Shown here: positions 1-64,000 of the stretch, piece by piece | Layout of the letters: each line of letters begins with the position of its first letter | Numbering within the stretch: position 1 is the stretch's first letter | DNA from: Acidimicrobiia bacterium | Lineage (GTDB): Bacteria > Actinomycetota > Acidimicrobiia > Spongiisociales > ZC4RG35 | Direction of reading: 5' to 3' | Assembly (NCBI GenBank): GCA_050742015.1 | Contig: JBOGEV010000118.1 | Span: 3,962 to 67,961 of the forward strand | DNA: 64,000 nt | Made by a program: the position numbers and the translations under genes | The notes under the pieces: model-generated | Told to the model about the DNA's origin: nothing | Databases searched by the model: none | The model's input: only the letters and a program-made list of their open reading frames with translations

Positions 1-309
1 GCTGCGCCGAATCACCCCTCCCCAGTTCGGGAAGCGGGAATGCTCGGGCCAGGGCAGCTCGAGCATGAGCTCATCTCCGGCATAGGAGCGAAGGCCCGTG
101 ATCAGATGGAACTCGGGGACGTCGAAGTCGAAGCCCATGTTCTGGAGTTGGAGCACCGCCCGCGGGGTGAGGCCATCGCCGCACGTCTTGTCGCGGGGGT
201 ACTCCTTCTTCTCGACGAGTGTCACCTGGTGCCCGTCCCGCGCCAGCCAGTAGGCAGCAGCCGAGCCGGCCGGGCCACCACCGACGACGAGCACGGAGGG
301 GGAGGGCAT
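1..309 (-). CDS. FAD-dependent geranylgeranyl-reductase-family oxidoreductase (MenJ-like), N-terminal 103 codons only; remainder lies beyond the window edge
   Basis: Not in the ORF track because it runs off the edge. Reverse complement from 309 reads MPSPSVLVVGGGPAGSAAAYWLARDGHQVTLVEKKEYPRDKTCGDGLTPRAV... This shows a GxGxxG FAD fold plus the PRDKxCGDGLTPRA block typical of this family. Confidence 0.6.
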   Translation of the reverse strand, partial: MPSPSVLVVGGGPAGSAAAYWLARDGHQVTLVEKKEYPRDKTCGDGLTPRAVLQLQNMGFDFDVPEFHLITGLRSYAGDELMLELPWPEHSRFPNWGGVIRRS

Positions 310-380
310 GGGCGCAGAGGTTAGATACCGGCAACCGGTAGCCGGGCCACATGCTCGATCCTGGGGTATAACGTGCGCTT

Positions 381-998
381 GTGAATGAAATCCCAAAGGC
401 CACGGTGGTCAGGCTCCCCCGGTACCTCCGTCTGCTGGAGGACCTGGACTCATCCCGGGATGTGATCAGCTCCGAGGAACTGGCGGTGGCGGCCGGGGCC
501 AACGCAGCGAACGTTCGACGCGACCTCTCTCACCTCGACTTCCACGGGGTCCGTGGCATCGGGTACTCGGTTGGCGAGCTGATGGCCCGGATCCGCCAGG
601 AGCTCGGCATCGCCGAAAGGAGGCGGGTTGCCATCGTCGGAGCCGGCAACCTGGGCCGAGCCCTGGCCAACTACGGAGGGCTGGGACGACGCGGATTCGA
701 TGTAGTCGCCCTTTACGACACCGACGTCCGAAAAGTGGGCTCCAAGGTCGGAAGTGTCACCATCCAGCACCTCGACGTCCTCGACGGTGACTCTCGTTCC
801 GACCTCTTCGAGATCGCCATCCTGGCCGTGCCTGCCGTCGCCGCCCAGCAGGTCGCCGACCGTCTGGTCGAGCACGGGATCCGTTCCATCCTCAACTTCG
901 CCCCGGTCCGGGTCAAGGTTCCCGAAACGGTCTCCGTTCGCCAGGTCGACCTCTCGATGGAGCTACAGGTGTTGAGCTACTACGGCTCCCGTCTTTGA
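381..998 (+). CDS. rex: Redox-sensing transcriptional repressor Rex
   Basis: 205 aa with a GTG start. N-terminal IPKATVVRLPRYLRLL DNA-binding block and VAIVGAGNLGRALANY Rossmann NAD(H) site. Confidence 0.9.
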   Translation: MNEIPKATVVRLPRYLRLLEDLDSSRDVISSEELAVAAGANAANVRRDLSHLDFHGVRGIGYSVGELMARIRQELGIAERRRVAIVGAGNLGRALANYGGLGRRGFDVVALYDTDVRKVGSKVGSVTIQHLDVLDGDSRSDLFEIAILAVPAVAAQQVADRLVEHGIRSILNFAPVRVKVPETVSVRQVDLSMELQVLSYYGSRL

Positions 999-1096
999 TG
1001 GCGGCCGACTTCGACCGAGGCCAACCCTCACAGACGCCAGTCGGCCGCCGCGCGGCCAGGTCACCCTCCAGGCGACCGAGTCCAGTTGTTTTCCTC

Positions 1097-1168
1097 CCGG
1101 AGGGGGATGTGGCCCGTAATTCCCCCCTCCCTGGCTCCGTCGGTAATCCCCCCTTCGGAGGAAAAACG
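1097..1168. repeat. C-rich repeat element, copy A (intergenic, rex / small membrane gene)
   Basis: 1120..1168 aligns to 9196..9245 with 43/49 identical positions and one 1-nt gap (hand alignment). The weaker ccggaggggga / gcggaggaagga similarity lies further 5'. Contains GGAGGGGGA...TCCCCCCTCC complementarity. Confidence 0.55.
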
Positions 1169-1173
1169 ACGCC

Positions 1174-1545
1174 CTAAGCCGAGGACTTCTCTTGTACCTC
1201 TTCGTATTGGTGGAGGGCGACCAGGAAAGCCAGGAACAGGACCAGGGAGACCAACAAATAGGTGATCGGGATGATCCGGATTTCCAAGGCGTTGAGACCC
1301 TCGATGTCGTCGGGCTTGGGGCCACGAGGGGCATAGACCACGAACAGCATCGAGGTGATCGTCAGCCAGCCAAACACCGCCGACCCGGTCACCAGAAAAC
1401 CAAGCCTCTTGCCCAAATTGGTCCAGTTGAACAGGTAGATCGAGCCGTAGAACAACAACACCGCGCCCAGGGTCAAGATGATCCCGGTGACGAAGAGGTT
1501 GGCCGAAAACAACGACCGGAAGAACTCACGGAAGAACACTGACAC
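1174..1545 (-). CDS. Small polytopic membrane protein, last gene of the Rieske/cytochrome b operon
   Basis: 123 aa with 3-4 hydrophobic spans. Overlaps the upstream cytochrome c gene by 20 nt. No family recognised. Confidence 0.55.
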   Translation of the reverse strand: MSVFFREFFRSLFSANLFVTGIILTLGAVLLFYGSIYLFNWTNLGKRLGFLVTGSAVFGWLTITSMLFVVYAPRGPKPDDIEGLNALEIRIIPITYLLVSLVLFLAFLVALHQYEEVQEKSSA

Positions 1546-3448
1546 CCTCCTTCCCGTCCATGTTTCCGGCCCTCAAGAACCGGGCCAACAACTTGATGTC
1601 CTCCACGGCGAGACTTGGACCGAAAGCAGGCATCCGGCCGGAGCCGAATCCGTTAAGACCGTACGGGGTCTCAGCCTCCGAGCCTCGGATCAGGAATTGG
1701 AGCAGGAGGTCGTCCTCGGGGTTCTCGGTGGCATCGCCGAACTGAACGGTGGGCCGGCCGTCCCACAGGGCGGGACCGAAGCCGCCCGAGCCCGCCTCCT
1801 GGGTGTAGGGGACACCGGCACTGAATCCCGCGGTGTGACAACGAGCACAGTTGGAGTTGAAGAGGCCGACAGCCCGCTCCGCCTCCTCGACCGAAGACCC
1901 CATGGCCTCGGCCACGCCATCGAAGTCGATGGAGTACAGCTGGGCCTCGAGTGACTCCTCGAGGAAGTCGAGACCGGCGCCTTCGGTGTCCAGAAGCGTC
2001 TTCTGGTTGTCGGTCGCCACGGTGAGCTGGGAGGCCAAACCCTCCAGGCTCCCGACGAAGGCGCTGGCGGTGGCGGCGTCCGGCTCGCCTCCGACCGAGG
2101 CCGGGTTGGTCGGGTCGAGGCTGATCAGGGTGATCTCGGAGGGTGTGGTGGCCGTGATCGCCGCCCCGACCTGGGTCGTGATGTCGTTCTCGGCAGCGGT
2201 GGAGAGCCCGTCCCCGTCGGGATCGGAGCCGCCCTCGATGGCGGCCGTCGTGGTGGCGAGCAACTCGGTGGCCGCTTCGATCGGTTCCTCAGCTGTCGTC
2301 GCCGCCTCCAGGGCAGCGGCCAGCTCGTTGGCTCCGTCCAGGTCTTCGACGACGCCCGGGACCTCGATCCCCGCCGCCTCAGCGGCGGCACGGGTCTCCT
2401 CGATCTCGGTCAGAGCAGCGGTGCTGAGCCCCACGGCCGGGTCGACGGAGCCGGCCTCGATGGCCGCCTCGACCGCAGCCACGTTGTTGAGGACGATGGG
2501 ATCGGTCTCCGAGGCGGTCTGGAGGGCGGCCAGCGCCTCATCGGCCAGCTCGGCATCCGGTGTCTCCGGGTCGAGGGTCACCGGCTCCATGATGCGGAAC
2601 CCGTCCACGGCCTCCTGGGAGATGGCGCTGAGCTCGGTCTCGGCGGCATCGGAAAGGCCGTCGGCATCGGTGTCCAGCCCGGTGCCCGCTCCGTCGAGAG
2701 CCTGGCGCGAGGCGGTCGCCAACGGCACCAGGAGGTCGGCGTCGGCCGGCGCCGATTCGATGTCGGCGACTACCTGGCTCTGGGTCAGGATGGCGGCTTC
2801 CACGGTGGCGTCGGCACCTTCCAGCGTGCCCAGGGCAGCGCTTATGCCGGGCTCCACCTCTCCCAACGCCTCGGGTTGGGAGATCTGGATCGTCTTCAAA
2901 TAGTTGACGACGTCGACCACCTGCTCCTCGTTGAGAGGCCCGCCACCGGGGACCCCCCAGGCCGGCATCGGGGTGTTGCCCCGCCCGTAGGTGACCCAGA
3001 AATTGACCTCGTCCTCGTCGTACCGGAAGAAGACATCGTTGAGGGAGGGTGCCGCCCAGCTCACGGTCACGCCCGACCGCTTCTCGACATAGGGGGCAAC
3101 CCCACCCGAGCCCTCGGGGCCATGGCAGGAGAAGCAGGCGAACTCCTCCACGATGTGGTCGCCGCGCGCAATGGAACCCGCGGCGAACTCGTCGACGAAG
3201 CCCTGCTGTCGGGCGGGCTCGGTGAGGAAGTACAAAGGGAGGGATATGGCGAGAAAGGCGGAGAACGCAATGGCCGCCTTTTGCCCGCCCTCGAGGCGGC
3301 GGGTCTCGATCTGTTCGTCGTCGATCCCGGGTCGGAGGTTGAGCGACACCTCCTCGCCACCACGGTTGCGGATGGCCGACACGAAGAGCATGCCCAGCCA
3401 GGCGATGCCGGCAACGACGGCGATGACCGTGATGATGCCGGCGGTCAT
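1526..3448 (-). CDS. Membrane-anchored dihaem c-type cytochrome (QcrC-like) with a long acidic insert between the haem domains
   Basis: 640 aa. Two CxxCH motifs (CFSCH aa105-109, CARCH aa534-538) and N-terminal TM helices. ATGA overlap with the Rieske gene at 3445-3448. Confidence 0.8.
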   Translation of the reverse strand: MTAGIITVIAVVAGIAWLGMLFVSAIRNRGGEEVSLNLRPGIDDEQIETRRLEGGQKAAIAFSAFLAISLPLYFLTEPARQQGFVDEFAAGSIARGDHIVEEFACFSCHGPEGSGGVAPYVEKRSGVTVSWAAPSLNDVFFRYDEDEVNFWVTYGRGNTPMPAWGVPGGGPLNEEQVVDVVNYLKTIQISQPEALGEVEPGISAALGTLEGADATVEAAILTQSQVVADIESAPADADLLVPLATASRQALDGAGTGLDTDADGLSDAAETELSAISQEAVDGFRIMEPVTLDPETPDAELADEALAALQTASETDPIVLNNVAAVEAAIEAGSVDPAVGLSTAALTEIEETRAAAEAAGIEVPGVVEDLDGANELAAALEAATTAEEPIEAATELLATTTAAIEGGSDPDGDGLSTAAENDITTQVGAAITATTPSEITLISLDPTNPASVGGEPDAATASAFVGSLEGLASQLTVATDNQKTLLDTEGAGLDFLEESLEAQLYSIDFDGVAEAMGSSVEEAERAVGLFNSNCARCHTAGFSAGVPYTQEAGSGGFGPALWDGRPTVQFGDATENPEDDLLLQFLIRGSEAETPYGLNGFGSGRMPAFGPSLAVEDIKLLARFLRAGNMDGKEGVSVLP

Positions 3449-4335
3449 GCCTCAGCCACAGCGCTGATGCAGCTCGGCCCCTGGGGGTACTCGACACTTG
3501 GCGCGGGTGCCCGGGGCGTTTCGATGATATCCCCGGTCCTGATGAAGAAATTGCCCCCGCGGTTCTCCACGACGAACCGATCGAGGTTGCGTGGCGCGGG
3601 CCCGCCGAAGTACTCACCGGCGGCGTTGTACCTCGAGCCATGGCAGGGGCACTCGAAGCCCTGGGACGGTGCGCACCACGGGACCCGGCACCCGAGATGG
3701 ACACAACGCATGTAGAGCGCCATGAGACCGTCGGTGGCCACGCTCTTGCCCTCGAACTGCTCGGACAGTTCTTGCGGAGCGGGGACCAGGTAGGCCCGGG
3801 CCTCGGGGATGAACAGTGGCAGCACCCCCCCGGTCGATGTGAACACTTGTGAGCGGAGATCGGCAACGGGCCCGGCATCGATATCGGCGCCGAAACCTCC
3901 GGTCAGCTTGGGCCAGAAGAAGGCGAGGTAGTAGAGACCTTGGGCGGCGAGAAAAGTGCCGAAGGTGGCAGTGATGGCCCGATTGAAGAACTGGCGCCGG
4001 CTCACCCCACCCTCCTCGGGCGACACCTCGACTATCCGTTGCTCCTCGATGATCTGGACGCCGGCTCCGGCCCCATTCGCCTCGACCGGCACCGGCTCGA
4101 GCTCCTCAGGCTCGGCCACCTCCTCGACCTCGGGCTCGGCCACGGTCACGACCCGGGGAGGGATGGTCACGGTCCGGGCCGACCTGTCGGCGACTCTGGT
4201 CTCCTCGGTCACCCCAGCGAAGGGATCGGGTTTCTCGGCGGTTTGGGACCGGCGATAGGCGACCGCGAACGCCCCGGCCGCCCCGAGGATCGCCACCACG
4301 GCGACGGCAATCAGGGCGGCGTTGGTCAAGGTCAT
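3445..4335 (-). CDS. Rieske [2Fe-2S] subunit of a cytochrome bc-type complex
   Basis: 296 aa. CVHLGC...CPCHGS Rieske boxes and an N-terminal TM anchor. ATGA overlaps at both ends. Confidence 0.9.
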   Translation of the reverse strand: MTLTNAALIAVAVVAILGAAGAFAVAYRRSQTAEKPDPFAGVTEETRVADRSARTVTIPPRVVTVAEPEVEEVAEPEELEPVPVEANGAGAGVQIIEEQRIVEVSPEEGGVSRRQFFNRAITATFGTFLAAQGLYYLAFFWPKLTGGFGADIDAGPVADLRSQVFTSTGGVLPLFIPEARAYLVPAPQELSEQFEGKSVATDGLMALYMRCVHLGCRVPWCAPSQGFECPCHGSRYNAAGEYFGGPAPRNLDRFVVENRGGNFFIRTGDIIETPRAPAPSVEYPQGPSCISAVAEA

Positions 4336-5495
4336 TCGAACTGCACCCAGTCCTTGAGGTCGTCGAAGAAGACTCCGTCCTGCCAGGGGTAGGAGAAGTT
4401 GAAGCCGAGACCGCGGAACAGCACGCCGAAGATGGTGAGCGTGGCCGCCCCAGCGAGGAACACCGAATAGAGGGCGATGGCGAACTTGCGGTCACTGGGC
4501 CTGGTCGATGGGTTCTTGTCGACGTAGGGCACCAAGAAGAACCCGATGATCCCGGTGACGGTCGGGATCATCACCCCGGCGATCTGAGGGTCGAAGTAGG
4601 ACAGCAGCTCCTGCAGACCGAGGAAGTACCACGGCGCCTTCGACGGGTTGGGAGTGGCGTTGAAGTTGGCCGGATCGAGCAACGGGGAGTGGATGATCAC
4701 CGACAGGATCACCAGGAATCCGGTGATGGCCAGGAGCGCCCCGAACTCCATCAGCATCAGGTGGGGCCAGGTGTTGACCTTGTCCGTGGGCTCCGCTTTG
4801 ACAGCCTGGATCGCCCTGGCCTTGACCACGGTGAGCAGACGCTGGGAGCGCACCCCTTCCGGTGTCCCCTTCGGCGGGACGGTGGGACGGGGGCTGACCA
4901 AAGCCGCCACCTTGCCATTGCCGGCGCCATCGCCCTCCGGAGCGGGGCGATCCTCGACTGCGGTGGCCACGGACGCGGCGGCGGGCTCGGCCGTGGTCGC
5001 GGCCGCTATCTCCTCGGCGGGGGGAGTTCCCCCAGGCTCACCGGGGGCCGCGGGTTCGGCCGCAGGCTCGGCCGCTGGCTCCTCTGTGGCCGACTCCGGC
5101 GGGGACACGGCTTGTTCACTGTCTTCCACCGGCGGCGCTTCGGTGGGCGGGGCAGGGGAAACCTCGGCTTCAGTCTCGGCCTCCACCTCGGGCTCGGCGT
5201 CGGCGGCGTCATCGACCGGGGCCTCTTCCACCGGCTCCGGCTCGTCTTCGACCGACTCGATTGCCTCTTCGATCTCCTCGGAGCGCTCGGCGGCCTCCTC
5301 CATCTCCTCGGCCACGGTCTCTTCAGAGGCCGCCGCGGACTCGGCCTCGCCAGCCGGCTCCGGTTCGGCCGACGGGGGCGGAGTGGGCGGTGCCTCGCCT
5401 TTCATCTCGGCCAGGACCTGCTCAACGGGCAGCCCCAACGCCTTGGCCTTGGCCTCAGCCGACCTTCTGAGAAGACTCTCTGGGATTTCGGTCAT
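4332..5495 (-). CDS. Cytochrome b C-terminal half / subunit IV-type protein with a long acidic N-terminal extension
   Basis: 387 aa. The C-terminal 3-TM region carries NPSKAPWYFLGLQELL (PEWY-type Qo motif region). The N-terminus carries the shared RSA..A.A...G..V..VL module plus a Glu/Ala/Pro-rich linker. Confidence 0.85.
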   Translation of the reverse strand: MTEIPESLLRRSAEAKAKALGLPVEQVLAEMKGEAPPTPPPSAEPEPAGEAESAAASEETVAEEMEEAAERSEEIEEAIESVEDEPEPVEEAPVDDAADAEPEVEAETEAEVSPAPPTEAPPVEDSEQAVSPPESATEEPAAEPAAEPAAPGEPGGTPPAEEIAAATTAEPAAASVATAVEDRPAPEGDGAGNGKVAALVSPRPTVPPKGTPEGVRSQRLLTVVKARAIQAVKAEPTDKVNTWPHLMLMEFGALLAITGFLVILSVIIHSPLLDPANFNATPNPSKAPWYFLGLQELLSYFDPQIAGVMIPTVTGIIGFFLVPYVDKNPSTRPSDRKFAIALYSVFLAGAATLTIFGVLFRGLGFNFSYPWQDGVFFDDLKDWVQFE

Positions 5496-5504
5496 AACGA
5501 CTCC

Positions 5505-6281
5505 TTAGAGCGGCCCGGATATCCCGCCATCCTTGCGCACCCGCCAGAAATGGACGGCGAGGAAGAGCACGAGGATGAACGGCAACGCCAGCACGTGCAG
5601 GACATAGAAGCGGAGCAGGGTGGCGCCGGAGACCTCCACTCCGGCGAGGAGGGCGAACTTGACCTGGCTGCCGACGACGGGGACGAAGCCGGCCATGTTG
5701 GTTCCGACCGTCACCGCCCACAGCGCAAGCTGGTCCCAGGGGAGGAGATATCCGGAGAAAGAGAGGAGCAGGGTCAGGAACAGGAGCACCACGCCGACCA
5801 CCCAGTTGAACTCCCGGGGCGGCTTGTACGCGCCGTGATAGAAGACCCGGCTCATGTGCAGGAACACCGAGAGCACCATCAGATGGGCCCCCCATCGGTG
5901 CATGTTCCGTACCAGAGACCCGAAGGCAACGTTGGTGGACAGAGCCTCGATGTCCGCATAGGCCGTCTCCGCCGACGGCGTGTAATAGAACATGAGGAAG
6001 ATCCCGGTGATGGTCAGCAGGATGAACAGGAAGAAGCTGAGCCCACCCAGACACAGGGTGTAGGAGAGCCTGACCCCGTGCCGCTTTACCTTCACCGGGT
6101 GGAGGTGATAGAGCACGTTGTTCATCACCACATACGACCGGTTCCTCGGGCTGTCCGAGTAACCCTTCTTGAAGGGCGAGCCGGGACGCAGGATCGATTC
6201 CGCGACCTGCGAGCCCCAGAGTTTCTCGTTGGCCTCTTTGATTCTGTCCTTGAGTCCGGTCTTACCGTTGCCGTTGGCCAA
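5505..6281 (-). CDS. Cytochrome b6-type protein (N-terminal, haem-binding half of cytochrome b)
   Basis: 258 aa, 4 TM. Conserved His pairs in [12 protein letters not shown] and [22 protein letters not shown]. Stops where b6-type proteins stop. Confidence 0.9.
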
Positions 6282-6289
6282 ACCGCCTC

Positions 6290-6739
6290 CTACCAGCGCA
6301 TTCCATAGGCGTATCCATTCTTGAAGTCACGTTGCCCGGTGTCGAGATCCCACGGGCGCCGATCGAGGCCGAGCTCGGCGGCCTGGTCGGCCAGTGAGCC
6401 CTCGAACTTGCCCAGGGTGATGACATTGGTCGGGCAGCGGTCGACGCAGAGAGCACATCTGGTGCACTCGTCTTCGTCGACAACGAAGAAACCAAGGTTC
6501 TGAGGGTCGTCCCCCGGGTGGTCGACGTTGACCCCTTCGGTGATGGCATCCAGAGACAGGTAGTGGATGCACTTCCAGGGGCAGATGTCGACACAACCCT
6601 CACACAGGATGCACTCCGACTGGTCGATGTGGAGGAACTGCTTCGGGCGCAGTTTGTCGGTGAAGTAGTCACCTTCGACCACCGCCAACTGGTAGTCATC
6701 GCGGTACGGAGGGGTCTCGTCGACGACACCCTTGGGCAT
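6290..6739 (-). CDS. 2x[4Fe-4S] ferredoxin-domain protein encoded inside the bc operon
   Basis: Internal ATG of track ORF 6290..7297 at 6739; 149 aa. Motifs [12 protein letters not shown] and [16 protein letters not shown] overlap with the upstream gene's stop, and 8 nt upstream of the b6 gene. Confidence 0.85.
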
Positions 6740-7344
6740 CAGCCTTCTCCCCTCACCAATGGCCGCCCGTATGGCGACCTCACTTCGGGCTTCTCCGCCG
6801 ACGGCGGCGGCCCCTGTCTGATCTTCTGCAACTGGATGGTGAACACCGCGGCCGCAACCAGCATCACGATGTGATATCCCATCGAGATGGAGTCCTTGAT
6901 GGCGGCCCAGCTGAGCTGGACATCGTTGCCCAACACCAAGAACGGCGGGATGGCGACGGCCACCCTCTGCGACGACCAGTCGAGATCGGTCTGAGCGAAG
7001 TTGAGCCATTCCGAGGGAACCATCCCGAAGATGAGGACCAGCTCGATCCAGGTGATGAAAGAGGCGAACAGGGCCCGAGCCCAGGTCATCTTCAGGTTGA
7101 GCACCCAGACGAAAAGGGCGCCGACGACCAGCATCTGGGAAGCGGCGAACACCACGAGGTAGCCGAGGCCCTTGAGGATGTGACCTCTCGGGATCCAGTC
7201 GAAGAAGCCGGCATCCTGCTCCGGAGGGAGACTGGTGAAGTGGATCCAGATCACCCCGACGACCAGAGCGAGAAAGCCGAGCCCGAGCAACCCCCATCCG
7301 ATGCTCTTGCGTCTGCTGTCACTCAGTTCTGCCAGGCGGTACAT
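6739..7344 (-). CDS. Polytopic membrane protein, first gene of the bc operon (family not recognised)
   Basis: 201 aa with about 5 hydrophobic spans. Translationally coupled (ATGA) to the ferredoxin gene. Confidence 0.55.
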   Translation of the reverse strand: MYRLAELSDSRRKSIGWGLLGLGFLALVVGVIWIHFTSLPPEQDAGFFDWIPRGHILKGLGYLVVFAASQMLVVGALFVWVLNLKMTWARALFASFITWIELVLIFGMVPSEWLNFAQTDLDWSSQRVAVAIPPFLVLGNDVQLSWAAIKDSISMGYHIVMLVAAAVFTIQLQKIRQGPPPSAEKPEVRSPYGRPLVRGEG

Positions 7345-7501
7345 CTCTCGTCTTCGGGTGCGGTCGAATTACCTGTTCACGTCGTTTGTACCACAACCCG
7401 GGTGTCGTTACAGAACCTGGCGAGCGCGTCAGGGGTGTCTGCGGAAGGAATCGGCCGAGCAGTTATGCTCCCGCCCGTCCCGTTCCGCGACGAGGGAACC
7501 G

Positions 7502-8974
7502 TTGGCCGCAACCCAAACTGCAGATATCAGGGCCCTGCTCGGAGCGGGCGCCGAGGATCGGGTCGCTGCCGCCCACTTCCTGGCCGGCGCCATGTTCCTG
7601 GTCTTGGCCGGCGCCCTGGAGCTCCTCGCCCTTTTCTCTCTGAGGTTCGCCGGGCTCTCGCCGGTGAGCTTCGGCCGGGCGGAGTCGATGGCCAATGTCA
7701 CCGTCATGCTCGGTTTCCTGGTGCTGACCCTGTCCGGAGGCATCTACTACGTGCTCCCCCGTCTCACCGGTACCAGGCTCTGGCGAAAGGAACTGGCCAT
7801 CCTCGGCCTGGTCGGAACATCGGGGCTAGTCGTCATCGACGTGCTCGCGGTGGTCCTCGGTCTCGGCGACGGCCGTCAGCCGTTCGGGCTTCCCTGGTGG
7901 CTCCACATCCCGATGCTCGGACTGCTGGCCATCCCGTTCGCCATCACCATGATGACGATCCGGCGAAGGGAGGAGAAGCGAAGCTTCGTCACGCTCTGGT
8001 TCGTCATCGGCGGCGCGACGTGGCTCCCACTGCTCTATCTGGTCTACTTCGCCGGCGAGCTGCCTTTTGTGTCCTCGTTGGGCGAGGCGTACACAGACCT
8101 CTTCTTCACCGCCGGCTTCGTCACACTCTGGGTGTTCACGGTGGGCAGCGGGCTCTTCTATTACACCGTCGTGAAGGAGCTCGAGATTCCCCTTGCCTCC
8201 CGTCAACTGGCCTCGGTCGGCTTCTGGTCGCTCGGTTTCGCCGCGGTTTGGTGGGGGACGGCTCAGCTCGTGTTCGGCCCCGGTCCGGGCTGGATCGCCG
8301 GCGTCTCGGCGGCGCTCGGGCTTGCCTTCCCAATCGGAGCATTGGCCAACGCCTCGAGCGTCTCCCTCACTCTCCAGGGGCACTGGGAGAAGCTCGGTGA
8401 GAGGCCGGGCGTCGTGTCGGGGGTCGTCGGCCTCTATCTCGGGGTAGTCGTGGCCGTGCTGGCCAGCTTCGCCTCCTTCCCCTCGGTGGGATCGGTCACC
8501 GCTCTCACTGCATACTGGGAGGCGATCGAGTACGGCGCTCTGTTCGGGGTGGGCACTCTGCTTGCCGCAGGACTCACCTTCGAGGCGTTGCCCAGGGTCT
8601 CGGGTCGCGACCTGAGCTCCCTCGATCGACCACGGTCTTTCAACCGATGGACCGTGATCGGTGTCGGCGGTGTCATGCTCAGCCTCATCGCTTCCGGCCT
8701 CGTCAGCGGTTATTCCTGGGTGGCCGGCTCCAACAGCGCCGCGTATATCAACGCGGGGGAAGGTTGGGCGCAAGGCGCCGGAGCCGCCGAGGTCCTGCTC
8801 CTCATCGCTTTCGGGTTCGGCATCATCGCCTTCATCGGCCAGTTGGCATATGCAGCCACGGTCATCGGCACCATCACCATCGGCCGTGCCGTGCCCCAGG
8901 AGGTGCTGGTCTACGGCTCTGAGGGAGAGCAGAGCGTTGGGACGGTCGCTGTGGAAGAGACCGACGATGAGTGA
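7502..8974 (+). CDS. Haem-copper-oxidase subunit I-like (CcoN-like) 12-TM protein apparently lacking the canonical His ligands
   Basis: Tail of track ORF 7235..8974. Proposed TTG start at 7502 after GAGGGA; the start is uncertain. 12 hydrophobic spans. N-terminal pattern AAAHFLAG...FGRAESMANVTV...GGIYYVLPRL resembles CcoN. Only 3 His in the whole protein. Confidence 0.55.
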   Translation: MAATQTADIRALLGAGAEDRVAAAHFLAGAMFLVLAGALELLALFSLRFAGLSPVSFGRAESMANVTVMLGFLVLTLSGGIYYVLPRLTGTRLWRKELAILGLVGTSGLVVIDVLAVVLGLGDGRQPFGLPWWLHIPMLGLLAIPFAITMMTIRRREEKRSFVTLWFVIGGATWLPLLYLVYFAGELPFVSSLGEAYTDLFFTAGFVTLWVFTVGSGLFYYTVVKELEIPLASRQLASVGFWSLGFAAVWWGTAQLVFGPGPGWIAGVSAALGLAFPIGALANASSVSLTLQGHWEKLGERPGVVSGVVGLYLGVVVAVLASFASFPSVGSVTALTAYWEAIEYGALFGVGTLLAAGLTFEALPRVSGRDLSSLDRPRSFNRWTVIGVGGVMLSLIASGLVSGYSWVAGSNSAAYINAGEGWAQGAGAAEVLLLIAFGFGIIAFIGQLAYAATVIGTITIGRAVPQEVLVYGSEGEQSVGTVAVEETDDE

Positions 8975-9800
8975 GCTGAGCGCGGCCGCCGCAGCCGCCC
9001 TCGGCATCCCCGAGGCCATCGTGGAGCGCTCCGCTGCCGCCCGCGCCGAAGAGACCGGGATGACCGTCGACGAGGTGCTGACGGCATGGGCCGGAGGTGG
9101 AGAAATTCCCGCCGCGGCAGCGCCTCCGACTCCGGAAGAGCAGGCGGCAGAACCCGAGGCGGCCCCGGTCGAGACGCCTGCCGCGGAGGAAGGAGTTCCC
9201 CCCTCCCCGCCTCCGGCGGTACTCCCCCCTTCGGGGGGAGAAACGGGTACCCCCTCCCCGGTGCCGGCCCCGGTCGCCGATTCGGGGAAGCCACCGGTCC
9301 TGGTGGGAGAGGCGGACAACCCGATCGCCGTGCTGGTCGGGGTGGTGGCCATGTTCGTGGCGGTCTTCCTGGTCGGTTTGGTGGGGCCAGCCCTACCCGC
9401 CGAGAATCCGGGGGCCCGATCCAGTGAGCTCCCCTACAGCGAGGCGGGTCTGCGCGGCCAGCACGTCTACTCGTCGGTCGGATGCGCCTCCTGTCACACC
9501 CAGATGGTCCGGCCGGTGGTGGCCGACGTCGGCCTGGGTGCCGTGACCCTCAACGACAGCAACCAGGTGCTCGGCTCCCGGCGTTTCGGCCCCGACCTCT
9601 CCGACGTCGGGTCGAGGATCTCGGGCAGTCAGATCGAAGGCGTGATCGGAGGGCTGGGGGGGCATCCTTCCCAGAGCCTTTCGGCTGAGGATCTCGCCGA
9701 CATCGTCGCCTATTTGCTCGAGTCTCAGACGATGGAGGCGGCTCCGGCAGAGCCAGCCGATGAGGGAGACGCCGACGAAGAGGAGCCGGCGGAGTCATGA
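8967..9800 (+). CDS. CcoO/FixO-like monohaem cytochrome c subunit
   Basis: ATG at 8967 gives an 8-nt overlap with the upstream stop. GCASCHTQMVRP...RRFGPDLSDVG matches the CcoO signature. Order: N-terminal shared module, Pro/Ala/Glu linker, one TM. Confidence 0.7.
   Translation: MSELSAAAAAALGIPEAIVERSAAARAEETGMTVDEVLTAWAGGGEIPAAAAPPTPEEQAAEPEAAPVETPAAEEGVPPSPPPAVLPPSGGETGTPSPVPAPVADSGKPPVLVGEADNPIAVLVGVVAMFVAVFLVGLVGPALPAENPGARSSELPYSEAGLRGQHVYSSVGCASCHTQMVRPVVADVGLGAVTLNDSNQVLGSRRFGPDLSDVGSRISGSQIEGVIGGLGGHPSQSLSAEDLADIVAYLLESQTMEAAPAEPADEGDADEEEPAES
9183..9245. repeat. C-rich repeat element, copy B (inside the linker-coding part of the CcoO-like CDS)
   Basis: See copy A. Contains a perfect CTCCCCCC-TTCG-GGGGGGAG hairpin (9222..9240). 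In frame it encodes VPPSPPPAVLPPSGGETG. Confidence 0.55.
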
Positions 9801-10846
9801 GCGAGCTCAGCGCCGCAGCGGCCGCCGCGCTCGGTGTCCCCGAGCCGATCGTCGAGCGGTCGGCGGCAGCCCGGGCCGCCGAGACCGGGATGACCGTCGA
9901 CGAGGTGCTCTCGGCCTGGGCGGGCGGTGGAGCCGTCGCCGCTGCGACGCCGGCCGCAGCCGAGGAGACGCCCGCAGCCGAGCCGGAGGCAGAGGCGCCC
10001 GCCGAGGAAGCCGGCCCCGCGCCGGCGCCGGAGATGCCCTCCGAACCCGTGGCACCTGCCGCCGCGGCCCAGCCCTCCGCCGTCACCCGCTCCCCGATCC
10101 CGGCCGAGGTGACCGCAGCCGAGGCGGCGAGCCTGCCCGAGGTGGTCACCGTTCCCACCGCCGGCATCCGGGAAAAGACCAACTTCGTCGTCCCCCGCTG
10201 GCTGGCGGCGGTTTTCCTGATCATCCCGGCATTCGCACTGTTCGCCCTCGGCGGCTCAGCCACCGGCGAGTGCGGAGACGCCACCGAGTTGAGCACCGAT
10301 GTGATCACCGGTGAGGTGGTCAATTGCGATGGAACCGAGTTCACCGGCTCGGGCGCCGGTGGCGGCGGTTCCGACTTCATCGCCATGGGTGAGGACGTCT
10401 ATGCCAATGTTGCTAGCTGCGACGGATGTCATGGCGCCACCGGTGGTGGTGGCGTCGGTCCGGCGTTCGGAAGCGTCGTCTCCACTTTTGGTGCCTGTGC
10501 CGACCATATCGAATGGGTGACACTGGGATCGGCGGGCTTCGAAGCAGCGGGTGAGAGCACTTATGGAGACCCGAACAAGCCCATTGCCGGGGGCATGCCC
10601 CCGTTCGGTGGGACCTTGAGCGAGGAGCAATTGGCCGCGGTGGTCGCCTTCGAGCGGGTCCGCTTCGGTGGGGCGGACCCCGCCGAGACCCTCGTCGATT
10701 GCGGTCTGGCCCCGGCCGAAGGGGAGGAAGGCGGCGAGGGCGAGGCGCCCGGTGAGGAGACCCCCGGTGAAGAGGCGCCGCCCGAGGGAGAGGCGACCAC
10801 CACCACCGTGAGTGGCGCCGAAGCCGGACTCAGCCAGACTCCCTGA
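9797..10846 (+). CDS. Membrane-anchored class I c-type cytochrome (CcoP-like role possible)
   Basis: 349 aa. CDGCH haem motif and GGMPPFGG Met-ligand region. Same N-terminal module as the upstream gene. ATGA overlap at 9797-9800. Confidence 0.8.
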   Translation: MSELSAAAAAALGVPEPIVERSAAARAAETGMTVDEVLSAWAGGGAVAAATPAAAEETPAAEPEAEAPAEEAGPAPAPEMPSEPVAPAAAAQPSAVTRSPIPAEVTAAEAASLPEVVTVPTAGIREKTNFVVPRWLAAVFLIIPAFALFALGGSATGECGDATELSTDVITGEVVNCDGTEFTGSGAGGGGSDFIAMGEDVYANVASCDGCHGATGGGGVGPAFGSVVSTFGACADHIEWVTLGSAGFEAAGESTYGDPNKPIAGGMPPFGGTLSEEQLAAVVAFERVRFGGADPAETLVDCGLAPAEGEEGGEGEAPGEETPGEEAPPEGEATTTTVSGAEAGLSQTP

Positions 10847-10853
10847 CCCAGGG

Positions 10854-11102
10854 TCACACCCGGCGCAGTGCCCGTCGCAATGATGCCCGATCGATCCGAC
10901 CCTCGGCGACCACGTCATCGCCGGGCCCGAGAAGCACCGGGATCCGCATTCCGTAGTCCCTGATCAACACGTCATCGGTGTCGATATCGACTTCTTCCAG
11001 GGTCCCGCCCCGTCGTCGAATCGCCCGTTCTACCAGGGGACGAGCCTCATCACAGAGATGGCATCCGGGTCGGGTGAAAAATTTGAAGGCTAAATGTTTC
11101 AA
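10854..11102 (-). CDS. Glutaredoxin-like small thiol-disulfide protein (DUF836-type)
   Basis: 82 aa. FTRPGCHLCDEA CxxC motif in a thioredoxin-fold context. TTG start. Confidence 0.75.
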   Translation of the reverse strand: MKHLAFKFFTRPGCHLCDEARPLVERAIRRRGGTLEEVDIDTDDVLIRDYGMRIPVLLGPGDDVVAEGRIDRASLRRALRRV

Positions 11103-11245
11103 GTAACCACTCTGGGTGACCGATAATGGAGGCGCATGCAGGAAGGAGGGTCAACCGTTCCCCTCATACCAAGGGCACGTTCGTCCAAGGTGTGAACGGA
11201 TAGCCTCCCAGCCCGCCCCACGGTACGGAACTCTCCTTCGTGTAG

Positions 11246-11281
11246 ATGAGGCCCCCGCCCAGCGGGGGCCTCATCATTTTT
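11246..11281 (+). terminator. Intrinsic-terminator-like hairpin with T-tract on the + strand
   Basis: ATGAGGCCCCCG / CGGGGGCCTCAT 12-bp perfect stem with a 5-nt loop, followed by CATTTTT. No annotated + strand gene ends here. Confidence 0.5.
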
Positions 11282-11376
11282 CGCACCGTCCTCAGGGTCT
11301 GCCATCGTGGGCCCCATGCGACCCGCCACAGCCATAGTCCTGGTGATCCTCTTGGTGATCATCGCCGTGGCCGGGA

Positions 11377-12210
11377 TCATCCAGCTGGTGTCGATCCTCT
11401 CCCAGTGAGGGTGACCGCCACCCCCGACGTCAAGTTCAGTTCCTCGTCGGCCGCACCGTCCCTAACGGCAATGGCGATCAGCCCCACTGAGTCGACATGG
11501 ATCAGTGGCTCGCCGGAGTCGACGTCGGAGTAGGCGGTCGCCCAGGGAATCGTGTGCAGGGTTGCCCCCACCTTCACCGTCAGCGTCGATCCGGGGGCGA
11601 GGCCGACGGCAGCGAGATCGTCAGGCCCGATGTTGGTCTGAACGTTCCCGAAGCTATCCACCCACCATGCCTCCCCCGTCACCACATTCCCTTCGGTCTC
11701 GGGAAGGGGGAGGAGCAGCGGCTGCACCGATCCCGGGCCCAGCTCGGCGCCGAGATCGAGGATCGACGCCTCGCCCGAGGCGAGCAGCCCGGCGGCCGGA
11801 GCAAACACATCACGGCCATGGAACGTCTCCCCAGGAGATGGGATTCTCGCCTCCGGATTGTCGATGGAGACGATGACGGTGGCCCCACCCACCATCGCCA
11901 CCGCCGGGGAGAGGACACCGTTGTCGGGACCGACGAAGTATCCCCATTCGGTTTCCAGGGCCAGGGCCCTGCGCTCCGATCCGACGCCGGGGTCCACCAC
12001 CACCAGGGCCACTCCTTCGGGTAGGTACTGGATGGCCCGGGTCAGGGCCAGGGCGGCCGCCCGCACGTCGCCCCGTGGTGTCCCGTGCCCGACGTCGATG
12101 ACCCGGGACTCCGGTGACATCTTGGACAGCACCCCGTGCACCACCCCGACGAACTCGTCGGCGAGTCCGAAGTCGGAGAGGAAACTGATGGGGAGTGCGT
12201 TCTGCGGCAT
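11377..12210 (-). CDS. S-adenosyl-L-methionine hydroxide adenosyltransferase family protein (DUF62)
   Basis: 277 aa. FLSDFGLADEFVGVVHGV, VVVDPGVGSERR and FHGRDVFAPAAG blocks typical of the family. Confidence 0.85.
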   Translation of the reverse strand: MPQNALPISFLSDFGLADEFVGVVHGVLSKMSPESRVIDVGHGTPRGDVRAAALALTRAIQYLPEGVALVVVDPGVGSERRALALETEWGYFVGPDNGVLSPAVAMVGGATVIVSIDNPEARIPSPGETFHGRDVFAPAAGLLASGEASILDLGAELGPGSVQPLLLPLPETEGNVVTGEAWWVDSFGNVQTNIGPDDLAAVGLAPGSTLTVKVGATLHTIPWATAYSDVDSGEPLIHVDSVGLIAIAVRDGAADEELNLTSGVAVTLTGRGSTPAG

Positions 12211-12265
12211 GGGTGGGGCGTCGGCCGGACACGGTAGACAGCGTGGTCCGACTTATATTGCCGCG

Positions 12266-13147
12266 ATGAACGAGGCCAGCCACGACGCCATTGCCCGGGA
12301 GGTGTCGCGGGCCAAGGTCGCGATGCTGATGGGGAGCGTCGACACCGGAAAGACCACCCTCGCCCTGCAGGCGGCCCGTCTCGCTCTCGGCGCCGGTCGG
12401 ACCGTGGCGATCGTCGATGCCGACGTGGGAAACTCGACCGTCGGCCCCCCGGCCTGCGTCGGGCTGAAGGTCTTGCGAACCCCCGAGGACATCGAGACCG
12501 TGCGCATCCCTGACCGACTCCACTTCGTCGGCACGATCACTCCGGCCCGGCTCGTCCTGCAACAGGTGGTTGCCACCGTGGCCATGGTGGACCAGGCCCG
12601 TGAGCTGGCAGACCTGGTGATCCTGGACACGACTGCTGTGGTCTCCGGGGTGGCCGGGGAGACATTGAAATACCACAAGGCCGAGCTCTGCCGGCCCGAC
12701 ACGGTGGTGGCCTTGCAACGAGGCGGAGAAATGGAGCCGGTCGTGGGGATGTTGCGACGTTTCCTCGGTCTCGATGTGACCGTCTCCCCGACCGATCCCA
12801 ATGTGATGCCCCTCTCCCCCGATGAGAGGGCGCAGAGACGCACCGAGGCCTTCGCCCGCGCACTGGCCCCGCCCCTCGACCGCTGGAAGGTCAGGCCGAC
12901 CGTGTTCGCCCCCACCCTGCCCATGGGCCTCAACCTGGGACGTCTCGACGACGTCCTGGTAGGAGTCCAGGACGAAGGAGGGGGGTGTCTCGGGCTCGGC
13001 ATCCTCAGCAACGAAGACGATGGGCTCCGTGTGATGACCAACACCGGGGAAGGGATGAAGGGCCTGCGTCTCGGCTCGATGCGACTCGACCCCGGGACCC
13101 TGGAATCGAGTGTGATCAGTCTGCGCGAGGTCATGTTCGGGATCTGA
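12266..13147 (+). CDS. Clp1/Grc3-like P-loop polynucleotide kinase family protein
   Basis: Internal ATG of track ORF 11858..13147; 293 aa. GSVDTGKTT Walker A, then VAIVDADVGNSTVGPPACVGL and LVILDTTAVVSG...PDTVVALQ blocks as in archaeal/eukaryotic Clp1. Confidence 0.7.
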   Translation: MNEASHDAIAREVSRAKVAMLMGSVDTGKTTLALQAARLALGAGRTVAIVDADVGNSTVGPPACVGLKVLRTPEDIETVRIPDRLHFVGTITPARLVLQQVVATVAMVDQARELADLVILDTTAVVSGVAGETLKYHKAELCRPDTVVALQRGGEMEPVVGMLRRFLGLDVTVSPTDPNVMPLSPDERAQRRTEAFARALAPPLDRWKVRPTVFAPTLPMGLNLGRLDDVLVGVQDEGGGCLGLGILSNEDDGLRVMTNTGEGMKGLRLGSMRLDPGTLESSVISLREVMFGI

Positions 13148-13234
13148 GCTCAGCGTTCTACGTTTACGTAGGTGGGTCAAGGAGCCCAACCAGCGACCTA
13201 AAGGGGTTTTGGCCACGCGTCGATAAATAGATCG

Positions 13235-13927
13235 ATGCTGGGGAAGCGACGATGGCTCTTGGTGCTGGTCGGGGTCCTGGTGACCGCCGGCGTGTCCGTG
13301 GCTGCCGCCGCCGACTCCGGCACCGAGAGCGAATTCCTCTCCCTGATCAACTCGACCCGGGCCAACAACGGGCTGGGGTCCCTTCAGGTCGACGGAGGGC
13401 TTCGGGCTCACGCCCGGAATCACACCCAAGCGATGATCGAATCCGGCGGCATCTACCACTCCAGTGACGGCGAGCTCTCGGCCGCGGCCGGAAGTGGCTG
13501 GTCCCGGGTCGGAGAGAACGTGGGACGGGGTCAGGACCCCTCGTCCCTGCACAGCGCCTTCATGGCCTCGCCCGGTCACCAAGCCAACATCCTCGGTGAC
13601 TACAACTACGTGGGGATCGGCACCGGGAGCGCCGACGGCTATCTCTATGTCACCGTCGTGTTCATGAAGAAGGGCGAAACCGCTCCGCCCCCCACCGAGG
13701 CCCCACCCCCGACCGAGGCCCCGCCCCCGGCCTCAGACTCCCCCGGCACGACGCCCGCTCCCGCCCCTGATCCAAGCGAGCCGGGGCCGGCATCGACCAC
13801 CACGACCTCCACAACCACCACGACCCCGCCCCCGACCACGACCCTGATCGTGCCCCCCGACAAGGCGGTCGTCGCCGGTCAGTCGTGCCTCGAGGCAACT
13901 CGATACTCGAGCATCTGTCAGAACTGA
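13235..13927 (+). CDS. Secreted CAP/SCP (PR-1-like) domain protein with Pro/Thr-rich tail
   Basis: 230 aa. Signal peptide, then a CAP block (GENVGRGQ, SPGHQANIL, YVGIGT), then PPPTEAPPPTEAPPP and poly-T segments. Confidence 0.85.
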   Translation: MLGKRRWLLVLVGVLVTAGVSVAAAADSGTESEFLSLINSTRANNGLGSLQVDGGLRAHARNHTQAMIESGGIYHSSDGELSAAAGSGWSRVGENVGRGQDPSSLHSAFMASPGHQANILGDYNYVGIGTGSADGYLYVTVVFMKKGETAPPPTEAPPPTEAPPPASDSPGTTPAPAPDPSEPGPASTTTTSTTTTTPPPTTTLIVPPDKAVVAGQSCLEATRYSSICQN

Positions 13928-13950
13928 GACTCTGGCCAGGGTTTGGCCGA

Positions 13951-14808
13951 CTAGATCACAGCGTGCAAAACCCGGGTCCCGTCGAAGCCCTTGAGATCGT
14001 GTCCAGGGCTCTCCTCAAAGCTGAACTCGCTATCAGTCGCCAGAGCACGGGTCGTGGCGGACACGAGGATCTCCCCTGGGGATGCGGCCGCAGCGATCCG
14101 GGCCGCCTCATGCACCGCGACTCCCCTGACATCGTCGCCCACCACCTCGACCTCCCCGGTGTGGATCCCGGCTCGGATCTCCAGATCGAGCGCGCGAGAC
14201 CTATCCCGTATCGCCCGCGCGGCATGAATCGCCCGGGCCGGCCCATCGAAAACGGCCAGGAAACCGTCGCCGGTGGTCGCTACCTCGCGCCCCCGAAACC
14301 GATCGAGCTGATCGCGGACGTCCCGGTTGTGTCGGCCGAGGAGATCGCGCCACGCACCGTCCCCCAGCCGCACAGCTGTTTCCGTCGACGACACGATGTC
14401 GGTGAAGAGAAGGGTGGCGAGAACTCGATCGCCCGACTCGACCTGGGGAAGCCAGGTTCGGACTCCGGACCAGTTGATGCCGACGAAAGGCTCCTCGCTC
14501 ACTACCCAGCCATCGTGGCCGGCCGGAATGTCGAACACCTCGTTGGGGCCGAGGTCCATGGCCGAGCCGTCATCCATCTCGATGCGCAGCCTCCCTTGGA
14601 CCACCATGCCGGAGTGATGCGCCTGACAGCTCTCCTCTGCCCGATGGTTCCCCTTGAGAAGACGTCCCCCCAGGGTACAGTGGGCGCCCGGCTGGAATAC
14701 ATTCCGGGAGATGGAGGCATCGCCGACCTGAACGATGTCCGCCACGACCCCTTCCAACTGAACGCGCTCGTCCGGGGCGTCGAGGTTCTTCTTCTGCAGG
14801 CCGGCCAT
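13951..14808 (-). CDS. Cupin domain + class III adenylate/guanylate cyclase
   Basis: Internal ATG at 14808 of track ORF 13951..15003; 285 aa. LLFTDIVSST and TTGDGFLAVF metal-Asp motifs and GIHTGEVE. The N-terminal ~110 aa has a cupin-like beta pattern. Confidence 0.8.
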   Translation of the reverse strand: MAGLQKKNLDAPDERVQLEGVVADIVQVGDASISRNVFQPGAHCTLGGRLLKGNHRAEESCQAHHSGMVVQGRLRIEMDDGSAMDLGPNEVFDIPAGHDGWVVSEEPFVGINWSGVRTWLPQVESGDRVLATLLFTDIVSSTETAVRLGDGAWRDLLGRHNRDVRDQLDRFRGREVATTGDGFLAVFDGPARAIHAARAIRDRSRALDLEIRAGIHTGEVEVVGDDVRGVAVHEAARIAAAASPGEILVSATTRALATDSEFSFEESPGHDLKGFDGTRVLHAVI

Positions 14809-15128
14809 CCCATGAGATCGTACTGGAGAAGTACCAGCCAAACCCCGCCGTGTTGGCCGGGTGCGCCAAAGGCAAACGCCCGAGTGACCTCCAGAGCCTC
14901 CTCCGCACTTCCCCGAACGGACGGTGCTCCGGTTTGCCTCTCGGGCGTTCGCATCGCCGAATGTACGGGCTCGCCGACCTCGGTTCAACGACCTCGACGC
15001 CATCGTCGATCACCGTCGAACAACGATATCCATCGTCAAGTGGACAGTGAATCGAGGCTGTAACCCGGTTACCAACAGGAATCGGGCTTTTGCACAGGGT
15101 TTGTGCACATGGGTGTGTTCACAAGTTT

Positions 15129-15554
15129 CTAACTCGAATTTTCGCGACCCGACTGCAGTGAGCGAAGCAGAGGTCGGAAGCTGACCTCGATGGTGTCGTA
15201 GACCTCACCGAGGGCGCGGTCCAGCTCGAGATCGGTCACATGGGTGTCGGGGATGCGTCCCCGAAGCAGCAGACCCCCATCCTGGTCGAGGGCGAAAAAG
15301 GCGCGCCACCCTCTCATGTTCCGCTGCAACGCCTGACGGAGAAGGCCGGGAGTGCCTTCGCCCACCGGCAACACGTAGGCCTCGTACTGGAGGCTTCGCT
15401 CTCCAACCGTGAACCACACCGTCGTGGCGTCCCTCGTCTCCTGAACCATGCGGACCGCCCAGCGCCCTTCGACCTCCTCGGCGTACTCGACACTCGAGTC
15501 CGGATCGTCGAGCCAGCCTGAGATCCGCTGCTCCAGCACCTCCCTCATGCCCAT
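15129..15554 (-). CDS. YbjN-family protein (putative sensory-transduction regulator / chaperone-like fold)
   Basis: 141 aa. The pattern WAVRM..E.RDATTVWFTVGERSLQYEAYVLP...LLRRN resembles actinobacterial YbjN-domain proteins. Confidence 0.65.
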   Translation of the reverse strand: MGMREVLEQRISGWLDDPDSSVEYAEEVEGRWAVRMVQETRDATTVWFTVGERSLQYEAYVLPVGEGTPGLLRQALQRNMRGWRAFFALDQDGGLLLRGRIPDTHVTDLELDRALGEVYDTIEVSFRPLLRSLQSGRENSS

Positions 15555-16492
15555 CGCAGCTCGACCCTCGGCTCGAGCTCACCGACCGAACGCCCGCCGC
15601 CGAGGACCTCGGGCCGAGCCAGCGGGGCGAGACGATCCGCGCCGTATCGCGGGAGCTCGCCCAGTGCGGCCAGGGTGGCGACCATGGCCGTGTCGGCCAC
15701 TTCCTGGATCCCGTCCCAAGCCTTGACCGCGATACCCAGCCGCCCATCGAGTGCGACCCCGAGACAGCCGGCCGCGCCTCGCTTTGCGGCCGCATTCAAT
15801 GCCGTGGCGATCTCACTGTCGCCATTGCCGCGGCCCGACGCCAATGCCGGATAACGGTGCATGGCAGTGAACACCTCACGCAACATGGGCAACGAGGCGA
15901 GCCGGGCGTAGAGGAGGGCCATCGCCCGGGTCGTCGTGCGGTGAACCGGCGCCCCACACCCATCGACCCCGACCGGGGTGGCCGGATACTGACCAAGTTC
16001 ATCGATCAGCTCGGTGATCTTCTCCTGCAGCAGATGGCTCGGTGACAGATAGTCGTCCAATGGCCAACCACGCGCCTGACTCGCCCTGAGCCAGGCGGCG
16101 TGCTTCCCCGAGCAGTTGTGCCAAACCCGTTCCGGAGTCTCCCGCCCCTGATCTCGATACCTGGTCATCGCCGCATTGGAGAGGGGCCATGCGGCCGGGC
16201 AGAGGAGATGGGACACTTCGAGCCCCACGCCGCCCAGCATCGCCTCCACGATGGCCACATGCACCGGTTCGCCGTCGTGTGATCCGGACGCGAGTGCCAG
16301 CTGCTGCGAGTCGAGCTGGGCGCCTTCCTGCTGGGCGATCAGGGCCTGGAACGGCTTGGAGGCCGACCGAAGGAAGAACGGCTGATCGATGTCCCCTACT
16401 GAGGCAACCAGGGCCCCATCGTCCGCAACGACCGCCACGGCCCCATCGTGCATGGTCTCCACGAGACCCGAGCGGGTTCGGGCGGCGAGCAA
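15545..16492 (-). CDS. Asparaginase II family protein (Rhizobium-type L-asparaginase)
   Basis: 315 aa. FFLRSASKPFQAL, HNCSGKHAAWL and VDGCGAP blocks. Confidence 0.85.
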   Translation of the reverse strand: MLAARTRSGLVETMHDGAVAVVADDGALVASVGDIDQPFFLRSASKPFQALIAQQEGAQLDSQQLALASGSHDGEPVHVAIVEAMLGGVGLEVSHLLCPAAWPLSNAAMTRYRDQGRETPERVWHNCSGKHAAWLRASQARGWPLDDYLSPSHLLQEKITELIDELGQYPATPVGVDGCGAPVHRTTTRAMALLYARLASLPMLREVFTAMHRYPALASGRGNGDSEIATALNAAAKRGAAGCLGVALDGRLGIAVKAWDGIQEVADTAMVATLAALGELPRYGADRLAPLARPEVLGGGRSVGELEPRVELRWA

Positions 16493-16495
16493 CGC

Positions 16496-17026
16496 TCAGC
16501 CTGCGGTTTGTGGTTCGCCCTGCTGGCTCCGGTATCGGGAGATGATCTCGTCCTGCAGGGCATCGATCACCGAATGCAGCTGCCGACGTTGCGCCGAGAG
16601 CTCTGCCTCCACCTCATGGACACGGTCGATGGCCTCGCTCAGCTCCTCACTGGTCAGCTCGGGAAGCTGGGTCAGAATGCCGTCGTCCATGATCCGATCG
16701 ATGAGTCGGCGCCCGGTGGAGGTGGGGAGCGGGGGCATGGTCTCGAGGTGGCGCAGATTGGGCTCGTTGCCCAGGACCATGCCGGTGGCGAGGATCTCGG
16801 GCAGCGCCTCGAGCAGGGTCCGCTCCTCCTGGCCGCTGCGACGCCGCAGCTCGAAATTGAGCAGGTCCATCCGGCCGTGGAGGAGCCGGCGGTAGTACGA
16901 GATCTGGGCCTCGACGTCTTCAGCCGACTCCCGACGCCGTCGGAGCTCGTCTAGGTCGACCTCGGCTATGTCGTCCAGGTAGTCGGGCTCGAGAACCGTG
17001 TCGATGTTGCGTCGGTGCTCGGTCAC
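16496..17026 (-). CDS. RsiG-like coiled-coil protein (candidate c-di-GMP-binding anti-sigma factor homologue)
   Basis: GTG at 17026, immediately after the upstream gene's stop; 176 aa. Two copies of E-x3-S-x2-R-x3-H-x3-D (EAQISYYRRLLHGRMD, EAELSAQRRQLHSVID). The published RsiG motif is E-x3-S-x2-R-x3-Q-x3-D. Confidence 0.5.
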   Translation of the reverse strand: MTEHRRNIDTVLEPDYLDDIAEVDLDELRRRRESAEDVEAQISYYRRLLHGRMDLLNFELRRRSGQEERTLLEALPEILATGMVLGNEPNLRHLETMPPLPTSTGRRLIDRIMDDGILTQLPELTSEELSEAIDRVHEVEAELSAQRRQLHSVIDALQDEIISRYRSQQGEPQTAG

Positions 17027-17036
17027 GGGGTCAAGG

Positions 17037-18128
17037 CTACCTGCAGGCACCGGCCACGGTGGGATAGGGGTTGACCGCCGAGGAGCCACGACCGCCGGGA
17101 TGGATCTCGAAGTGGAGGTGGGGCGAACCTCCCCTGGCGTTCCCGGTGTCACCGTTGAATCCGATCGTCTGCCCCTGGCTCACCGAAGCACCCGAGCTGA
17201 CGTTGAAGCTGGAGAGATGGGCGTAGTAGAAGCCGATTCCGTTGTCGCCGGACAGCCAAATGCTGTTGCCTCCCAGACCACCGCTGCGGGTTGACACCTT
17301 TCCTGAGGTGACGGCATATATCGGCTCGTTCCAGGCCGCGAACATGTCGGTCCCCTTATGGGCCCGGCCCCCGGACCGAGGGCTGCCCCAAGAGTCGATG
17401 AACGAAGTGCGGCCCGGCGTGAAGGGGCAGATGAACGAGCCCACCTGGACCGAGCCTGCGGCTCGCTGCCTCGCCCGCGCCGCCAGCTCCGCCTGTTCCC
17501 GGTCGTATTCGGTGGCCAACTCCTTGCATCGTCCGGACAGCTTGGCGTAGGCCGCATGCTCGGCCTCCATGGCCGACTCCTGTGTGTTGCGCGCGTCCAG
17601 CCGATCCGCCTCGACCACTTCCAGCTCGTTCTGGGTGTCGGCCAGCTGACTCTCGAAGCGATCGAGCTCGCTCCGGGCGGCGATCAGCTCGTCGAGCGAC
17701 TCCTGGCCTCCGGTCGCGGCCGCAGCGAGGAATTCGGACGTGGTCATGAACTGATCGACCGTGGAGGCCGAGAAGATGATGCCCGGGCTAGCCATCCCTC
17801 CCCTCATGTACAGCTCCACCGCCTGTTCTTCGATCTTGGCCTGCACCTGGTCTAGTTCGTCGGTGTGACTGGTCATCGAGCCAGTGACCTGTTCCCGCTT
17901 GCGTTCCACCCGATCGACCTCGATGACGGCGTCTTCGTACTCCCGGGCCGCCGCGGCGAAGGCGCCCTGTGCTTCGCGGTACTCCGCCAGCTGAGCACGG
18001 GAGTCGGCGCATGCCTCTTCTACCTGCGCCTTGGTCACGGCAAGGCCCGAAATCGGGAACAGCGCGGCCAGGAGAGCGATGAGGGTGAGGAGGGTGACGA
18101 CGCGACGAGGCGTCCAGGTGGCACGCAT
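17037..18128 (-). CDS. Secreted M23 family metallopeptidase with N-terminal coiled coil
   Basis: 363 aa. Signal/TM segment, long coiled coil, then HKGTDMFA...[10 protein letters not shown] (HxxxD / HxH zinc motifs). Confidence 0.9.
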
Positions 18129-18192
18129 CGGCGGAGAGAGTAACCCCTGAGACCCGCTTTATGTAGTCCCCAGTTGATCTGTCGTGATGTGA

Positions 18193-19191
18193 TCAGAGAA
18201 CGAGCAGCAAAAGGGGGTAGTAGATGGCGGCGGCCAGGGCCACGCCATCGAGGCAAACCAGGGCCCCGGGTGGTCGCTCGGTGAGGGTGGCGCGTCCGGT
18301 GCGGAGCATCGAGGAAAGTCCGCGACCTGCGAGCAAGGCCACTGCGATGCCAAGTCCGACGAGCAGGTAAGACACCACATCGAGGTCCCAGATCAAGGCC
18401 GCGCCGACTGCCGAGAGGACGGCTCCGAGAGCGGTCACGGAGAACGGGTCGAGGAGGGGGAGCGGGGGAACGCGTTCCACGATGGACCCGAGGAGAAGGG
18501 CCGCGATAACGGAGACCAAAAAGACGTCGACTGCACTCGCCTCCGGGCTCTGGGCCGACCTGGCGAGTACCAACGACGCCGTGCCCAGCCCCGCGAAGAG
18601 CGACACCATCACCGTCGGGCTGAACACGTCGACGTGCCGATACTGGGGGAAGGCGACGGCCCACCCCATGCCGACGGCGACCGCCAGGACGAGGGCCAGG
18701 GCGTAGCCGGCGCCACCAGCGACGTGGGCGGCCATGGCCGCGCCGGCGGCGGTGACAACCACGGCGAGAGTGGCGAACTCTTTGCCCCTGGAGGTGAACG
18801 CAGAGCCGAGGTCGACTGCCCAAACCCCCACGATGAGCACCAGGACCGCGGCCCAGATCTCCTGGCCCTGAGTGTTGGCCAGAATGGCCACAACGGCCAC
18901 GGCGATGGGCAGGAACCCGATCAGATCGACGGCCGAGAACGTCGTGGTCGGTTGGCTGCCCCCCGATACGGGCGGGATCAGCACCACCTCGTCGGTCTCG
19001 ATGATGTTGTCCTCCATGGACGCCGACTCCCCGTTGACCCACACTCGGGCCGTTTCCACGCCACGGCGGAAGTCGGGGCCGAACTTCTCGGAGGCCGCCT
19101 CGATGACACCGCCAACCGTCTCCGCGGGCACGTCGAGCCTCGAGGTCCCGGCGATCTCACGGAGATTTGCGAACAGGCGGAGCTTTGCCAT
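18193..19191 (-). CDS. MoaD/ThiS-like ubiquitin-fold domain fused to a polytopic membrane domain
   Basis: Internal ATG at 19191 of track ORF 18193..19683; 332 aa. aa1-78 look like a complete MoaD ending LIPPVSGG. The frame continues uninterrupted into about 8 hydrophobic spans. Confidence 0.6.
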   Translation of the reverse strand: MAKLRLFANLREIAGTSRLDVPAETVGGVIEAASEKFGPDFRRGVETARVWVNGESASMEDNIIETDEVVLIPPVSGGSQPTTTFSAVDLIGFLPIAVAVVAILANTQGQEIWAAVLVLIVGVWAVDLGSAFTSRGKEFATLAVVVTAAGAAMAAHVAGGAGYALALVLAVAVGMGWAVAFPQYRHVDVFSPTVMVSLFAGLGTASLVLARSAQSPEASAVDVFLVSVIAALLLGSIVERVPPLPLLDPFSVTALGAVLSAVGAALIWDLDVVSYLLVGLGIAVALLAGRGLSSMLRTGRATLTERPPGALVCLDGVALAAAIYYPLLLLVL

Positions 19192-19257
19192 GTGCTGAGG
19201 GTAAAGCGTACCGACATCACTTCGCGTCTCCGGGGTCCCGTCGCTTAGGCTCGGATC

Positions 19258-19677
19258 ATGGACGACAGGGTGATGGTGGCTGTCGACGTCCCCCTGGTGG
19301 GGGATGAGCGTCACAAGAACTGGGCCAAGGTCGTGGAGTCGGTCGACAGTGAGAAGGCCTCGGGATGGGCGTTCGAAGGCCCGTTCGTGGCGGCTGGGGG
19401 GATCCAGGACATCCCGATGGGCTCGGTCCTGCTCGTCTACGGAGAACGCGGGTCGCGGGCCAATCCCCAGATCACGGCGCACGTGTACAGGGTCAACGCG
19501 GATTCGACGCTGAGCCTCGAGGCGGAGGCCAAGGGCAAAGCCTGGGCCCGCACCCTTCGTGACCCGGTCGAGCGTTGTCTTGGTGTGGATTCGATCGACC
19601 TCGACTTGTCCTATCTGAGCGACGAGCTTCTCGCGGACGAGCTGCGGACCCGAGGATGGAAGGTGGAACGGACGTGA
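19258..19677 (+). CDS. Hypothetical protein
   Basis: 139 aa ORF. GTGA overlap with the downstream quinone oxidoreductase gene suggests real translation. No family recognised. Confidence 0.45.
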   Translation: MDDRVMVAVDVPLVGDERHKNWAKVVESVDSEKASGWAFEGPFVAAGGIQDIPMGSVLLVYGERGSRANPQITAHVYRVNADSTLSLEAEAKGKAWARTLRDPVERCLGVDSIDLDLSYLSDELLADELRTRGWKVERT

Positions 19678-20642
19678 AGGCAATCGTGATATCCGAGCTC
19701 GGCGGGCCGGAGCGGCTCGTCCTGAGCGACGTCCCCGAGCCCGTGGTCGGGCCGGGCGACCTCCTGGTCGAGGTGGCAGCCGCCGGCCTCAACTTCATCG
19801 ACACCTATCAGCGCATCGGGTTGTACGACCTCACCCTCCCCTTCACCCCGGGGATGGAAGGGGCGGGGACGGTGCTCGGGGTGGGCGCCGACGTCACCGG
19901 GTTCCATACCGGCGACAAGGTCGGCTGGGCCCAGGTCGTCGGCACCTACGCCGAACGTCATGTCGTGCCTGCCGAACGGGCGATTCCGGTGCCCGATGGG
20001 ACGGACCTTCGGGTGGCGGCCGCGGTGCTGTTGCAAGGGATCACCGCCCACTACCTGGCGACCGACACCTTCCCTTTGAAGCCCGGAGACAGGTGTCTGA
20101 TCCATGCCGGAGCTGGTGGGGTGGGTTTGCTTCTCACCCAAATCGCCAAACTCCGGGGTGCCGAGGTGTTCACGACCGTGGGCACCACCGACAAGGCCGA
20201 CCTGAGCCGGAAGGCGGGGGCGGATCATGTCATCGTCTACTCCGAGACCGACTTTCAGGAAGCAGTGGAGGCCGTGGCCGGCCCCAAGGGCCTGGATGTC
20301 GTCTTCGACGGGGTGGGCGCCGACACCTTCATGAAAGGGCTCGATCTGCTCCGGCCCCGGGGTCTGATGGCCACCTTTGGCAACGCATCCGGCCCCGCGC
20401 CGGAGATCGCGCCCCTCGTCCTCTCCCGGAAGGGCTCGTTGTATCTGACCAGGCCGACCATGGCCCATTACCTCCGGACAAGGGAAGAGATGCTCTCCCG
20501 CTGCAGCGATATCTTCTCCTGGATCGATCAGGGTGTCCTCGACGTTCGAATCGGGGCCGAATACCCACTTGCCGACGCGGCCGACGCCCATCGGGCCCTG
20601 GAGGCCAGGCAGACAACGGGCAAAGTGCTGATCATTCCTTGA
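19674..20642 (+). CDS. qor: NADPH:quinone oxidoreductase (zeta-crystallin / MDR family)
   Basis: GTG at 19674; 322 aa. VAAAGLNFIDTYQRIGLY and IHAGAGGVGLLLTQIAK nucleotide-binding block. Confidence 0.85.
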   Translation: MKAIVISELGGPERLVLSDVPEPVVGPGDLLVEVAAAGLNFIDTYQRIGLYDLTLPFTPGMEGAGTVLGVGADVTGFHTGDKVGWAQVVGTYAERHVVPAERAIPVPDGTDLRVAAAVLLQGITAHYLATDTFPLKPGDRCLIHAGAGGVGLLLTQIAKLRGAEVFTTVGTTDKADLSRKAGADHVIVYSETDFQEAVEAVAGPKGLDVVFDGVGADTFMKGLDLLRPRGLMATFGNASGPAPEIAPLVLSRKGSLYLTRPTMAHYLRTREEMLSRCSDIFSWIDQGVLDVRIGAEYPLADAADAHRALEARQTTGKVLIIP

Positions 20643-21268
20643 ACCGTCCTGCGCCCAGCCGAATCCCGCTGAGGTCTCGCCTGTTCTGGCCCGTGGTGCT
20701 CCCGGCCATCCGGATCGGCGGAAGGATCGCCTGGAGGCTGAAGATCGATCGGGGACCGGGTTTTCCCGCCCCTCCTTTCGTCATCGCAGCCAATCACTAT
20801 TCGTTCCTCGACCCTCCGCTGGTTGGCGCGGTGTACGGAAGCCGGTCCCGGTTCATCGCCCTGACCGACCTCTATGGGAATCACTGGTGGCTCGATTGGC
20901 TCTTGGACACCCTGGAGGTGATCACGGTGCGCAGGGGAGCCGTGCCGCTGGCAACGGTGAAGGCGTGTCTGGCCCATCTCGCCGAAGGGGGAGTCGTCGG
21001 CCTGTTCCCGGAGGGGATCAGGGTGGAGCGATTCGGTGATGCCGGCTTCAAGCAAGGGGCGGCGTGGTTGGCTGCCCGGGCCGGAGTGCCGTTGGTCGCA
21101 GTCGCCGTCATCGGCACCGAGCAGGCGCTGGGCATCGACAACAGGTTCCGGAAGGGCCGGGTCCGGGTCATCGTCGGCCCCACATTCCACCCCACCGGGA
21201 CCGACCGCCCCTCAATCCACGACCTCACCCGCCGCTGGGCGGAGTGGGTGGAAGGAGCGCTTACCTGA
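20639..21268 (+). CDS. plsC: 1-acyl-sn-glycerol-3-phosphate acyltransferase family protein
   Basis: Proposed TTG at 20639 (TTGA overlap); the start is uncertain. NHYSFLDP (HX4D) and FPEGIR motifs. Confidence 0.75.
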   Translation: MNRPAPSRIPLRSRLFWPVVLPAIRIGGRIAWRLKIDRGPGFPAPPFVIAANHYSFLDPPLVGAVYGSRSRFIALTDLYGNHWWLDWLLDTLEVITVRRGAVPLATVKACLAHLAEGGVVGLFPEGIRVERFGDAGFKQGAAWLAARAGVPLVAVAVIGTEQALGIDNRFRKGRVRVIVGPTFHPTGTDRPSIHDLTRRWAEWVEGALT

Positions 21269-21280
21269 ACCTGATACCTA

Positions 21281-21314
21281 ATGCAGGGCGTCACGGATGT
21301 GTGACGCCCTGCAT
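21281..21314 (+). terminator. Perfect 14-bp GC-rich hairpin downstream of plsC
   Basis: ATGCAGGGCGTCAC-ggatgt-GTGACGCCCTGCAT. No strong T-tract, as is common for high-GC terminators. Confidence 0.55.
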
Positions 21315-21350
21315 AACGTTCGTGTCGTGTCCCGTTAGGTTGGCCCGGCC

Positions 21351-22373
21351 ATGAGCGGACTCGAGTTCATCACCGAAGAGCCCCCGAATGCCGCCGTCCC
21401 TTTGGCCGATCTCGATGGGAGGGGGCTCCCCCAGGAGCGGGTGTACATGCGGAACAGCTTCCCGATGCCCGAGCCCGGACAGGTCACCGGCCAGATAGAG
21501 GTCGACCTCCCCGGCCGCCCGGCGCGCACGCTGACCCCCGACGGACTGGCGGCTCTGGAACACGTCGACCTCGACCTGGTCCTCGAGTGTGCCGGGAACG
21601 GGCGCTCCCTCATGAGGCCGGTGGTCAGCGGGGTGCAATGGGGATTGGGGGGAGCATCGCCGGTCCGGGTCGGGGGGGTGCGGCTCATCGATGCCTTGGG
21701 CGAGATCCCTGATGAGGTGACGGAGATCGTTTCCACCGGGTTCGATCGGGGCAATGTCCACCCCGAGGGCGAGGTGCACTTCGAGTTCTCGGTCCCGGCT
21801 CGCCTGGTCCGGGAGGGCTCGGCGTTGTTGGTGACACACATGGGCGGTGAACCACTGGGCCTCGAGCACGGAGGCCCGGTTCGGTTGGTCGTGCCCGGGC
21901 ACTACGCCATGAAGTCGGTCAAGTGGCTGATCCGGATCGTAGGTGTGACCGAGCCATTCTCCGGCCACTTCGTGAATCGCTACCGCTTCTTCGGCGACGA
22001 CCTCGTCGAAGACGGCGCGCCGGTGGCGGAGATGCAGGTCAGGTCGGTCGTCACATTCCCCGGTCCAGGAGGACGGGTGACCGCCGGAAGAGTGACCGTT
22101 GCCGGATCGGCCTGGTCGGGGCTGGCGGCGGTGGAACGGGTAGCTGTGTCGGTGGACCAGGGAGTGACGTGGGTGGACGCGGAGCTCACACCGGGATCGG
22201 GACCGCTGGCGGCGACTTCATGGCGGCGCGACCTGACCCTCAGTCCCGGGATGCACACGGTCATGGCCCGAGCCACCGACGCCTCCGACAACACTCAGCC
22301 ACTCGTCTCGAGATGGAACAAAGGCGGCTACGCCAACAACGTGGTGCACACCGTCGAATTCGAGGTGGTCTAA
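21351..22373 (+). CDS. Sulfite-oxidase-family molybdopterin oxidoreductase
   Basis: 340 aa. LECAGNGR with the Mo-ligand Cys, GGPVRLVVPGHYAMKSVKWL, and a C-terminal Ig-like dimerisation-type domain. Confidence 0.85.
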   Translation: MSGLEFITEEPPNAAVPLADLDGRGLPQERVYMRNSFPMPEPGQVTGQIEVDLPGRPARTLTPDGLAALEHVDLDLVLECAGNGRSLMRPVVSGVQWGLGGASPVRVGGVRLIDALGEIPDEVTEIVSTGFDRGNVHPEGEVHFEFSVPARLVREGSALLVTHMGGEPLGLEHGGPVRLVVPGHYAMKSVKWLIRIVGVTEPFSGHFVNRYRFFGDDLVEDGAPVAEMQVRSVVTFPGPGGRVTAGRVTVAGSAWSGLAAVERVAVSVDQGVTWVDAELTPGSGPLAATSWRRDLTLSPGMHTVMARATDASDNTQPLVSRWNKGGYANNVVHTVEFEVV

Positions 22374-23344
22374 GGCGTCAACGTGGCGATTGCTGCCGCC
22401 ACTTCGCCCGGGGCGTCGAGATGTGCCTTCCAGGCGTCCGCCTGCACCTCGAACTCGGCCTCGGGCAGTGCCTCCTCGACTCGATCGACGGATTCACGAG
22501 GCACCTCTCCCTGTTGGCTCCACAGGTAGAGGACGGGAGCGGTGATCTCGTTCAGCTTGGACGGCACCTGGGAGGCAGCCGGGGTACGGCGGAACGCCCG
22601 GAACGACTCTGTGGTGTCGACGATGGTCTCGGCGAGATCCCGGGCCAGGACCTGGCTCTGTGTCGGGCACCAACCTCCGGTCTCGCAATTCGGGGCCCAG
22701 CGTGAACTGCTGAGCGGACCTGCCGTCTCCAAGGCGAAGGTGGCCGCCGTGCCCACCCACGGCAATTTCTCGACGAATTCGACCCATCCCTCCGGTTTGT
22801 AGAAGTCGACGTCGACCATGACCAGACCGGCCACCAGATCGGGATCCATCACCGCGATCTCGGCGCCGACCTCTCCTCCGAGCCCGACGCCGGCGATCAC
22901 CACGGGCCCGCCCACGCGCGCCTCGATGGCACCCGACAGCTCGGTGGCCATCGAAGCCACCGTGTGCCTGCTCCCCTCGACCGGGATCCTCTCGCTCAGT
23001 CCGAACCCGGGGAGATCGATTCTGATGATGGTGAACTCCGGGCCCAGGTCGGCAACCACATCGTCCCAGAGCACCCCGCCGGCGACGTCCACGTCGTGAA
23101 GGAGGACCAACGGGACGGCCCCGTCTCCTTCCTCGACCACATTCAGCTGGGTGCCATTGGCGGTGACGACCTGATCCAACTCGAGGTCGTCGAGGGAGAC
23201 GTCCTCGATCAGGTCGATCCGTTGCCTGGTCACCGCCGTCCAGACGACGATCCCGGCCGCGACGACAAGCAGGATCAACACGACGATTCGCAGCAGGACC
23301 CGGCTCGGTGCTTCATCCTTGGGCGGTGGGCGGAGCCCGCTCAC
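22370..23344 (-). CDS. Membrane-anchored alpha/beta-hydrolase-fold protein, nucleophile apparently absent
   Basis: 324 aa. N-terminal TM and LVLLHD oxyanion-type block. The nucleophile elbow reads AGVGLGG where GxSxG is expected. Confidence 0.65.
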   Translation of the reverse strand: MSGLRPPPKDEAPSRVLLRIVVLILLVVAAGIVVWTAVTRQRIDLIEDVSLDDLELDQVVTANGTQLNVVEEGDGAVPLVLLHDVDVAGGVLWDDVVADLGPEFTIIRIDLPGFGLSERIPVEGSRHTVASMATELSGAIEARVGGPVVIAGVGLGGEVGAEIAVMDPDLVAGLVMVDVDFYKPEGWVEFVEKLPWVGTAATFALETAGPLSSSRWAPNCETGGWCPTQSQVLARDLAETIVDTTESFRAFRRTPAASQVPSKLNEITAPVLYLWSQQGEVPRESVDRVEEALPEAEFEVQADAWKAHLDAPGEVAAAIATLTP

Positions 23345-23424
23345 GGGACACGACCAGGCGAGGGGGGCAACGCCATGACCCTCACGTTAGGAACGACCGT
23401 AACCGACCAGAGGTCAATAGGGCC

Positions 23425-24399
23425 TCAGCCGAGCCGCTTGACGACAGTCTCGGTGATCGAGTCGACCGAGGGGATCGCCATGTCCTCCAGTGCCTCGGCG
23501 GCCGGGAGCGGGATGTGCGGGGTCGTGATCCGGACCACAGGCCCGTCCAGGTCCCAGAACACCTCGTCGGCGACGATCGAGGCGATCTCGGCGCCCCAGC
23601 CACAGAGACGGGGGTTCTCCTCCACGGTGAACAACCGACTCGTTTTCGTCACCGAGCCGAGGATGGTCTGTGTGTCAAGCGGGACCAGGGTCCGCACATC
23701 GATCACCTCGGCCGAGATGCCCTGCTCGGCGAGCCGATGGGCGGCCTCCAAGGCGCGGGGGACCATCAGGGCGAGGGCGGCGATCGTGCAATCCGTGCCC
23801 TCACGCACCACCTTGGCCACTCCGAGCTCGTCGACGATCTCGCCCTCGGGCACCTCCGCCTTGTCGGCCATCAGGGATTTGTGCTCGAGGAACACCACCG
23901 GATCGGGATCCCGGATCGAGGCGGCCAGAAGACCGACCACGTCGAGCGGGGTGGAGGGTGCCACCACTTTGAGGCCGGGGATCATCATCACCCAGTTCTC
24001 CACGCTCTGTGAGTGCTGAGCGCCGAATCGGGAACCGCCACCATTGGCCGTGCGCACCACGACCGGGACGCTCACCTGGCCCCCGGTCATGTAACGGGAC
24101 TTGGCGATCTCGTTGGCCAACAGATCGAAGCAGACGGCAATGAAGTCGGAGAACATGATTTCGGCGATCACCGGGACGCCGGTCATGGCGGCTCCCATGG
24201 CCGCACCCAGGATCGCCTGCTCCGAGATGGGGGTGTCCCGAATGCGGTCCGGCCCGAATTCGTCGAGCAGCCCGACCGTCGTCTTGAACACGCCCCCTGC
24301 CCCGGCGATGTCCTCGCCCAGCATCACCAGGTTCGGGTCGCGGCGCATCTCCTGGGCGATGCCGTAGGCAACGGCCGTGCGATAGGTCAGTTCCGCCAT
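23425..24399 (-). CDS. 2-oxoacid (pyruvate/acetoin/branched-chain) dehydrogenase E1 component beta subunit
   Basis: 324 aa. Typical transketolase-like Pyr and C-terminal domains (MLGEDIAGAGGVFKTT, DTPISEQAI). Confidence 0.9.
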   Translation of the reverse strand: MAELTYRTAVAYGIAQEMRRDPNLVMLGEDIAGAGGVFKTTVGLLDEFGPDRIRDTPISEQAILGAAMGAAMTGVPVIAEIMFSDFIAVCFDLLANEIAKSRYMTGGQVSVPVVVRTANGGGSRFGAQHSQSVENWVMMIPGLKVVAPSTPLDVVGLLAASIRDPDPVVFLEHKSLMADKAEVPEGEIVDELGVAKVVREGTDCTIAALALMVPRALEAAHRLAEQGISAEVIDVRTLVPLDTQTILGSVTKTSRLFTVEENPRLCGWGAEIASIVADEVFWDLDGPVVRITTPHIPLPAAEALEDMAIPSVDSITETVVKRLG

Positions 24400-25460
24400 G
24401 CCGAACCCCCATCTACCCAGACGTCGCTCATCAAGAGCTCCTCGCCGGGCAACTCACCGCTCTTGGCGAACTCGGTGGCCTCGTCGACCCGCCTCGCCAC
24501 ATCCTGTTGGATCGTGGTCAGGTCCCCCTCCGGGACGCCGAGCCGCAACATGCGCTCGTGGTACATCGGGATCGGGTCCCGCGCTTTCCAGGCCTCAACC
24601 TCGGCCGGGGGTCGGTACTTGGCCGGGTCGGCACGGCTGTGCCCCTGCTCCCGATAGGTCTGGGCCTCGACCAAGGAAGGTCCTTCGCCATTGCGGGCCC
24701 GCCCGATGACTCGACCGGCCACCTGGTAGACGGCATCGGCGTCGTTGCCGTCGACGATGATGCTCTCCAGGCCGTAGGAGCCGGCGCGATCCGCTGCCGG
24801 GTTGGGCACTGCGGTGATCAGGTCGATCGGGGTGTACTCCATCCAGAGGTTGTTCTCGCAGACGAAGACGACGGGAAGGTCCCAAATCGCAGCCATGTTG
24901 AGTGCCTCGTGGAAGGCACCGATGTTGGTGGTCCCGTCGCCGAAAAAGCACACCGCCACCTGATCGGTGCCTCGCATTTGCGCCGACCAGGCGGCGCCGT
25001 TGGCGATGGTGAGGTGGGCCCCAATGATGGCGTAGGAGCCCATCATCCCGTGCTCGATCGAGGTCAGGTGCATCGAACCACCCTTGCCTTTGAGAATCCC
25101 GTTCTCCCGTCCGAGCAGCTCGGCCAGCACCGGCCCCGGCTCGGCGCCCCGGGCCAGGGTGTGGGCGTGCCCCCGATAGGTGGCGAAGGTGTAGTCGTCG
25201 GGTCGCATCGCCTTGGCGAAACCGGTGGCCACTGCCTCCTGCCCAAGAGAGAGATGCGAGGTCCCCTTGACCAGGTTCTGCAGGAAGAGGTCATACGCCC
25301 GTTTCTCGAACTGACGGAGAAGCTGCTGGGTCTCGTACAGGCCCAGTCTCTGCTCGATCGGTATCTCGATCCGGTCGTTGTCCCGGTTCTCCGGGGCAGG
25401 GAGCCGTGGCTCCCTGGTGGCATAGTCGTAGAGGCCCTCGGAGGCCTGTTTGGTGCTCAT
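24387..25460 (-). CDS. 2-oxoacid dehydrogenase E1 component alpha subunit (TPP-binding)
   Basis: Start at ATG 25460 (or 25490). TPP motif GDGTTNIGAFHEALNMAAIWDLPVVFVCENN. 13-nt overlap with the beta subunit gene. Confidence 0.9.
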   Translation of the reverse strand: MSTKQASEGLYDYATREPRLPAPENRDNDRIEIPIEQRLGLYETQQLLRQFEKRAYDLFLQNLVKGTSHLSLGQEAVATGFAKAMRPDDYTFATYRGHAHTLARGAEPGPVLAELLGRENGILKGKGGSMHLTSIEHGMMGSYAIIGAHLTIANGAAWSAQMRGTDQVAVCFFGDGTTNIGAFHEALNMAAIWDLPVVFVCENNLWMEYTPIDLITAVPNPAADRAGSYGLESIIVDGNDADAVYQVAGRVIGRARNGEGPSLVEAQTYREQGHSRADPAKYRPPAEVEAWKARDPIPMYHERMLRLGVPEGDLTTIQQDVARRVDEATEFAKSGELPGEELLMSDVWVDGGSAWRN

Positions 25461-25539
25461 GATCGCCAACTCACTCCTCGCATCGGGCACAAGGTAATGA
25501 CCGGGCAGGCGGCCCGGCGCATCGGGATAACCTCGAGCT

Positions 25540-27438
25540 ATGACCGAAGCCCGACCCTACGGTACGTGGGAGTCCCCGATGTCGGCCGCCGACGCCGTCG
25601 GCGGCGTCGTCGACTACGGACAGATCGGTGTCGACGGTGACGATCTCTACTGGCTCGAAGGCCGTCCCGGCGAAGGCGGCCGGCAGGTGCTGGTCCGCCG
25701 TGACCACTCGGGTCGGATCACCGAGATCACACCGTCGCCGATCAACGTGCGGACCCGGGTCCACGAATACGGAGGCGGGTCGTACGTGCTCGGTGAAGGC
25801 CGGCTCGCCTACTCCGAGTTCTCCGACCAGCGTCTCTATGTGGACGGCGCTCCCATCACGCCGGAACCGTCGGTCCCCGGCTCGCTGCGATATGCCGACG
25901 GCCGCTTTCTCCCCGACGGGTCGATCGTTTGCGTCCGGGAGAGCCATGGGAAAGGCGAAGCAGTCAACGAGATCGTGAGAGTCGACCCTGCCGGCAACTC
26001 GGTCAGGGTCCTGGCCTCGGGTCGGGACTTCTACTCCTCGCCCCGTCCCTCGGCCGACGGCGGCCGACTCCTTTGGCTGGAATGGGATCATCCCAACATG
26101 CCCTGGGACGGGACCACGCTGATGGTGGCCATCATCACGAACGAAGGGCTCACCGATGTCTCGCAGGTGTCCGGTGGCCGCGACGAGTCTGTGATCCAGC
26201 CGGAGTGGGGCCCCGACGGGGAAGTCGTGTTCGTCACCGACCGGAGCGGTTGGTGGAACCTCCACCGTTTCGATGGAGGAGAATCGTCACCGATCCTGAC
26301 CATGGAGGCGGACTTCGGCGGTCCCGCCTGGTTGTTCGGGTCCACGACCTTCGGGTTCCTCTCCCGAGGCCGGCTCCTGGCCGGCTTCTGGGAGGGTGGT
26401 GTCCATCACCTGGCGGTCATCGGTGCCGAGGGCACACTCACCCGTCTCCCCGATGACCTCACCTCCCACGATCACCTGGTCACCGACGGCGAGTCCCGGG
26501 CATGGTTCGTCGGTGCGGGCCCGACCACCCCGAGTGCCGTCTACGAGCTCGAGGTCGACAACGGCGGGATGGGCATCGTCCGCTCCAACCCGATGCCGGT
26601 CGAGCCGGGATACCTCCCTGAGCCCCGAATCGTCACCTTCCCAACCGACGACGGGACGATGGCCCATGGTGTGTTCTACCCGCCGACCCACCCCGGCCAT
26701 CACGGTCCCGACGACGAAAAGGCGCCGCTGATCGTGAAAGTGCACGGCGGGCCGACCACCCACGTCTTTCCCCGGCTGAGACCGGGCTTCATCTATTGGA
26801 CGAGCCGAGGCTTCGGGGTGGTCGACGTCAACTACCGGGGTTCGACCGGCTTTGGACGTTCGTATCGGGACCGACTCCGCAATGCCTGGGGCATCGCCGA
26901 CGTCGAGGACTGCATCGCCGCAGCCAAATTCCTGGCCGACGCCGGGGAAGCAGACCCCGACCGTCTGATCATCACCGGGGGCAGTGCCGGTGGGTACACG
27001 ACCTTGGCCGCGCTCGCCTTTGGCGATGCGTTCGCCGCCGGCGCCTCGTACTACGGGGTAGCCGACATCGGGCTCCTGGCCGACGACACCCACAAGTTCG
27101 AATCGCGCTATCTCGACGGTCTCGTCGGGACCGATCGCGATGTGATGAGACGGAGGTCGCCCTTGTACTCGGTCGACAAGATCACCGTCCCGGTGATCTT
27201 GTTCCAGGGTCTCGACGACCTGGTGGTGCCTCCGGAGCAGGCAAAGGTCATCGCCGACGCTTTGGCGACGAACGGCGTGCCCCACGCCCTCATCACATAT
27301 CCGGGCGAGGATCACGGCTTCCGCAAGGCGGAGAACATCATCCACAGCCTGGAGTCGGAACTGGCCTTCTATGGGGAGGTCTTCGGTTTCGAGCCTGCCG
27401 GCCCGCTCCCCGACGTCCCGCTGGTGGTGGCGCGGTGA
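25540..27438 (+). CDS. S9 family serine peptidase (prolyl oligopeptidase / acylaminoacyl peptidase type)
   Basis: 632 aa. Beta-propeller N-terminus, GGSAGGYT nucleophile elbow, and a C-terminal D...H (YPGEDHGF). Confidence 0.9.
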   Translation: MTEARPYGTWESPMSAADAVGGVVDYGQIGVDGDDLYWLEGRPGEGGRQVLVRRDHSGRITEITPSPINVRTRVHEYGGGSYVLGEGRLAYSEFSDQRLYVDGAPITPEPSVPGSLRYADGRFLPDGSIVCVRESHGKGEAVNEIVRVDPAGNSVRVLASGRDFYSSPRPSADGGRLLWLEWDHPNMPWDGTTLMVAIITNEGLTDVSQVSGGRDESVIQPEWGPDGEVVFVTDRSGWWNLHRFDGGESSPILTMEADFGGPAWLFGSTTFGFLSRGRLLAGFWEGGVHHLAVIGAEGTLTRLPDDLTSHDHLVTDGESRAWFVGAGPTTPSAVYELEVDNGGMGIVRSNPMPVEPGYLPEPRIVTFPTDDGTMAHGVFYPPTHPGHHGPDDEKAPLIVKVHGGPTTHVFPRLRPGFIYWTSRGFGVVDVNYRGSTGFGRSYRDRLRNAWGIADVEDCIAAAKFLADAGEADPDRLIITGGSAGGYTTLAALAFGDAFAAGASYYGVADIGLLADDTHKFESRYLDGLVGTDRDVMRRRSPLYSVDKITVPVILFQGLDDLVVPPEQAKVIADALATNGVPHALITYPGEDHGFRKAENIIHSLESELAFYGEVFGFEPAGPLPDVPLVVAR

Positions 27439-28280
27439 CCAGGCCTTTTCGTCATTCGTTCAAAGTCTGGGCACAGGACCATGACTGGCCCCACCTGCGC
27501 GAAACGTGGATCGAAGCCGACCGGGGAGGGTTCTGGGACATGGTCTGGCTCAACGACCATCTCTACGCGCCACGAGACGATGACACGCGGCCGATGCTGG
27601 AGGCCTACGCCTTGTTCGGGGGCTTGGCTGCGGTGACCAGTCGGATCCGCTTCGGGACGATGGTGACCGCCAACACGTTTCGTCATCCTGTTCTCCTGGC
27701 CAAGCAGGCCGTCACGCTCGATCACATGTCGCAGGGGCGGCTCGAGCTTGGCGTGGGGACCGGGTGGCAGGAAAGGGAGCACGAGGCGTTCGGCATCGAC
27801 CTCCCCCCGATCCAGGAGCGTTTCGAGAGGCTCGAAGAGACGTTCGAGATCCTGCACGGCTTGATGACCGAAGAGGTGTTCGAATTCGCGGGCAAGTACC
27901 GCACCATCACCGCAGCACGGTTCGAACCCAAGCCCGTCCAACGCCCGAGACCGCCCTTCGTCATCGGTGGCACCGGGCCGCGGCGGACCATCCCCTTGGC
28001 CGCGCGCTGGGCGGACCAATGGAACTTCCCGGACTTCACCTCGGACCTCGAGTTGTTCGTCTCGTCTCTGGGCCGGCTCGACGAGGCCTGCGAGGAGATC
28101 GGCAGGGACCGGGCCGAGGTCGAGGTCTCGGTGCAGTTCCGCTACCCGGACGATCTCGCCGAGACCGCAGACCGGGTGGCGGCCTACCGGGAGTCGGGCG
28201 CCGACCACGTCCTGGTCAGCTTCTTCCCCCCAACCAGCCTCGACCTCCCCTCCAAGGTGGCCGAGACGCTGGCGGGTTGA
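27435..28280 (+). CDS. LLM-class (luciferase-like) F420-dependent oxidoreductase
   Basis: GTG at 27435 (GTGA overlap); 281 aa. Typical LLM blocks: LNDHL, RIRFGTMVT, GRLELGVGTGW. Confidence 0.8.
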   Translation: MTRPFRHSFKVWAQDHDWPHLRETWIEADRGGFWDMVWLNDHLYAPRDDDTRPMLEAYALFGGLAAVTSRIRFGTMVTANTFRHPVLLAKQAVTLDHMSQGRLELGVGTGWQEREHEAFGIDLPPIQERFERLEETFEILHGLMTEEVFEFAGKYRTITAARFEPKPVQRPRPPFVIGGTGPRRTIPLAARWADQWNFPDFTSDLELFVSSLGRLDEACEEIGRDRAEVEVSVQFRYPDDLAETADRVAAYRESGADHVLVSFFPPTSLDLPSKVAETLAG

Positions 28281-28309
28281 GGCACGGAACCCCCCGTTTT
28301 GGCTACCCT

Positions 28310-28437
28310 GAGCGGGCCGACCCAAGGGTGGCTAGGGTTCCGGCCGATTCGTATCGGTGACCGGTCCGAGCGCCACAGAAGGCCCGCTCTGGAAGACACC
28401 GGGCTCGCACCTCACTGGACAAAAGCCTCGAGGGGAC
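28310..28437 (+). promoter_or_regulatory. ykkC-family (guanidine-I-like) riboswitch aptamer
   Basis: Conserved ykkC blocks in the right order: CTAGGGTTCCGG (28332-43), GGTCCGAG (28363-70), ACACCGG (28396-402), GGACAAAAGCC (28417-27), GAGGGGA (28430-36). A 9-bp closing helix GAGCGGGCC/GGCCCGCTC spans 28310-18 / 28381-89. Confidence 0.6.
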
Positions 28438-28439
28438 AA

Positions 28440-28465
28440 GTCGGCACGTGTCAGCGCGTGCCGAC
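28440..28465 (+). other. Hairpin between the aptamer and the SD of the transporter gene (candidate expression platform)
   Basis: GTCGGCACG-tgtcagcg-CGTGCCGAC perfect 9-bp stem, directly followed by AAGGAGAG and TTG at 28478. Confidence 0.4.
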
Positions 28466-28477
28466 CAAGGAGAGAAC

Positions 28478-29422
28478 TTGTCCGATCCGACCACCAGCCG
28501 GGAGCACACCGGCGCCATCCTCACCGCACTCTTCGTCACCGTGCTCTGGTCCTCGTCGTGGATCTTGATCCGATGGGGCCTGGACGACGAGGGTCTCCGG
28601 CCGCTGACCTTCGCCGGCATGCGTTACCTCCTCGCCTCCCTGCTCCTCATCGGCCTGGTGCTGGTGACGCCGAGAACCCGGGTGATGATCGCCGGCATGG
28701 GTCGGGCGAAATGGGGACAACTGATCCTGCTCGGATTGGTCTTCATGGCGGTGGCTCAGGGCGCCCAGTTCGTCGCGATCGACTCGCAACCAGCGGCTAC
28801 CTCGAGTCTGGTCCTTTCGCTGACCCCTCTCATCGTCGCCGCGGCCTCCACGATCACGCTTGCGGAGCGACCGAGCACGCGCCAGACAATGGGAGCTGTC
28901 CTCATCGTCCTCGGCGCCGTCGCCTATTTCTCTGGTGACCTCGGGTTCACGGTCATCGGCCTGGTGGCCGCCCTGGTCGGCCTGATCGCCAGCTCGGTGG
29001 GCTCCCTGATCGGAAGGGCTGCGAACCGGGACCGGGCACTGGCTCCTGTGGTGGTGACCGTGGTCAGCATGAGCTCAGGAGCAATCGCGCTGATGGCCGC
29101 CGGGGTGGCGGTCGAGGGTTGGCCCGCAATATCGGCTCGGGCCTGGCTCATCATCATCTGGCTGGCAGTGGTCAACACCGCGTGGGCGTTCACCCTGTGG
29201 AATCGGAGTCTCCAACTCCTCTCCGCAACCGAGTCGTCCGCAATCAACAACACGATGCTGATCCAGATCGGGTTGCTCGCCTGGCTGTTCCTCGACGAAA
29301 CTCCGGGCCCACTCGACATCCTCGGAATGCTGGCGGTGTCGGTTGGGGTTTACCTGGCCCAGCGGCCACGTGTCGACACCCGAGCCTTCCATGAGCAAGT
29401 ACCTGACCCCGGTCGCCGGTGA
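28478..29422 (+). CDS. EamA/DMT-superfamily transporter
   Basis: Track ORF starts at GTG 28448, which lies inside the hairpin. TTG 28478 has an AAGGAGAG SD 4 nt upstream. 10 TM with two EamA-type repeats. Confidence 0.75.
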   Translation: MSDPTTSREHTGAILTALFVTVLWSSSWILIRWGLDDEGLRPLTFAGMRYLLASLLLIGLVLVTPRTRVMIAGMGRAKWGQLILLGLVFMAVAQGAQFVAIDSQPAATSSLVLSLTPLIVAAASTITLAERPSTRQTMGAVLIVLGAVAYFSGDLGFTVIGLVAALVGLIASSVGSLIGRAANRDRALAPVVVTVVSMSSGAIALMAAGVAVEGWPAISARAWLIIIWLAVVNTAWAFTLWNRSLQLLSATESSAINNTMLIQIGLLAWLFLDETPGPLDILGMLAVSVGVYLAQRPRVDTRAFHEQVPDPGRR

Positions 29423-30035
29423 GCGGCTCCCCAGACGCGTCACCCAACTCGTCGTTGGTTTGGTGCTTTTCGGCTTCGGGGTCGGTCTCATGCTGCAATC
29501 GGGCCTCGGCGTTCCGCCCTGGGACGTCCTGCACCAGGGTCTTGCCCGTCAGTTCGGCCTAACCGTTGGTGTCTGGTCGATCATCATCTCGGTCATTGTG
29601 CTCTTGCTCTGGCTGCCCCTTCGGCAGGCCTACGGGATGGGGACCCTGCTCAACGCCGTGATCATCGGAGTTGTGATCGACCTGACCGGAGTCTTCCTCC
29701 CGGAGGCCGAATCGACCGTTGTCGCCTGGGTCATGCTGATCGGCGGTGTCGTCCTGATCGGGATCGCTTCCGGGCTGTACATCGGCGCCAACCTCGGCCC
29801 CGGTCCCCGGGACGGGTTGATGACCGGGATCGCCAAACGGGGGCCATCGATCAGGCTCACTCGTGGGGTCATCGAGATCACGGTCCTGGTCCTGGGATGG
29901 ATCCTGGGCGGCACCTTCGGCATCGGCACCATCGTGTTTGCCCTCGCCATCGGTCCCCTGGTCCAGTACTTCCTCCCCCGCTGGGACATCTCACCGCACC
30001 CGATGACCGACCCGCTCGACCACTCGGCCCGTTAG
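29391..30035 (+). CDS. YczE/YitT-like membrane protein
   Basis: ATG 29391 (MSKYLTP...), 214 aa. GFGVGLMLQSGLGVPPWDVL and GPGPRDGLMTGI blocks as in YczE-type proteins. 32-nt overlap with the EamA gene. Confidence 0.65.
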   Translation: MSKYLTPVAGERLPRRVTQLVVGLVLFGFGVGLMLQSGLGVPPWDVLHQGLARQFGLTVGVWSIIISVIVLLLWLPLRQAYGMGTLLNAVIIGVVIDLTGVFLPEAESTVVAWVMLIGGVVLIGIASGLYIGANLGPGPRDGLMTGIAKRGPSIRLTRGVIEITVLVLGWILGGTFGIGTIVFALAIGPLVQYFLPRWDISPHPMTDPLDHSAR

Positions 30036-30074
30036 TGCCCCGAGCTCTCGATTTCGCAGTACATTTGCCGAAGT

Positions 30075-33000
30075 GTGAGCGTGTCTCGGGAGGGGAATCC
30101 CAAATTGGGAACAGAGTCCGCGCCTGGCGCGGCTTTTCGCGACAATTCCGATCCGGGTGATGAGGGTTCCGACGCGCGGTTGCGGGTCTTCGTCTCATCC
30201 ACTCTGGGCGAGCTGAGATCGGAGCGGGAAGCCGCCAACTCGGCGATCAAGAGCCTCCGTCTGGTGCCGACCGGCGTCGATCTCGGAGGCCAGTTCGAAA
30301 AAGCCGTCGCCTCACCGGAAACCTCTGACGTCTTCGTGGGCATCTACTGGCAGTCCTACGGATGGGTTGGCGAGGACAGTCCCCGGTCGGACTTGGAGAG
30401 GGACTACGACCACAGCACCGGCCTGCCCAGGCTGATCTACGTCAAGGGCCCGGCCGGAGATCGAGACGAGGGTCTGCAACGGCTGCTCTCGCGCATCGGC
30501 CAGGACGAGCACGCGGCGATGCGCTCCTTCGAATCACCAGGTGAGCTTGCCGAGATGATGGTCGAGGACCTCGCCGGCCTGATGACCGACCACTTTCCGG
30601 CATTCGACGACCAGCCGGGATCTCTTCCGCTGGGGACCCTGACCTTCATGTTCGGGGACATCGTCGGCTCGACCTCCCTCGTCGAGCGTCTCCAGGGCGA
30701 CTACGCAGAGGTCCTCTCCGGCTATCACGAGACGGTCGCCGAGGCCAATCGGAGCAATGGCGGGACCGTCCTCGATCTCGAGGGGGAGCGCGTCTTCAGC
30801 GTCTTCCAGGATGCCTTCGAAGGGTTGAGCGCCGCCGTCGAGATCCAGACGTCGCTCGCCGAACGGGAGTGGCCCCAGGCCGCCCAGATCCGGTCCCGAC
30901 TCGGACTGCACACCGGGACCGCCCGCCTCGGATCGGGCGGGTACGTGGGCCTCGACGTCCATCGCGCATCGCGGGTCGCCGCCACGGGTCATGGAGGGCA
31001 GATAGTGATCTCGGCGCCGGTCAGGGAATTGGTGGAGGGCCGCGTCGAAGACGTCGGATGGCGCATCAAGGAACTGGGCTCGTTCGCCCTCAAGGGCCTG
31101 TCCCGGGCGGAGAAGCTGTTCCAGGTCGAAGCTCCCGGGCTCGAGACCGACTTCCCACCCCCCCGGGCCCGCTCGACGATCCGGGTTCGGCTGCCCTCAT
31201 CACAGGCCAGTCTCGTCGGCCGGGAGAAGGAATTGGCCGAGTTGGTCGACATGCTGGGACAGGCCCACGTGCGCCTAGGCACCATCATCGGACCGGGTGG
31301 CATCGGAAAGACTCGCCTCGCCCTTTCGGCGGCTGAAGTGCTCTCCCCTTCGTTTCCCGACGGTGTGTACTTCGTCAACCTGGCCCCGCTCACCGAGGCG
31401 AGCCAGGTCCTCCATGCCATTGGTGACGCCGCCGGCATCCCCATCGAGGGCGATCCGATCGACGCCCTGTCCAGCGAGTTCCAGGACCAGCAGGTCCTCC
31501 TCCTGATCGACAACTTCGAGCATGTGGTCGCCGCCGGTCCGGACATCGGGGAGCTCCTCGGCCGCAGTCCGGGGCTGAAGGCCCTGGCCACCAGCCGGGT
31601 GCCTCTACGGATCATGAGCGAATACGAATATCCCCTCGAACCGCTCGGGCTGCCCCCCATCGGGTCGGATCGGGTGGAGTCGGTCTCCACATCCGACGCG
31701 GTGCGCCTGTTCATCGAACGTGCCCTCGCCGTGATCCCTGGTTTCTCGATCGACGAGGAGAACGCCTCCCCGGTCGCTTCGATCGTTCGCATCGTGGACG
31801 GGCTTCCCCTCGCCATTGAATTGGCCGCCGCTCGTCTGCGCATGCTGAGCCCATGGGCGCTGTCGGAGCGCCTCACCAAGTCGCTCGACGCTCTCGGCGC
31901 CGGTGCCGCCGATGTCCCCAGCCGCCAGCGCACCCTGGAAGCAGCCATCGACTGGAGCTATCAGCTCTTGACCCGTGAGGAGCAGACCCTGTTCGCCCGG
32001 CTCTGCGTGTTCCAAGGGGGCTTCACGGTCGAGTCGGCGCAGGAGGTCGCGGTTGAAGACGGGGACGCGGTCGACCAGTTGATGGTCCTGGTGGAGAACA
32101 GCCTGGTTCTGCCCGCTCAGGGTGGGGATGGCCGGCTCCGGATGCTGGCGCCGATTCGGGAGTTCGGTCTCCGTCGTCTCCACGAGTCGGGCGAGTACGA
32201 CTGGCTCAAAGACCGACATGCCGGCTATTACGTCCGTCTGGCGGAATCGGTCCTGGACGACCTTCGAGGTGTCAAGCAGGCCGCCGTTGTGGAGCGATTG
32301 GCGGCCGACTGGAACAACATCGACATCGCGGCCGATTGGCTCCTGCAGCAAGGCGACCACGACTCGCTGATCCGGATGGCCTACGGGATGTGGGTTTTTC
32401 TCTGGGTCGGGAACCACATGAAGGACGGTGCTCGATGGCTGGGCGGGGTCACCGCCTACGACGAGATGGATCCGGTGCTCGCCGGGCGCTGCTGGTGGCT
32501 ACGGGGCGGGATCCTCTATGAGATGGGCCAATACGGGAAGTCGAAGCAGGCCATCGACACGGCCCTGGAGATCCTGGAGAGCAACGGAGACATCGACTGC
32601 CACAACTGGGCCGACTTCGTCTCCGCGCTCCTGCTCCCGGCCTTCGACGGCGATCAGGGTGAGGTGTGGCGAAGGGTGGAGGTCTCACTCGCCAGGTTCC
32701 GTGGCCTCGGGGACCGCTGGGGCGAGGGGTACGCCCTGATCGCACTCGGCATATTGGCCGGGTCGACGGGCGATCACGAGACTGCCGAGAAGTATCAGCT
32801 CGAGACTCGCGCCCTGGGCGCCGAGCTCGCCAACGGTGCGCTCATCGGGCTAGCCGAGGCGCAGCTCGGGTTCTCCTACGTTGCCTCAGGGAGGTTCGAC
32901 GAGGCGCGTGACGCTCTGCGGAGGTCGTTCGAGGTCTTCCGGGGCATGAACTACCGGGAGGGCATGTGCTACGCCCTCGAGGCGACAGCTTCGCTTTCGT

Positions 33001-33233
33001 TCGGACAGGGGCGGGCGGAGATGGGCATGATCGCCTTGGGCGCCGCCGAGGACGTCCGCACCAGGATCGGCCTCCATCCCTGGCCCCTGATCAGCTGGGT
33101 GTTCGACTCGCTGACCTCTCTGGCCGATTCCGTCGACGACCCGGCGTTACAGGCCGCCAGGCACGAAGGCCGCCAGATGAACCCCTTCGACGCCGCCGCA
33201 CTGGTCCTCGACGCCGCCCCGGTCCCGGCCTGA
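30075..33233 (+). CDS. STAND NTPase: DUF4062 + class III cyclase-homology domain + NB-ARC ATPase + TPR array
   Basis: 1052 aa. RVFVSSTLGELRSEREA...YWQSYGW (DUF4062-like). FMFGDIVGSTS...GLHTGTA...VHRASRV (cyclase). GPGGIGKTRLA Walker A and VLLLIDNFEH Walker B. C-terminal ~350 aa of TPR-like helices; no HTH. Confidence 0.8.
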   Translation: MSVSREGNPKLGTESAPGAAFRDNSDPGDEGSDARLRVFVSSTLGELRSEREAANSAIKSLRLVPTGVDLGGQFEKAVASPETSDVFVGIYWQSYGWVGEDSPRSDLERDYDHSTGLPRLIYVKGPAGDRDEGLQRLLSRIGQDEHAAMRSFESPGELAEMMVEDLAGLMTDHFPAFDDQPGSLPLGTLTFMFGDIVGSTSLVERLQGDYAEVLSGYHETVAEANRSNGGTVLDLEGERVFSVFQDAFEGLSAAVEIQTSLAEREWPQAAQIRSRLGLHTGTARLGSGGYVGLDVHRASRVAATGHGGQIVISAPVRELVEGRVEDVGWRIKELGSFALKGLSRAEKLFQVEAPGLETDFPPPRARSTIRVRLPSSQASLVGREKELAELVDMLGQAHVRLGTIIGPGGIGKTRLALSAAEVLSPSFPDGVYFVNLAPLTEASQVLHAIGDAAGIPIEGDPIDALSSEFQDQQVLLLIDNFEHVVAAGPDIGELLGRSPGLKALATSRVPLRIMSEYEYPLEPLGLPPIGSDRVESVSTSDAVRLFIERALAVIPGFSIDEENASPVASIVRIVDGLPLAIELAAARLRMLSPWALSERLTKSLDALGAGAADVPSRQRTLEAAIDWSYQLLTREEQTLFARLCVFQGGFTVESAQEVAVEDGDAVDQLMVLVENSLVLPAQGGDGRLRMLAPIREFGLRRLHESGEYDWLKDRHAGYYVRLAESVLDDLRGVKQAAVVERLAADWNNIDIAADWLLQQGDHDSLIRMAYGMWVFLWVGNHMKDGARWLGGVTAYDEMDPVLAGRCWWLRGGILYEMGQYGKSKQAIDTALEILESNGDIDCHNWADFVSALLLPAFDGDQGEVWRRVEVSLARFRGLGDRWGEGYALIALGILAGSTGDHETAEKYQLETRALGAELANGALIGLAEAQLGFSYVASGRFDEARDALRRSFEVFRGMNYREGMCYALEATASLSFGQGRAEMGMIALGAAEDVRTRIGLHPWPLISWVFDSLTSLADSVDDPALQAARHEGRQMNPFDAAALVLDAAPVPA

Positions 33234-34280
33234 TCACATTGTGGCCAGAGCAACGTTGGTGAGGGTGGGCCCGTAGCTCTCGCGGAGGAGTAGCTTGCGT
33301 TCCAGCGCTTCGATGACGGCCGAGGCGAAATCGACCTCGTGGAGGGAGGAGGCGCTGCCCAGCCCTCCCGGGCTGAACACGTTCGCTTCCATCAGCTTGT
33401 CTCCTACGATGTCGAGCCCGACCAGGAACATCCCGTCCTGGATCAGCTTGGGTCGGGCCATCCTCACCACGTCCAGCATCTCGTCGGTCACCTTCACCTT
33501 CTCGGCCTTCCCTCCGACGTGCATATTCGATCGGACATCGTCGTCCTCGTTGACCCGTCGAAAAGCGGCGACCTTCCCGTTCACCTCCAACGGCACCCCG
33601 TTCATCACGAAGAGGCGGACGTCGCCCTTTTCCGCCTCCTTCAGGTACTCCTGGACCACCACATAGCCGTCTCGGGTGATGGTCTCGATGATCTGGTTCA
33701 GGTTTTGACCCTTCTTCCCATCGATGAGGAACACCCCTTGTCCCCCCGACCCCTGCAGTGGCTTGAGCACCGCCCGGCCGCCGAGCTCGCTCACGAACTC
33801 TTTTATGTCGGCATCGGTCCGCGAGATGAGAGTGCGCGGCCGTACTTCCTCGGGAAAGTGCTGGAAGTAGGTCTTGTTGATCGCATCAGCGAGATGCACC
33901 GGGTCGTTGACCACCAACACCCCGGCCGCTGCCGCCAGCTGGCCGAAGAGCACACCGGATGCCTGGGCCCAGGGCCGCTCGGTGGCATCCTCAGCGGGGT
34001 CGTTGCGCAACAACAGGACGTCCAACTCGTCGAGGGTGATCAGCTCAGGCTCCGTCTCCGGGCTCTGGATGTCCTCGAGGAAGCTCTTCAGCGAGCGATA
34101 CGTCTTGTCCTGAGGAGCGCGTGCTCTCGCCCGCACTTCACCGCTGGCGATGTTGGAGAGGTCACCGACACCCATCATCCAGACGTCATGACCCCGCTTC
34201 CGGGCGGCGAGGGCCAGGCGAGTCGTGCTGTACTGGGGGTGTTCGGTCGCGATTTCGTTGACTACCAGCCCGAGTCTCAT
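33234..34280 (-). CDS. Glutathione-synthetase-like (GshB/RimK-type) ATP-grasp ligase
   Basis: 348 aa. VVNDP, LKPLQGSGGQGVF, VVQEYL and RSNMHVGG ATP-grasp blocks. Its stop abuts the STAND gene's stop. Confidence 0.8.
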   Translation of the reverse strand: MRLGLVVNEIATEHPQYSTTRLALAARKRGHDVWMMGVGDLSNIASGEVRARARAPQDKTYRSLKSFLEDIQSPETEPELITLDELDVLLLRNDPAEDATERPWAQASGVLFGQLAAAAGVLVVNDPVHLADAINKTYFQHFPEEVRPRTLISRTDADIKEFVSELGGRAVLKPLQGSGGQGVFLIDGKKGQNLNQIIETITRDGYVVVQEYLKEAEKGDVRLFVMNGVPLEVNGKVAAFRRVNEDDDVRSNMHVGGKAEKVKVTDEMLDVVRMARPKLIQDGMFLVGLDIVGDKLMEANVFSPGGLGSASSLHEVDFASAVIEALERKLLLRESYGPTLTNVALATM

Positions 34281-35431
34281 ACGACGACGCCTCCCAGCTC
34301 CATGACACTCGCACCGTCCCTGATTCGGGTCAGACGATCACGAGCCATTTCCGAGTCCATGAACCGCGGCCGCAGCGGCGGCTCGACCAAAACCCCCCGG
34401 TCGAGGAGGTCGACGACAAGCGGCTCGTCCTCCAAAGATATCTTGCCAACGAGGAGGGAATCGAACCGTCCACCTTCGTGGAGGTAGGCAAGAAGGCGGA
34501 TCAGACCACCCAGATAGAGGGCATCTTTGGTCATCCCACCCGAGCGGTGGGCCCGCATGGTGGTCATGAAGGCCAGGTGTCGCCCGGAACCGTGTTTTCT
34601 CAGGAGGTCGTAGGTGTCCGCGAACCGGGCTCGGTCGCTCACCGACTGGGCGGCCACGACGCGCAGCGCGAGGACGCGGAGTCTTTGCGGCCTGAGCCCT
34701 CCGCTCAGATGCTCGGCCAGAACCCCGAGCGACTCTTGGGTCTCCTCGTATCCGGCCAGGCCGAGGGAGAGCATCCGGATCGGCTGTGCGCTCCCGTTGA
34801 CATAGGTCAGGACGTGGATCCCGATCTCGTGTTGGAGCAGTTGCTCGACCCGGCCGACGGCGATGGTGGTGTCGGCGCCGATGAAAAGGTCGCCGTTCTC
34901 CACCATCACCCCGGCGGCCGTGTCGCTGATGTGGACCAGCGCCGTCAACTCGGGGAACAGAGCCCGATAGTGGTCCAACTCCCGATTGGCCAAAGTGGCC
35001 AGCCTCTCTGACGCAACGAATTCCCTGGACCGTCTTCCCGGAGGTATCTCCTCGAGGATCTGATGGGCGAGGTCCAGCAGAGTCTTCTCGACATGCCCGT
35101 ACTTCTCCACGGCCGCGAGGAGGAAGTGCTCGGTGTTCCGGCTCTCGAGCAGTTCGAGCCGACGCTCCAACTCACGGTGCATGCCCCGCATCATGTGGAT
35201 GAGAACGGGGTCGGACGCCTCCTCGGGGTTGACCTGTTCCAACTCCCTGGCCATGGCGTCGAGGTCGGGAAGGTCGGCGTAGGTGAACTCCGGGTCATCC
35301 GTCTCGCCGGCGAGATAGGCCCCGGCCATGTCGGGCACATTGGTGGGCGTGAGGAGCCGAAGCATCGGGAGGAGGCCGCAGATCTCGCTGAGCCGACGGT
35401 CGAGGGCCAGGTCGACATCATCGACGCTCAT
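34277..35431 (-). CDS. DUF1704 / QEGLA-motif protein (zincin-like putative carboxypeptidase)
   Basis: ATG at 35431 (ATGA overlap with the upstream stop); 384 aa. HEIGIH (HExxH) and TQESLGVLAE (QEGLA-type motif). Confidence 0.75.
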   Translation of the reverse strand: MSVDDVDLALDRRLSEICGLLPMLRLLTPTNVPDMAGAYLAGETDDPEFTYADLPDLDAMARELEQVNPEEASDPVLIHMMRGMHRELERRLELLESRNTEHFLLAAVEKYGHVEKTLLDLAHQILEEIPPGRRSREFVASERLATLANRELDHYRALFPELTALVHISDTAAGVMVENGDLFIGADTTIAVGRVEQLLQHEIGIHVLTYVNGSAQPIRMLSLGLAGYEETQESLGVLAEHLSGGLRPQRLRVLALRVVAAQSVSDRARFADTYDLLRKHGSGRHLAFMTTMRAHRSGGMTKDALYLGGLIRLLAYLHEGGRFDSLLVGKISLEDEPLVVDLLDRGVLVEPPLRPRFMDSEMARDRLTRIRDGASVMELGGVVV

Positions 35432-36204
35432 GCCAGCTCCCAGGCGCGCCCGACCGGCTCCGCCGAGGCGAGGAGGGCATCTCCCAGCTCCTCCAAGAGA
35501 GTCGAGTCGATCCTCCCGGTCCACTCATCCATGAACACCTTCTTCATCTCGATGGCCAGGGCACAACCCACGTCGCCGTAGTTTTCGTGCACCCAACGAG
35601 CGACCTGCCGCCCCTCGAAGCGCACGTTCTCTCTGGCGTCGAGGGGAGTCCCCGCAACGGTCGCGCCTCTCATGCTCTCGATGAAGACATCTGCGACACC
35701 CTTCCACTTGTCGGGCAGCGAGCCGGTGCCGAGGTTGACGACCGGGCTCTCCTCGGCCGGATCCGGCGGGGCCACCGGACCGGCTCGCCGGTGGTTGAAG
35801 GAGTGGAGATCGTAGAGGACGAAGCCGCCGCGCTCGACCACGAGACGATCGAGGACCGAGGCCAGGTCGGAGTAGAAGCGGTCGTAGAGGTCGAGGGATT
35901 CTGCGACATCCTCCTCGGTCGGGGGGCGGCGCCAAATGTCGAGACCCCAAGCATCGGAGGGGCCCATATAGACGGCTTTCTCCCGCTCCCGGTTCAGGTC
36001 GACCTCGAAGCGCGACCGGTGAACCACCACGCTCGGGGCGAAACGCTCGGCGATCGCCCCCGTGTGAGGATCCTCCTCGCGAAGACGCGCGGCGTCGTCC
36101 AGGATGAGCAACCTCGCCAGGCTTGGCCGGAGGTCGTGCCCATTGTGGACCGCGGTGGCGATCACGAGCTCGGTTGCAGGCAGGTTGAAAGAAGCGAATT
36201 CCAT
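35428..36204 (-). CDS. N-formylglutamate amidohydrolase (FGase) family protein
   Basis: ATG at 36204; 258 aa. VHNGH, EVDLNRE and LYDLHSF blocks typical of PF05013-like proteins. Confidence 0.75.
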   Translation of the reverse strand: MEFASFNLPATELVIATAVHNGHDLRPSLARLLILDDAARLREEDPHTGAIAERFAPSVVVHRSRFEVDLNREREKAVYMGPSDAWGLDIWRRPPTEEDVAESLDLYDRFYSDLASVLDRLVVERGGFVLYDLHSFNHRRAGPVAPPDPAEESPVVNLGTGSLPDKWKGVADVFIESMRGATVAGTPLDARENVRFEGRQVARWVHENYGDVGCALAIEMKKVFMDEWTGRIDSTLLEELGDALLASAEPVGRAWELA

Positions 36205-36334
36205 CGGTTGGGGACAATTACCCGTCCCCGATCGACCCAAAACGAACAGCGGGCCTCGTGACTTCCGCGACCAGTGAGCCACAGGCCTGGCGGGCGGAAC
36301 CAATTTCGGCTCGCCCAGAACCAGAGCAGCCCTT

Positions 36335-37546
36335 TCAGGGGCGAAGGGCGACGACCCCCGAGTGGTACCCCACGAACAGGGTCGCCTCTGCTGTCGCTCC
36401 GGTGTTCGAGTTCATCGCGTAGAGCATCCCGTTCGACGGTCGGTAGGCCCCGACGGTGTCATCGCCGTCGCCATCCCAGTCGCCTGCGACGAGGAAGTCA
36501 CCGGAGTTGCCAAACGTGAACTGGCCGTCGGCCAACCCGTGGCTGTGAGAGTTCCGGTAGTAGACGAGACCGGCCTCCTCCCGGTGCAATCCGATCGTGT
36601 CGATCCCATCCCCGTCGAAGTCGTGCACGAACGGCTTGTCTCCTTCCATTCCGAAAGTGAACGAGTGGTGCGCGGTCCCAAGTCCCCGGTCGGCCGCACC
36701 GATCTCGTTGATGATGTAGAAGCGAGCTTCCGAGGGTCGGTGGATCGACACGGTGTCGCAGCCGTCGCCATCGAAGTCGCCTGCGATCGGGAAGTCGCCG
36801 GGATTCCCGAAGTAATACGTTATGTCGGCGAGCCCTTCCGTGTTCGCATTGCTGAGATACACGTAGCCGTCGGAACGTCGGTAGAGACCGAGGGTCTCGA
36901 CGCCGTCACAGTTCCAATCCCCAGCGAACGCCACATCGCCAGGATTTCCGTAGTAGAAGGCTGAGACCTGGCGGGTAGAGGCAAGCTCGTCCCACAGGTC
37001 GAACCTGCCTCCGGCGTCCTGAAAGGCGACGGTGTCACAGACGGCACCCACTGGACAGAGACTCGACGCGCTGGTCCCGGATGTGTCGGCCGCGGTCGTG
37101 CTCGCGTCCCTCTTCATGAAGACGACGGTCACGTAGAGGTATCCATCCCTGCTTTGAGTTCCGATCCCGACGTAGTTGTAGTCGGCGAGGATGTTGTTCC
37201 TATGAGCAGGCGAATTCATGAAGGCTTGGTGGAGTGAGGTAGGGCTCTGGCCGCGGCCGACGTTTTCGCCGATCTTCTCCCAGCCTTGGCCGCCAGCCGC
37301 CCCGAGCTCCGCGGAGCTGGAGTGATACAACTCGCCGGCGTCAATCATGCCTTGAGTGTGCAAGCGGGCATGCGATTCGAGGCCATCGTCAATTTGAAGC
37401 AATCCGAGGCCGTTGGCCGAGCGCTCGGCATTGATCTTGGCGAGAAACTCGCCCTCGGTATCCGAGTCGGCGACGGCGGCGCCCTCTCCGAACAGGACCA
37501 TCGTCGCCACCAGTGACAACACGACCCAGCGCCTTGTTCCATGCAT
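36335..37546 (-). CDS. Secreted CAP/SCP domain protein with four FG-GAP/VCBS-like repeats
   Basis: 403 aa. N-terminal CAP domain paralogous to 13235..13927. Then 4 repeats containing GD(W/F)(D/N)(G/C)DG.(D/E)T.G..R. Confidence 0.85.
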   Translation of the reverse strand: MHGTRRWVVLSLVATMVLFGEGAAVADSDTEGEFLAKINAERSANGLGLLQIDDGLESHARLHTQGMIDAGELYHSSSAELGAAGGQGWEKIGENVGRGQSPTSLHQAFMNSPAHRNNILADYNYVGIGTQSRDGYLYVTVVFMKRDASTTAADTSGTSASSLCPVGAVCDTVAFQDAGGRFDLWDELASTRQVSAFYYGNPGDVAFAGDWNCDGVETLGLYRRSDGYVYLSNANTEGLADITYYFGNPGDFPIAGDFDGDGCDTVSIHRPSEARFYIINEIGAADRGLGTAHHSFTFGMEGDKPFVHDFDGDGIDTIGLHREEAGLVYYRNSHSHGLADGQFTFGNSGDFLVAGDWDGDGDDTVGAYRPSNGMLYAMNSNTGATAEATLFVGYHSGVVALRP

Positions 37547-37582
37547 CCATTGGATATCGGCTCTGGCGCCGAATCCCTTGAG

Positions 37583-38542
37583 ATGGCGCCGGAGGTGATA
37601 TCACCTCGTCTGGGCAGATCAACCCCGACGGCGAGTGGAGTCACACCGGCCACTACCGTTGCCGTGGTGCAGCGACCCGATTGGTTCCTCGAAGACCAGT
37701 ACCCCTTCGAGAGTCATTGGCAGGAGATCGACGGGGCACAGGTCCACTACCTCGACGAGGGTGAAGGCCCTGTGCTGCTCATGCTGCACGGCAATCCGAC
37801 CTGGTCATTCCTCTACCGGCGGATGGTGCCCTATTTATCGGACCGGTTCCGCTGCATCGCCATCGACTACCCCGGGTTCGGCTTGTCCAAGGCGAGAGAC
37901 GGGTTCGGGTACACCCCGGCCGAGCACGCCGAGGTGGTGGGCAAGTTCATCGATGCGCTGGATCTGCAGGGCTACACCCCGGTGATGCAGGATTGGGGTG
38001 GCCCGATCGGCCTGGCCACCGCCCTGGACCGACAGGACCGGGTGAAGGCGATGATCATCGGAAACACATGGGCGTGGCCTCGCACCGACAACGTGACACA
38101 ACGATTCTCCTCCGCGCTTGGCGAGGGGAGAACCAGTGAATTCCTGGTCGACCGGGCCAATGTCTTCGTCAACGTGTTCGTGCGAAGGGCGATGCGTCGC
38201 CGGGCGCCGAGCGGTCGAGAGATGGCCATGTGGCGAGGGCCCTTCCCAGACCAGGAATCCAGGCTCCCGATTCGAGTCTTCCCCCGGGAGCTGACCGGAT
38301 CGGCCGACTTCCTCAAATCCGTGGAGGATCGCCTCGCCGAGATCGCCGACAAGCCGACCCTGCTGTTCTGGGCCGACCAGGACCCGGCGTTCCGGGGGGT
38401 CGAGAAGCGGCGCTGGGAGTCGATCCTCACCAACCGCACCAGCTACGACCTGCGTCACGCCGGCCACTACTGGCAGGACGACGCCGGCCCCGAAGCCGCC
38501 CTCATGATCCGCTACTGGTGGGACCAGACGGGGCTGAATTGA
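37583..38542 (+). CDS. Haloalkane dehalogenase-type alpha/beta hydrolase
   Basis: Start uncertain (ATG 37583; the track start 37541 overlaps the divergent gene). HGNPTWSFLYR, QDWGGPIG (Asp nucleophile) and AGHYWQDD (His) motifs. Confidence 0.8.
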   Translation: MAPEVISPRLGRSTPTASGVTPATTVAVVQRPDWFLEDQYPFESHWQEIDGAQVHYLDEGEGPVLLMLHGNPTWSFLYRRMVPYLSDRFRCIAIDYPGFGLSKARDGFGYTPAEHAEVVGKFIDALDLQGYTPVMQDWGGPIGLATALDRQDRVKAMIIGNTWAWPRTDNVTQRFSSALGEGRTSEFLVDRANVFVNVFVRRAMRRRAPSGREMAMWRGPFPDQESRLPIRVFPRELTGSADFLKSVEDRLAEIADKPTLLFWADQDPAFRGVEKRRWESILTNRTSYDLRHAGHYWQDDAGPEAALMIRYWWDQTGLN

Positions 38543-38551
38543 CCCATCGCT

Positions 38552-38727
38552 CTGCCCAATGTGATCCTCACCCCTCACATCGGGACCTCGGCACGGCAGA
38601 CGAGAGAGTGATGGCGACCCAGGTGGTTCGGAACATCGAGATCCATCACCGAGGGGGGCGACCCCTTCACGTGCTCAATCCCGAGGTCTACGGGGAAGCT
38701 CCGCTCGATCACGAGCGGATCGGCTGA
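38552..38727 (+). pseudogene. Remnant of the C-terminal ~58 codons of a D-isomer-specific 2-hydroxyacid dehydrogenase, frameshifted
   Basis: LPNVILTPHIGTSARQTRE then TGA at 38609. The -1 frame continues MATQVVRNIEIHHRGGRPLHVLNPEVY. No N-terminal part exists because the dehalogenase gene ends at 38542. Confidence 0.6.
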
Positions 38728-38786
38728 CCCGGACCGACGAGGCGGTCCCCTGCGTCAAGGGGGCACCGGAATCGGCCCCCACTAAC

Positions 38787-39581
38787 TTGGCCAGATGCTG
38801 GCCACACCTGGCCCGTGAAGAGGCCGTGACCGCAACGAAGGGCGAATACGCCCACGAGCGCCGCAAGCACTGGCTCAAGATCCACGCCGGTGTCTATCTG
38901 GTGGTGAACGGCTTCTTCGTGGGGACCTGGCTCATGGTCCAAGGGATCCCCGACATCGAGGATCCGAATATCGAGATGTTCTTCCCCGGATGGCTTCTCC
39001 TGATCTGGGGCGTGTGCCTCGGCTTCCACGCCGTGGTTGTCTGGGCCCGTCGCCCTCAGGTCCGCCCACTGGCGATGCGGAGCGGCGGGCAGGCGGGGCG
39101 TGTGGTGAGCACCGTCCTCTTCACCGACATCGTCGGCTCGACCGAGTTGGCGGCCGGCCTCGGCGATCGCCGGTGGGCGGAAGTACTCGATCTCCATGAC
39201 CGGACGTCCCGACGAGTCGTCGTCGACAATGGCGGCCAGGTGGTGAAACAGACCGGTGACGGCACACTCGCCACCTTCGACACCCCTAACCAGGCAATAG
39301 CCGCCGCGTGGGCGCTGCGCGAGGAGTTGGGCCAACAAGACCTCCTGATCAGGGCCGGGCTCCACTCGGGAGAGATCGAGCTGAGACGCAGAGATGTTGG
39401 TGGCATCGCAGTGCACATCGCATCCCGGGTGATGGGGGCCGCAGCACCGGGAGAGATCCTGGTGTCGAGGACCGTCCGCGACCTCGTCGGGGGTTCCAAG
39501 GTCGAGTTCTCCGACCGGGGCGCCAGCCCCCTCAGAGGGCTGGAAGGCGAGTGGGAGCTCTACGCTGTGGACGCCCTGTGA
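38787..39581 (+). CDS. Membrane-anchored (2TM) class III adenylate/guanylate cyclase
   Basis: 264 aa. N-terminal 2-TM module (WLKIHAGVYLVVNGFFVGTWL...). VLFTDIVGST, QTGDGTLATF and GLHSGEIE motifs. Confidence 0.85.
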   Translation: MARCWPHLAREEAVTATKGEYAHERRKHWLKIHAGVYLVVNGFFVGTWLMVQGIPDIEDPNIEMFFPGWLLLIWGVCLGFHAVVVWARRPQVRPLAMRSGGQAGRVVSTVLFTDIVGSTELAAGLGDRRWAEVLDLHDRTSRRVVVDNGGQVVKQTGDGTLATFDTPNQAIAAAWALREELGQQDLLIRAGLHSGEIELRRRDVGGIAVHIASRVMGAAAPGEILVSRTVRDLVGGSKVEFSDRGASPLRGLEGEWELYAVDAL

Positions 39582-39618
39582 GAGAGCTCGACGTCCGTCG
39601 TCTGACCGCGGTCGACAC

Positions 39619-40107
39619 ATGTGGGGCGGGAGCGGCTCGATCCTGCGGCGACGGCTGATCCTCTTCGAGTTCCTCCTCGGCGCAGTCGGTGGTCTGGCTC
39701 TCGGGACCTGGCTCCTGCTCGACGCCAACGACGGGCTCGGCTTCGGCCTGGGCCTGTCGGCGATCGGGGTGGGTATCAACTATGTGCCCCTCGCCATCTA
39801 CGCCGTCATCTTCTCTCGCCCCGGCGCGCTGGAGAGGGAGATGCAAGGGGTCGATCTGTGGTCCGAGCTGCGCTATTACATGGGTGCCCAGTTCCGGGTG
39901 TTGGTGCCCCTGGTGGATCGCCCTCGGCGCCCTCCGCCAGGCAACGAACGCGTGATCGCGAAATCTCGTCAGCGACCAGAGATGTGGCTGCGACTACTCC
40001 GAACTAGGGTTGCGCCCTCTTCCCCCCGAGTGCCAATCGAGGTGTTCACCTCCCCGCCGAGAGTGTTGATTTTCGCGCTCTTGGCACCTCTCGAGGCCTG
40101 TGGATAA
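39619..40107 (+). CDS. Hypothetical small membrane protein; C-terminus ambiguous
   Basis: The first ~95 aa are hydrophobic and protein-like. After ...VLVPLV the frame turns Arg/Pro-rich, while the +1 frame reads WWIALGALRQATNA* (stop at 39955). Confidence 0.35.
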   Translation: MWGGSGSILRRRLILFEFLLGAVGGLALGTWLLLDANDGLGFGLGLSAIGVGINYVPLAIYAVIFSRPGALEREMQGVDLWSELRYYMGAQFRVLVPLVDRPRRPPPGNERVIAKSRQRPEMWLRLLRTRVAPSSPRVPIEVFTSPPRVLIFALLAPLEACG

Positions 40108-40115
40108 CGAAACAC

Positions 40116-40144
40116 TTGACCGATGACATATGTGTAATTACAGT
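40116..40144 (+). promoter_or_regulatory. Sigma-70-type promoter for nrdJ
   Basis: TTGACC (40116-21), 17-nt spacer, TACAGT (40139-44), in the only AT-rich patch upstream of nrdJ. Confidence 0.55.
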
Positions 40145-40153
40145 GTTGAAGTC

Positions 40154-40200
40154 CAACCAGATGTAGTGGTCGCTTCCCCTTCAACCACAACATCTTGTGG
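40154..40200 (+). promoter_or_regulatory. Tandem NrdR boxes
   Basis: CAACCAGATGTAGTGG (40154-69) and CCACAACATCTTGTGG (40185-200). Both fit acaCwAtATaTwGtgt at every strongly conserved position. They lie 31 bp apart, just downstream of the -10. Confidence 0.6.
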
Positions 40201-40272
40201 TGGTGGTAGTTGGCAATTGGACTGGCCCCGGACCTTTCACGGGGCGCTCCCCGTGCGAGGAGGCACGTTTCT

Positions 40273-43200
40273 ATGAGTAAAGGCCTGCGGATCACCCGTC
40301 GCTTCACCGAGGCCGGCAAGGACCCCTACGACCAGATCGAATGGTCGCGTCGCGACTCTCGGATCACCAACCCCGACGGCTCGGTGGTGTTCGAGATGAC
40401 CGACGCCGAGATCCCGGCCGGGTGGTCGCAGGTCGCCTCGGACATCATGGTGTCGAAGTACTTCCGCAAGGCGGGTGTCCCCCAGCTCGACGAAGAGGGC
40501 AACCCGATCGTCGATGATAACGGCGACCCTGTGCTCGGTCCGGAGCGCTCAGCTCGACAAGTGTTCGACCGTCTCGCCGGCACCTGGCGGCATTGGGGTG
40601 AGAAGGAGGGTTACTTCGCCTCCACCGACGATGCGACGGTCTTCGAGGACGAGCTCAAGTACATGCTGGCCAACCAGATGGCCGCCCCCAACTCCCCTCA
40701 GTGGTTCAACACCGGGCTGAATCACGCCTACGGGCTGACCGGGCCTGCCCAGGGCTTCTGGTACGTCGACGGCGCCGACGGCGAGCTCAAGGCCTCTCCC
40801 GACTCCTACAGCCGCCCGGCCCCCCACGCCTGTTTCATCCTCAGCGTCCGTGATGATCTGGTGAATCCCGGCGGGATCATGGACCTCTGGGTGCGCGAGG
40901 CAAGGATCTTCAAGTTTGGCTCGGGGGCCGGGTCCAACTTCAGCCAGATCCGCGGTGAGAACGAGCGGCTTTCCGGTGGTGGTAAGTCGTCGGGAGTGAT
41001 GTCGTTCCTCAAGATCGGCGACCGCGCCGCTGGCGCAATCAAAAGTGGAGGCACGACGAGACGCGCCGCCAAGATGGTCATCCTCGACGTCGATCATCCA
41101 GATATCGAGAAGTTCATCGACTGGAAGAAGGTCGAGGAGGACAAGGCCCGGGTCCTGATCAACCATGGTGGATTCCCCGCCGACTTCAACGGTGACGCCT
41201 ATGCCACGGTGTCCGGTCAGAACTCGAACAACTCGGTCCGGGTCAGCAACGAGTTCATCGAGACGGTCGTGGACGACGGAGACTGGGAGTTGAAGAACCG
41301 GACCGACGGCACGGTCCGCAAGACGGTCAAGGCCCGTGACCTGTGGAACCGGATCGCCGAAGCGGCATGGGCCTGCGCCGATCCCGGTCTCCAGTTCGAC
41401 ACCACGGTCAACGAGTGGCACACCAGCCCCGCCGGTGGCCGGATCAACGGATCCAACCCTTGTAGCGAGTACATGTTCCTCGACGACACGGCGTGCAACC
41501 TTGCGTCGATCAACCTCGTCAGGTTCCACGACGACCAGACCGGTGTCTTCGACATCGAGGGCTACCAGCACGCGGTCCGTCTGTGGACGATCGTTCTCGA
41601 GATCTCGGTGGCGATGGCCCACTTCCCATCGCCGGAGATCGCCCAGGGCTCCTACGACTATCGCACTCTCGGACTCGGCTACGCCAACCTCGGATCCCTG
41701 CTGATGCGTCAGGGGATCGCCTACGACTCCGACGAGGGCCGCGCCATCAGCGGTGCTTTGACCGCGATCCTCACCGGGTACTCGTATGCCACGTCGGCTG
41801 AGATCGCCGGGGTGGTCGGGCCGTTCCCCCGCTTCGCCGAGAACCGGGAGTCGATGCTGCGGGTGATCCGCAACCACCGTCGCGCCGCCTACGGCGACAC
41901 CGACTATGAGGGTGTCAGCCACAAGGTGATGGCGATCGACGCCGATCTCTGCCCCGACGATGTGCTGGCCGCGGCCCGCACCTCGTGGGACCTCGCCCTC
42001 GCCCAGGGGGAGCAGCACGGCTACCGGAACGCCCAGTCCAGCGTCATCGCGCCTACAGGAACAATCGGGTTGCTGATGGACTGTGACACCACCGGGGTGG
42101 AGCCCGATTTCGCCCTGGTGAAGTTCAAGAAGCTGGCCGGCGGCGGCTACTTCAAGATCGCCAACCAGTCGGTCGCCCCGGCGCTGCGGCACCTTGGCTA
42201 CGACGAGGGCCAGATCAAGGATGTGGTCGAGTACATCGTGGGAACCAGCTCCATCGATGGGACTCCCCACATCAACCGGGAGACACTCACCGCCAAGGGC
42301 TTCGACGACGAGGACCTGGCCAAGTTGGAGAAGGCTCTGCCGGCGGTGTTCGAGTTGAAGCACGCCTTCAACGTGTTCACCTTCGGCGAGGATGCGTTGC
42401 AGCGGCTCGGCTTCGGAGTCGACGAGTACACCGGGTGGGATTTCAACCTGCTCAAGGCGCTCGGGTTCTCCTCGAAGGAGATCAACGAGGCCAACGATCA
42501 CATCTGCGGCCGGCAGACCATCGAAGGTGCCCCGCACCTGAAGGACGAGCATCTATCAGTCTTCGACACCGCCAACAAGAACGGGAAGATCGGCGAGCGG
42601 TTCATCCACCACTACGGCCACATCAAGATGATGGCCGCGGCCCAGCCGTTCATCTCGGGGGCGATCTCGAAGACGATCAACATGCCCAACGAGATAACGA
42701 TCGAGGACATCGAAGAGTCCTATCGGATGTCCTGGGAGTGGGGTCTCAAGGCAATGGCCCTCTATCGGGACGGATCGAAGGCGGCCCAGCCGCTCAACTC
42801 CACCTCCGACGAGGGTGAGGAGAGCGAGGATGAGGCGCCTGGGATCACTGCTGCGGTCGAGGCGGAGAAGGCGATCCACTGGGGCAACCTGCCGGCGGGG
42901 ATCTCCCCCACCCAGGCCTACCACCAGGGAATGAAGCCACCCCGGTTCCTGCTCCCGGCCCGTCGCAACGGGTACAACCAGGAGGCGAGGATCGGCGGGC
43001 ACAAGGTGTTTCTCCGCACCGGCGAGTACGACGACGGGACCCTGGGCGAGATCTTCATCGACCTGGCGAAAGAAGGGGCGACCTTGAAGGGAATCCTCTC
43101 CTGCTTCGCCATCGCCGTCTCCAAGGGCCTCCAGTACGGGGTGCCGCTGGAGGAGTTCGTCGACACCTTCACCTTCCAGACCTTCGAGCCGAGGGGCATG

Positions 43201-43683
43201 GTCGAGGGCCATCCCAACATCAAGATGGCAAACTCGATCGTGGACTACGTGTTCCGGGCCCTCGGTGTGGAGTACCTGGAGCGTGACGAGCTGGCACAAG
43301 TTCCGCCCGACCGTGAGGGTGAGCTCCCCGAGCCCGCCTCGGGCATCGCCATCGAGGCCGGGATCCAGCTCGACCTGACCGACGCCGTTGCCGAGTCCGA
43401 CGTTGATGCGGTCAGGGCAGCCGCGGCCTTCGTGGATGCGCCGACATCCGTTTCTCCTTCCGTAGGGGGAGGTACCGCCGGAGGCGGCGGAGGCGTAGCG
43501 GCCCGTACCCTCCAGGTCGAGGAGAAGGTGACCGTGGTCGCAGGATCGGCGGCGATGGTGGACACGGCCTTGAAGGAGAACATGGGCGACGCCCCGGTCT
43601 GCTCCAACTGCGGGCACATGACCATCCGCAACGGCAGCTGCTACGTCTGCCTCACCTGCGGGGACACGACCGGGTGTAGCTGA
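40273..43683 (+). CDS. nrdJ: Class II (adenosylcobalamin-dependent) ribonucleotide reductase
   Basis: ATG 40273 after GAGGAGG; 1136 aa. Active-site NPCSEY and a C-terminal CxxC...CxxC zinc-ribbon tail (CSNCGHMTIRNGSCYVCLTCG). Confidence 0.95.
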   Translation: MSKGLRITRRFTEAGKDPYDQIEWSRRDSRITNPDGSVVFEMTDAEIPAGWSQVASDIMVSKYFRKAGVPQLDEEGNPIVDDNGDPVLGPERSARQVFDRLAGTWRHWGEKEGYFASTDDATVFEDELKYMLANQMAAPNSPQWFNTGLNHAYGLTGPAQGFWYVDGADGELKASPDSYSRPAPHACFILSVRDDLVNPGGIMDLWVREARIFKFGSGAGSNFSQIRGENERLSGGGKSSGVMSFLKIGDRAAGAIKSGGTTRRAAKMVILDVDHPDIEKFIDWKKVEEDKARVLINHGGFPADFNGDAYATVSGQNSNNSVRVSNEFIETVVDDGDWELKNRTDGTVRKTVKARDLWNRIAEAAWACADPGLQFDTTVNEWHTSPAGGRINGSNPCSEYMFLDDTACNLASINLVRFHDDQTGVFDIEGYQHAVRLWTIVLEISVAMAHFPSPEIAQGSYDYRTLGLGYANLGSLLMRQGIAYDSDEGRAISGALTAILTGYSYATSAEIAGVVGPFPRFAENRESMLRVIRNHRRAAYGDTDYEGVSHKVMAIDADLCPDDVLAAARTSWDLALAQGEQHGYRNAQSSVIAPTGTIGLLMDCDTTGVEPDFALVKFKKLAGGGYFKIANQSVAPALRHLGYDEGQIKDVVEYIVGTSSIDGTPHINRETLTAKGFDDEDLAKLEKALPAVFELKHAFNVFTFGEDALQRLGFGVDEYTGWDFNLLKALGFSSKEINEANDHICGRQTIEGAPHLKDEHLSVFDTANKNGKIGERFIHHYGHIKMMAAAQPFISGAISKTINMPNEITIEDIEESYRMSWEWGLKAMALYRDGSKAAQPLNSTSDEGEESEDEAPGITAAVEAEKAIHWGNLPAGISPTQAYHQGMKPPRFLLPARRNGYNQEARIGGHKVFLRTGEYDDGTLGEIFIDLAKEGATLKGILSCFAIAVSKGLQYGVPLEEFVDTFTFQTFEPRGMVEGHPNIKMANSIVDYVFRALGVEYLERDELAQVPPDREGELPEPASGIAIEAGIQLDLTDAVAESDVDAVRAAAAFVDAPTSVSPSVGGGTAGGGGGVAARTLQVEEKVTVVAGSAAMVDTALKENMGDAPVCSNCGHMTIRNGSCYVCLTCGDTTGCS

Positions 43684-43754
43684 TCAGAGAACCTGAACGT
43701 CCGGGAGACAGGATCTAGGAGAAAGGGGAGAGGCGGTCGACGAGGCTGCCTCTC

Positions 43755-44381
43755 TCACGCGCCCGGGTCGGGCGTGGCCGTTTCGTACTGCGGACGGCCG
43801 GCGGGCCGGTAGACCTGGATCGTTACCCCCTTTGGGGTAGTCCGCGATTCCACCAAATCGAACGCTATGTCCGGGCCGGTGTCGGGGAACAGCCGTGTGC
43901 CCTGACCGATCACCACTGGGCAGACGAATAGGGTGATCTCGTCGACGAGCTGGTTGTCGAGCAGCCAGCGGATCAGGCCCCCGCTGCCGTGCACCTGCAG
44001 CTCCCCTTCCCGCTCGGCTTTCAGGTCGTCGATGCCGGCCGCGACGTCACCGGAGAGGACGGTCGTGTTCGCCCAGCTCGGTTCGGTGAGGGTGTTCGAT
44101 GCGACGTACTTGGGCTGCTTGTTCAAGGCCGCAGCGATGGGGTTGCTGCTCGGGTCTGGCATCGTTCCCCAGTAGCCGGCGAAGGTCTCGTAGGTTCGTC
44201 GGCCGAACAGGAACGTGTCGGCGCGCTGGTAGATCTGGTTCACAGACGTCGCGGCCTCCTCGTCCCAGAACGGCGCGGCCCACCCACCGCGCTCGAATCC
44301 GCCGCTGCGATCCTCGTCCGGCCCGCCGAGTCCCTGCATCACGCCGTCGAGGGTGATCCACGTGGTGGTGGTGAGCTTCAT
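43755..44381 (-). CDS. Dihydrofolate reductase-like (RibD C-terminal domain) family protein
   Basis: ATG 44381 after GAAGGGA; 208 aa. ITLDGVMQG...FGRRTYE...LQVHGSGGLIRWLL pattern. Confidence 0.8.
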   Translation of the reverse strand: MKLTTTTWITLDGVMQGLGGPDEDRSGGFERGGWAAPFWDEEAATSVNQIYQRADTFLFGRRTYETFAGYWGTMPDPSSNPIAAALNKQPKYVASNTLTEPSWANTTVLSGDVAAGIDDLKAEREGELQVHGSGGLIRWLLDNQLVDEITLFVCPVVIGQGTRLFPDTGPDIAFDLVESRTTPKGVTIQVYRPAGRPQYETATPDPGA

Positions 44382-44615
44382 GATCGTGGTTCCCTTCTCG
44401 CTGTTCGGCGTGTGAGCCTGGTTTAGACCACGCCTCCGCACCGATCCAATCGCTTGTGGGTACGACAGCGCTCTCCATGCTGATGTGATCTGGGTTGAAC
44501 GTGCCCTCCATCTTGGGTCATTCGACTCATTGTCGATCCCCCGCTAAAGACCAAAGCTTCGAGGGCCGACAGGGATCTATGAGGGAGGCCCCGCATCCGT
44601 AAGTTCGCCGGCTTC

Positions 44616-45590
44616 TTGCGTCGTCACCCACGCGCCCGGTGGGGGATCCCGCTCGTGTCATTGATCGTCATCGCCTTCCTGCCGGTGCCCTGGCTGATGG
44701 CCAACACCACCAACCCGCCGGGGATTGCGTGGAGGCTCGATGGTCGGTTCCTGTTCGACGGGGAGCCGATTGACCCGCCGGGCACCTGGTACGCCCTCTC
44801 CGCGGGTCGGCCGCCACTGGTGGCAGAGGTGGTTCTCGCCTGGGTCGACCCCGACGTCTTGCCGCCGAGAGATCTGACCCGCGGATCAGGGTTCAGCTCG
44901 CCGGCGATGGCGGAGCCTGCCGCGCTCGCTATCGGACTGGTCCGTGCCGGGCGGGTGGTCGAGCTGACCACAGTGGTCGAGGTCAGCGAGCCGACGATCC
45001 CGGGACTGCCCGACCGGGCTCAGGTCGCCCGTCTCAACGGGCAGGCAATCACGAGTCGAGAGGAATGGTCAGACGCTGTCTCGCATCTGGGACAACTGAA
45101 CGAGTTCATCACCCGGAGCGGTGCCGTTCACACCTTCGATGGGCCCGAGCTGCCGTATCGGGAAGTGGTGGCCATGGGATTCCCGATCGATGCGTCCGTA
45201 TCGCCGACGGGATGGCTTCGATTCATCCCGGAGAGCTGGTACCGCAACCTCACGCTGGGTAGGTCCCACGGGCTGATCCTCGCCCTTGCCGCCTACACGC
45301 ACGCCTCAGGGGAGGACCTGGCCGCGGGCCGGGTGATCGCCGGCACCGGGACAATCCGAATCGACGGCACTGTCTCTGCGATTGGGGGGCTAGCCGCCAA
45401 AGCGCGAGCTGCGCATCGTGCCGGCGTCGAAGTGTTCGTCTACCCGGCATCACAGCGATGCCAGGGCGAGGCCATCGCCGAGAGTCTCCGCGGCCAAAAC
45501 ATGACGATGTACCCAGTGGAGACACTCGACCAGGCGATCGGCGTGCTGCGAGGAGTGGTCCCTCCTCCTTCTCAGACCGCCTGTCCCTAG
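44616..45590 (+). CDS. Membrane-anchored Lon-like S16 peptidase with PDZ-like middle region
   Basis: 324 aa with an N-terminal TM. GRSHGLILALA (Ser) and IGGLAAKARAAHRAG (Lys) resemble the Lon protease C-terminal catalytic dyad. Confidence 0.6.
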   Translation: MRRHPRARWGIPLVSLIVIAFLPVPWLMANTTNPPGIAWRLDGRFLFDGEPIDPPGTWYALSAGRPPLVAEVVLAWVDPDVLPPRDLTRGSGFSSPAMAEPAALAIGLVRAGRVVELTTVVEVSEPTIPGLPDRAQVARLNGQAITSREEWSDAVSHLGQLNEFITRSGAVHTFDGPELPYREVVAMGFPIDASVSPTGWLRFIPESWYRNLTLGRSHGLILALAAYTHASGEDLAAGRVIAGTGTIRIDGTVSAIGGLAAKARAAHRAGVEVFVYPASQRCQGEAIAESLRGQNMTMYPVETLDQAIGVLRGVVPPPSQTACP

Positions 45591-45611
45591 TCGGCGTGGA
45601 TAGACAGAGAA

Positions 45612-46127
45612 TCAGATCTCCCTCACCCTGAGGATCTTGCCGGTGATGGCAGCCAACTGATGGATCTCGGTCTTGTTGAGCTGTGAGAACAGGCGCCTGT
45701 CCAGCCCGGCGAGATGCGTGTCCTGGGCGACTCTGAATTTCTCGAGTCCCTTGTCGGTGATGGACACCTCGACCCCGCGTCTGTCAGCCCCGGCAACCGA
45801 GCGCTGAACCAGGCCGCGGACCTCGAGATCGGCGACCAGCCGGGATACCCGGCTCTGGCTGAGGGGTGTCCGTTCGGTCAACTCCGAGATCCGAAGTCGG
45901 CCCTCCGGAGAGAAGACCGCCAAGAACAAGAGCACCTCGAAGCCGCGTAGGCCTATCCCGTGCTCCGTCTCGAGCTCGTGGTCCAGCTCGCGAGCGATTT
46001 TCTCCCCCGCCCTCACCAACCCGAGGAACGCTGACGCTCGCACCGGTGAGAGGTACTTCAAGCCACCGGCGCGTTGGACCACGCCTTCACTCTCGGTGAT
46101 GACGGAATCCGGGTCGGTAGCGGTCAT
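45612..46127 (-). CDS. MarR family transcriptional regulator
   Basis: About 171 aa. Winged-HTH block ISELTERTPLSQSRVSRLVADLEVRGLV.R......DRRGV. Confidence 0.85.
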   Translation of the reverse strand: MTATDPDSVITESEGVVQRAGGLKYLSPVRASAFLGLVRAGEKIARELDHELETEHGIGLRGFEVLLFLAVFSPEGRLRISELTERTPLSQSRVSRLVADLEVRGLVQRSVAGADRRGVEVSITDKGLEKFRVAQDTHLAGLDRRLFSQLNKTEIHQLAAITGKILRVREI

Positions 46128-46148
46128 GAGCAAAAGACTACACAATTA

Positions 46149-46162
46149 CTTGCGCCCGCAAG
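46149..46162. promoter_or_regulatory. Palindrome in the MarR divergent intergenic region (candidate operator)
   Basis: CTTGCG-cc-CGCAAG perfect 6-bp arms between the divergent MarR gene and the small membrane protein gene. Confidence 0.3.
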
Positions 46163-46212
46163 CACATTCTTATATGCTTGTGCATACATCTTATCCGAGC
46201 CTGGAAGTGAAT

Positions 46213-46665
46213 ATGACACATCCGAAATCAACCAGGACCATCTCCGGCTCGAAGGCCTTGCGAGGACAGAGACTTATCGCGGTAGTTGCCGCCGTCGCTG
46301 CTTCCCTCGCCACCTTTGCGGTGATCGAAGGTGTCTTGGGAGTTGATCTGCAGTCCCCCGGCTTCGGTCCGAGCGGCCCTCAGGATCTCGGTTTCGTCCC
46401 AGTGGTGGTGGCTAGCGCGCTGGCGGGTGCTGCCGCGTGGGCATTGCTGGCGCTGCTGGAGAGGTGGACGACCCGGTCCCGCCGCTATTGGACGATCTCG
46501 GTGACCCTCGGGCTCGTCATCTCCATCGGCGGTCCCATGTCCGGAACCGGCATCAGTCAGTCCGAACGCTGGCTTCTGTTCCTGCTCCACGTGGCGGTGG
46601 CCGTCGTGTTGATACCTCTCCTCTACCGAACCGCGCGGTCCGGCTCCGATCGGTCGACAATATGA
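46213..46665 (+). CDS. Small 4-TM membrane protein (DUF6069-like)
   Basis: ATG 46213 after GGAAG; 150 aa with four hydrophobic spans. ATGA overlap with the downstream PPOX gene. Confidence 0.5.
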   Translation: MTHPKSTRTISGSKALRGQRLIAVVAAVAASLATFAVIEGVLGVDLQSPGFGPSGPQDLGFVPVVVASALAGAAAWALLALLERWTTRSRRYWTISVTLGLVISIGGPMSGTGISQSERWLLFLLHVAVAVVLIPLLYRTARSGSDRSTI

Positions 46666-47039
46666 CCGAGAGGCGGCGATTCTCGGAAGCCGAACTCGCA
46701 TACTTGCAGAGTGAGCGACGCTTGGGCCGGCTCGCAACCGCCGATTCGGATGGGCGGCCCCATGTCACACCGGTAGGGATGTGGACCTTCAACCATGAGC
46801 TCGGGACGGTCGATGTCACCGGTCGCGACTTCGCGACCACCCGCAAGTATCGAAACGTCCGGGCCAATCCTCACGCCGCTTTGGTCATCGACGACCTCGC
46901 ATCGATTGATCCCTGGCGACCGCGAGCTGTCGTCATCGAGGGCGCGGCGACAGCAGTGACCGGGGACGGGGTATCCGCGCTGATCCGGATCGTGCCCACC
47001 AAGATCATCTCCTGGGGGCTCGACTCGCCAGAGGCCTGA
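46662..47039 (+). CDS. PPOX-class (pyridoxamine 5'-phosphate oxidase-like) probable F420-dependent protein
   Basis: 125 aa. LGRLATADSDGRPHVTPVG...TRKYRNVRANPHAALVIDD pattern. Confidence 0.8.
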   Translation: MTERRRFSEAELAYLQSERRLGRLATADSDGRPHVTPVGMWTFNHELGTVDVTGRDFATTRKYRNVRANPHAALVIDDLASIDPWRPRAVVIEGAATAVTGDGVSALIRIVPTKIISWGLDSPEA

Positions 47040-47107
47040 AGCACGGAAGTGGTCAGGCAAACGGGACAAGCCTGCGGGGCCGGCTTCAGCGGGCGATACT
47101 GAGACGG

Positions 47108-47800
47108 ATGAAAGCGATCACCGCTCCGATCCTTCCCTGCGTCGATCTGGACGACTCGATCTCCTTCTACGAGGCACTCGGGTTCAAACGCACCTACCGC
47201 CAGCAGCGACCGAATCCCTCTGCCGTCGTCGAGCGCGGCGAGATCGTGATTCACCTCTTCGGACTCGAGAACTTCGACCCGGAAACGTCTTACGGCAGCG
47301 TCATCATTGCCGTATCCGATCCGGACGCGCTGTACGCCGATTTCGCCGCCGGTTTGCGCGAGCGGTTCGGGAAACTGCCTTCCACAGACATCCCTCGCAT
47401 CCTGCGACCGAGAAAGAAGCACGGGACGGTCCGGGGATTCAGCGTGGTGGATCCGGGCGGAAATTGGCTGCGGGTGTCGAAGCTCGGTGACGAGGAGCGG
47501 GCCCAGGAGACGACGACGGGTCTGGCCCGCGTGATCGAGAACGCGGCGAGGCTCGGCGACGCCAAGGGTGACGACTCCGAAGCGGTGCGTCTGCTGAGCA
47601 ATGGCCTGGAACGTTTCTCCGATGCGCCGCCCATCGAAAGGGCCAGGGCCTTCCTCTACCTCGCCGAGCTCCACGCCAGGGTTGGCGACCAACCGGCCGC
47701 ACACGATTCATTGACCAAGGCATCCTCGATGGAACTGTCGGACGACGAGCGCGAGTCGCTGAGTGCCGAGTTGGCGCACACCCGTGAGGTCGTCGGCTAG
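47108..47800 (+). CDS. VOC/glyoxalase-bleomycin-resistance domain protein with helical C-terminal extension
   Basis: 230 aa. PILPCVDLDDSISFYEALGF...FSVVDPGGNWLRV, then about 100 aa of helical sequence. Confidence 0.7.
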   Translation: MKAITAPILPCVDLDDSISFYEALGFKRTYRQQRPNPSAVVERGEIVIHLFGLENFDPETSYGSVIIAVSDPDALYADFAAGLRERFGKLPSTDIPRILRPRKKHGTVRGFSVVDPGGNWLRVSKLGDEERAQETTTGLARVIENAARLGDAKGDDSEAVRLLSNGLERFSDAPPIERARAFLYLAELHARVGDQPAAHDSLTKASSMELSDDERESLSAELAHTREVVG

Positions 47801-47801
47801 A

Positions 47802-48740
47802 TCACAACCCTTCCCGAAATCCCGCCCGCCAGCTCGAGTAGCGCGGCGTCCAGCCCAGTTCCCGCTTCGCCTTGGCGTTGGAGGAGCCGCGGAGCTTGGT
47901 CATCATCGTCACCCCGGGGCTGCCGACGATGAGTCGGGCAAGCCAGGCCGGTACCTTCCGGGGCGGCTTGGCGCCGAGCACTTCGGCCAGATATGGGAGC
48001 CATTCCGAAACTGCAGCCGGCTCGTCGTCGACGACGTTGTAGAGGCCGGGGTCGCCCCGGTCCACGGCCAACGCGGTCGCGGCCGCGGCGTCGTCGATAT
48101 GGACGAATGACCAGATGCCGGTCCCCCCACCCACGATCGGCATCTGCCGCTTGACCACCGCCTCGAACATGGCCCCACCTTTGCCGAGCGCCTGCCCGGG
48201 CCCGTAGAACCCCCCGTAACGCAAGGCGAGGCCTTCGATCCCGTGAGTGCCGGTGGTGACAGACTCCAGGTGGAAGATGGCCTCGACCGTTTCCTTGACC
48301 GGTCCGGTCGGGTTGGCCAGACGAGGGTCCTCTTCGGTCTTGACCGGGCCTCCGCTCTGCTCATACGCCCAGGCGGCGAAGCTCTGAGCGACGAAACGGC
48401 GGGCACCGGCCTCGACACTGGCCGCTATGAGTCGATCGGTGGTCTCGGTCCTAAGCCGGTTGGTCTCGGCGAAGGTATCGGCGAAGTGTCGGAAGTCGAG
48501 GTCGCCGGAAAGGGCGGTCATTTGGTGGACCACCACCTCCGGTTGCGCGTCGAGCACGGCACGCCGCACCGCATCTCCGTCCAGGCCGTCGAGCACCACC
48601 GGTGTGGCACCGGTCAGGCGAAGACCGTCGACCTTGGCCGGGGTAGTGGTGGTTCCGACGACGTCGTGACCTGCGTCCACGAGCAGTGGCACCAGCCTCT
48701 GCCCGATCGCTCCGGTCGCGCCTGCAACAAAGACCTTCAT
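47802..48740 (-). CDS. NAD-dependent epimerase/dehydratase (SDR) family protein; COE-type partner of the ECF41 sigma factor
   Basis: ATG 48740 after AAGGAG; 312 aa. MKVFVAGATGAIGQRLV Rossmann motif. Confidence 0.85.
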   Translation of the reverse strand: MKVFVAGATGAIGQRLVPLLVDAGHDVVGTTTTPAKVDGLRLTGATPVVLDGLDGDAVRRAVLDAQPEVVVHQMTALSGDLDFRHFADTFAETNRLRTETTDRLIAASVEAGARRFVAQSFAAWAYEQSGGPVKTEEDPRLANPTGPVKETVEAIFHLESVTTGTHGIEGLALRYGGFYGPGQALGKGGAMFEAVVKRQMPIVGGGTGIWSFVHIDDAAAATALAVDRGDPGLYNVVDDEPAAVSEWLPYLAEVLGAKPPRKVPAWLARLIVGSPGVTMMTKLRGSSNAKAKRELGWTPRYSSWRAGFREGL

Positions 48741-48767
48741 ATGTCTCCTTTGATCGTTACCTACTGA

Positions 48768-48794
48768 GACGAGATAGGTGCGACTCATGTGACA
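48768..48794 (-). promoter_or_regulatory. ECF41-type promoter driving the epimerase gene
   Basis: The minus strand reads TGTCACA-tgagtcgcacctatct-CGTC, an exact match to TGTCACA-N16-CGTC. Confidence 0.7.
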
Positions 48795-48806
48795 AGCGTG
48801 GATCGG

Positions 48807-48833
48807 TGTCACAATTGGAGGGGCTATCTCGTC
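48807..48833 (+). promoter_or_regulatory. ECF41-type promoter driving the sigma factor gene (autoregulation)
   Basis: The plus strand reads TGTCACA-attggaggggctatct-CGTC. It shares the ctatctCGTC extension with the divergent promoter and ends 11 nt before ATG 48845. Confidence 0.7.
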
Positions 48834-48844
48834 CCAGAGGACAC

Positions 48845-49753
48845 ATGACCGATGCCCCAGACCCAGGTCCCGAGCGCGACGAGCCCGATTCGCAGCTCCG
48901 GCCACTGTTGTTCTCCATCGCCTACCGGATGACGGGCAGCGTGACCGAGGCCGAAGACCTGGTCCAGGACACGTTCATCCGGGTCCACGACGCGGAGCAG
49001 CAGGGGACCGAGATCGAGTCCCGTCGTGCCTACGCCTGCGCAGTGGTGACCCGTCTCTCCATCGACCATCTCCGCTCCGCCCGGGTGCGAAGAGAGCAAT
49101 ACGTCGGCGAATGGCTCCCCGAGCCCATCGTCACGGATCCCGCCCTCGACCCCGAGAAACACGCCGAGCTCTCCGACAGCCTGTCGATGGCATTCCTGGT
49201 CCTCCTCGAGCGGCTGACCCCGCCGGAACGGGCGGTCATCCTGCTCCGGGACGTGTTCGGGTACGGGTTCGACGAGATCGCCGAGCTGATCGGCAAGACC
49301 GAGGCCAACTGCCGGCAGCTTGCGGTGCGGGCCCGGGAGAAGGTTCAGGCAGGGAAACCCCGGTTCGAGACCTCGGTTGAGGAGCGGTGGGCATTGGCGG
49401 AGCGGTTTTTCGCCGCTGCTGAGGCAGGGGACACCGAAGGGTTGATGAGCATGCTCGCCGAAGATGTCGTCATGTACGGAGACGGTGGGGGAAAAGCGCC
49501 GGCGCGGAGAACCCCGACGAGAGGAGCCGTGGACGCGGCGCGTCTGCTCGCCGGCTTCAGCCGACGAGGCGAAGCACCCAAGTGGGTCTTGACCCTGGTG
49601 GAGGTCAATGGCCAGCCCGGAGCGATCGTGCACGACCAGTCCGGGGCCACGGTGTCGGTGGTGTCACTCGACATCTCAGAGGGCAAGGTCCAGGTCGTCC
49701 GGGCAGTGGTCAACCCCGAGAAATTGCGCCACCTGACCTCCGCCGCCGGCTAA
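48845..49753 (+). CDS. ECF sigma factor, group ECF41 (SigJ-like) with fused SnoaL-like C-terminal domain
   Basis: 302 aa. Region 2 (LFSIAYRMTGSVTEAEDLVQDTF), region 4 (PPERAVILLRDVFGYGFDEIAELIGKTEANCRQL), then about 110 aa of NTF2/SnoaL-like extension. Confidence 0.85.
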   Translation: MTDAPDPGPERDEPDSQLRPLLFSIAYRMTGSVTEAEDLVQDTFIRVHDAEQQGTEIESRRAYACAVVTRLSIDHLRSARVRREQYVGEWLPEPIVTDPALDPEKHAELSDSLSMAFLVLLERLTPPERAVILLRDVFGYGFDEIAELIGKTEANCRQLAVRAREKVQAGKPRFETSVEERWALAERFFAAAEAGDTEGLMSMLAEDVVMYGDGGGKAPARRTPTRGAVDAARLLAGFSRRGEAPKWVLTLVEVNGQPGAIVHDQSGATVSVVSLDISEGKVQVVRAVVNPEKLRHLTSAAG

Positions 49754-49792
49754 ACGCCATCCCGCGGCCAGGCGCCCGACTAGACATCTGAC

Positions 49793-50209
49793 ATGGACAT
49801 AGTCGACCGACACTTCGCCGCTGAGAACGCCCATGACGTCGCCGCCACCCTGGCCACCTACACCGACGACATCGTCTGGGACGACGTCACCCATCCACTG
49901 CGCCCGGTGCACGGGAAGGAGGCCGTGGGAGCCGTCTACACGGACATCATCGCCGCCATCCCCGATGTGCACTTCGAGTCGATCCGTCGTTTCTCCTCCG
50001 AAGACGGCAGTTGGGTGGTCGACGTGTCCGACGTCACCGGCCACGTCGAAGGCGAGTGGGCCGGTGCCGCGGGCGGCGGAGCGTTTGTCCAGCTCCAAAT
50101 CCTCCACCTGTTCCAGGTCCGCGACGGGCTGATCGCCTACGAGAACACATGGTTCGACTCCGCTGCCGTCCAGCGACAGGTCGAAGCCTGGAAGGCGAAG
50201 CAGGGCTGA
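49793..50209 (+). CDS. SnoaL-like / NTF2-fold protein (ester-cyclase-like)
   Basis: 138 aa. VDRHFAAENAHDVAATLATYTDDIVWDD pattern. Confidence 0.7.
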   Translation: MDIVDRHFAAENAHDVAATLATYTDDIVWDDVTHPLRPVHGKEAVGAVYTDIIAAIPDVHFESIRRFSSEDGSWVVDVSDVTGHVEGEWAGAAGGGAFVQLQILHLFQVRDGLIAYENTWFDSAAVQRQVEAWKAKQG

Positions 50210-50238
50210 CCGGCCGACCCATCCGTAGACTCGTTCGC

Positions 50239-51516
50239 GTGCGGACTCCACTCCGGAGCGCCACCCTGGCCCTGGTATCGATGCTGGTCGCCTTGGTCAT
50301 CGCCGCCTGCACCGCCGAAGCCGATCCGGGGCTGTCGTCGCTGCCACGTATCGGGACCCTCACCACCGCGGTCGAAGGCGATCCGGGCCTGGCCGCCCTT
50401 CCGGGGCGGCTCCTGGTCCTGGGCACCGACGGCGAGATCACGACGATGAGGGCTGACGGCACCGATCCGGTGACCCTGGCCGAGCCCGACCCGTCCACGG
50501 ATCGCACTCAACCGACGTGGTCGCCCGACGGGTCGCAAGTGGCCTGGACCGAGCAAACAGACGTCGGGGAGAGGTTCCTGGTGGTGGCGGCTGAGGATGG
50601 CCGGATGTCGACGTCGACTCCGGCGCCGTTGATGGCTGTCTACATCGCCTGGAACCCGGGTGGGTCGCTCATCGCCATGAGCGGGAATGACGAGGAGGGC
50701 AACCTGCTGCTTGCCACAGCCGAGCCGGGTCAATCGATCGCAGTGATCGACCAGGGCGCCCCTCTCTATTTCGACTGGGCCCGCGACGGATCCTCCCTGC
50801 TGGTACGCACCGCGGAGCGATTCGAGCATGTGCCAATCGACGGGTCGGAACGAACCCAGGTCCCTGCCAGCGGAACCTTTCGTATCGGGGTGCACATCGG
50901 GGACTCGCTGGTGCTGGCCACCGCGCGGGACGTCGGCGATGCGCTCGCCGTGGCCGATCGCGAAGGTGAGATCGTCCGAGAACTGATTCGATACGCCGGT
51001 CCGATCGCCTACGTGGCGGGGCCCGGCGACGACCGGCTGGCGACGATGACCAGAGGATCTCCGGAGAGCCAACGCCTGGCCCAGCTTGAAAAGTCCGACC
51101 TGCCAATCCTCGAGCCCAATCGCCTGGTCACGGTCGAGACCGCCACAGGTGACATCGAAGAAGTGGCGCAAGCTCGTGGCGTCGCCTGGTTCTGGAGCCC
51201 GGACGGGCGTCTGCTTCTCTACAGCACTCTCGAGTTCGTCGACGGCGTCGAACGTCTCCAGTGGCACACCTGGGACGGCGAGCGGTCGGTCTCATACCGG
51301 GCGTTCTCCCCGACCGGGATCTTCGGTCGGGACTACCTGGCCTTCTTCGACCAATTCGCCCGAAGCATGTCGTTGTGGGCCCCCGACGGCTCGGCGTTCG
51401 CCTACGCGGGCGGCTCCAGTCTCGACGACGCCGGCATCTGGGTGCAACCCGTCGCCGGCGGCGACCCGGTTCGGGTGTCGGCCGGTGAGATGGCCATGTG
51501 GTCCCCCACTCCCTGA
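50239..51516 (+). CDS. Lipoprotein with TolB-like (PD40) beta-propeller repeats
   Basis: GTG 50239; the signal peptide ends in the lipobox VIAAC. Repeated W(S/N/A)PDG motifs (TWSPDGSQVAW, FWSPDGRLLLY, LWAPDGSAFAY). Confidence 0.7.
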   Translation: MRTPLRSATLALVSMLVALVIAACTAEADPGLSSLPRIGTLTTAVEGDPGLAALPGRLLVLGTDGEITTMRADGTDPVTLAEPDPSTDRTQPTWSPDGSQVAWTEQTDVGERFLVVAAEDGRMSTSTPAPLMAVYIAWNPGGSLIAMSGNDEEGNLLLATAEPGQSIAVIDQGAPLYFDWARDGSSLLVRTAERFEHVPIDGSERTQVPASGTFRIGVHIGDSLVLATARDVGDALAVADREGEIVRELIRYAGPIAYVAGPGDDRLATMTRGSPESQRLAQLEKSDLPILEPNRLVTVETATGDIEEVAQARGVAWFWSPDGRLLLYSTLEFVDGVERLQWHTWDGERSVSYRAFSPTGIFGRDYLAFFDQFARSMSLWAPDGSAFAYAGGSSLDDAGIWVQPVAGGDPVRVSAGEMAMWSPTP

Positions 51517-51630
51517 GGCTCCAGATTCCCCCTCGCCGCCCGTGTCCTCCGCCAAGAACGAAGTGAGGTTGGGGGAGGAAGCCCAGGGCCGGGGGGTCCG
51601 GCGCTCCCCTCCCTGACTTAGACTCGGGTC

Positions 51631-52014
51631 ATGCCCCAACTCGACGCAATCGGCGTCATCGTCTCCGACATGGAGCGCGCCATCGACTTCTACCAGCGGG
51701 TCGGTCTCGAATTCGCCGACATCTCCGACGATGTGCATGCCGAGGCGACCGGGCCAGGCGGGATTCGGGTCATGCTCGACACTGAGGCCAGTGTCATGTC
51801 CTTCTCCGACTGGCACCCGCCGACCGGGGGCGAGCCGCGCACCGCCCTCGCCTTTCTCTGCGAGAGCCCGGCCGAGGTGGATCGCATGTTCGATGAGTTG
51901 GTTTCTGCCGGCGGCCGGGGTCACCTGCCCCCGTTCGACGCCCCGTGGCGACAGCGCTACGCCTCGGTTCACGACCACGACGGCAACGCCGTGGACCTCT
52001 TCGCGCCTCTCTAG
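51631..52014 (+). CDS. VOC/glyoxalase family protein
   Basis: 127 aa. IGVIVSDMERAIDFYQRVGL...VHDHDGNAVDLF. Confidence 0.8.
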   Translation: MPQLDAIGVIVSDMERAIDFYQRVGLEFADISDDVHAEATGPGGIRVMLDTEASVMSFSDWHPPTGGEPRTALAFLCESPAEVDRMFDELVSAGGRGHLPPFDAPWRQRYASVHDHDGNAVDLFAPL

Positions 52015-52033
52015 GCGCTGGCAGTATCCCGTC

Positions 52034-53536
52034 ATGAGCGACACGCTGAGCATCGTGGATCGGGCCCGGGAATGGGGAGATCGAGCCGCGGTGACAGACG
52101 AGAATGCGGTCTACACATACGACGACCTGTTGACGGAGTCGCAACGAGGGGCCGCCCACCTTCTAGCCGCGAGACCCGATCTCGAGGAGGCACGGGTTGC
52201 CTTCATGGTCGAGCCGTCGTTCGACTACGTCCGAATCCAATGGTCGGTGTGGCGGGCCGGCGGCGTGGCCGTCCCGTTGTGTCTCACCCATCCCGCCCCG
52301 GAGCTCGAGTACGTGCTCGACACCACGACCTCGGCGATGGTCATCGCTTCGCCCCGGTATGCCGACCTCCTTCGACCCCTGGCCGAGGCTCGTGGGATCG
52401 AGTTCTCGATGGTGGACGAGGTTGCGGCTGACGCGGTCGACCTGCCTGAAATCAGCCCCGAACGCAAGGCGATGATCCTGTTCACCAGCGGCACCACCGG
52501 GAGGCCAAAGGGCGTGGTGACCACCCATGGCAACATCGAAGCTCAGATCAGGTCCCTGGTCGAGGCATGGGAGTGGGAGCTCGACGACCGCATCCTGCTC
52601 ACCCTGCCCCTTCATCACATCCACGGCATCGTCAACATCATCGGCTGCGCCCTGTGGAGCGGGGGCCGCTGCGACATGCTCCCCGCATTCGACAGCTCGG
52701 CGGTCGTCGATCGATTGACGACGGGCGACCTCACCCTGTACATGGCCGTGCCCACCATCTACCACCGACTCATCGCCCACCTGGATGGGTTGGCCGCTGA
52801 GGAAAGGGACAGGTTCAGAGAGGGGACGGAGCGTCTCCGTCTCATGGTTTCCGGCTCAGCCGCTCTGCCTATCCCGGTCCTGGAACGGTGGCGTGAGCTC
52901 TCCGGCCACACCCTGCTCGAGCGGTACGGGATGACCGAGATCGGGATGGGTCTCTCCAATCCGTACCGGGGAGAGCGGATCCCGGGCTCGGTGGGGACTC
53001 CCCTTCCCGGTGTCGAGGTCCGTCTCGTCGACGACCACGGTGTGGAGGTCCGCGACGGAGAGCCCGGTGAGATCCAGGTCCAAGGTCCATCTGTGTTCCT
53101 CGAGTACTGGGAGCGACCGGAAGACACCGAGGCTGCCTTCACCGACGACGGCTGGTTCCGCACCGGAGACACCGCCGTGGTCGAAGCGGGTCGCTACCGG
53201 ATCCTGGGACGGTCCTCGGTGGACATCCTCAAGTCCGGGGGTGAGAAGATCTCGGCTCTCGAAGTCGAGGACGTGCTCCTGCGCCACAAGGCGATCAGCG
53301 AGGCGGCGGTGGTCGGCGTCGACGACCCGGAGTGGGGTCAACGGGTCGTGGCCGTGGTCGTATCCAGACAACCGGTCGACCCCGACGAATTGAGACAGTG
53401 GGCGAAGGGAATCCTCGCGCCGCACAAGGTGCCCAAGGAGTTCCATTTCGCGGATTCGCTACCCCGCAACCCGCTCGGCAAGACCCTCAAGCCCGAGGTG
53501 GTGCGGTGGGTCACCGAGCAGGAAGCAATCGGATAG
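52034..53536 (+). CDS. AMP-forming acyl-CoA synthetase (MatB/long-chain-type)
   Basis: ATG 52034; 500 aa. ILFTSGTTGRPKGV, YGMTE, FRTGD and GEKIS motifs. Confidence 0.9.
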   Translation: MSDTLSIVDRAREWGDRAAVTDENAVYTYDDLLTESQRGAAHLLAARPDLEEARVAFMVEPSFDYVRIQWSVWRAGGVAVPLCLTHPAPELEYVLDTTTSAMVIASPRYADLLRPLAEARGIEFSMVDEVAADAVDLPEISPERKAMILFTSGTTGRPKGVVTTHGNIEAQIRSLVEAWEWELDDRILLTLPLHHIHGIVNIIGCALWSGGRCDMLPAFDSSAVVDRLTTGDLTLYMAVPTIYHRLIAHLDGLAAEERDRFREGTERLRLMVSGSAALPIPVLERWRELSGHTLLERYGMTEIGMGLSNPYRGERIPGSVGTPLPGVEVRLVDDHGVEVRDGEPGEIQVQGPSVFLEYWERPEDTEAAFTDDGWFRTGDTAVVEAGRYRILGRSSVDILKSGGEKISALEVEDVLLRHKAISEAAVVGVDDPEWGQRVVAVVVSRQPVDPDELRQWAKGILAPHKVPKEFHFADSLPRNPLGKTLKPEVVRWVTEQEAIG

Positions 53537-53635
53537 ACGGCGAAGCCCCGCAACACCGAGTAGCGACTCAGCTCGCCGTCACAGCGAGGGCAGCCGATGT
53601 CGAGCACGGTGGAAGGCTATCCCGACGCCGCATGA

Positions 53636-54529
53636 TCAGGCCCGGCGCGCAGACTCCACCACATAGCCCATGTCCTGAGACCCGAAACCCTGCTCGATCA
53701 GAGCGTCCGTCAACTCCAAAGTCCTCTCCAGCTGCCCGGTGGGTGCGCCGGTCCCTCGAGCCTGTTCCAGCGCAAGCACCATGTCCTTGCGGGCCAGGTC
53801 GAGGGTGAATGAGATGGGAGCGGTGTCCGGGTGGAGATACTGCTCCCGCCGGTAGGAAAGCATCGGCGCCCCGGCAGCCCCCTTGGCCAGGATGTCGAGC
53901 GTGGTCGCCGGCTCCACTCCCGACTTCTCGGCGAGAGCGACGGCCTCGGCGACTGCCTGGTTCAAACCGTAGAGCACTGAGTTCACGGCCAGCTTTAGAA
54001 CCGTGGCCGATCCGGTGGGCCCGACGTGGACCGGGTTGCCCGCACCCTCGAGCAGCGGTGCCACCCGTTCGTAGGTCTCAGGGGACCCGCCGACCATGAT
54101 GAGCAGAGAGGCCGACTCGGCGGCGGCGGTCGCTCCCGATACCGGGGCGTCGACCATCATCCCGCCGTTTGCCTCGACCATTTCTCGAACCCGTTGGAAG
54201 CTTTCCGGGCCCGATGTGCCCATGTCGATGGCGACGGTCTGTCCACCCAGGGAACCAGCGACTTCCTCATAGACGGCTTCCAGTGCGGCCCCGTCGGCCA
54301 ACATGGTGACAATCGCATCGCTCCACTCGGCCAACTCGACAAGGTCGCCCGCGACCGTTCCTCCGTTCGCGTCGACCCAATCTTCGGCGACCGATCCGGT
54401 TCGATTCCAAACCATGATTTCGTTGCCTTTGGCGAGGTTCGCGGCGATGCGCGACCCCATTCGACCCAACCCGACAAACCCGACTCGCTGACTGGTAGAT
54501 GTGCTCACGCCCTCAGTATCGGGCTTCAT
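53636..54529 (-). CDS. 3-hydroxyisobutyrate dehydrogenase-family NAD(P)-dependent oxidoreductase
   Basis: ATG 54529 (GTG 54508 is an alternative). VGFVGLGRMGSRIAANL Rossmann motif and a GTGAPTGQ-type C-terminal domain. Confidence 0.85.
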   Translation of the reverse strand: MKPDTEGVSTSTSQRVGFVGLGRMGSRIAANLAKGNEIMVWNRTGSVAEDWVDANGGTVAGDLVELAEWSDAIVTMLADGAALEAVYEEVAGSLGGQTVAIDMGTSGPESFQRVREMVEANGGMMVDAPVSGATAAAESASLLIMVGGSPETYERVAPLLEGAGNPVHVGPTGSATVLKLAVNSVLYGLNQAVAEAVALAEKSGVEPATTLDILAKGAAGAPMLSYRREQYLHPDTAPISFTLDLARKDMVLALEQARGTGAPTGQLERTLELTDALIEQGFGSQDMGYVVESARRA

Positions 54530-54567
54530 GGCACCGGCTGTCACACCGAACCACCCGGCCTCCCCGT

Positions 54568-55812
54568 TCAAATGGTCAACGCGACGCGGCGATGGAGGAT
54601 CACGACCGCTGCCGGCACCGCGAGCAGAAAGAGGCCGATCAGGGCGATGGTCCGGTAGTCGGTTGCCTGATAGGCCACACCCGACGAGATGCTTGCCAAC
54701 CCACCCGAGATCCAGGCCAGCGAGTCGACCCTGCCCTGGAGACGGCTCCGGATCGCATCCGCCACCCCGACCGTCAGCAATGAGCTCCCCGCCACGAAGG
54801 ACATGTTCCAACCGACGCCGAGCAAGAACAACACCAGGACCAACAGCGTTGTGGAGCTGTTGGGACCGTAGGCCGCCCCGAGAGCGGCCAGAGCCAGCAG
54901 CACCATGCCGCCGGTGACCACCCGGTAGCCACCGAACCTGTCGGCGAGACGCCCGGTGAGCGGGGACAAGGCGAACATGCCCAGGGTGTGGGCGCTCATC
55001 ACCAGGCCGACGATCCCCAGGTCCGAACCGTGATGATGGATGTGAAGCGGGGTCGAGGTCATGATCATCACCATCACCACCTGCCCCGCGATCATCGCGC
55101 TCAGCGCCACCCGCACCTGAGGCAGCCGGAATGCGGTGCCGATGCCACCGGACCCTTCGCTGCGGTCGTGAGATCCGATCGCCAGACTCGCCGGATCGGG
55201 ACGGAGCGCGATCAAATAGAGGACCAATGCCGCGGTCATGAAGACGCCGCTGACCAGGAAGCCTCCGAGCAGCTCCGACCTGCCGAGGTCGAGCGCGATC
55301 CGGCCTGACGGTTGAAGCAATGCCGGGCCTAGCACCGACCCGATCGTGCCGCCCCAGACCACCATGCCCAGCGCGGAGCCGCGCCGATCGGACGGATAGA
55401 GGTCCGCTGCCGTGTAGCGGGCGAGGTGACTCGAAGCGTTGCCGAGCCCGAGGAGCGCCATGCCCACGAGGAGGAGAGGGAGGGAGCGGGTGAACAGCGA
55501 GACCCCACCGACGACCGATCCCAAAGCAGCCGCGGTGTAGCCGGCCATGAGCCCGGGCCGCCGGCCACGCCTGGCCACGCCCAACGTCAGCAGTGTGGTC
55601 CCGGCCGCCGTCCCACCTGTAGCGACCGCGGCGGGGACACCGGCGAACGTGGCCGATCCGATGATCTCGTCGACCGCCAGGGTCGAGATCGTCACCGCCG
55701 CGATGTACGCAGTGGACCCGAGCGCGACGCCACTGAACAACACCATGGTGAGCCGTCGCCGAGCAGAAGGAGGGCCGATTTCCTCGGTGGCGGCATTGAC
55801 GTCAGGATGCAT
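54568..55812 (-). CDS. MFS transporter (12 TM)
   Basis: 414 aa, hydrophobic throughout. Motif-A-like GRLADRFGGYR loop. Confidence 0.85.
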   Translation of the reverse strand: MHPDVNAATEEIGPPSARRRLTMVLFSGVALGSTAYIAAVTISTLAVDEIIGSATFAGVPAAVATGGTAAGTTLLTLGVARRGRRPGLMAGYTAAALGSVVGGVSLFTRSLPLLLVGMALLGLGNASSHLARYTAADLYPSDRRGSALGMVVWGGTIGSVLGPALLQPSGRIALDLGRSELLGGFLVSGVFMTAALVLYLIALRPDPASLAIGSHDRSEGSGGIGTAFRLPQVRVALSAMIAGQVVMVMIMTSTPLHIHHHGSDLGIVGLVMSAHTLGMFALSPLTGRLADRFGGYRVVTGGMVLLALAALGAAYGPNSSTTLLVLVLFLLGVGWNMSFVAGSSLLTVGVADAIRSRLQGRVDSLAWISGGLASISSGVAYQATDYRTIALIGLFLLAVPAAVVILHRRVALTI

Positions 55813-55884
55813 TCCTGCAGTATCGCGGGGACAGGACTTTGTGAGCCTGCACTGTCGGCCGGGTGATCCCTCCGACGTGACCGG

Positions 55885-57285
55885 TCAGGACTCGCAGCCC
55901 AGACCGTCGTTGTCGTTGCCGTCGAATCCGTGCGGATCGGGGGGCAGCACCTGGAACCGCCGATGAGAGATCTCACCACAATCGAGATCGGGAGGGGCGG
56001 GCGGGATGCAGACGTCGGGATAGCTGGGGTCACAGTCGGTCGGCCCCACGATGGGATTGATCGGGGCCAACGTCGTGACCGGGGACTGGGTGGTGGTCGT
56101 CACCCCGTCGTAGTCGTAGGTCGTGTGCGTGTTGCCGTTGGGGTCGAGAAGGAACGCGGTATCGCCGTCGTTGTTCCAGACAGCAGCGCCGATGCTGCAC
56201 CAGAAGAGGTCAGTGCCGAAGTCGTCTCCACAGCCAGTGCGAATCGTCACCGACTCACCGGGGGCGAGGATGAACGCAGTCGGGAACGAGTAGCGATTGC
56301 CGGCCGACTCGTCCTTGATCCCCCATCCGCTGAGGTCGACCACGTTGTCTCCGTCGTTGCGGATCTGGATCCACTCCTCATTCAGGTTGTCGTTGTCGTT
56401 CCCCGCCGCGTCGAACTCCAGCGCGATGATGGACACCACGGCATCGGCCCGAGGCCCACAGGCTTCGGCTGCCCACAGCCCGAGCCCGGCATCCTTGGCC
56501 TCGGATTGGGCCACCTCGAAACGGTCGGCCATGGCCGTGTCCGGCGGGTAGCGCCGGGCGATGGCCGCTCCCCGACGGACCGACTCCTCGTTGACCGACA
56601 ACCCGCCGACCCATAGGTAGCGGAGCAGCCGGTCGAACTGGTCGAGATCGGATACGTCGCTGGTCACTCCGACTCTCGAGCCGACCGGAGCCAACGCGGC
56701 CAGTGTCAGCGCGGCCTCATCCGAGAAGCATTCGTTCGATTCCGGGGTGTTGATCCCTATCAGCCTGACTTCGGCCACCGATCCGTCGGCGAATGCGACA
56801 TCGAGAGTATCGCCGTCGGTGATCGACCTCACGGTCACCAATTCCGCCCCGGTCGGAACCGCTCCACCCGGATCTCCGGACGGTCCGGCCGCAGGGGCCG
56901 CCAGCAGGACCTCAGCTTGCGGGAAGGGCGGTTCGGCCACCACGGTGGTTGGTGCGGGCGGGGTGGTGGTCGATGGGATCGAAGTCGACGTGGTTGCGAG
57001 CCCGGTCGAGGTCGAGGTGGCGATCGCTCCGGTCGTCGTCGGGCTCGAGGACAGGGTCGTGTCGGGCCCGGCCAGAGTCCCGGGCTCGGCGGACTCCCCC
57101 GACCCCGGGAGGGCCACGACGACGACCAGGATTGCCGCCGGGACCCACGCGGGAGACACTGGGCGGGCCGGTCTGGGTAGGAGACTGCCCGGCGTATTCT
57201 TGTGCTCAAGCCATGCACCGCGGCGTTCGCGCCACTCGCCCCATGAAGCGGAAGACCAGAACCTGACCCATGAGGGAGCCCTCAT
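55885..57285 (-). CDS. Secreted thermonuclease (SNase) + lamin-tail domain + excalibur-like Ca-binding tail
   Basis: 466 aa. DGDTLDV...VRLIGINTPE...RLLRYLW (SNase). NEEWIQIRNDG..VDLSGW (LTD). C-terminal DGNDNDGLGCE. Confidence 0.8.
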   Translation of the reverse strand: MRAPSWVRFWSSASWGEWRERRGAWLEHKNTPGSLLPRPARPVSPAWVPAAILVVVVALPGSGESAEPGTLAGPDTTLSSSPTTTGAIATSTSTGLATTSTSIPSTTTPPAPTTVVAEPPFPQAEVLLAAPAAGPSGDPGGAVPTGAELVTVRSITDGDTLDVAFADGSVAEVRLIGINTPESNECFSDEAALTLAALAPVGSRVGVTSDVSDLDQFDRLLRYLWVGGLSVNEESVRRGAAIARRYPPDTAMADRFEVAQSEAKDAGLGLWAAEACGPRADAVVSIIALEFDAAGNDNDNLNEEWIQIRNDGDNVVDLSGWGIKDESAGNRYSFPTAFILAPGESVTIRTGCGDDFGTDLFWCSIGAAVWNNDGDTAFLLDPNGNTHTTYDYDGVTTTTQSPVTTLAPINPIVGPTDCDPSYPDVCIPPAPPDLDCGEISHRRFQVLPPDPHGFDGNDNDGLGCES

Positions 57286-57295
57286 GTGCTTGCCC

Positions 57296-57640
57296 TCAGT
57301 CGGTGGCCGGTGTTGTTTGCTCCCACCTCATGATCATCGGGTGTCGGGCCCCGTCACCTTGAATTCGACGATGTGATGGAGTCCGCCGGACCCAGAATCC
57401 GCCCTCTTCCGTCAGGGGGTAATCGATCTCGTACCCGCGTCGCTTCGCCTCCGCGTACGCCTCGTCAACGCCGATGCCGAGGTGGACCGAGATAGCCGGG
57501 TCATGAGGCGCACGTCGTACCATTTGCCGCGCAGCACATCGGTGACCGCAACGATACCGCTCGGAACCAGGATTCCTCTCGTCGGGTGAGGCGTTCGTCT
57601 CACGCGCCGGGTGCAGGCTGCCGGGACTTGCCAAGGAAGA
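57296..57640 (-). pseudogene. Possible degraded VOC/glyoxalase-family gene
   Basis: One frame gives a C-terminal half-domain (ISVHLGIGVDEAYAEAKRRGYEIDYPLTEE...). A second frame upstream gives an N-terminal-like IVAVTDVLRGKWYDV. No single frame covers a full domain. Confidence 0.3.
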
Positions 57641-57644
57641 GGCT

Positions 57645-58220
57645 TCAGCCCAGGGGTGCTGTAGCGAAGGGCACCGCGAACCGTAGGCACCAGATCAGCA
57701 CCGCCCGGTGGATCGCCGGGTCGAACTCCGGGGGCAATTTGTAGTTCTGACCGCCCACTGTCCCCTTCAGCGTGCCGAGATCGATGTATTCGGCCGGGTT
57801 GCCACCTTCATACGAGCCGGCAGGGAGCAGCCACACGTAGAGGTCAGGCCCGTTCTGGATGTCCGTGTCGTCCTCGAACCTGAGCACGTACGCGCCGTCC
57901 TGTTCGTAAATCGACGCCGTACCATCAGCCGAGTGGTCGATCCCGGTCCACCGGCCCGTGGCGACCTGGACCGGCCCGGCGGTGATTGTGGTCGTGGACG
58001 CGGTCGCGACCTCGGTGGTGGTTGTCGAGGACGGGTCCGCGTTCCTGGTGGTCGTTGCCTGCCCGACGGTCGCCTCGGTGGTAGTCGTCTCATCGAACGC
58101 CTCCTCCAGTTCCTCATCGGACTCCACCTTCGTGAACAACGTGTCTGGGCGAAAGAGAAGAAGACCAACCACCGCCACAACAGCGGCGGCACTGATAGCC
58201 AGCCATCGGCGCCGACTCAT
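57645..58220 (-). CDS. DM13 domain protein with N-terminal anchor and Thr-rich linker
   Basis: 191 aa. G.W.GIDHSADGTASIYEQDGAYVLRFE...GPDLYVWL pattern of DM13. ATGA overlap with the fasciclin gene. Confidence 0.7.
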   Translation of the reverse strand: MSRRRWLAISAAAVVAVVGLLLFRPDTLFTKVESDEELEEAFDETTTTEATVGQATTTRNADPSSTTTTEVATASTTTITAGPVQVATGRWTGIDHSADGTASIYEQDGAYVLRFEDDTDIQNGPDLYVWLLPAGSYEGGNPAEYIDLGTLKGTVGGQNYKLPPEFDPAIHRAVLIWCLRFAVPFATAPLG

Positions 58221-58774
58221 CCAGCCTCGGGCGGAGTGAGGACCATGTCGATGACATGGATGACGCCGTTCGAGGCCGCTATGTCGTAGCGGAGAATGGT
58301 CGCATCCCCGACCTTGACGGTGTCTCCGTCGACGGTGACCTCCAGCGGCGCCCCGTTGAGGGTGGTGAAGGTCTGACCGTCCATCCCCATGACCATATCG
58401 GCATCCTCCATCGTCGCGACCGCGTGAAAGCCGAGGATCGACTGGAGCATCTCGGCTCCGGCGAATGCTTCTTCCTGGGTCATGCCGGCCTCGTCGAGAT
58501 AGGCAGCGAACGCGTCGTCGGTGGGCACGAACAGCGTGAAGGGTCCCTCGCCGTGGAAGTCCTCCATGATCCCCGCCGCTTCAAGGGCGGCGAGGAATGT
58601 TCCCAGATCACCTTCGTTGGCAGCGACGGCGAGCACGTCGTCGTCCATCATCTCGGTGGTCGCGGTGTCATCCATCATCTCGGTGGTGTCGGTTCCACCC
58701 TCCTCGCCTCCACCGCAAGCGGCGACCAACAGACCGACCAGGGCTAGCAACAAAACAAGACGTCGGGCTTTCAT
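58217..58774 (-). CDS. Fasciclin (FAS1) domain lipoprotein
   Basis: ATG 58774; 185 aa. Lipobox LVAAC. FTLFVPTDDAF...NGVIHVID FAS1 H1/H2 motifs. Confidence 0.85.
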   Translation of the reverse strand: MKARRLVLLLALVGLLVAACGGGEEGGTDTTEMMDDTATTEMMDDDVLAVAANEGDLGTFLAALEAAGIMEDFHGEGPFTLFVPTDDAFAAYLDEAGMTQEEAFAGAEMLQSILGFHAVATMEDADMVMGMDGQTFTTLNGAPLEVTVDGDTVKVGDATILRYDIAASNGVIHVIDMVLTPPEAG

Positions 58775-58959
58775 CAGAGGGCTCCTTTGTATGCGACCTG
58801 GCCAACGTAGGGCTCGATCTCGGGCCAGTGGCCCCGTTTCATCGTCTGTTAAGCCTTTGTTGCTCGGAAAGAAAGCGTTGACCCCAAGAAGTGAAACTTT
58901 CGGAAACGGGCAGGAGGGCGAGAACGCTTTAGGGATGCCGGGCCGTAGCATTTCGGGCC

Positions 58960-59661
58960 GTGGCACCCCGCACCACCCCCGCCGGCCAGCGCATCCTCCT
59001 CGTCGACGACGAGCCGCGGATATGCGAGGTGGTGGCCAACTACCTCCGCCGCGATGGGTACGAGGTCGCGACTGCCGTCGACGGTGAAACCGCACGCAGC
59101 GGTCTACTCGAGTTCAAACCCGACCTGGTCGTCCTCGACCTGATGCTGCCCGCCGTCTCCGGCTTCGAGTTGCTCACCGAGATACGCCGGGATGGCGACC
59201 TACCCGTCATCCTGCTCACCGCCCGAGCCGAGGAGTCGGATCGAGTTGCCGGCCTCGAGCTCGGCGCCGACGACTACGTGGTGAAGCCGTTCTCCCCTCG
59301 CGAGCTCGTGGCCCGGGTTCGCACCGTTCTCCGCAGGGTCCACCCCAAGCCCGGGGACGGTCCGGTCGAATTCGACGGAATCATCGTCGACTCCGCTCGC
59401 CGAGCCGTATCCGTTGACGGAGAGTCGGTGGAATTGACGGCGAAGGAGTTCGATCTCCTCTCCTTTCTCGTAGCCCACCCGCTCCAGGTGTTCAGCCGTG
59501 GCGAGTTGTTGAAGAGCGTCTGGGGATCGTCGGCCGAGTGGCAGGACCCGGCCACGGTCACGGTCCATGTCCGACGCATCCGCCAGAAGATCGAACCAGA
59601 CCCTCAGACCCCTCGCTGGGTACAGACCGTCTGGGGGGTCGGATACAGGCTCGGCGCATGA
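58960..59661 (+). CDS. OmpR/PhoB-family response regulator
   Basis: 233 aa. ILLVDDE...DLVVLDLMLP receiver domain and a C-terminal winged helix (VWGVGYRL). Confidence 0.9.
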   Translation: MAPRTTPAGQRILLVDDEPRICEVVANYLRRDGYEVATAVDGETARSGLLEFKPDLVVLDLMLPAVSGFELLTEIRRDGDLPVILLTARAEESDRVAGLELGADDYVVKPFSPRELVARVRTVLRRVHPKPGDGPVEFDGIIVDSARRAVSVDGESVELTAKEFDLLSFLVAHPLQVFSRGELLKSVWGSSAEWQDPATVTVHVRRIRQKIEPDPQTPRWVQTVWGVGYRLGA

Positions 59662-60836
59662 AACGAATCGTCTGGGCGGTGATCCTGGTGCTGGCCATGG
59701 TGCTCCTGGTCGCCGAGCTGACCATGGATGTCACGCCCGGCGAGCGAACCGAGCTCTACGTCATCTTCGGTCTGATGGCAGTTGCCACCTTCGTAGCCGC
59801 GATCGTCTCGTTGCGGTTGGCGAGCCGGTTTCACTCGCTGCGTACCAGTCTGATCGTTGTCGCCTTCGCCGCGGTGGCCGTGACCGGCGCCGCGGTAGCT
59901 GTGGCCGCCCTGACGATGTTCATCGACGAACACGACCTGACTCTCGTGCTGGTCGCGATCGGTCTCGGCGTGGGCCTGGGAGGCACCATCGCCGGCGCCG
60001 TTGCCCGACCCCTCACCAGTGATCTCGCTGCCATCTCTCGCACCGCAGAGCGGGTCGGCGCCGGTGACCTGAGCGTCAGGACCGGTATCGAGCGGACGGA
60101 CGAGTTGGGGCGGGCCGCCGAGGCCCTCGACCAGATGATCGAGAGGTTGGAGACATCAGAGAACGAGCGGCGAAACCTGCTCTCGGCGATCGGGCACGAC
60201 CTGCGTACTCCCATGGGGTCGATGCAGGCAGCCGTCGAGGCACTGCAGGATGGTGTCGCGCCGGACCCGCCGGCCTACTTGCGCGGCCTATCCCTCGACC
60301 TCGATCATCTGCGGCACCTGGTCGATGACCTCTTCTTGCTGGCGCGGATCGATGCTGGACGGTTGGAGCTCTCGCCGGTGGGAGTCGACCTGGCGGAGCT
60401 GGCCGATGAGGCCGTGGAAGCCGTGACCCCGGCTGCAGCCCAGCGGAACGTGGGCCTCAAGGTCGAGACGACGGGCCATGTCGGGGTGAATGGCGACCCC
60501 GCTGCCCTAGGTCGGGTTCTTCGGAACCTGCTGACGAATGCGATCCGTCACAGCCCGGAGTCTGGTGAGGTGACCGTCATAGTGAGCCGCAACGGGACCG
60601 ACGCGGTCACCAGCGTCATCGATCAGGGCCCTGGATTCCCCGACGAGCTCGGATCGAAGGTCTTCGAGCGATTCACGAGAGCCGACGATTCGCGAAATCG
60701 AGAGTCCGGCGGCGCCGGACTCGGTCTCGCCATCGCCATGAGCATCGTCGAAGCCCACGGCGGCGTCATCGCGATCGGGCGTGGGCCTGGTGGCCATGTC
60801 CGCTTCTCGGTGCCGCTGGGGCAGCCGCCTTCCTGA
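59658..60836 (+). CDS. Sensor histidine kinase (2 TM, HAMP, HisKA, HATPase_c)
   Basis: ATG 59658 (ATGA overlap). H-box SAIGHDLRTP, N-box LLTNAIRHS, G-boxes DQGPGF / GGAGLGLAI. Confidence 0.9.
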   Translation: MKRIVWAVILVLAMVLLVAELTMDVTPGERTELYVIFGLMAVATFVAAIVSLRLASRFHSLRTSLIVVAFAAVAVTGAAVAVAALTMFIDEHDLTLVLVAIGLGVGLGGTIAGAVARPLTSDLAAISRTAERVGAGDLSVRTGIERTDELGRAAEALDQMIERLETSENERRNLLSAIGHDLRTPMGSMQAAVEALQDGVAPDPPAYLRGLSLDLDHLRHLVDDLFLLARIDAGRLELSPVGVDLAELADEAVEAVTPAAAQRNVGLKVETTGHVGVNGDPAALGRVLRNLLTNAIRHSPESGEVTVIVSRNGTDAVTSVIDQGPGFPDELGSKVFERFTRADDSRNRESGGAGLGLAIAMSIVEAHGGVIAIGRGPGGHVRFSVPLGQPPS

Positions 60837-60846
60837 CGATCGCGGG

Positions 60847-62373
60847 TCAGTGGCCGACGGGAGCGATGGGCGCCTCGGGCTCCCCGGCACCGACATGCGC
60901 CGTATCGCGGAGAGGAAGCTCGGGGAGAAAGATCACCAGGATCAGCGCAACCAGGACAAAGGGGATGGCAACAGCGAACACGGTGGTGATCGACTCCGAG
61001 AACGCCGTGATCACCGTCTCTCTGACCGCAGGTGGGAGCTGGGCGATCAGCTCCGGGCTTCCGGTGAGTTCCCCCAGTTGCCCGTCGGAACCTGCGGGGA
61101 GCAGATCGGCGAGATGCAACGTCAGCTGGCTGGTGAGGACCGCCCCCAGAAACGCGGTTCCGAACGACCCGCCGAGCGACCTGAAGAAAGTCGCCGACGA
61201 GGTGGCCACCCCCAGGTCACGAGCGTCCACTGCGTTCTGCACCGCGATCACGAGCACCTGGAGCACCAGCCCCATGCCGGTACCGAAGATCGCCATGAAG
61301 ACCGATGCCTCGAGGATGGTGGTGTCGGGGCCCATGGTGGAGAGCAGCCAGAGCCCAACCGCCATCAGAGTGGTGCCCGTCAGCGGGTAGATCTTGTAGC
61401 GACCTGTGCGGGTGATCAGCCGCCCAGAGACGATCGACGAAGTGACCACACCACCCATCAGCGGCACGAGCAGCAGTCCGGAGTTGGTAGCGGACGCCCC
61501 CATCACGACCTGCAGGAACAGGGGAAGGAAAACGATCGCACCGAACATCCCGAGACCGACTATGAAGCTCGCCGAGGACGTGATGGCAAAGGTGCGATCC
61601 CGGAACAGACGGAGGGGCAGGATCGGCTCCTCCACCCTCCGTTCCTGGAAGAGGAACAGCACCAGCAGGACCACGGACAGCACCGAGAGCCCGATGATCA
61701 CTGGCGAGTCCCACTCGTACTGAGAACCACCCCACACGGTGACCAGGAGAAGCGAGGTGACACCACCCACCAGCAGGCCCGCCCCCAGATAGTCGACCGG
61801 GCGGTCGACCCGGCGGAAGGGAAGGTCGAGCACAGTCGCCGTCACGAAGAGTGCGGCCAAGCCGATGGGAAGGTTGATGTAGAAAACCCAACGCCAGCTG
61901 AAGTTGTCGACGAAGAACCCACCCAGGAGGGGCCCCGCGACCGAGGCGAGGGCGAACACCGACCCGATGTAGCCCTGATATCGCCCCCTCTCCCGTGGCG
62001 ACAGGACATCACCGACGATGGTCATTGCCATGACGATCAAACCACCGGCGCCGAGTCCCTGTATGGCCCGGAACCCGATGAGCTGGATCATCGACTGCGA
62101 CATCCCGGCGAGAACCGATCCAACCAGGAAGGTGACGATGGCGAACTGGAAGACGATCTTCCGCCCGTACATGTCGGAGACCTTCCCGTACAACGGAGCC
62201 GAAGCGGTCGACGTGAGCAGATAGGCCGTGACCACCCAGGACAGTTGTTCCAGCCCGCCGAACTCGCCGGCGATGGTGGGCAATGCGGTGGCGACGATCG
62301 TCTGGTCCAGGGCAGCCAGGAACAAGCCGAGCATGAGACCACTCAGCACGAGGAGGATCTGGCGATGAGTCAT
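60847..62373 (-). CDS. MFS drug/H+ antiporter, DHA2 (14 TM, EmrB/QacA-like)
   Basis: ATG 62373; 508 aa. LDQTIVATALPTIAGEF and GKVSDMYGRK motifs. Downstream of a MarR gene on the same strand. Confidence 0.9.
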   Translation of the reverse strand: MTHRQILLVLSGLMLGLFLAALDQTIVATALPTIAGEFGGLEQLSWVVTAYLLTSTASAPLYGKVSDMYGRKIVFQFAIVTFLVGSVLAGMSQSMIQLIGFRAIQGLGAGGLIVMAMTIVGDVLSPRERGRYQGYIGSVFALASVAGPLLGGFFVDNFSWRWVFYINLPIGLAALFVTATVLDLPFRRVDRPVDYLGAGLLVGGVTSLLLVTVWGGSQYEWDSPVIIGLSVLSVVLLVLFLFQERRVEEPILPLRLFRDRTFAITSSASFIVGLGMFGAIVFLPLFLQVVMGASATNSGLLLVPLMGGVVTSSIVSGRLITRTGRYKIYPLTGTTLMAVGLWLLSTMGPDTTILEASVFMAIFGTGMGLVLQVLVIAVQNAVDARDLGVATSSATFFRSLGGSFGTAFLGAVLTSQLTLHLADLLPAGSDGQLGELTGSPELIAQLPPAVRETVITAFSESITTVFAVAIPFVLVALILVIFLPELPLRDTAHVGAGEPEAPIAPVGH

Positions 62374-62426
62374 AGGGGATGCGGGAGGGCTGGGTTCCAA
62401 GTCGGTCTCCTGGGCGAGCGGTGCGG

Positions 62427-62930
62427 TCAGGTCAGATGCTGTTGGACGTGTTCGGTCAGATCGCCGGCGAAGCGCTCGGTGAGCTCGAACAGGGAGTCCC
62501 GATCGCCCGGGTCCCAACCGGCGAGGACACCTGCCAGGACCTTCCTCCGCTCGGCATCGAGCTGGGCCACGGCCTGCGCACCGTCCTTGGTCGCGGCCAC
62601 CAGTGTCGCCCGCCGGTCTCCCGGATCGGAGCGACGCTGCACCCAGCCCTTGAGCTCGATCGCCCTGAGGTGACGGCTGATGGTGGATGGGTCCAGTCCC
62701 AGGTTCACGGCCAGATCGGTGACCCGGATCGGGCCATCGGCGACCACTTGCCGCATGACCAAGAAGGCGGCCCGCTCACAATCGATCCCGGCTTCTGCCG
62801 CTACGTGGTCGTGAAGACGTTGCAGGGTGCCGTGGCGGAACAGTCTCGCCATCGCCTTCTGGAAACGCTCCAGGCCCTGTTCGGTCGTCGTCAGCACCGC
62901 GCCAGCATAATGCTTGTATTCACCAAGCAA
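62427..62930 (-). CDS. MarR family transcriptional regulator
   Basis: 167 aa. VTDLAVNLGLDPSTISRHLRAIELKGWVQRRSDPGDRR winged HTH. Confidence 0.85.
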   Translation of the reverse strand: MLGEYKHYAGAVLTTTEQGLERFQKAMARLFRHGTLQRLHDHVAAEAGIDCERAAFLVMRQVVADGPIRVTDLAVNLGLDPSTISRHLRAIELKGWVQRRSDPGDRRATLVAATKDGAQAVAQLDAERRKVLAGVLAGWDPGDRDSLFELTERFAGDLTEHVQQHLT

Positions 62931-62977
62931 CTAGGCGTCGGCCGTCAGAAAGCCTCCTCGCCGCGCCAGAACCGTTG

Positions 62978-63973
62978 TCAGTCGGCGCCGCGGGTCGAGG
63001 CGACGATGGCGGCCAGGATCACTCCCCAGATCAGGGTCATCCCGGTCGCCAACCGTGACACCCCGGCCACCACTCCGGCCACAACGCCGACCACGGTCGT
63101 GATCACCACCACCACCAGCACCCCGGCATGGTCCTTGGGCCTGGGAGCGGGCGGCAGCTGGACCACAAGGGTCTGCTCTCCCGATGTGGGCTGAGGCGCC
63201 GTGGTCGAACCGGGGTGGTCCCGACGGACGGTCCCCAACAGCCATGTCTCCAGGCGGCGCCCGTATCGGCTGCCCAGCCACATCAATAGGACGAACCCGG
63301 ACCCCGCAAGGAGCCAAACCCAGCCAGGCGCTCCCTCGAGACCGGCCATGGTGAACACCCCGGCGGCGACCGCAGGCACCCGACCCAGCGTGGCGATGAG
63401 CATGAACCGGCGGAATGAGATTCCTGACAACCCGGCCAGGGCGCAGACCGCGTCGTCCGGCAGCAGCGGCAAGAGGAACACCACCCAGAGCAACAGCCCA
63501 CCGCGCGCCGTGATCACGTTCTGGTACTTGTCTACCCGGTCCTCGCCCAGCAAACGCACAGTCAGGGGCCGGGCCCAACGCCGCGCGGCCAGGAACACGA
63601 CCGCGGAGCCGAGAGCCATGCCGGCCAGACTCAACCCCAGGGCGGCCCATGAGCCGAAGGCGAGCGCGCCAACAGGAGGGAACAGGGCTCCGGGGATCGG
63701 GACGACCATCACCTGCGCCGCTTGAGCCAGGAAGTAGACGACCGGCCCCCATGCGCCGAATCCCTCCACCCAAGCCCGGAAAGCCTCGGGTGTGCCCAAC
63801 GTCTCCGAGAACCCCGCCCACCACTCCCCGATCTCGTCCCCGAAGACGAGCGTCATCCAGACCCCGGACAGGGCCAATACGAACAGGACGATCCAGCCTG
63901 TCGGCCGTCGGCTCGACGGCTCAGGAGCGCGATCGATCGTTGTCACGACACTGGTGGGATTGACCGGATCCAC
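62978..63973 (-). CDS. TVP38/TMEM64 (DedA-related) family membrane protein with extra C-terminal TM segment
   Basis: 331 aa. VVPIPGALFPPVGALAFG and LLPLLPDDAVCALAGLSGISFRRF blocks. Confidence 0.7.
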   Translation of the reverse strand: MDPVNPTSVVTTIDRAPEPSSRRPTGWIVLFVLALSGVWMTLVFGDEIGEWWAGFSETLGTPEAFRAWVEGFGAWGPVVYFLAQAAQVMVVPIPGALFPPVGALAFGSWAALGLSLAGMALGSAVVFLAARRWARPLTVRLLGEDRVDKYQNVITARGGLLLWVVFLLPLLPDDAVCALAGLSGISFRRFMLIATLGRVPAVAAGVFTMAGLEGAPGWVWLLAGSGFVLLMWLGSRYGRRLETWLLGTVRRDHPGSTTAPQPTSGEQTLVVQLPPAPRPKDHAGVLVVVVITTVVGVVAGVVAGVSRLATGMTLIWGVILAAIVASTRGAD

Positions 63974-64000
63974 ACCTCGATACTCGCCTTCGGCCTGCCG

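Follow-up and report, generated by a model that had tools for sequence, protein, structure and literature searches.

The gene at positions 30075..33233 of the forward strand of the 64,000-nt stretch of Acidimicrobiia DNA that was analysed (the window) encodes a 1052-aa protein which is best explained, with moderate confidence, as an NLR-like (STAND) switch, in which an AfsR-type chassis carries a tandem of a predicted DUF4062 NAD(P)+ glycohydrolase and a class III cyclase and responds to an endogenous or environmental trigger more probably than to a phage. The ORF list and a codon check placed its GTG start at 30075 and its TGA stop at 33231-33233, exactly as in the original prediction. It is evidently a real gene rather than a chance ORF, because more than 100 full-length homologues with 39-91% identity, mainly from Acidimicrobiia, have the same architecture: DUF4062 at aa 37-173, the class III cyclase at aa 188-352, an NB-ARC/AfsR-type STAND NTPase at aa 384-705, and TPR-like repeats in the C-terminal ~340 aa. 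The four-domain order proposed originally was borne out by Pfam, profile and fold matches, and all motifs quoted for it (RVFVSS, FMFGDIVGST, GLHTGTA, VHRASRV, GPGGIGKTRLA and VLLLIDNFEH) were found. The full-length structure model had a mean pLDDT of 85.6 and a pTM of only 0.58, at which autoinhibitory contacts are not readable. The N-terminal leader (aa 1-33; 30075..30173, forward strand) was poorly conserved in the family (identity 0.18-0.37) and disordered (pLDDT <50), and the true start may be the TTG at 30105, downstream of GGGAGGGG at 30090-30097.

The DUF4062 domain (30183..30593, forward strand) was modelled as a TIR-like fold with five strands and five helices. The Pfam DUF4062 family matched at aa 37-113 with 36.0 bits against a gathering score of 24.7, the profile of the homologue family matched KpSwz in the PDB (E 3e-5; hhalign probability 95%), and Foldseek with the domain model returned flavodoxin-like and TIR folds, among them the RRS1 TIR domain at a TM of 0.59. 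The earlier guess that this domain is the effector gained substance: according to 2026 preprints and PDB entries (KpSwz/Swarozyc, Evangelion and human TEP1), DUF4062 is a TIR-like NADase, its activity requires oligomerisation, and it holds the effector position beside the NACHT NTPase in human TEP1, NWD1 and NWD2. The best reading of the protein is therefore an NLR-like switch whose two N-terminal enzymes would each depend on self-association. A flexible linker (aa 174-187; 30594..30635, forward strand; pLDDT <50 at aa 175-181) connects the TIR-like domain to the cyclase.

The site of the NADase catalytic Glu is occupied by Asp110 (codon GAC, 30402..30404, forward strand), followed by Tyr111; this had gone unnoticed in the original prediction. 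By profile mapping, position 78 of Pfam DUF4062 corresponds to E97 in KpSwz, E110 in the relative P0056 and D110 here, while the counterpart in Eva01 is E87, followed by Y88. The family column at position 110 (n=103) contained 87 Glu, 15 Asp and one Gln, and the homologue L009 had A108 but E110. Asp and Glu switched repeatedly among near-identical orthologues with the conservation of the domain unchanged, and the core residues S41, S42, E46, E50, R51, Y91, W92, G96, P118, Y122 and K124 were fully conserved in the Asp and the Glu groups alike. The Q/W/E motif of the Evangelion DUF4062 domains was not conserved in the homologue family (column check, n=103), and DUF4062 was the least conserved domain among the orthologues (identity 0.65).

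The class III cyclase-homology domain (30636..31130, forward strand) scored 23.1 bits with Pfam Guanylate_cyc at aa 188-346 (gathering score 21.9). It matched Ma1120 with an E-value of 5e-14 as a single sequence and 2e-33 as a family profile, and Rv1900c with 8e-7 as a single sequence; in Foldseek it reached a TM of 0.90-0.93 to both. Its key residues, all on the forward strand, are D195 (30657-30659), E238 at the second metal site (30786-30788), H296 at the site of the transition-state Asn (30960-30962), R300 (30972-30974) and the specificity pair D234/G289, located within the domain and missed originally; neither of the canonical specificity pairs, Lys/Asp or Glu/Cys, was present in a residue check. 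The pocket appears to be under selection, because among 103 family members D195 was conserved in 101 and H296, R297 and R300 in each one, and position 238 was always Asp or Glu. The Glu noticed earlier in place of the second metal Asp is real in this copy, where Glu238 is followed by Arg239, but it is not a family trait: it was restricted to a close subclade (37/103), with Asp in the other 66/103. The replacement of the transition-state Asn by His was likewise correct (its position was confirmed against 3mr7) and universal in the family. It does not hold as a sign of altered activity, since Rv1900c with His and Ma1120 with Ala164 also lack the canonical Asn and both are active enzymes; either replacement is compatible with cyclase activity. 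His also occupied this site in an ordinary K/D-type cyclase encoded elsewhere in the window.

Both outputs of this particular copy may be weakened or altered in comparison with most family members, because it has Asp110 for the NADase Glu and Glu238 for the second metal Asp, and either Asp110 or the Glu238-Arg239 change could cripple catalysis. This raises the unlikely alternative that in this lineage both N-terminal domains act as pseudo-enzymes or as modules for binding ligands (NAD+ or ADP-ribose, plus a nucleotide), or do no more than dimerise, and that they tune a STAND switch whose output runs through protein-protein contacts instead of catalysis. Besides the two substitutions, it is favoured by the repeated exchange of Asp for Glu at residue 110, as though either acid would serve, by the low conservation of DUF4062, by the lack of canonical specificity residues in the cyclase and by the four human DUF4062 proteins tested, of which, on our reading, only TEP1 was reported as an active NADase. 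However, a carboxylate is kept in both substitutions, most of the family has Glu110 and Asp238, the DUF4062 core is invariant in both groups, and the (near-)invariance of D195, H296, R297 and R300 would be unusual in a dead enzyme.

The two enzymatic domains are followed by a conserved linker leading into the NTPase (aa 353-383; 31131..31223, forward strand; FPPPRAR...LP..L.GRE). The STAND nucleotide-binding domain (aa 384-520; 31224..31634, forward strand) contains the Walker A GPGGIGKT (31290-31313) and the Walker B LLLIDNFE (31497-31520); G406, G409, G411, K412, L475 and D479 were invariant in 103/103 and E482 was present in 100/103. Pfam AAA_22 matched it with 28.3 bits (threshold 27) and AAA_16 with 30 bits, slightly under threshold. 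In the domain check proposed originally, DUF4062, Guanylate_cyc and TPR families exceeded their thresholds, while NB-ARC itself was weak in this protein (11.6 bits) and passed in the relatives P0056 (24.6 bits) and L023 (36.5 bits). Together with the Foldseek matches of the NTPase module to plant NB-ARC resistosomes/TIR-NLRs, CED-4 and Apaf-1, this supports the NB-ARC label. The helical and winged-helix domains of the module (aa 534-705; 31674..32189, forward strand) were assigned from HTH_77 in the homologues, a WHD_ROQ1-like match (at 634-708 in P0056) and secondary structure, and were the most conserved region among the orthologues (identity 0.84). The C-terminal TPR-like region (aa 708-1046; 32196..33212, forward strand) was modelled as all-helical, with ~20 helices and a pLDDT >90; TPR_12, TPR_2 and TPR_8 were above threshold, and the top Foldseek match was PH0952, a STAND protein with a TPR sensor (E 5e-13). 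It is presumed to be the sensor and the autoinhibitory arm. The homology of the NTPase-TPR chassis with AfsR extended over ~600 residues into the TPR region (profile E 4e-33).

The precomputed Pfam HTH_77 was considered as a C-terminal output HTH and rejected: the region is a winged helix internal to the STAND module. Pfam gave no C-terminal HTH, as originally claimed, and no HTH, GerE, Trans_reg_C, SARP or other DNA-binding domain in the protein. A transcription factor that binds DNA through this winged helix or relies on an HTH partner encoded by another gene is therefore very improbable, even though HTH_77 is matched in most homologues, AfsR, the closest characterised chassis, is a transcription activator, and an AfsR-like SARP-STAND gene stands immediately upstream of one distant homologue. 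The winged helix (aa 616-705) is integral to every STAND module, the regulator relatives do carry a DNA-binding domain, and no HTH gene was found as a conserved neighbour across the contexts examined. As to the counter-case named in the original prediction, a widespread housekeeping regulator paired with a conserved HTH protein, the family proved to be common and its context housekeeping-like, but no such partner was found.

Comparison of the relatives showed that the same chassis carries different N-termini: DUF4062 alone in Geodermatophilus sabuli (L073), where the same NTPase lead-in stands directly behind DUF4062, and in L060; the cyclase alone in many phyla (for instance L023, L041 and L055, with the same VHRAAR motif); and the cyclase combined with a C-terminal GerE/LuxR domain in mycobacteria. 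The earlier idea of a protein that gained DUF4062 instead of an HTH is too simple and gives way to apparently interchangeable output modules on one AfsR-like chassis, with the DUF4062-cyclase tandem as one combination of several. The proposed kinship to the mycobacterial cyclase-ATPase-LuxR proteins stands, as Mycobacterium asiaticum L065 combines Guanylate_cyc and NB-ARC with a GerE domain at the C-terminus on the same chassis.

These results fit the general idea of an oligomerising switch that is triggered by a ligand and has its output at the N-terminus, activation by oligomerisation itself being inferred. In the resting state, the protein would be kept monomeric and autoinhibited by its TPR arm and its NTPase module. 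Binding of a ligand to the TPR arm and of ATP to the Walker site would open it and allow self-association, which would gather the N-terminal domains and switch on both NADase and cyclase by proximity, resulting in NAD+ cleavage, cyclic nucleotide synthesis, or both. Such joint activation is plausible because the NAD+ site of TIR-type NADases is formed only in oligomers and the active sites of class III cyclases are built across a dimer interface. The N-terminal effector of AfsR is under inhibition by the NOD and TPR, which is lifted when ATP binds; the oligomeric state of AfsR in vitro was unchanged by ATP, so that oligomerisation is not proven even in the closest characterised chassis.

The gene occupies a fixed, vertically inherited chromosomal position among housekeeping genes and is not part of a mobile phage-defence island. 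The original description of a gene standing alone was approximately correct. On the downstream side, an ATP-grasp gene runs convergently right up to the stop codon; on the upstream side, the adjacent EamA and DUF6198 genes share the strand of this gene, with 40 bp in between. Synteny was conserved in one orthologue group (the window, L001, L002-4, L090 and L092), where it persisted in five genomes at protein identities of 70-76%, and in a second group (L091 and P0108). None of the 11 neighbourhoods examined contained defence genes, PADLOC gave no system-level match, and the GC content was uniform with no compositional island. The TPR sensor was conserved equally with the enzymatic domains among the orthologues (identity 0.73 versus 0.65-0.84 in the other domains). 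All this weakens the earlier proposal of a candidate defence module, the more so as STANDs with immune roles are reported to be characteristically spread by horizontal transfer. We thus consider improbable an Avs-like single-gene abortive-infection system, in which the TPR would sense a phage protein, the STAND module oligomerise and DUF4062 deplete NAD+, with the cyclase as a second effector or a dimerisation aid. It is favoured by Swarozyc and Evangelion, since every bacterial DUF4062 protein characterised so far is an anti-phage effector depleting NAD+ in abortive infection, and also by the order of effector, STAND and repeat sensor typical of Avs and plant TIR-NLRs, by weak PADLOC matches to PycC (Pycsar cyclase) and by several divergent clades inside one bacterial class. 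For the NLR-like switch, the fixed vertical position and the well-conserved sensor make an endogenous or environmental cue of the stress or growth-arrest type more likely as a trigger than a phage protein.

Among known systems, AfsR of Streptomyces coelicolor (PDB 8k60, 8jke), a SARP-NOD-TPR global regulator, shares with our protein the homologous chassis and the order of N-terminal effector, NOD and TPR, but its effector is a DNA-binding SARP (OmpR-type wHTH and BTAD) in place of the TIR-like and cyclase domains. The Rv0386/Rv1358/Rv2488c-type mycobacterial proteins have the same STAND chassis with the class III cyclase immediately in front of it, with 35% identity over aa 150-789 in M. asiaticum L065, and many cyclase-only STAND-TPR relatives share the YVG[LIM][DE]VHRAAR motif. 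In contrast, the mycobacterial proteins lack DUF4062 ahead of the cyclase and end in a GerE/LuxR HTH, while ours stops where the HTH would begin. The closest solved cyclase domains, those of the adenylyl cyclases Ma1120 (M. avium) and Rv1900c/LipJ (M. tuberculosis), are stand-alone or hydrolase-fused rather than STAND-fused and have no Glu for the second metal Asp; Ma1120 has the canonical Lys101/Asp157 pair instead of the Asp234/Gly289 of our family.

The DUF4062/'NIR' NADases, including KpSwz (Swarozyc; PDB 10wc, 11cq, 11cv), Eva01 (Evangelion) and human TEP1 (PDB 11gz), NWD1, NWD2 and NPHP3, resemble our protein in the DUF4062 domain itself, with its Pfam membership, profile match to KpSwz and modelled five-stranded TIR-like fold, and, in TEP1, NWD1 and NWD2, in its effector position N-terminal to a STAND NTPase. 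Our protein differs by its cyclase between DUF4062 and the NTPase, an NB-ARC/AfsR-type NTPase with a TPR sensor where the others have NACHT combined with WD40 repeats or the small AUX domain, Asp rather than Glu at the catalytic site, the lack of a conserved Q/W/E motif, and a syntenic housekeeping context as opposed to a plasmid or defence island. No cyclase or TPR fusion of DUF4062 was mentioned in the DUF4062 NADase literature examined, and the DUF4062-cyclase tandem on a STAND chassis is an uncharacterised combination. Plant TIR-NB-ARC-LRR receptors (RPP1, Roq1, WRR4A) and bacterial Avs/bNACHT systems with TIR effectors follow the same logic of a TIR-type NADase, an NB-ARC-like module and C-terminal repeats. 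Our protein differs from them in the extra cyclase, a TIR-like domain of the DUF4062 family, a TPR sensor instead of the LRR of the plant receptors, and a gene that shows neither mobility nor the link to defence islands usual for Avs. Its chassis is the same kind of ATP-driven switch as in plant and animal immune receptors, with two predicted signalling enzymes in front.

The proposed open reading frame at 30075–33233 is a real and conserved gene: it comprises 1052 codons on the forward strand, from a GTG at 30075 to a TGA at 33231–33233, and its product has more than 100 full-length homologues with the same architecture (39–91% identity), mostly from metagenome-assembled genomes of Acidimicrobiia and some from Gaiellaceae, which carry the automatic names 'DUF4062 domain-containing protein' or 'predicted ATPase/class 3 adenylate cyclase'. 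An exact-sequence look-up of the protein in the protein collection gave no match. The originally proposed domains were recovered by Pfam, with DUF4062, Guanylate_cyc, AAA_22 and several TPR families, the latter in the C-terminal third, all scoring over threshold. The full-length AlphaFold2 model, built with 40 family sequences, had a mean pLDDT of 85.6 and a pTM of 0.58, so that the single domains are confident and their mutual arrangement is not. It consisted of a disordered leader (aa 1–33), a five-stranded TIR-like alpha/beta domain (aa 37–173), a flexible linker (aa 175–181), a cyclase-homology domain (aa 188–352), a nucleotide-binding domain (aa 384–520), a helical domain (aa 534–607), a winged-helix domain (aa 616–705) and about 20 helices of TPR-like repeats (aa 708–1046).

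The start codon is ambiguous: an alternative TTG at 30105, codon 11 of the frame, is preceded at suitable spacing by GGGAGGGG (30090–30097), and the first 33 residues are disordered and lack conservation. The DNA of the stretch GTGAGCGTG.CTCGGGAGGGG near the start (30075–30107) is conserved in locus L092, on a 658 kb contig, where the orthologous gene is split by a single extra G (gacgGatggg) into a 138-aa gene with the DUF4062 portion (5574–6001) and a remainder of 892 aa. The extra G represents either an assembly error/indel or a frameshift or incipient pseudogene, and a two-gene system with a separate protein free of DUF4062 was rejected for this locus, the gene being merely split. Further relatives of about 892 aa that likewise seem free of DUF4062 (P0035, P0040 and P0042) were all found on short contigs (2.7–4.9 kb). 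The promoter and terminator scan gave sites no more numerous than in shuffled sequence, which makes such a scan uninformative in this high-GC organism.

The NTPase module was recognized in the target by AAA_22 (28.3 bits, over threshold) and AAA_16 (30 bits, just under threshold), and its Walker A, Walker B and TSR motifs were invariant or nearly so in the 103 aligned family sequences. NB-ARC reached only 11.6 bits; the name is nevertheless acceptable, since the relatives P0056 and L023 pass its threshold and the module in the full-length model matched plant NB-ARC resistosomes, CED-4 and Apaf-1 in Foldseek. PH0952, in which a STAND module is joined to a TPR sensor, was the top Foldseek match of the full-length model. 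The absence of a C-terminal output HTH was also borne out: the Pfam scan of the target found no DNA-binding domain, and the 'HTH_77' precomputed in most homologues corresponds to the winged helix of the NTPase, where a WHD_ROQ1-like match was obtained for P0056 (634–708). Action as a transcription factor, either through the winged helix or through an HTH partner, is highly improbable, given this lack of a DNA-binding domain and the fact that no HTH gene is conserved as a neighbour.

DUF4062 was described as a TIR-like NAD+ glycohydrolase (10.64898/2026.05.01.722283; 10.64898/2026.06.25.731849). Swarozyc (KpSwz), once triggered by a phage portal protein, depletes NAD+, for which E97 is needed; human TEP1 is likewise an active NADase, DUF4062 adjoins a NACHT NTPase in TEP1, NWD1, NWD2 and NPHP3, and TIR-type activity depends on oligomerisation (10.64898/2026.05.01.722283). 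In Evangelion (Eva01), F11 and the E87-Y88 pair are required (10.64898/2026.06.25.731849). In the target, DUF4062 (PF13271) was matched at aa 37–113 with 36.0 bits against a gathering score of 24.7, while relatives reached 66–67 bits, and the family profile of the N-terminus matched KpSwz (PDB 10wc; further entries 11cq and 11cv) with an E-value of 3e-5 and an hhalign probability of 95%. The separate AlphaFold2 model of the domain (pLDDT 83.7) had five strands and five helices and took the TIR-like form. Foldseek matched it to flavodoxin-like and TIR folds with weak E-values and the flavodoxin-like ones at the head of the list; the best TM (0.59) was to the TIR domain of RRS1. The library used predates the structures of KpSwz and of the TEP1 TIR-like domain (11gz), so that neither could be matched.

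Residues required in the characterised NADases were followed into the family. The strand A aromatic (F11 in Eva01) is F39 of the target, in the motif RVFVSS, and 87 Phe and 9 Tyr occupy this column. For the Q/W/E motif (W51-E52 in Eva01) the target reads Q73-F74-E75, in a part of the model with low confidence and in family columns that are unconserved (Arg, Pro and His being commonest). The catalytic Glu, followed by an aromatic residue (E97 in KpSwz, E87 in Eva01), is replaced in the target by Asp110-Tyr111. This register was settled by scanning truncated fragments against the Pfam DUF4062 profile, on which positions 73, 76 and 78 were occupied by Ser, E95 and the catalytic E97 in KpSwz, by S105, E108 and E110 in P0056 and by S105, E108 and D110 in the target; together with the agreement between E87-Y88 of Eva01 and [E/D]110-Y111, and with the relative L009, which carries A108 but E110, it places the catalytic position at 110. 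A first HMMER family-profile alignment equated E97 with E108, which would have left the catalytic Glu in place, and was rejected on the same three grounds and because its posterior was only about 0.6 and hhalign put E97 in a gap. Position 110 is Glu in 87/103 sequences, Asp in 15/103, the target included, and Gln in 1/103. Asp and Glu switched repeatedly among near-identical orthologues, as in P0008 (Asp110) and P0004 (Glu110), which are 95.6% identical elsewhere. No relaxed constraint was seen after the exchange when the two groups were compared: DUF4062 was equally conserved in the Asp and Glu groups (0.667 against 0.661) with the remaining core residues intact in both, so the Asp110 copies bear no sign of decay. 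A second DUF4062-like tblastn match in the window, at 59967–60515 (E 0.01), was due to chance, as a HAMP/histidine kinase beside an OmpR-type regulator is encoded there (58960–60836, forward strand). The frames of this regulator and kinase overlap in the ORF table, so the kinase start probably lies further downstream.

Guanylate_cyc (PF00211) was matched at aa 188–346 with 23.1 bits (gathering score 21.9). The closest solved relatives of this domain are Ma1120, found with E-values of 5e-14 from the single sequence and 2e-33 from the family profile, and Rv1900c/LipJ; the domain superposed on both with TM 0.90–0.93 and about 2 A rmsd (Foldseek). The first metal-binding Asp is D195 (101 Asp and 2 Glu in the family), while the second is Glu238 in the target (66 Asp and 37 Glu), and the pair Glu238-Arg239 occurs in the target and in every close relative of 65% identity or more. 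The transition-state Arg is kept as R300 (103/103) and the transition-state Asn is replaced by His296 (103/103), followed by an invariant Arg297. Both exchanges named in the original prediction, Asp to Glu and Asn to His, were thus correct by column counts, although unequal in weight. The position of the specificity Lys is held by Asp234 (95/103) and that of the specificity Asp by Gly289 (86/103). Among class III cyclases, a Lys/Asp pair specifies ATP, and Glu with Cys, Ser, Thr, Gly and similar residues specifies GTP. The Asp234/Gly289 pair is non-canonical, and its nearest analogue is Cya2, a guanylate cyclase with a Glu/Gly pair (PMC4215837); the substrate cannot be predicted from the pair itself. 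His for the transition-state Asn is present in the active cyclase Rv1900c, according to a secondary source (PMC4886424), and Ma1120 has Ala164 at this position, whose change to Asn lowered activity (PMC4215837). Many cyclase-only relatives carry the motif 'YVG.[DE]VHRAAR'. The His is a lineage trait with precedents in active enzymes and is no sign of the altered activity that had been suggested from both residues; Glu238 is a feature of the target subclade.

Another class III cyclase is encoded about 5.5 kb downstream (38787–39581, forward strand; 264 aa). It has a predicted membrane segment; its specificity pair is the canonical Lys/Asp, and His stands in for the Asn within 'GIAVHIASRV' (motif 'VHIASR'). 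It is 33% identical to the cyclase domain of the target (E 2e-15), and the matching region of L001 encodes a LipJ-like hydrolase-cyclase fusion.

To judge from these residues, the target copy may give weakened or altered outputs, both of the NADase and of the cyclase, on account of Asp110 and Glu238-Arg239. Another possibility is that both N-terminal domains are pseudo-enzymes or serve for ligand binding and dimerisation: the two swapped carboxylates, at positions 110 and 238, and the free exchange of Asp and Glu at 110 speak for it, but the pocket residues are invariant, and such strong conservation argues for a functional cyclase pocket, so that we regard it as unlikely. The preferred reading is an NLR-like, ATP-dependent switch with two proximity-activated N-terminal enzymes, with the chances about evenly balanced. 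Binding of a ligand by the TPR arm would lift autoinhibition and allow the switch to self-associate, which would bring together the TIR-like NADase and the class III cyclase. The active site of class III cyclases spans a dimer interface and the NADase needs oligomers; hence both enzymes would depend on proximity.

The genomic context bears on the nature of the trigger. The target is preceded by genes for an S9 peptidase, an EamA protein and a DUF6198/YitT-like protein and followed by convergent genes for a GSH-S-type ATP-grasp protein, MATCAP/DUF1704 and FGase, and then by CAP, a hydrolase and a class II ribonucleotide reductase. This order recurs at homologues of 70–76% identity in L001, L002–L004, L090 and L092, a different gene order is conserved at L091 and the P0108 locus, whose homologues form a clade of their own with about 40% identity to the target, and the neighbours of other distant members are metabolic genes. 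None of the 11 neighbourhoods contained a recognisable defence gene, and the location was one of housekeeping synteny, not the defence island or mobile element of the bacterial DUF4062 members that act in defence. The GC content was even across the window. The TPR region of orthologues (identity 0.73) lay within the range of the other domains (0.65–0.84) and was the most divergent part (0.32–0.39) only between clades. Extensive horizontal transfer is a hallmark of immune STANDs (PMC12803255); in place of the patchy, mobile distribution of the Avs/bNACHT type, this family forms two syntenic orthologue groups and looks vertically inherited. PADLOC matched no STAND defence model. The candidacy as a defence module was accordingly not upheld by the context survey, and an Avs-like abortive-infection system, suggested by the known role of bacterial DUF4062 proteins, is unlikely and is opposed by all the context evidence. 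For the dual-enzyme switch, the surroundings of the gene suggest that the trigger is endogenous or environmental rather than a phage. The only PADLOC hits were weak, partial PycC matches (25 bits or less, half of the domain covered), taken as generic cyclase-fold similarity and not as a sign of a Pycsar system.

Several neighbouring genes deserve mention in their own right. Envelope-stress type genes (PspC, LiaF-like_C and a 63-aa gene) lie directly downstream of the target orthologues in L001–L004 (L001 13232–14482; L002 13250–14503), and a LiaI/LiaF-TM gene follows a 53%-identical homologue in L089 (13145–13801); the window, L090 and L092 lack PspC/LiaF-type genes, whose proximity elsewhere could reflect a functional link or merely residual synteny. 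A convergent ATP-grasp gene lies immediately downstream in two separate orthologue groups, of the GSH-S/RimK type in the window (33234–34280, reverse strand) and of the ATP-grasp_IQCH/PGM1_C type in the clade that shares about 40% identity with the target (L091 13059–14528; P0108 locus 11088–12551). The two ATP-grasp families differ, and the shared arrangement may be a coincidence. A 340-aa protein with a cNMP-binding domain, encoded divergently from P0056 (45% identical to the target) in L005 (8804–9826, reverse strand), is a possible candidate receptor of the cyclase product and occurs in 1 of the 11 contexts only. Some distant family members have a paralogous STAND gene directly upstream on the same strand: in L007 (6700–9915) it encodes 1071 aa with the AfsR-like order SARP-BTAD-AAA_16, and in L089 (7310–9757) 815 aa with AAA_22-HTH_77-TPR and no effector. 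Such pairs may point to tandem duplication or to STAND proteins that work in pairs. The class II (B12-dependent) ribonucleotide reductase of the window (40210–43683, forward strand; 1157 aa) has no intein domains, while its syntenic counterparts in L002 (16840–21549) and L090 (16591–21162), of 1523–1569 aa, contain Intein_splicing and LAGLIDADG homing endonuclease domains, an intein presence/absence polymorphism. Finally, a 465-aa protein with staphylococcal-nuclease and lamin-tail domains (55885–57285, reverse strand) probably functions as a nuclease, either secreted or on the surface.

Immunity in plants, animals and bacteria makes central use of STAND/NLR switches with TIR-type NADase effectors. 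The combination of such an NADase with a STAND NTPase is already a known kind, and that of a cyclase with a STAND NTPase is known and little studied. DUF4062 was recognised as a TIR-type NADase effector only in 2026, and the target family joins it in tandem to a cyclase, both mounted on the chassis of the non-immune regulator AfsR. Throughout a whole class of environmental Actinomycetota, the gene keeps a stable place on the chromosome. The tandem on this chassis was found only as database sequences under automatic names, with no description or experiment; the literature search gave no meaningful link of DUF4062 to any cyclase, and neither 10.64898/2026.05.01.722283 nor 10.64898/2026.06.25.731849 mentions its fusion to a cyclase or TPR. 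The family may be a case of an immune-type effector put to non-immune use. Further, though this is unlikely, it could represent a chromosomally fixed, non-immune bacterial NLR in which one activation event results in both NAD+ cleavage and a cyclic nucleotide from an atypical cyclase; the nucleotide made by an Asp/Gly-pair, His-for-Asn enzyme may be non-canonical, and the two activities may be coupled, for example with a cNMP signal and a drop in NAD+ that together impose dormancy in Acidimicrobiia. If this were true, TIR-type NADase effectors would extend beyond phage defence into bacterial endogenous physiology. With active enzymes, the family would offer a natural case of a single receptor with two enzymatic outputs under its control. 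It would also serve to test how immune-type modules are used or re-used in ordinary bacterial signalling, and it might yield a cyclase of unusual substrate specificity. With inactive ones, it would be one more uncharacterised multidomain STAND protein. The question can be approached with simple enzyme assays, with solved reference structures for each part and with sibling architectures as ready controls, carrying either DUF4062 only (the cultured Geodermatophilus sabuli DSM 46844) or the cyclase only (Terracoccus, Ensifer).

Among known systems, the likeness to AfsR extends over about 600 residues: the family profile matched the AfsR structures 8k60 and 8jke with an E-value of 4e-33 at positions 346–951, and the NCBIfam AfsR model matched the target with 5e-15, far below the cut-off of the model. 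In contrast to AfsR, the target has neither Trans_reg_C nor BTAD, and hence no SARP (OmpR-type wHTH plus BTAD), its N-terminus being DUF4062 plus cyclase. In AfsR, the nucleotide-binding oligomerisation module (NOD) and the TPR inhibit the N-terminal SARP head, which is relieved by ATP binding (PMC10936776). The same chassis bears a SARP DNA-binding head in AfsR, a cyclase only in L023 (Acidimicrobiaceae), L041 (Terracoccus), L055 (Ensifer) and many Chloroflexota, DUF4062 only in G. sabuli (L073) and L060, where the catalytic residue is Glu in each, and the tandem in the target family and L009; among the matches listed from the GTDB genome scan, most were distant cyclase-only relatives. The mycobacterial cyclase-ATPase-LuxR regulators of the Rv0386 type, cited in the original prediction, are indeed related: they have the cyclase directly N-terminal to the STAND NTPase, and the homologous L065 of M. 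asiaticum combines a cyclase on this chassis with a C-terminal GerE/LuxR domain (aa 1075–1130, 59.9 bits) that is absent from the target. In AfsR, TEP1-like proteins and plant TIR-NLRs alike, the output lies at the N-terminus, the place taken here by DUF4062 and the cyclase.

Follow-up and report, generated by a model that had tools for sequence, protein, structure and literature searches.

The window, a stretch of 64,000 nucleotides from a soil Acidimicrobiia genome (97.9% complete), contains three adjoining genes that encode an N-formylglutamate-amidohydrolase-fold (FGase-fold) enzyme, a DUF1704 peptidase (the Pfam family is at present named 'MATCAP') and a GshB-like ATP-grasp ligase. The locus raises the question of what a ligase translationally coupled to two hydrolases makes and breaks. 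The earlier note on this DNA had read the genes as a make-and-break module for a small peptide or amino-acid conjugate without a characterised pathway. In line with this, the literature searched yielded no characterised pathway for the trio and no functional study of DUF1704/QEGLA proteins.

Table 1. Coordinates of the three genes, their junctions and the adjoining spacer in the window.
Feature	Position	Strand	Basis or remark
FGase-fold metal amidohydrolase, 258 aa, operon gene 1	35428..36204	-	ATG at 36204 taken as start
MATCAP/DUF1704 gluzincin, putative carboxypeptidase, 384 aa, short form	34277..35431	-	ORF and PF08014
GshB-like ATP-grasp ligase, 348 aa, NCBIfam subfamily PRK12458	33234..34280	-	ORF and NF009110
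ATGA stop/start overlap, FGase/MATCAP genes	35428..35431	-	direct sequence reading
ATGA stop/start overlap, MATCAP/ligase genes	34277..34280	-	direct sequence reading
Spacer 5' of FGase start, 130 bases, presumed promoter and 5' leader	36205..36334	-	between CAP-domain gene stop and FGase ATG
Abutting stops, ligase (33236-33234, -) and convergent STAND gene (33231-33233, +)	33231..33236	.	TGA/TCA at 33236-33231

The open reading frames and direct reading of the sequence confirm the arrangement described in the earlier note, three minus-strand genes joined by two ATGA overlaps (Table 1). The operon also ends stop-to-stop against the STAND gene as had been claimed, and the terminator scan detected no terminator-like hairpin between the two stops; the hairpins that it reported are all intragenic. 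The spacer at 36205..36334 has no sigma-70 consensus promoter in a sigma-70 scan and no Rfam family, and the only Rfam match in the scan of positions 32500-38000 was a chance match to a miRNA model inside coding sequence. Both neighbouring genes were rejected as parts of the module: the upstream CAP-domain gene occurs in one of the 70 related loci, and the downstream STAND gene is kept as a neighbour only in ~19 close relatives. The abutting stops of the ligase and STAND genes reflect synteny specific to the lineage and lie outside the module.

The conserved-neighbourhood check showed that the trio co-occurs widely outside the source genome, in Actinomycetota, Gemmatimonadota, Bacteroidota and Alpha- and Gammaproteobacteria. 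The gene order FGase-MATCAP-ligase is the same in 63 of 70 related loci from four phyla, and six of the exceptions are contig-end truncations. The 4-base overlap between the MATCAP and ligase genes is present in 51 of 62 related loci. Among 151 Actinomycetota genomes, the PRK12458-type ligase is found in six, in all of them (6/6) adjoining MATCAP and FGase genes; the 142 genomes that lack MATCAP have no such ligase. The MATCAP gene itself has a patchy, accessory distribution (9/151 genomes). The three genes are one unit. Flanking genes of the trio are wholly different between lineages, and a comparison of 242 flanking ORFs from 45 diverse loci with Pfam revealed no family recurring in more than five of these loci and, in these lineages, no enrichment of mechanosensitive or Mg channels. 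Thus, the module is self-contained. A co-encoded peptide or protein partner was likewise not found among the 45 loci. M20 and M28 peptidases, ABC transporters and an MFS transporter are occasionally seen near the trio.

In the Pfam profile search, the ligase matches PF02955 with 164 bits and PF02951 with 51 bits, and it matches NF009110 (PRK12458, named 'glutathione synthetase') over positions 1-349 of 349 with 440.2 bits, above the cut-off of 408. These matches bear out the domain call of a glutathione-synthetase/RimK-like ATP-grasp ligase. The scores lie under the cut-offs of the GshB equivalogs TIGR01380 (198.2 vs. 299.05 bits) and NF003573 (212.5 vs. 272 bits) and of the RimK models TIGR00768 (86.1 vs. 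143.4 bits) and NF007764 (56.6 vs. 331 bits). The E. coli GshB structure 1GSA matches over its full length (E = 5.5e-37, ~33% identity), and the GshB-type N-domain is retained. Residues R210, R225, R233, N235, E281 and N283 of GshB correspond to R222, R242, R250, N252, E298 and N300 of the ligase, respectively, all of which are invariant in 66 orthologues. From R242 to K258 the ligase has a lid loop of 16 residues, as long as the loop from R225 to R241 in E. coli GshB.

The peptidase matches PF08014 with 246.7 bits (cut-off 27, profile positions 8-361 of 365), which substantiates the claimed DUF1704 membership, and phmmer with the peptidase as query recovered human MATCAP (7Z5G). HEIGIH of the peptidase aligns to HEIGTH of human MATCAP and TQESLG to TEEGLA, placing H201-E202-x3-H206 on HEIGTH and E233 on the second E of TEEGLA. 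H201, E202, H206 and E233 are invariant in 52 orthologues, and R293, R296, D303 and Y306 are invariant too; HExxxH, the TEEG-type Glu and RxxR...KDxxYL are common to the peptidase and human MATCAP. Of the motifs that had been pointed out, HEIGIH and TQES are indeed present, but the class is HExxxH rather than HExxH, and the peptidase, whose literal motif is Q-E-S-L-G, scores under the cut-off of the TIGR02421 'QEGLA' model (265.7 vs. 338.65 bits). Mutants have located essential glutamates downstream of HExxxH at E281 in TMCP1 and at E329 and E364 in TMCP2 (PMC10499314). The AF2 model of the peptidase (pLDDT 92.9) gave weak fold matches in Foldseek to M32 carboxypeptidases and ACE2 (TM ~0.45); 7Z5G is absent from the Foldseek results, although phmmer finds it. 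The peptidase is a putative metallocarboxypeptidase. It is the sole MATCAP-family protein of the genome and a bare catalytic domain, without an N-terminal FGase-like domain. Of the 150 best MATCAP representatives, 109 have a degenerate domain of this kind (hhalign probability 97.6%, E = 4e-12 for the domain assignment) fused to the N-terminal side of the MATCAP domain, which argues for physical coupling of both hydrolase folds.

The product of the first gene belongs to the N-formylglutamate amidohydrolase family, as had been stated, with 77 bits against PF05013 (cut-off 28.9). The best PDB folds for its AF2 model (pLDDT 94.9) in Foldseek are 2Q7S (TM 0.75, E = 9e-13) and 2ODF, both annotated or predicted as N-formylglutamate amidohydrolases, followed by M14 carboxypeptidases that include the bacterial 4A37 and 4B6Z, which we take to be CCP-like. 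Residues H20, E43-D45, E67, D69, N71, R72, D132, H134, N137, E219 and K222 are invariant in 47 FGase orthologues. The characterised reaction of the family acts on the small molecule N-formyl-Glu. The enzyme resembles HutG in PF05013 membership and in fold, but it scores only 23.7 bits against the HutG equivalog TIGR02017 (cut-off 278.75), and its gene lies outside the hut cluster. The genome encodes no other FGase-family protein. The gene was rejected as the genome's HutG because an arginase-type enzyme adjoins hutU, which is located on another contig, outside the trio locus. No HutF above cut-off was found in the genome, the best HutF-like match having 150 vs. 413 bits.

We tentatively favour, at slightly less than even confidence, the reading that the trio is a self-contained, co-translated cytoplasmic module that would build and dismantle a short acidic glutamate-type peptide or an N-acyl-amino-acid conjugate other than glutathione. 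The conserved GshB catalytic residues and the lid loop of equal length suggest that the ligase would activate a small acceptor by turning its free alpha-carboxylate into an acyl phosphate, and would then add an amino acid, with Glu or Asp the likeliest. Candidate acceptors are an acidic amino acid, a gamma-glutamyl or N-acyl amino acid, or a short peptide. The identity of the added amino acid is a guess by analogy with the Glu-releasing chemistry of FGase, RimK and TMCP2. Judging from its homology to MATCAP/TMCP, carboxypeptidases that take Tyr or Glu off tubulin, the HExxxH metallopeptidase would remove the added C-terminal residue. The FGase-fold enzyme may then split the remaining N-acyl-glutamate-type amide bond, in keeping with the family reaction that converts N-formyl-Glu to formate and Glu. 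All three enzymes retain intact active sites, and most relatives have an FGase-like domain fused to MATCAP; both observations support the make-and-break reading of the earlier note.

We infer a small substrate from the GshB N-domain with its 16-residue lid loop, from the fold neighbours 2Q7S and 2ODF together with the N-formyl-Glu reaction of the family, from the lack of a co-encoded partner or recurrent flanking family in the 45 loci, and from the patchy accessory distribution of the module (9/151 genomes). However, the MATCAP-family enzymes characterised so far all act on protein tails (PMC10499314). In addition, to induce a ligase together with two hydrolases that presumably break its product would seem futile unless the activities are controlled post-translationally.

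An expression lead comes from RNA-seq of Photobacterium damselae at 1% vs. 3% NaCl, in which a 'glutathione synthase' gene (342 aa) is up 38-fold and an overlapping gene for a QEGLA protein (660 aa) is up 27.5-fold (PMC10308900). The authors of that study read the 38-fold induction as glutathione synthesis. The Photobacterium locus has another gene order, a long-form peptidase and no FGase gene in the published table (PMC10308900). This one study of one distant gammaproteobacterium suggests that the module responds to low salinity.

The main rival, which we consider possible but doubtful, is a reversible C-terminal tailing, in which the ligase would extend the C-terminus of a cellular protein encoded elsewhere by Glu or another residue, the MATCAP-like enzyme would trim the tail and the FGase-fold enzyme would remove the last or branch-point residue. 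The trio would then be a counterpart of RimK/RimB on ribosomal protein S6 or of TTL/TTLL vs. MATCAP/CCP on tubulin. All characterised MATCAP-family enzymes are indeed protein-tail carboxypeptidases (PMC10499314), with catalytic and neighbouring motifs common to the peptidase and human MATCAP. Moreover, the nearest folds of the FGase-fold enzyme after the FGases are M14 carboxypeptidases, and RimK, which is related to the ligase, adds a tail to a protein and has a co-transcribed peptidase as its antagonist (PMC11957051). However, a candidate target is not co-encoded and flanking families do not recur in the 45 loci, and the patchiness of the module would leave a universal target unmodified in most relatives. 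Tailing is also at odds with the GshB-type N-domain and closing loop of the ligase, which in GshB enclose a dipeptide, and with the canonical RimK system already present in the genome. That the trio is a bacterial write-and-erase system for protein C-terminal tails, a forerunner of the tubulin tyrosination/glutamylation code switched by ionic strength or osmolarity, seems unlikely.

In the tubulin cycle (TTL/TTLL vs. MATCAP/TMCP1, TMCP2 and CCP), as in the trio, a MATCAP-family HExxxH gluzincin stands against an ATP-grasp ligase; the trio peptidase aligns with human MATCAP at the catalytic Glu and at the second essential Glu, and the trio has a second hydrolase of carboxypeptidase-type fold, as eukaryotes have CCPs. 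However, the trio ligase is of GshB type rather than TTL type, the second hydrolase has the FGase fold and is not a true M14 CCP, the peptidase is a bare 384-aa catalytic domain, and bacteria are without a tubulin tail. RimK and RimB, with RimA, carry out the poly-alpha-glutamylation of S6 and its removal, and RimK also makes free poly-alpha-glutamate (PMC11957051). This system likewise co-transcribes an ATP-grasp alpha-L-glutamate ligase with an antagonistic peptidase, and the RimK operon of the source genome, which carries a retropepsin-like gene and an AstE/AspA-like deacylase gene, has the same logic of a ligase with two hydrolases as the trio. The presence of this canonical operon elsewhere in the genome, with the true RimK (421.6 bits) on another contig, led to the rejection of the trio ligase as RimK. 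The trio ligase further differs in its GshB N-domain and its score on the RimK model (86 vs. 143 bits), and the trio peptidases are a gluzincin and an FGase fold vs. the retropepsin of the RimK system.

Salvage or catabolism of an imported or wall-derived gamma-glutamyl or D-Glu peptide, which the hydrolases would degrade while the ligase re-used a fragment in the manner of murein-peptide ligases, is rather improbable. The excess of hydrolases over ligase (2:1) would fit such a role, the FGase-fold relatives include the phage poly-gamma-glutamate hydrolase PghP, and M20/M28 peptidases and ABC and MFS transporters lie occasionally nearby. However, linkage to a transporter or binding protein is inconsistent (at most 5 of 45 loci), an N-terminal hydrophobic signal-like segment was seen by eye in none of the three translations, and the tight translational coupling of ligase and peptidase suggests one common molecule rather than a linear breakdown.

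A genuine GshB, or a synthetase of a glutathione-like thiol tripeptide with the hydrolases acting in thiol-peptide turnover, is highly improbable. The public names of the ligase homologues, all of them 'glutathione synthase' or 'glutathione synthetase', would agree with it, as would the full-length match to E. coli GshB, with which the ligase shares the GSH-S_N and GSH-S_ATP architecture, every catalytic residue and the lid-loop length. The genome also encodes a YbdK-family ligase, its sole GCS2 match (NF010039, 509 bits), which may be weakly active as a Glu-Cys ligase. However, gshA (PF04262) was not found in the 97.9%-complete source genome or in five other trio genomes, and the GshB equivalog scores are under cut-off; glutathione synthesis by the trio was rejected on these grounds. 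Unlike E. coli GshB, the ligase falls in PRK12458 and is coupled to two hydrolases, and in the phylum sample its type occurs only beside MATCAP genes. Actinomycetota, moreover, generally use mycothiol or ergothioneine and not glutathione. Fortuitous adjacency or inherited synteny of functionally unrelated genes is effectively refuted by the co-occurrence data, with order and overlaps the same in four phyla amid wholly different flanking genes, the ligase strictly nested in MATCAP-bearing genomes and an FGase-like domain fused to MATCAP in most relatives.

For the favoured module of peptide or conjugate synthesis and breakdown, the mammalian N-acetyl-aspartyl-glutamate (NAAG) cycle serves as the nearest working model, with RimK/RimB second. 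In the NAAG cycle, RIMKLA/RIMKLB adds Glu to an N-acyl amino acid, glutamate carboxypeptidase II/III removes the Glu and aspartoacylase deacylates. The trio has the same three-enzyme logic of a ligase, a metallocarboxypeptidase and a carboxypeptidase-fold deacylase. However, the families differ (M28 vs. MATCAP, and AstE/AspA vs. FGase), and the two systems are alike in their logic without being homologous.

That MATCAP is an enzyme has been recognised only since 2022-2023. With the peptidase locked to a ligase and a second hydrolase, the trio offers a defined three-protein system for finding the ancestral substrate of the MATCAP family. The analysis also flags a systematic misannotation, in that ligase homologues are named glutathione synthetase even in genomes where gshA was not found. 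Should the product prove to be an acidic oligopeptide linked to salinity, the module would be a new element of bacterial ion/osmotic homeostasis.

The three minus-strand open reading frames lie in the window exactly where the earlier note had located them. The ligase and STAND genes run stop to stop without a terminator, as was also read there; the two stops touch, and a consensus scan found no terminator-like hairpin between these convergent genes. The same kind of scan found no promoter-like sites in 32900-37800, and an Rfam scan around the trio returned nothing credible.

Coordinates of the trio and of related features in the window and elsewhere
Feature	Position	Strand	Remark
FGase-fold gene (gene 1)	36204..35428	minus	258 aa, given ATG at 36204
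MATCAP peptidase gene (gene 2)	35431..34277	minus	384 aa
GshB-like ligase gene (gene 3)	34280..33234	minus	348 aa
ATGA stop/start overlaps	35431-35428; 34280-34277	minus	FGase/peptidase and peptidase/ligase junctions
Ligase stop codon	33236-33234		touches stop 33231-33233 of the convergent 1052-aa STAND gene
STAND gene (DUF4062-cyclase-NB-ARC-TPR)	30075-33233	plus	convergent to the trio
CAP/SCP-domain gene	36335-37546	minus	between the trio and a divergent alpha/beta hydrolase gene
RimK operon of the genome	contig C70, L072:3-2300	minus	outside the window
Predicted FGase-like N-terminal regions of long-form peptidases	L047:5209-6090; L054:5323-6120		109 of the best 150 representatives (P0125-P0272)

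Pfam profile searches showed that the ligase is composed of GSH-S_N and GSH-S_ATP domains. Its score exceeds the cut-off of NF009110 (PRK12458; 440 vs. 408 bits) and falls below those of two GshB equivalogs (198 vs. 299 and 212 vs. 272) and of the RimK model (86 vs. 143). The full-length alignment with E. coli GshB (1GSA, E = 5.5e-37) places R222, R242, R250, N252, E298, N300 and G177-G180 on R210, R225, R233, N235, E281, N283 and the Gly-rich loop, which we take to be the key elements of the E. coli enzyme; none of these ligase residues varies across 66 orthologues. The two enzymes also agree in the length of the closing loop.

The peptidase matches PF08014 (once DUF1704, now 'MATCAP') with 247 bits and stays under the TIGR02421 'QEGLA' cut-off (266 vs. 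339). Alignment with human MATCAP (7Z5G) places HEIGIH on HEIGTH and TQESLG on TEEGLA. The former had been labelled HExxH; it is an HExxxH motif, an unusual spacing reported for MATCAP/TMCP enzymes, of which the TMCP1 E281A and the TMCP2 E329A and E364A mutants are inactive (PMC10499314). In this protein the 'QEGLA' motif has the sequence QESLG. Across 52 orthologues, H201, E202, H206 and E233 do not vary, nor do R293, R296, D303 and Y306 further downstream. The AlphaFold2 model is confident (pLDDT 92.9), with weak Foldseek matches (TM ~0.45) to a Colwellia protein, M32 carboxypeptidases and ACE2. Human MATCAP (7Z5G/7Z5H/7Z6S) is absent from its 106 PDB matches; phmmer and Pfam nonetheless assign the family.

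The first gene product matches PF05013 (77 bits) and lies far under the HutG equivalog TIGR02017 (23.7 vs. a cut-off of 278.75). H20, the REEDP block, E67-D69-N71-R72, D132-x-H134 and E219 are kept in 47 orthologues. Its confident AlphaFold2 model (pLDDT 94.9) is nearest in Foldseek to the solved FGases 2Q7S (TM 0.75) and 2ODF, followed by M14 carboxypeptidases, including the bacterial and presumably CCP-like 4A37 and 4B6Z, and by succinylglutamate desuccinylase.

The coupling that the earlier note read from this one genome recurs widely. Scanning one genome per species yielded 70 loci with relatives of the peptidase, 63 of which carry all three genes in the same order; the 70 loci span Acidimicrobiia, other Actinomycetota, Gemmatimonadota, Bacteroidota and Rhodobacterales. 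Of the remaining seven, six are truncated at the edge of a contig and one (L050) is a true solo peptidase locus. Peptidase and ligase genes retain their 4-base overlap in 51 of 62 loci. Of 151 evenly sampled Actinomycetota genomes, nine contain a MATCAP-family gene and six a PRK12458-type ligase, which always directly adjoins the MATCAP gene and the only FGase gene of the genome; none of the 142 sampled genomes without a MATCAP gene has such a ligase. Three genomes of the sample (G091, G095 and G136) have a different, solo MATCAP type. Thus, the module is patchy and accessory yet strictly linked. The trio was also found on Rhizobiaceae chromids, including that of Shinella, where its genes carry the names N-formylglutamate amidohydrolase, QEGLA motif protein and glutathione synthetase, and on S. 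meliloti pSymB.

Solo MATCAP genes without an adjoining ligase occur further on Pseudoalteromonas pPBSW1 (L080), beside betIBA-BCCT glycine-betaine genes, and in Vibrio sp. HDW18 (L079), after LysR and DUF413 (maoP) genes, an arrangement shared by Photobacterium. In several MAG contigs (L022-L025, L066-L070) frameshifts split the peptidase gene or merge it with its neighbour, most likely as indel errors of long-read assembly rather than as pseudogenes.

The surroundings of the trio are conserved only among close relatives, in the order nrdJ, sometimes an alpha/beta hydrolase, the trio and the convergent STAND gene. The latter is convergent across this clade (~19 close relatives, 0-28 bases between stops) and in no distant lineage. 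The CAP/SCP protein, whose C-terminal repeats are enriched in Gly, Asp and aromatic residues, has a gene counterpart upstream of the trio in only one of the 70 related loci (L017), which suggests that its gene was inserted recently. Beyond this clade the trio has entirely different neighbours; a Pfam scan of 242 flanking ORFs (45 diverse loci) found no family in more than five loci and no enrichment of mechanosensitive or magnesium channels, and no precursor peptide or target protein was found encoded with the trio. The module appears self-contained.

Database searches returned 2244 relatives of the peptidase among 1.84 billion representatives. Among the best 150 of these, 109 are of a long form (~600-670 aa) and 27 of a short form like that of the window. 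Pfam gave no match to the extra N-terminal region (~250 aa) of the long form. BLASTP of this region against the adjacent FGase (E = 5e-7) and a profile-profile comparison (97.6% probability, E = 4e-12) identify it as an FGase-like domain that has diverged. E-x-W stands in place of the D-x-H metal motif, which probably makes it a non-catalytic pseudo-enzyme domain. In one close relative (P0125, 667 aa, sharing 52% identity with the peptidase of the window), the FGase domain (SRFEVDLNR, DVHSYNHR) seems intact and continues in frame into a short-form MATCAP domain. The protein looks like a real fusion, although a single-base assembly error within the ATGA overlap could also produce it. The existence of such FGase-like/peptidase fusions argues that the two hydrolase folds act together physically.

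Three familiar roles were ruled out within the genome. Glutathione synthesis fails as no gshA is present in the genome (97.9% complete), the only GCS2 protein being a YbdK-family carboxylate-amine ligase. The RimK role is taken by a canonical RimK (NF007764, 422 bits) on another contig, flanked by genes for a RimB-like retropepsin (122 bits, under its cut-off) and for a zinc deacylase similar to AstE/AspA/DoeB; this is a second operon of a ligase and two hydrolases, one of the N-acyl-amino-acid amidohydrolase type. The HutG role was rejected as well: hutU is found on a different contig, next to an arginase-type enzyme, and no HutF match above cut-off was found in the genome.

All three enzymes deal with the amide bond beside a free alpha-carboxylate. 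Ligases of the GshB/RimK class extend a C-terminal carboxylate, MATCAP enzymes take off C-terminal Tyr or Glu, and FGase frees Glu from N-acyl-Glu. In the simplest scheme, the ligase would add an acidic residue onto a small acceptor, the peptidase would take it off again, and the FGase-fold enzyme would split the remainder. This scheme mirrors the logic of the NAAG cycle in mammals, where RIMKLA/B, glutamate carboxypeptidase II and aspartoacylase take the corresponding parts. A small substrate is the favoured reading, held at somewhat under even chances, because the ligase still has the N-domain and lid loop of GshB, the known FGase-family chemistry acts on a small molecule, no target is co-encoded and the distribution is patchy. 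Tailing of protein C termini is a less likely alternative, supported by every characterised MATCAP enzyme having a protein tail as its substrate. The two remaining readings are less likely still: a salvage route is improbable, and true glutathione-type synthesis very improbable, since gshA was also not found in five other trio-bearing genomes, though every source name returned for the ligase homologues is 'glutathione synthase'.

The literature searched yielded no functional work on the trio in bacteria. For Pseudomonas aeruginosa, PA3697 has been cited as modulating fhp expression (PMC8070244), from which the NCBIfam name presumably derives. RNA-seq of Photobacterium damselae at 1% vs. 3% NaCl showed a 'glutathione synthase' (A0J47_RS17020, 342 aa) up 38.4-fold at 1% and the overlapping QEGLA protein RS17025 (660 aa) up 27.5-fold, both ranking with the strongest responses to low salt; the authors interpreted the former as glutathione synthesis (PMC10308900). 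RS17025 has the size of a long-form peptidase, and gene size and partner gene show that the pair belongs to the ligase-peptidase module and not to glutathione synthesis.

The window contributes an Acidimicrobiia trio whose peptidase is of the minority short form, a test of co-occurrence with clean nesting inside a single phylum, the exclusion of GshB, RimK and HutG roles within the same genome, evidence for a degenerate FGase as the N-domain of the long form, and a link to the published low-salinity induction.
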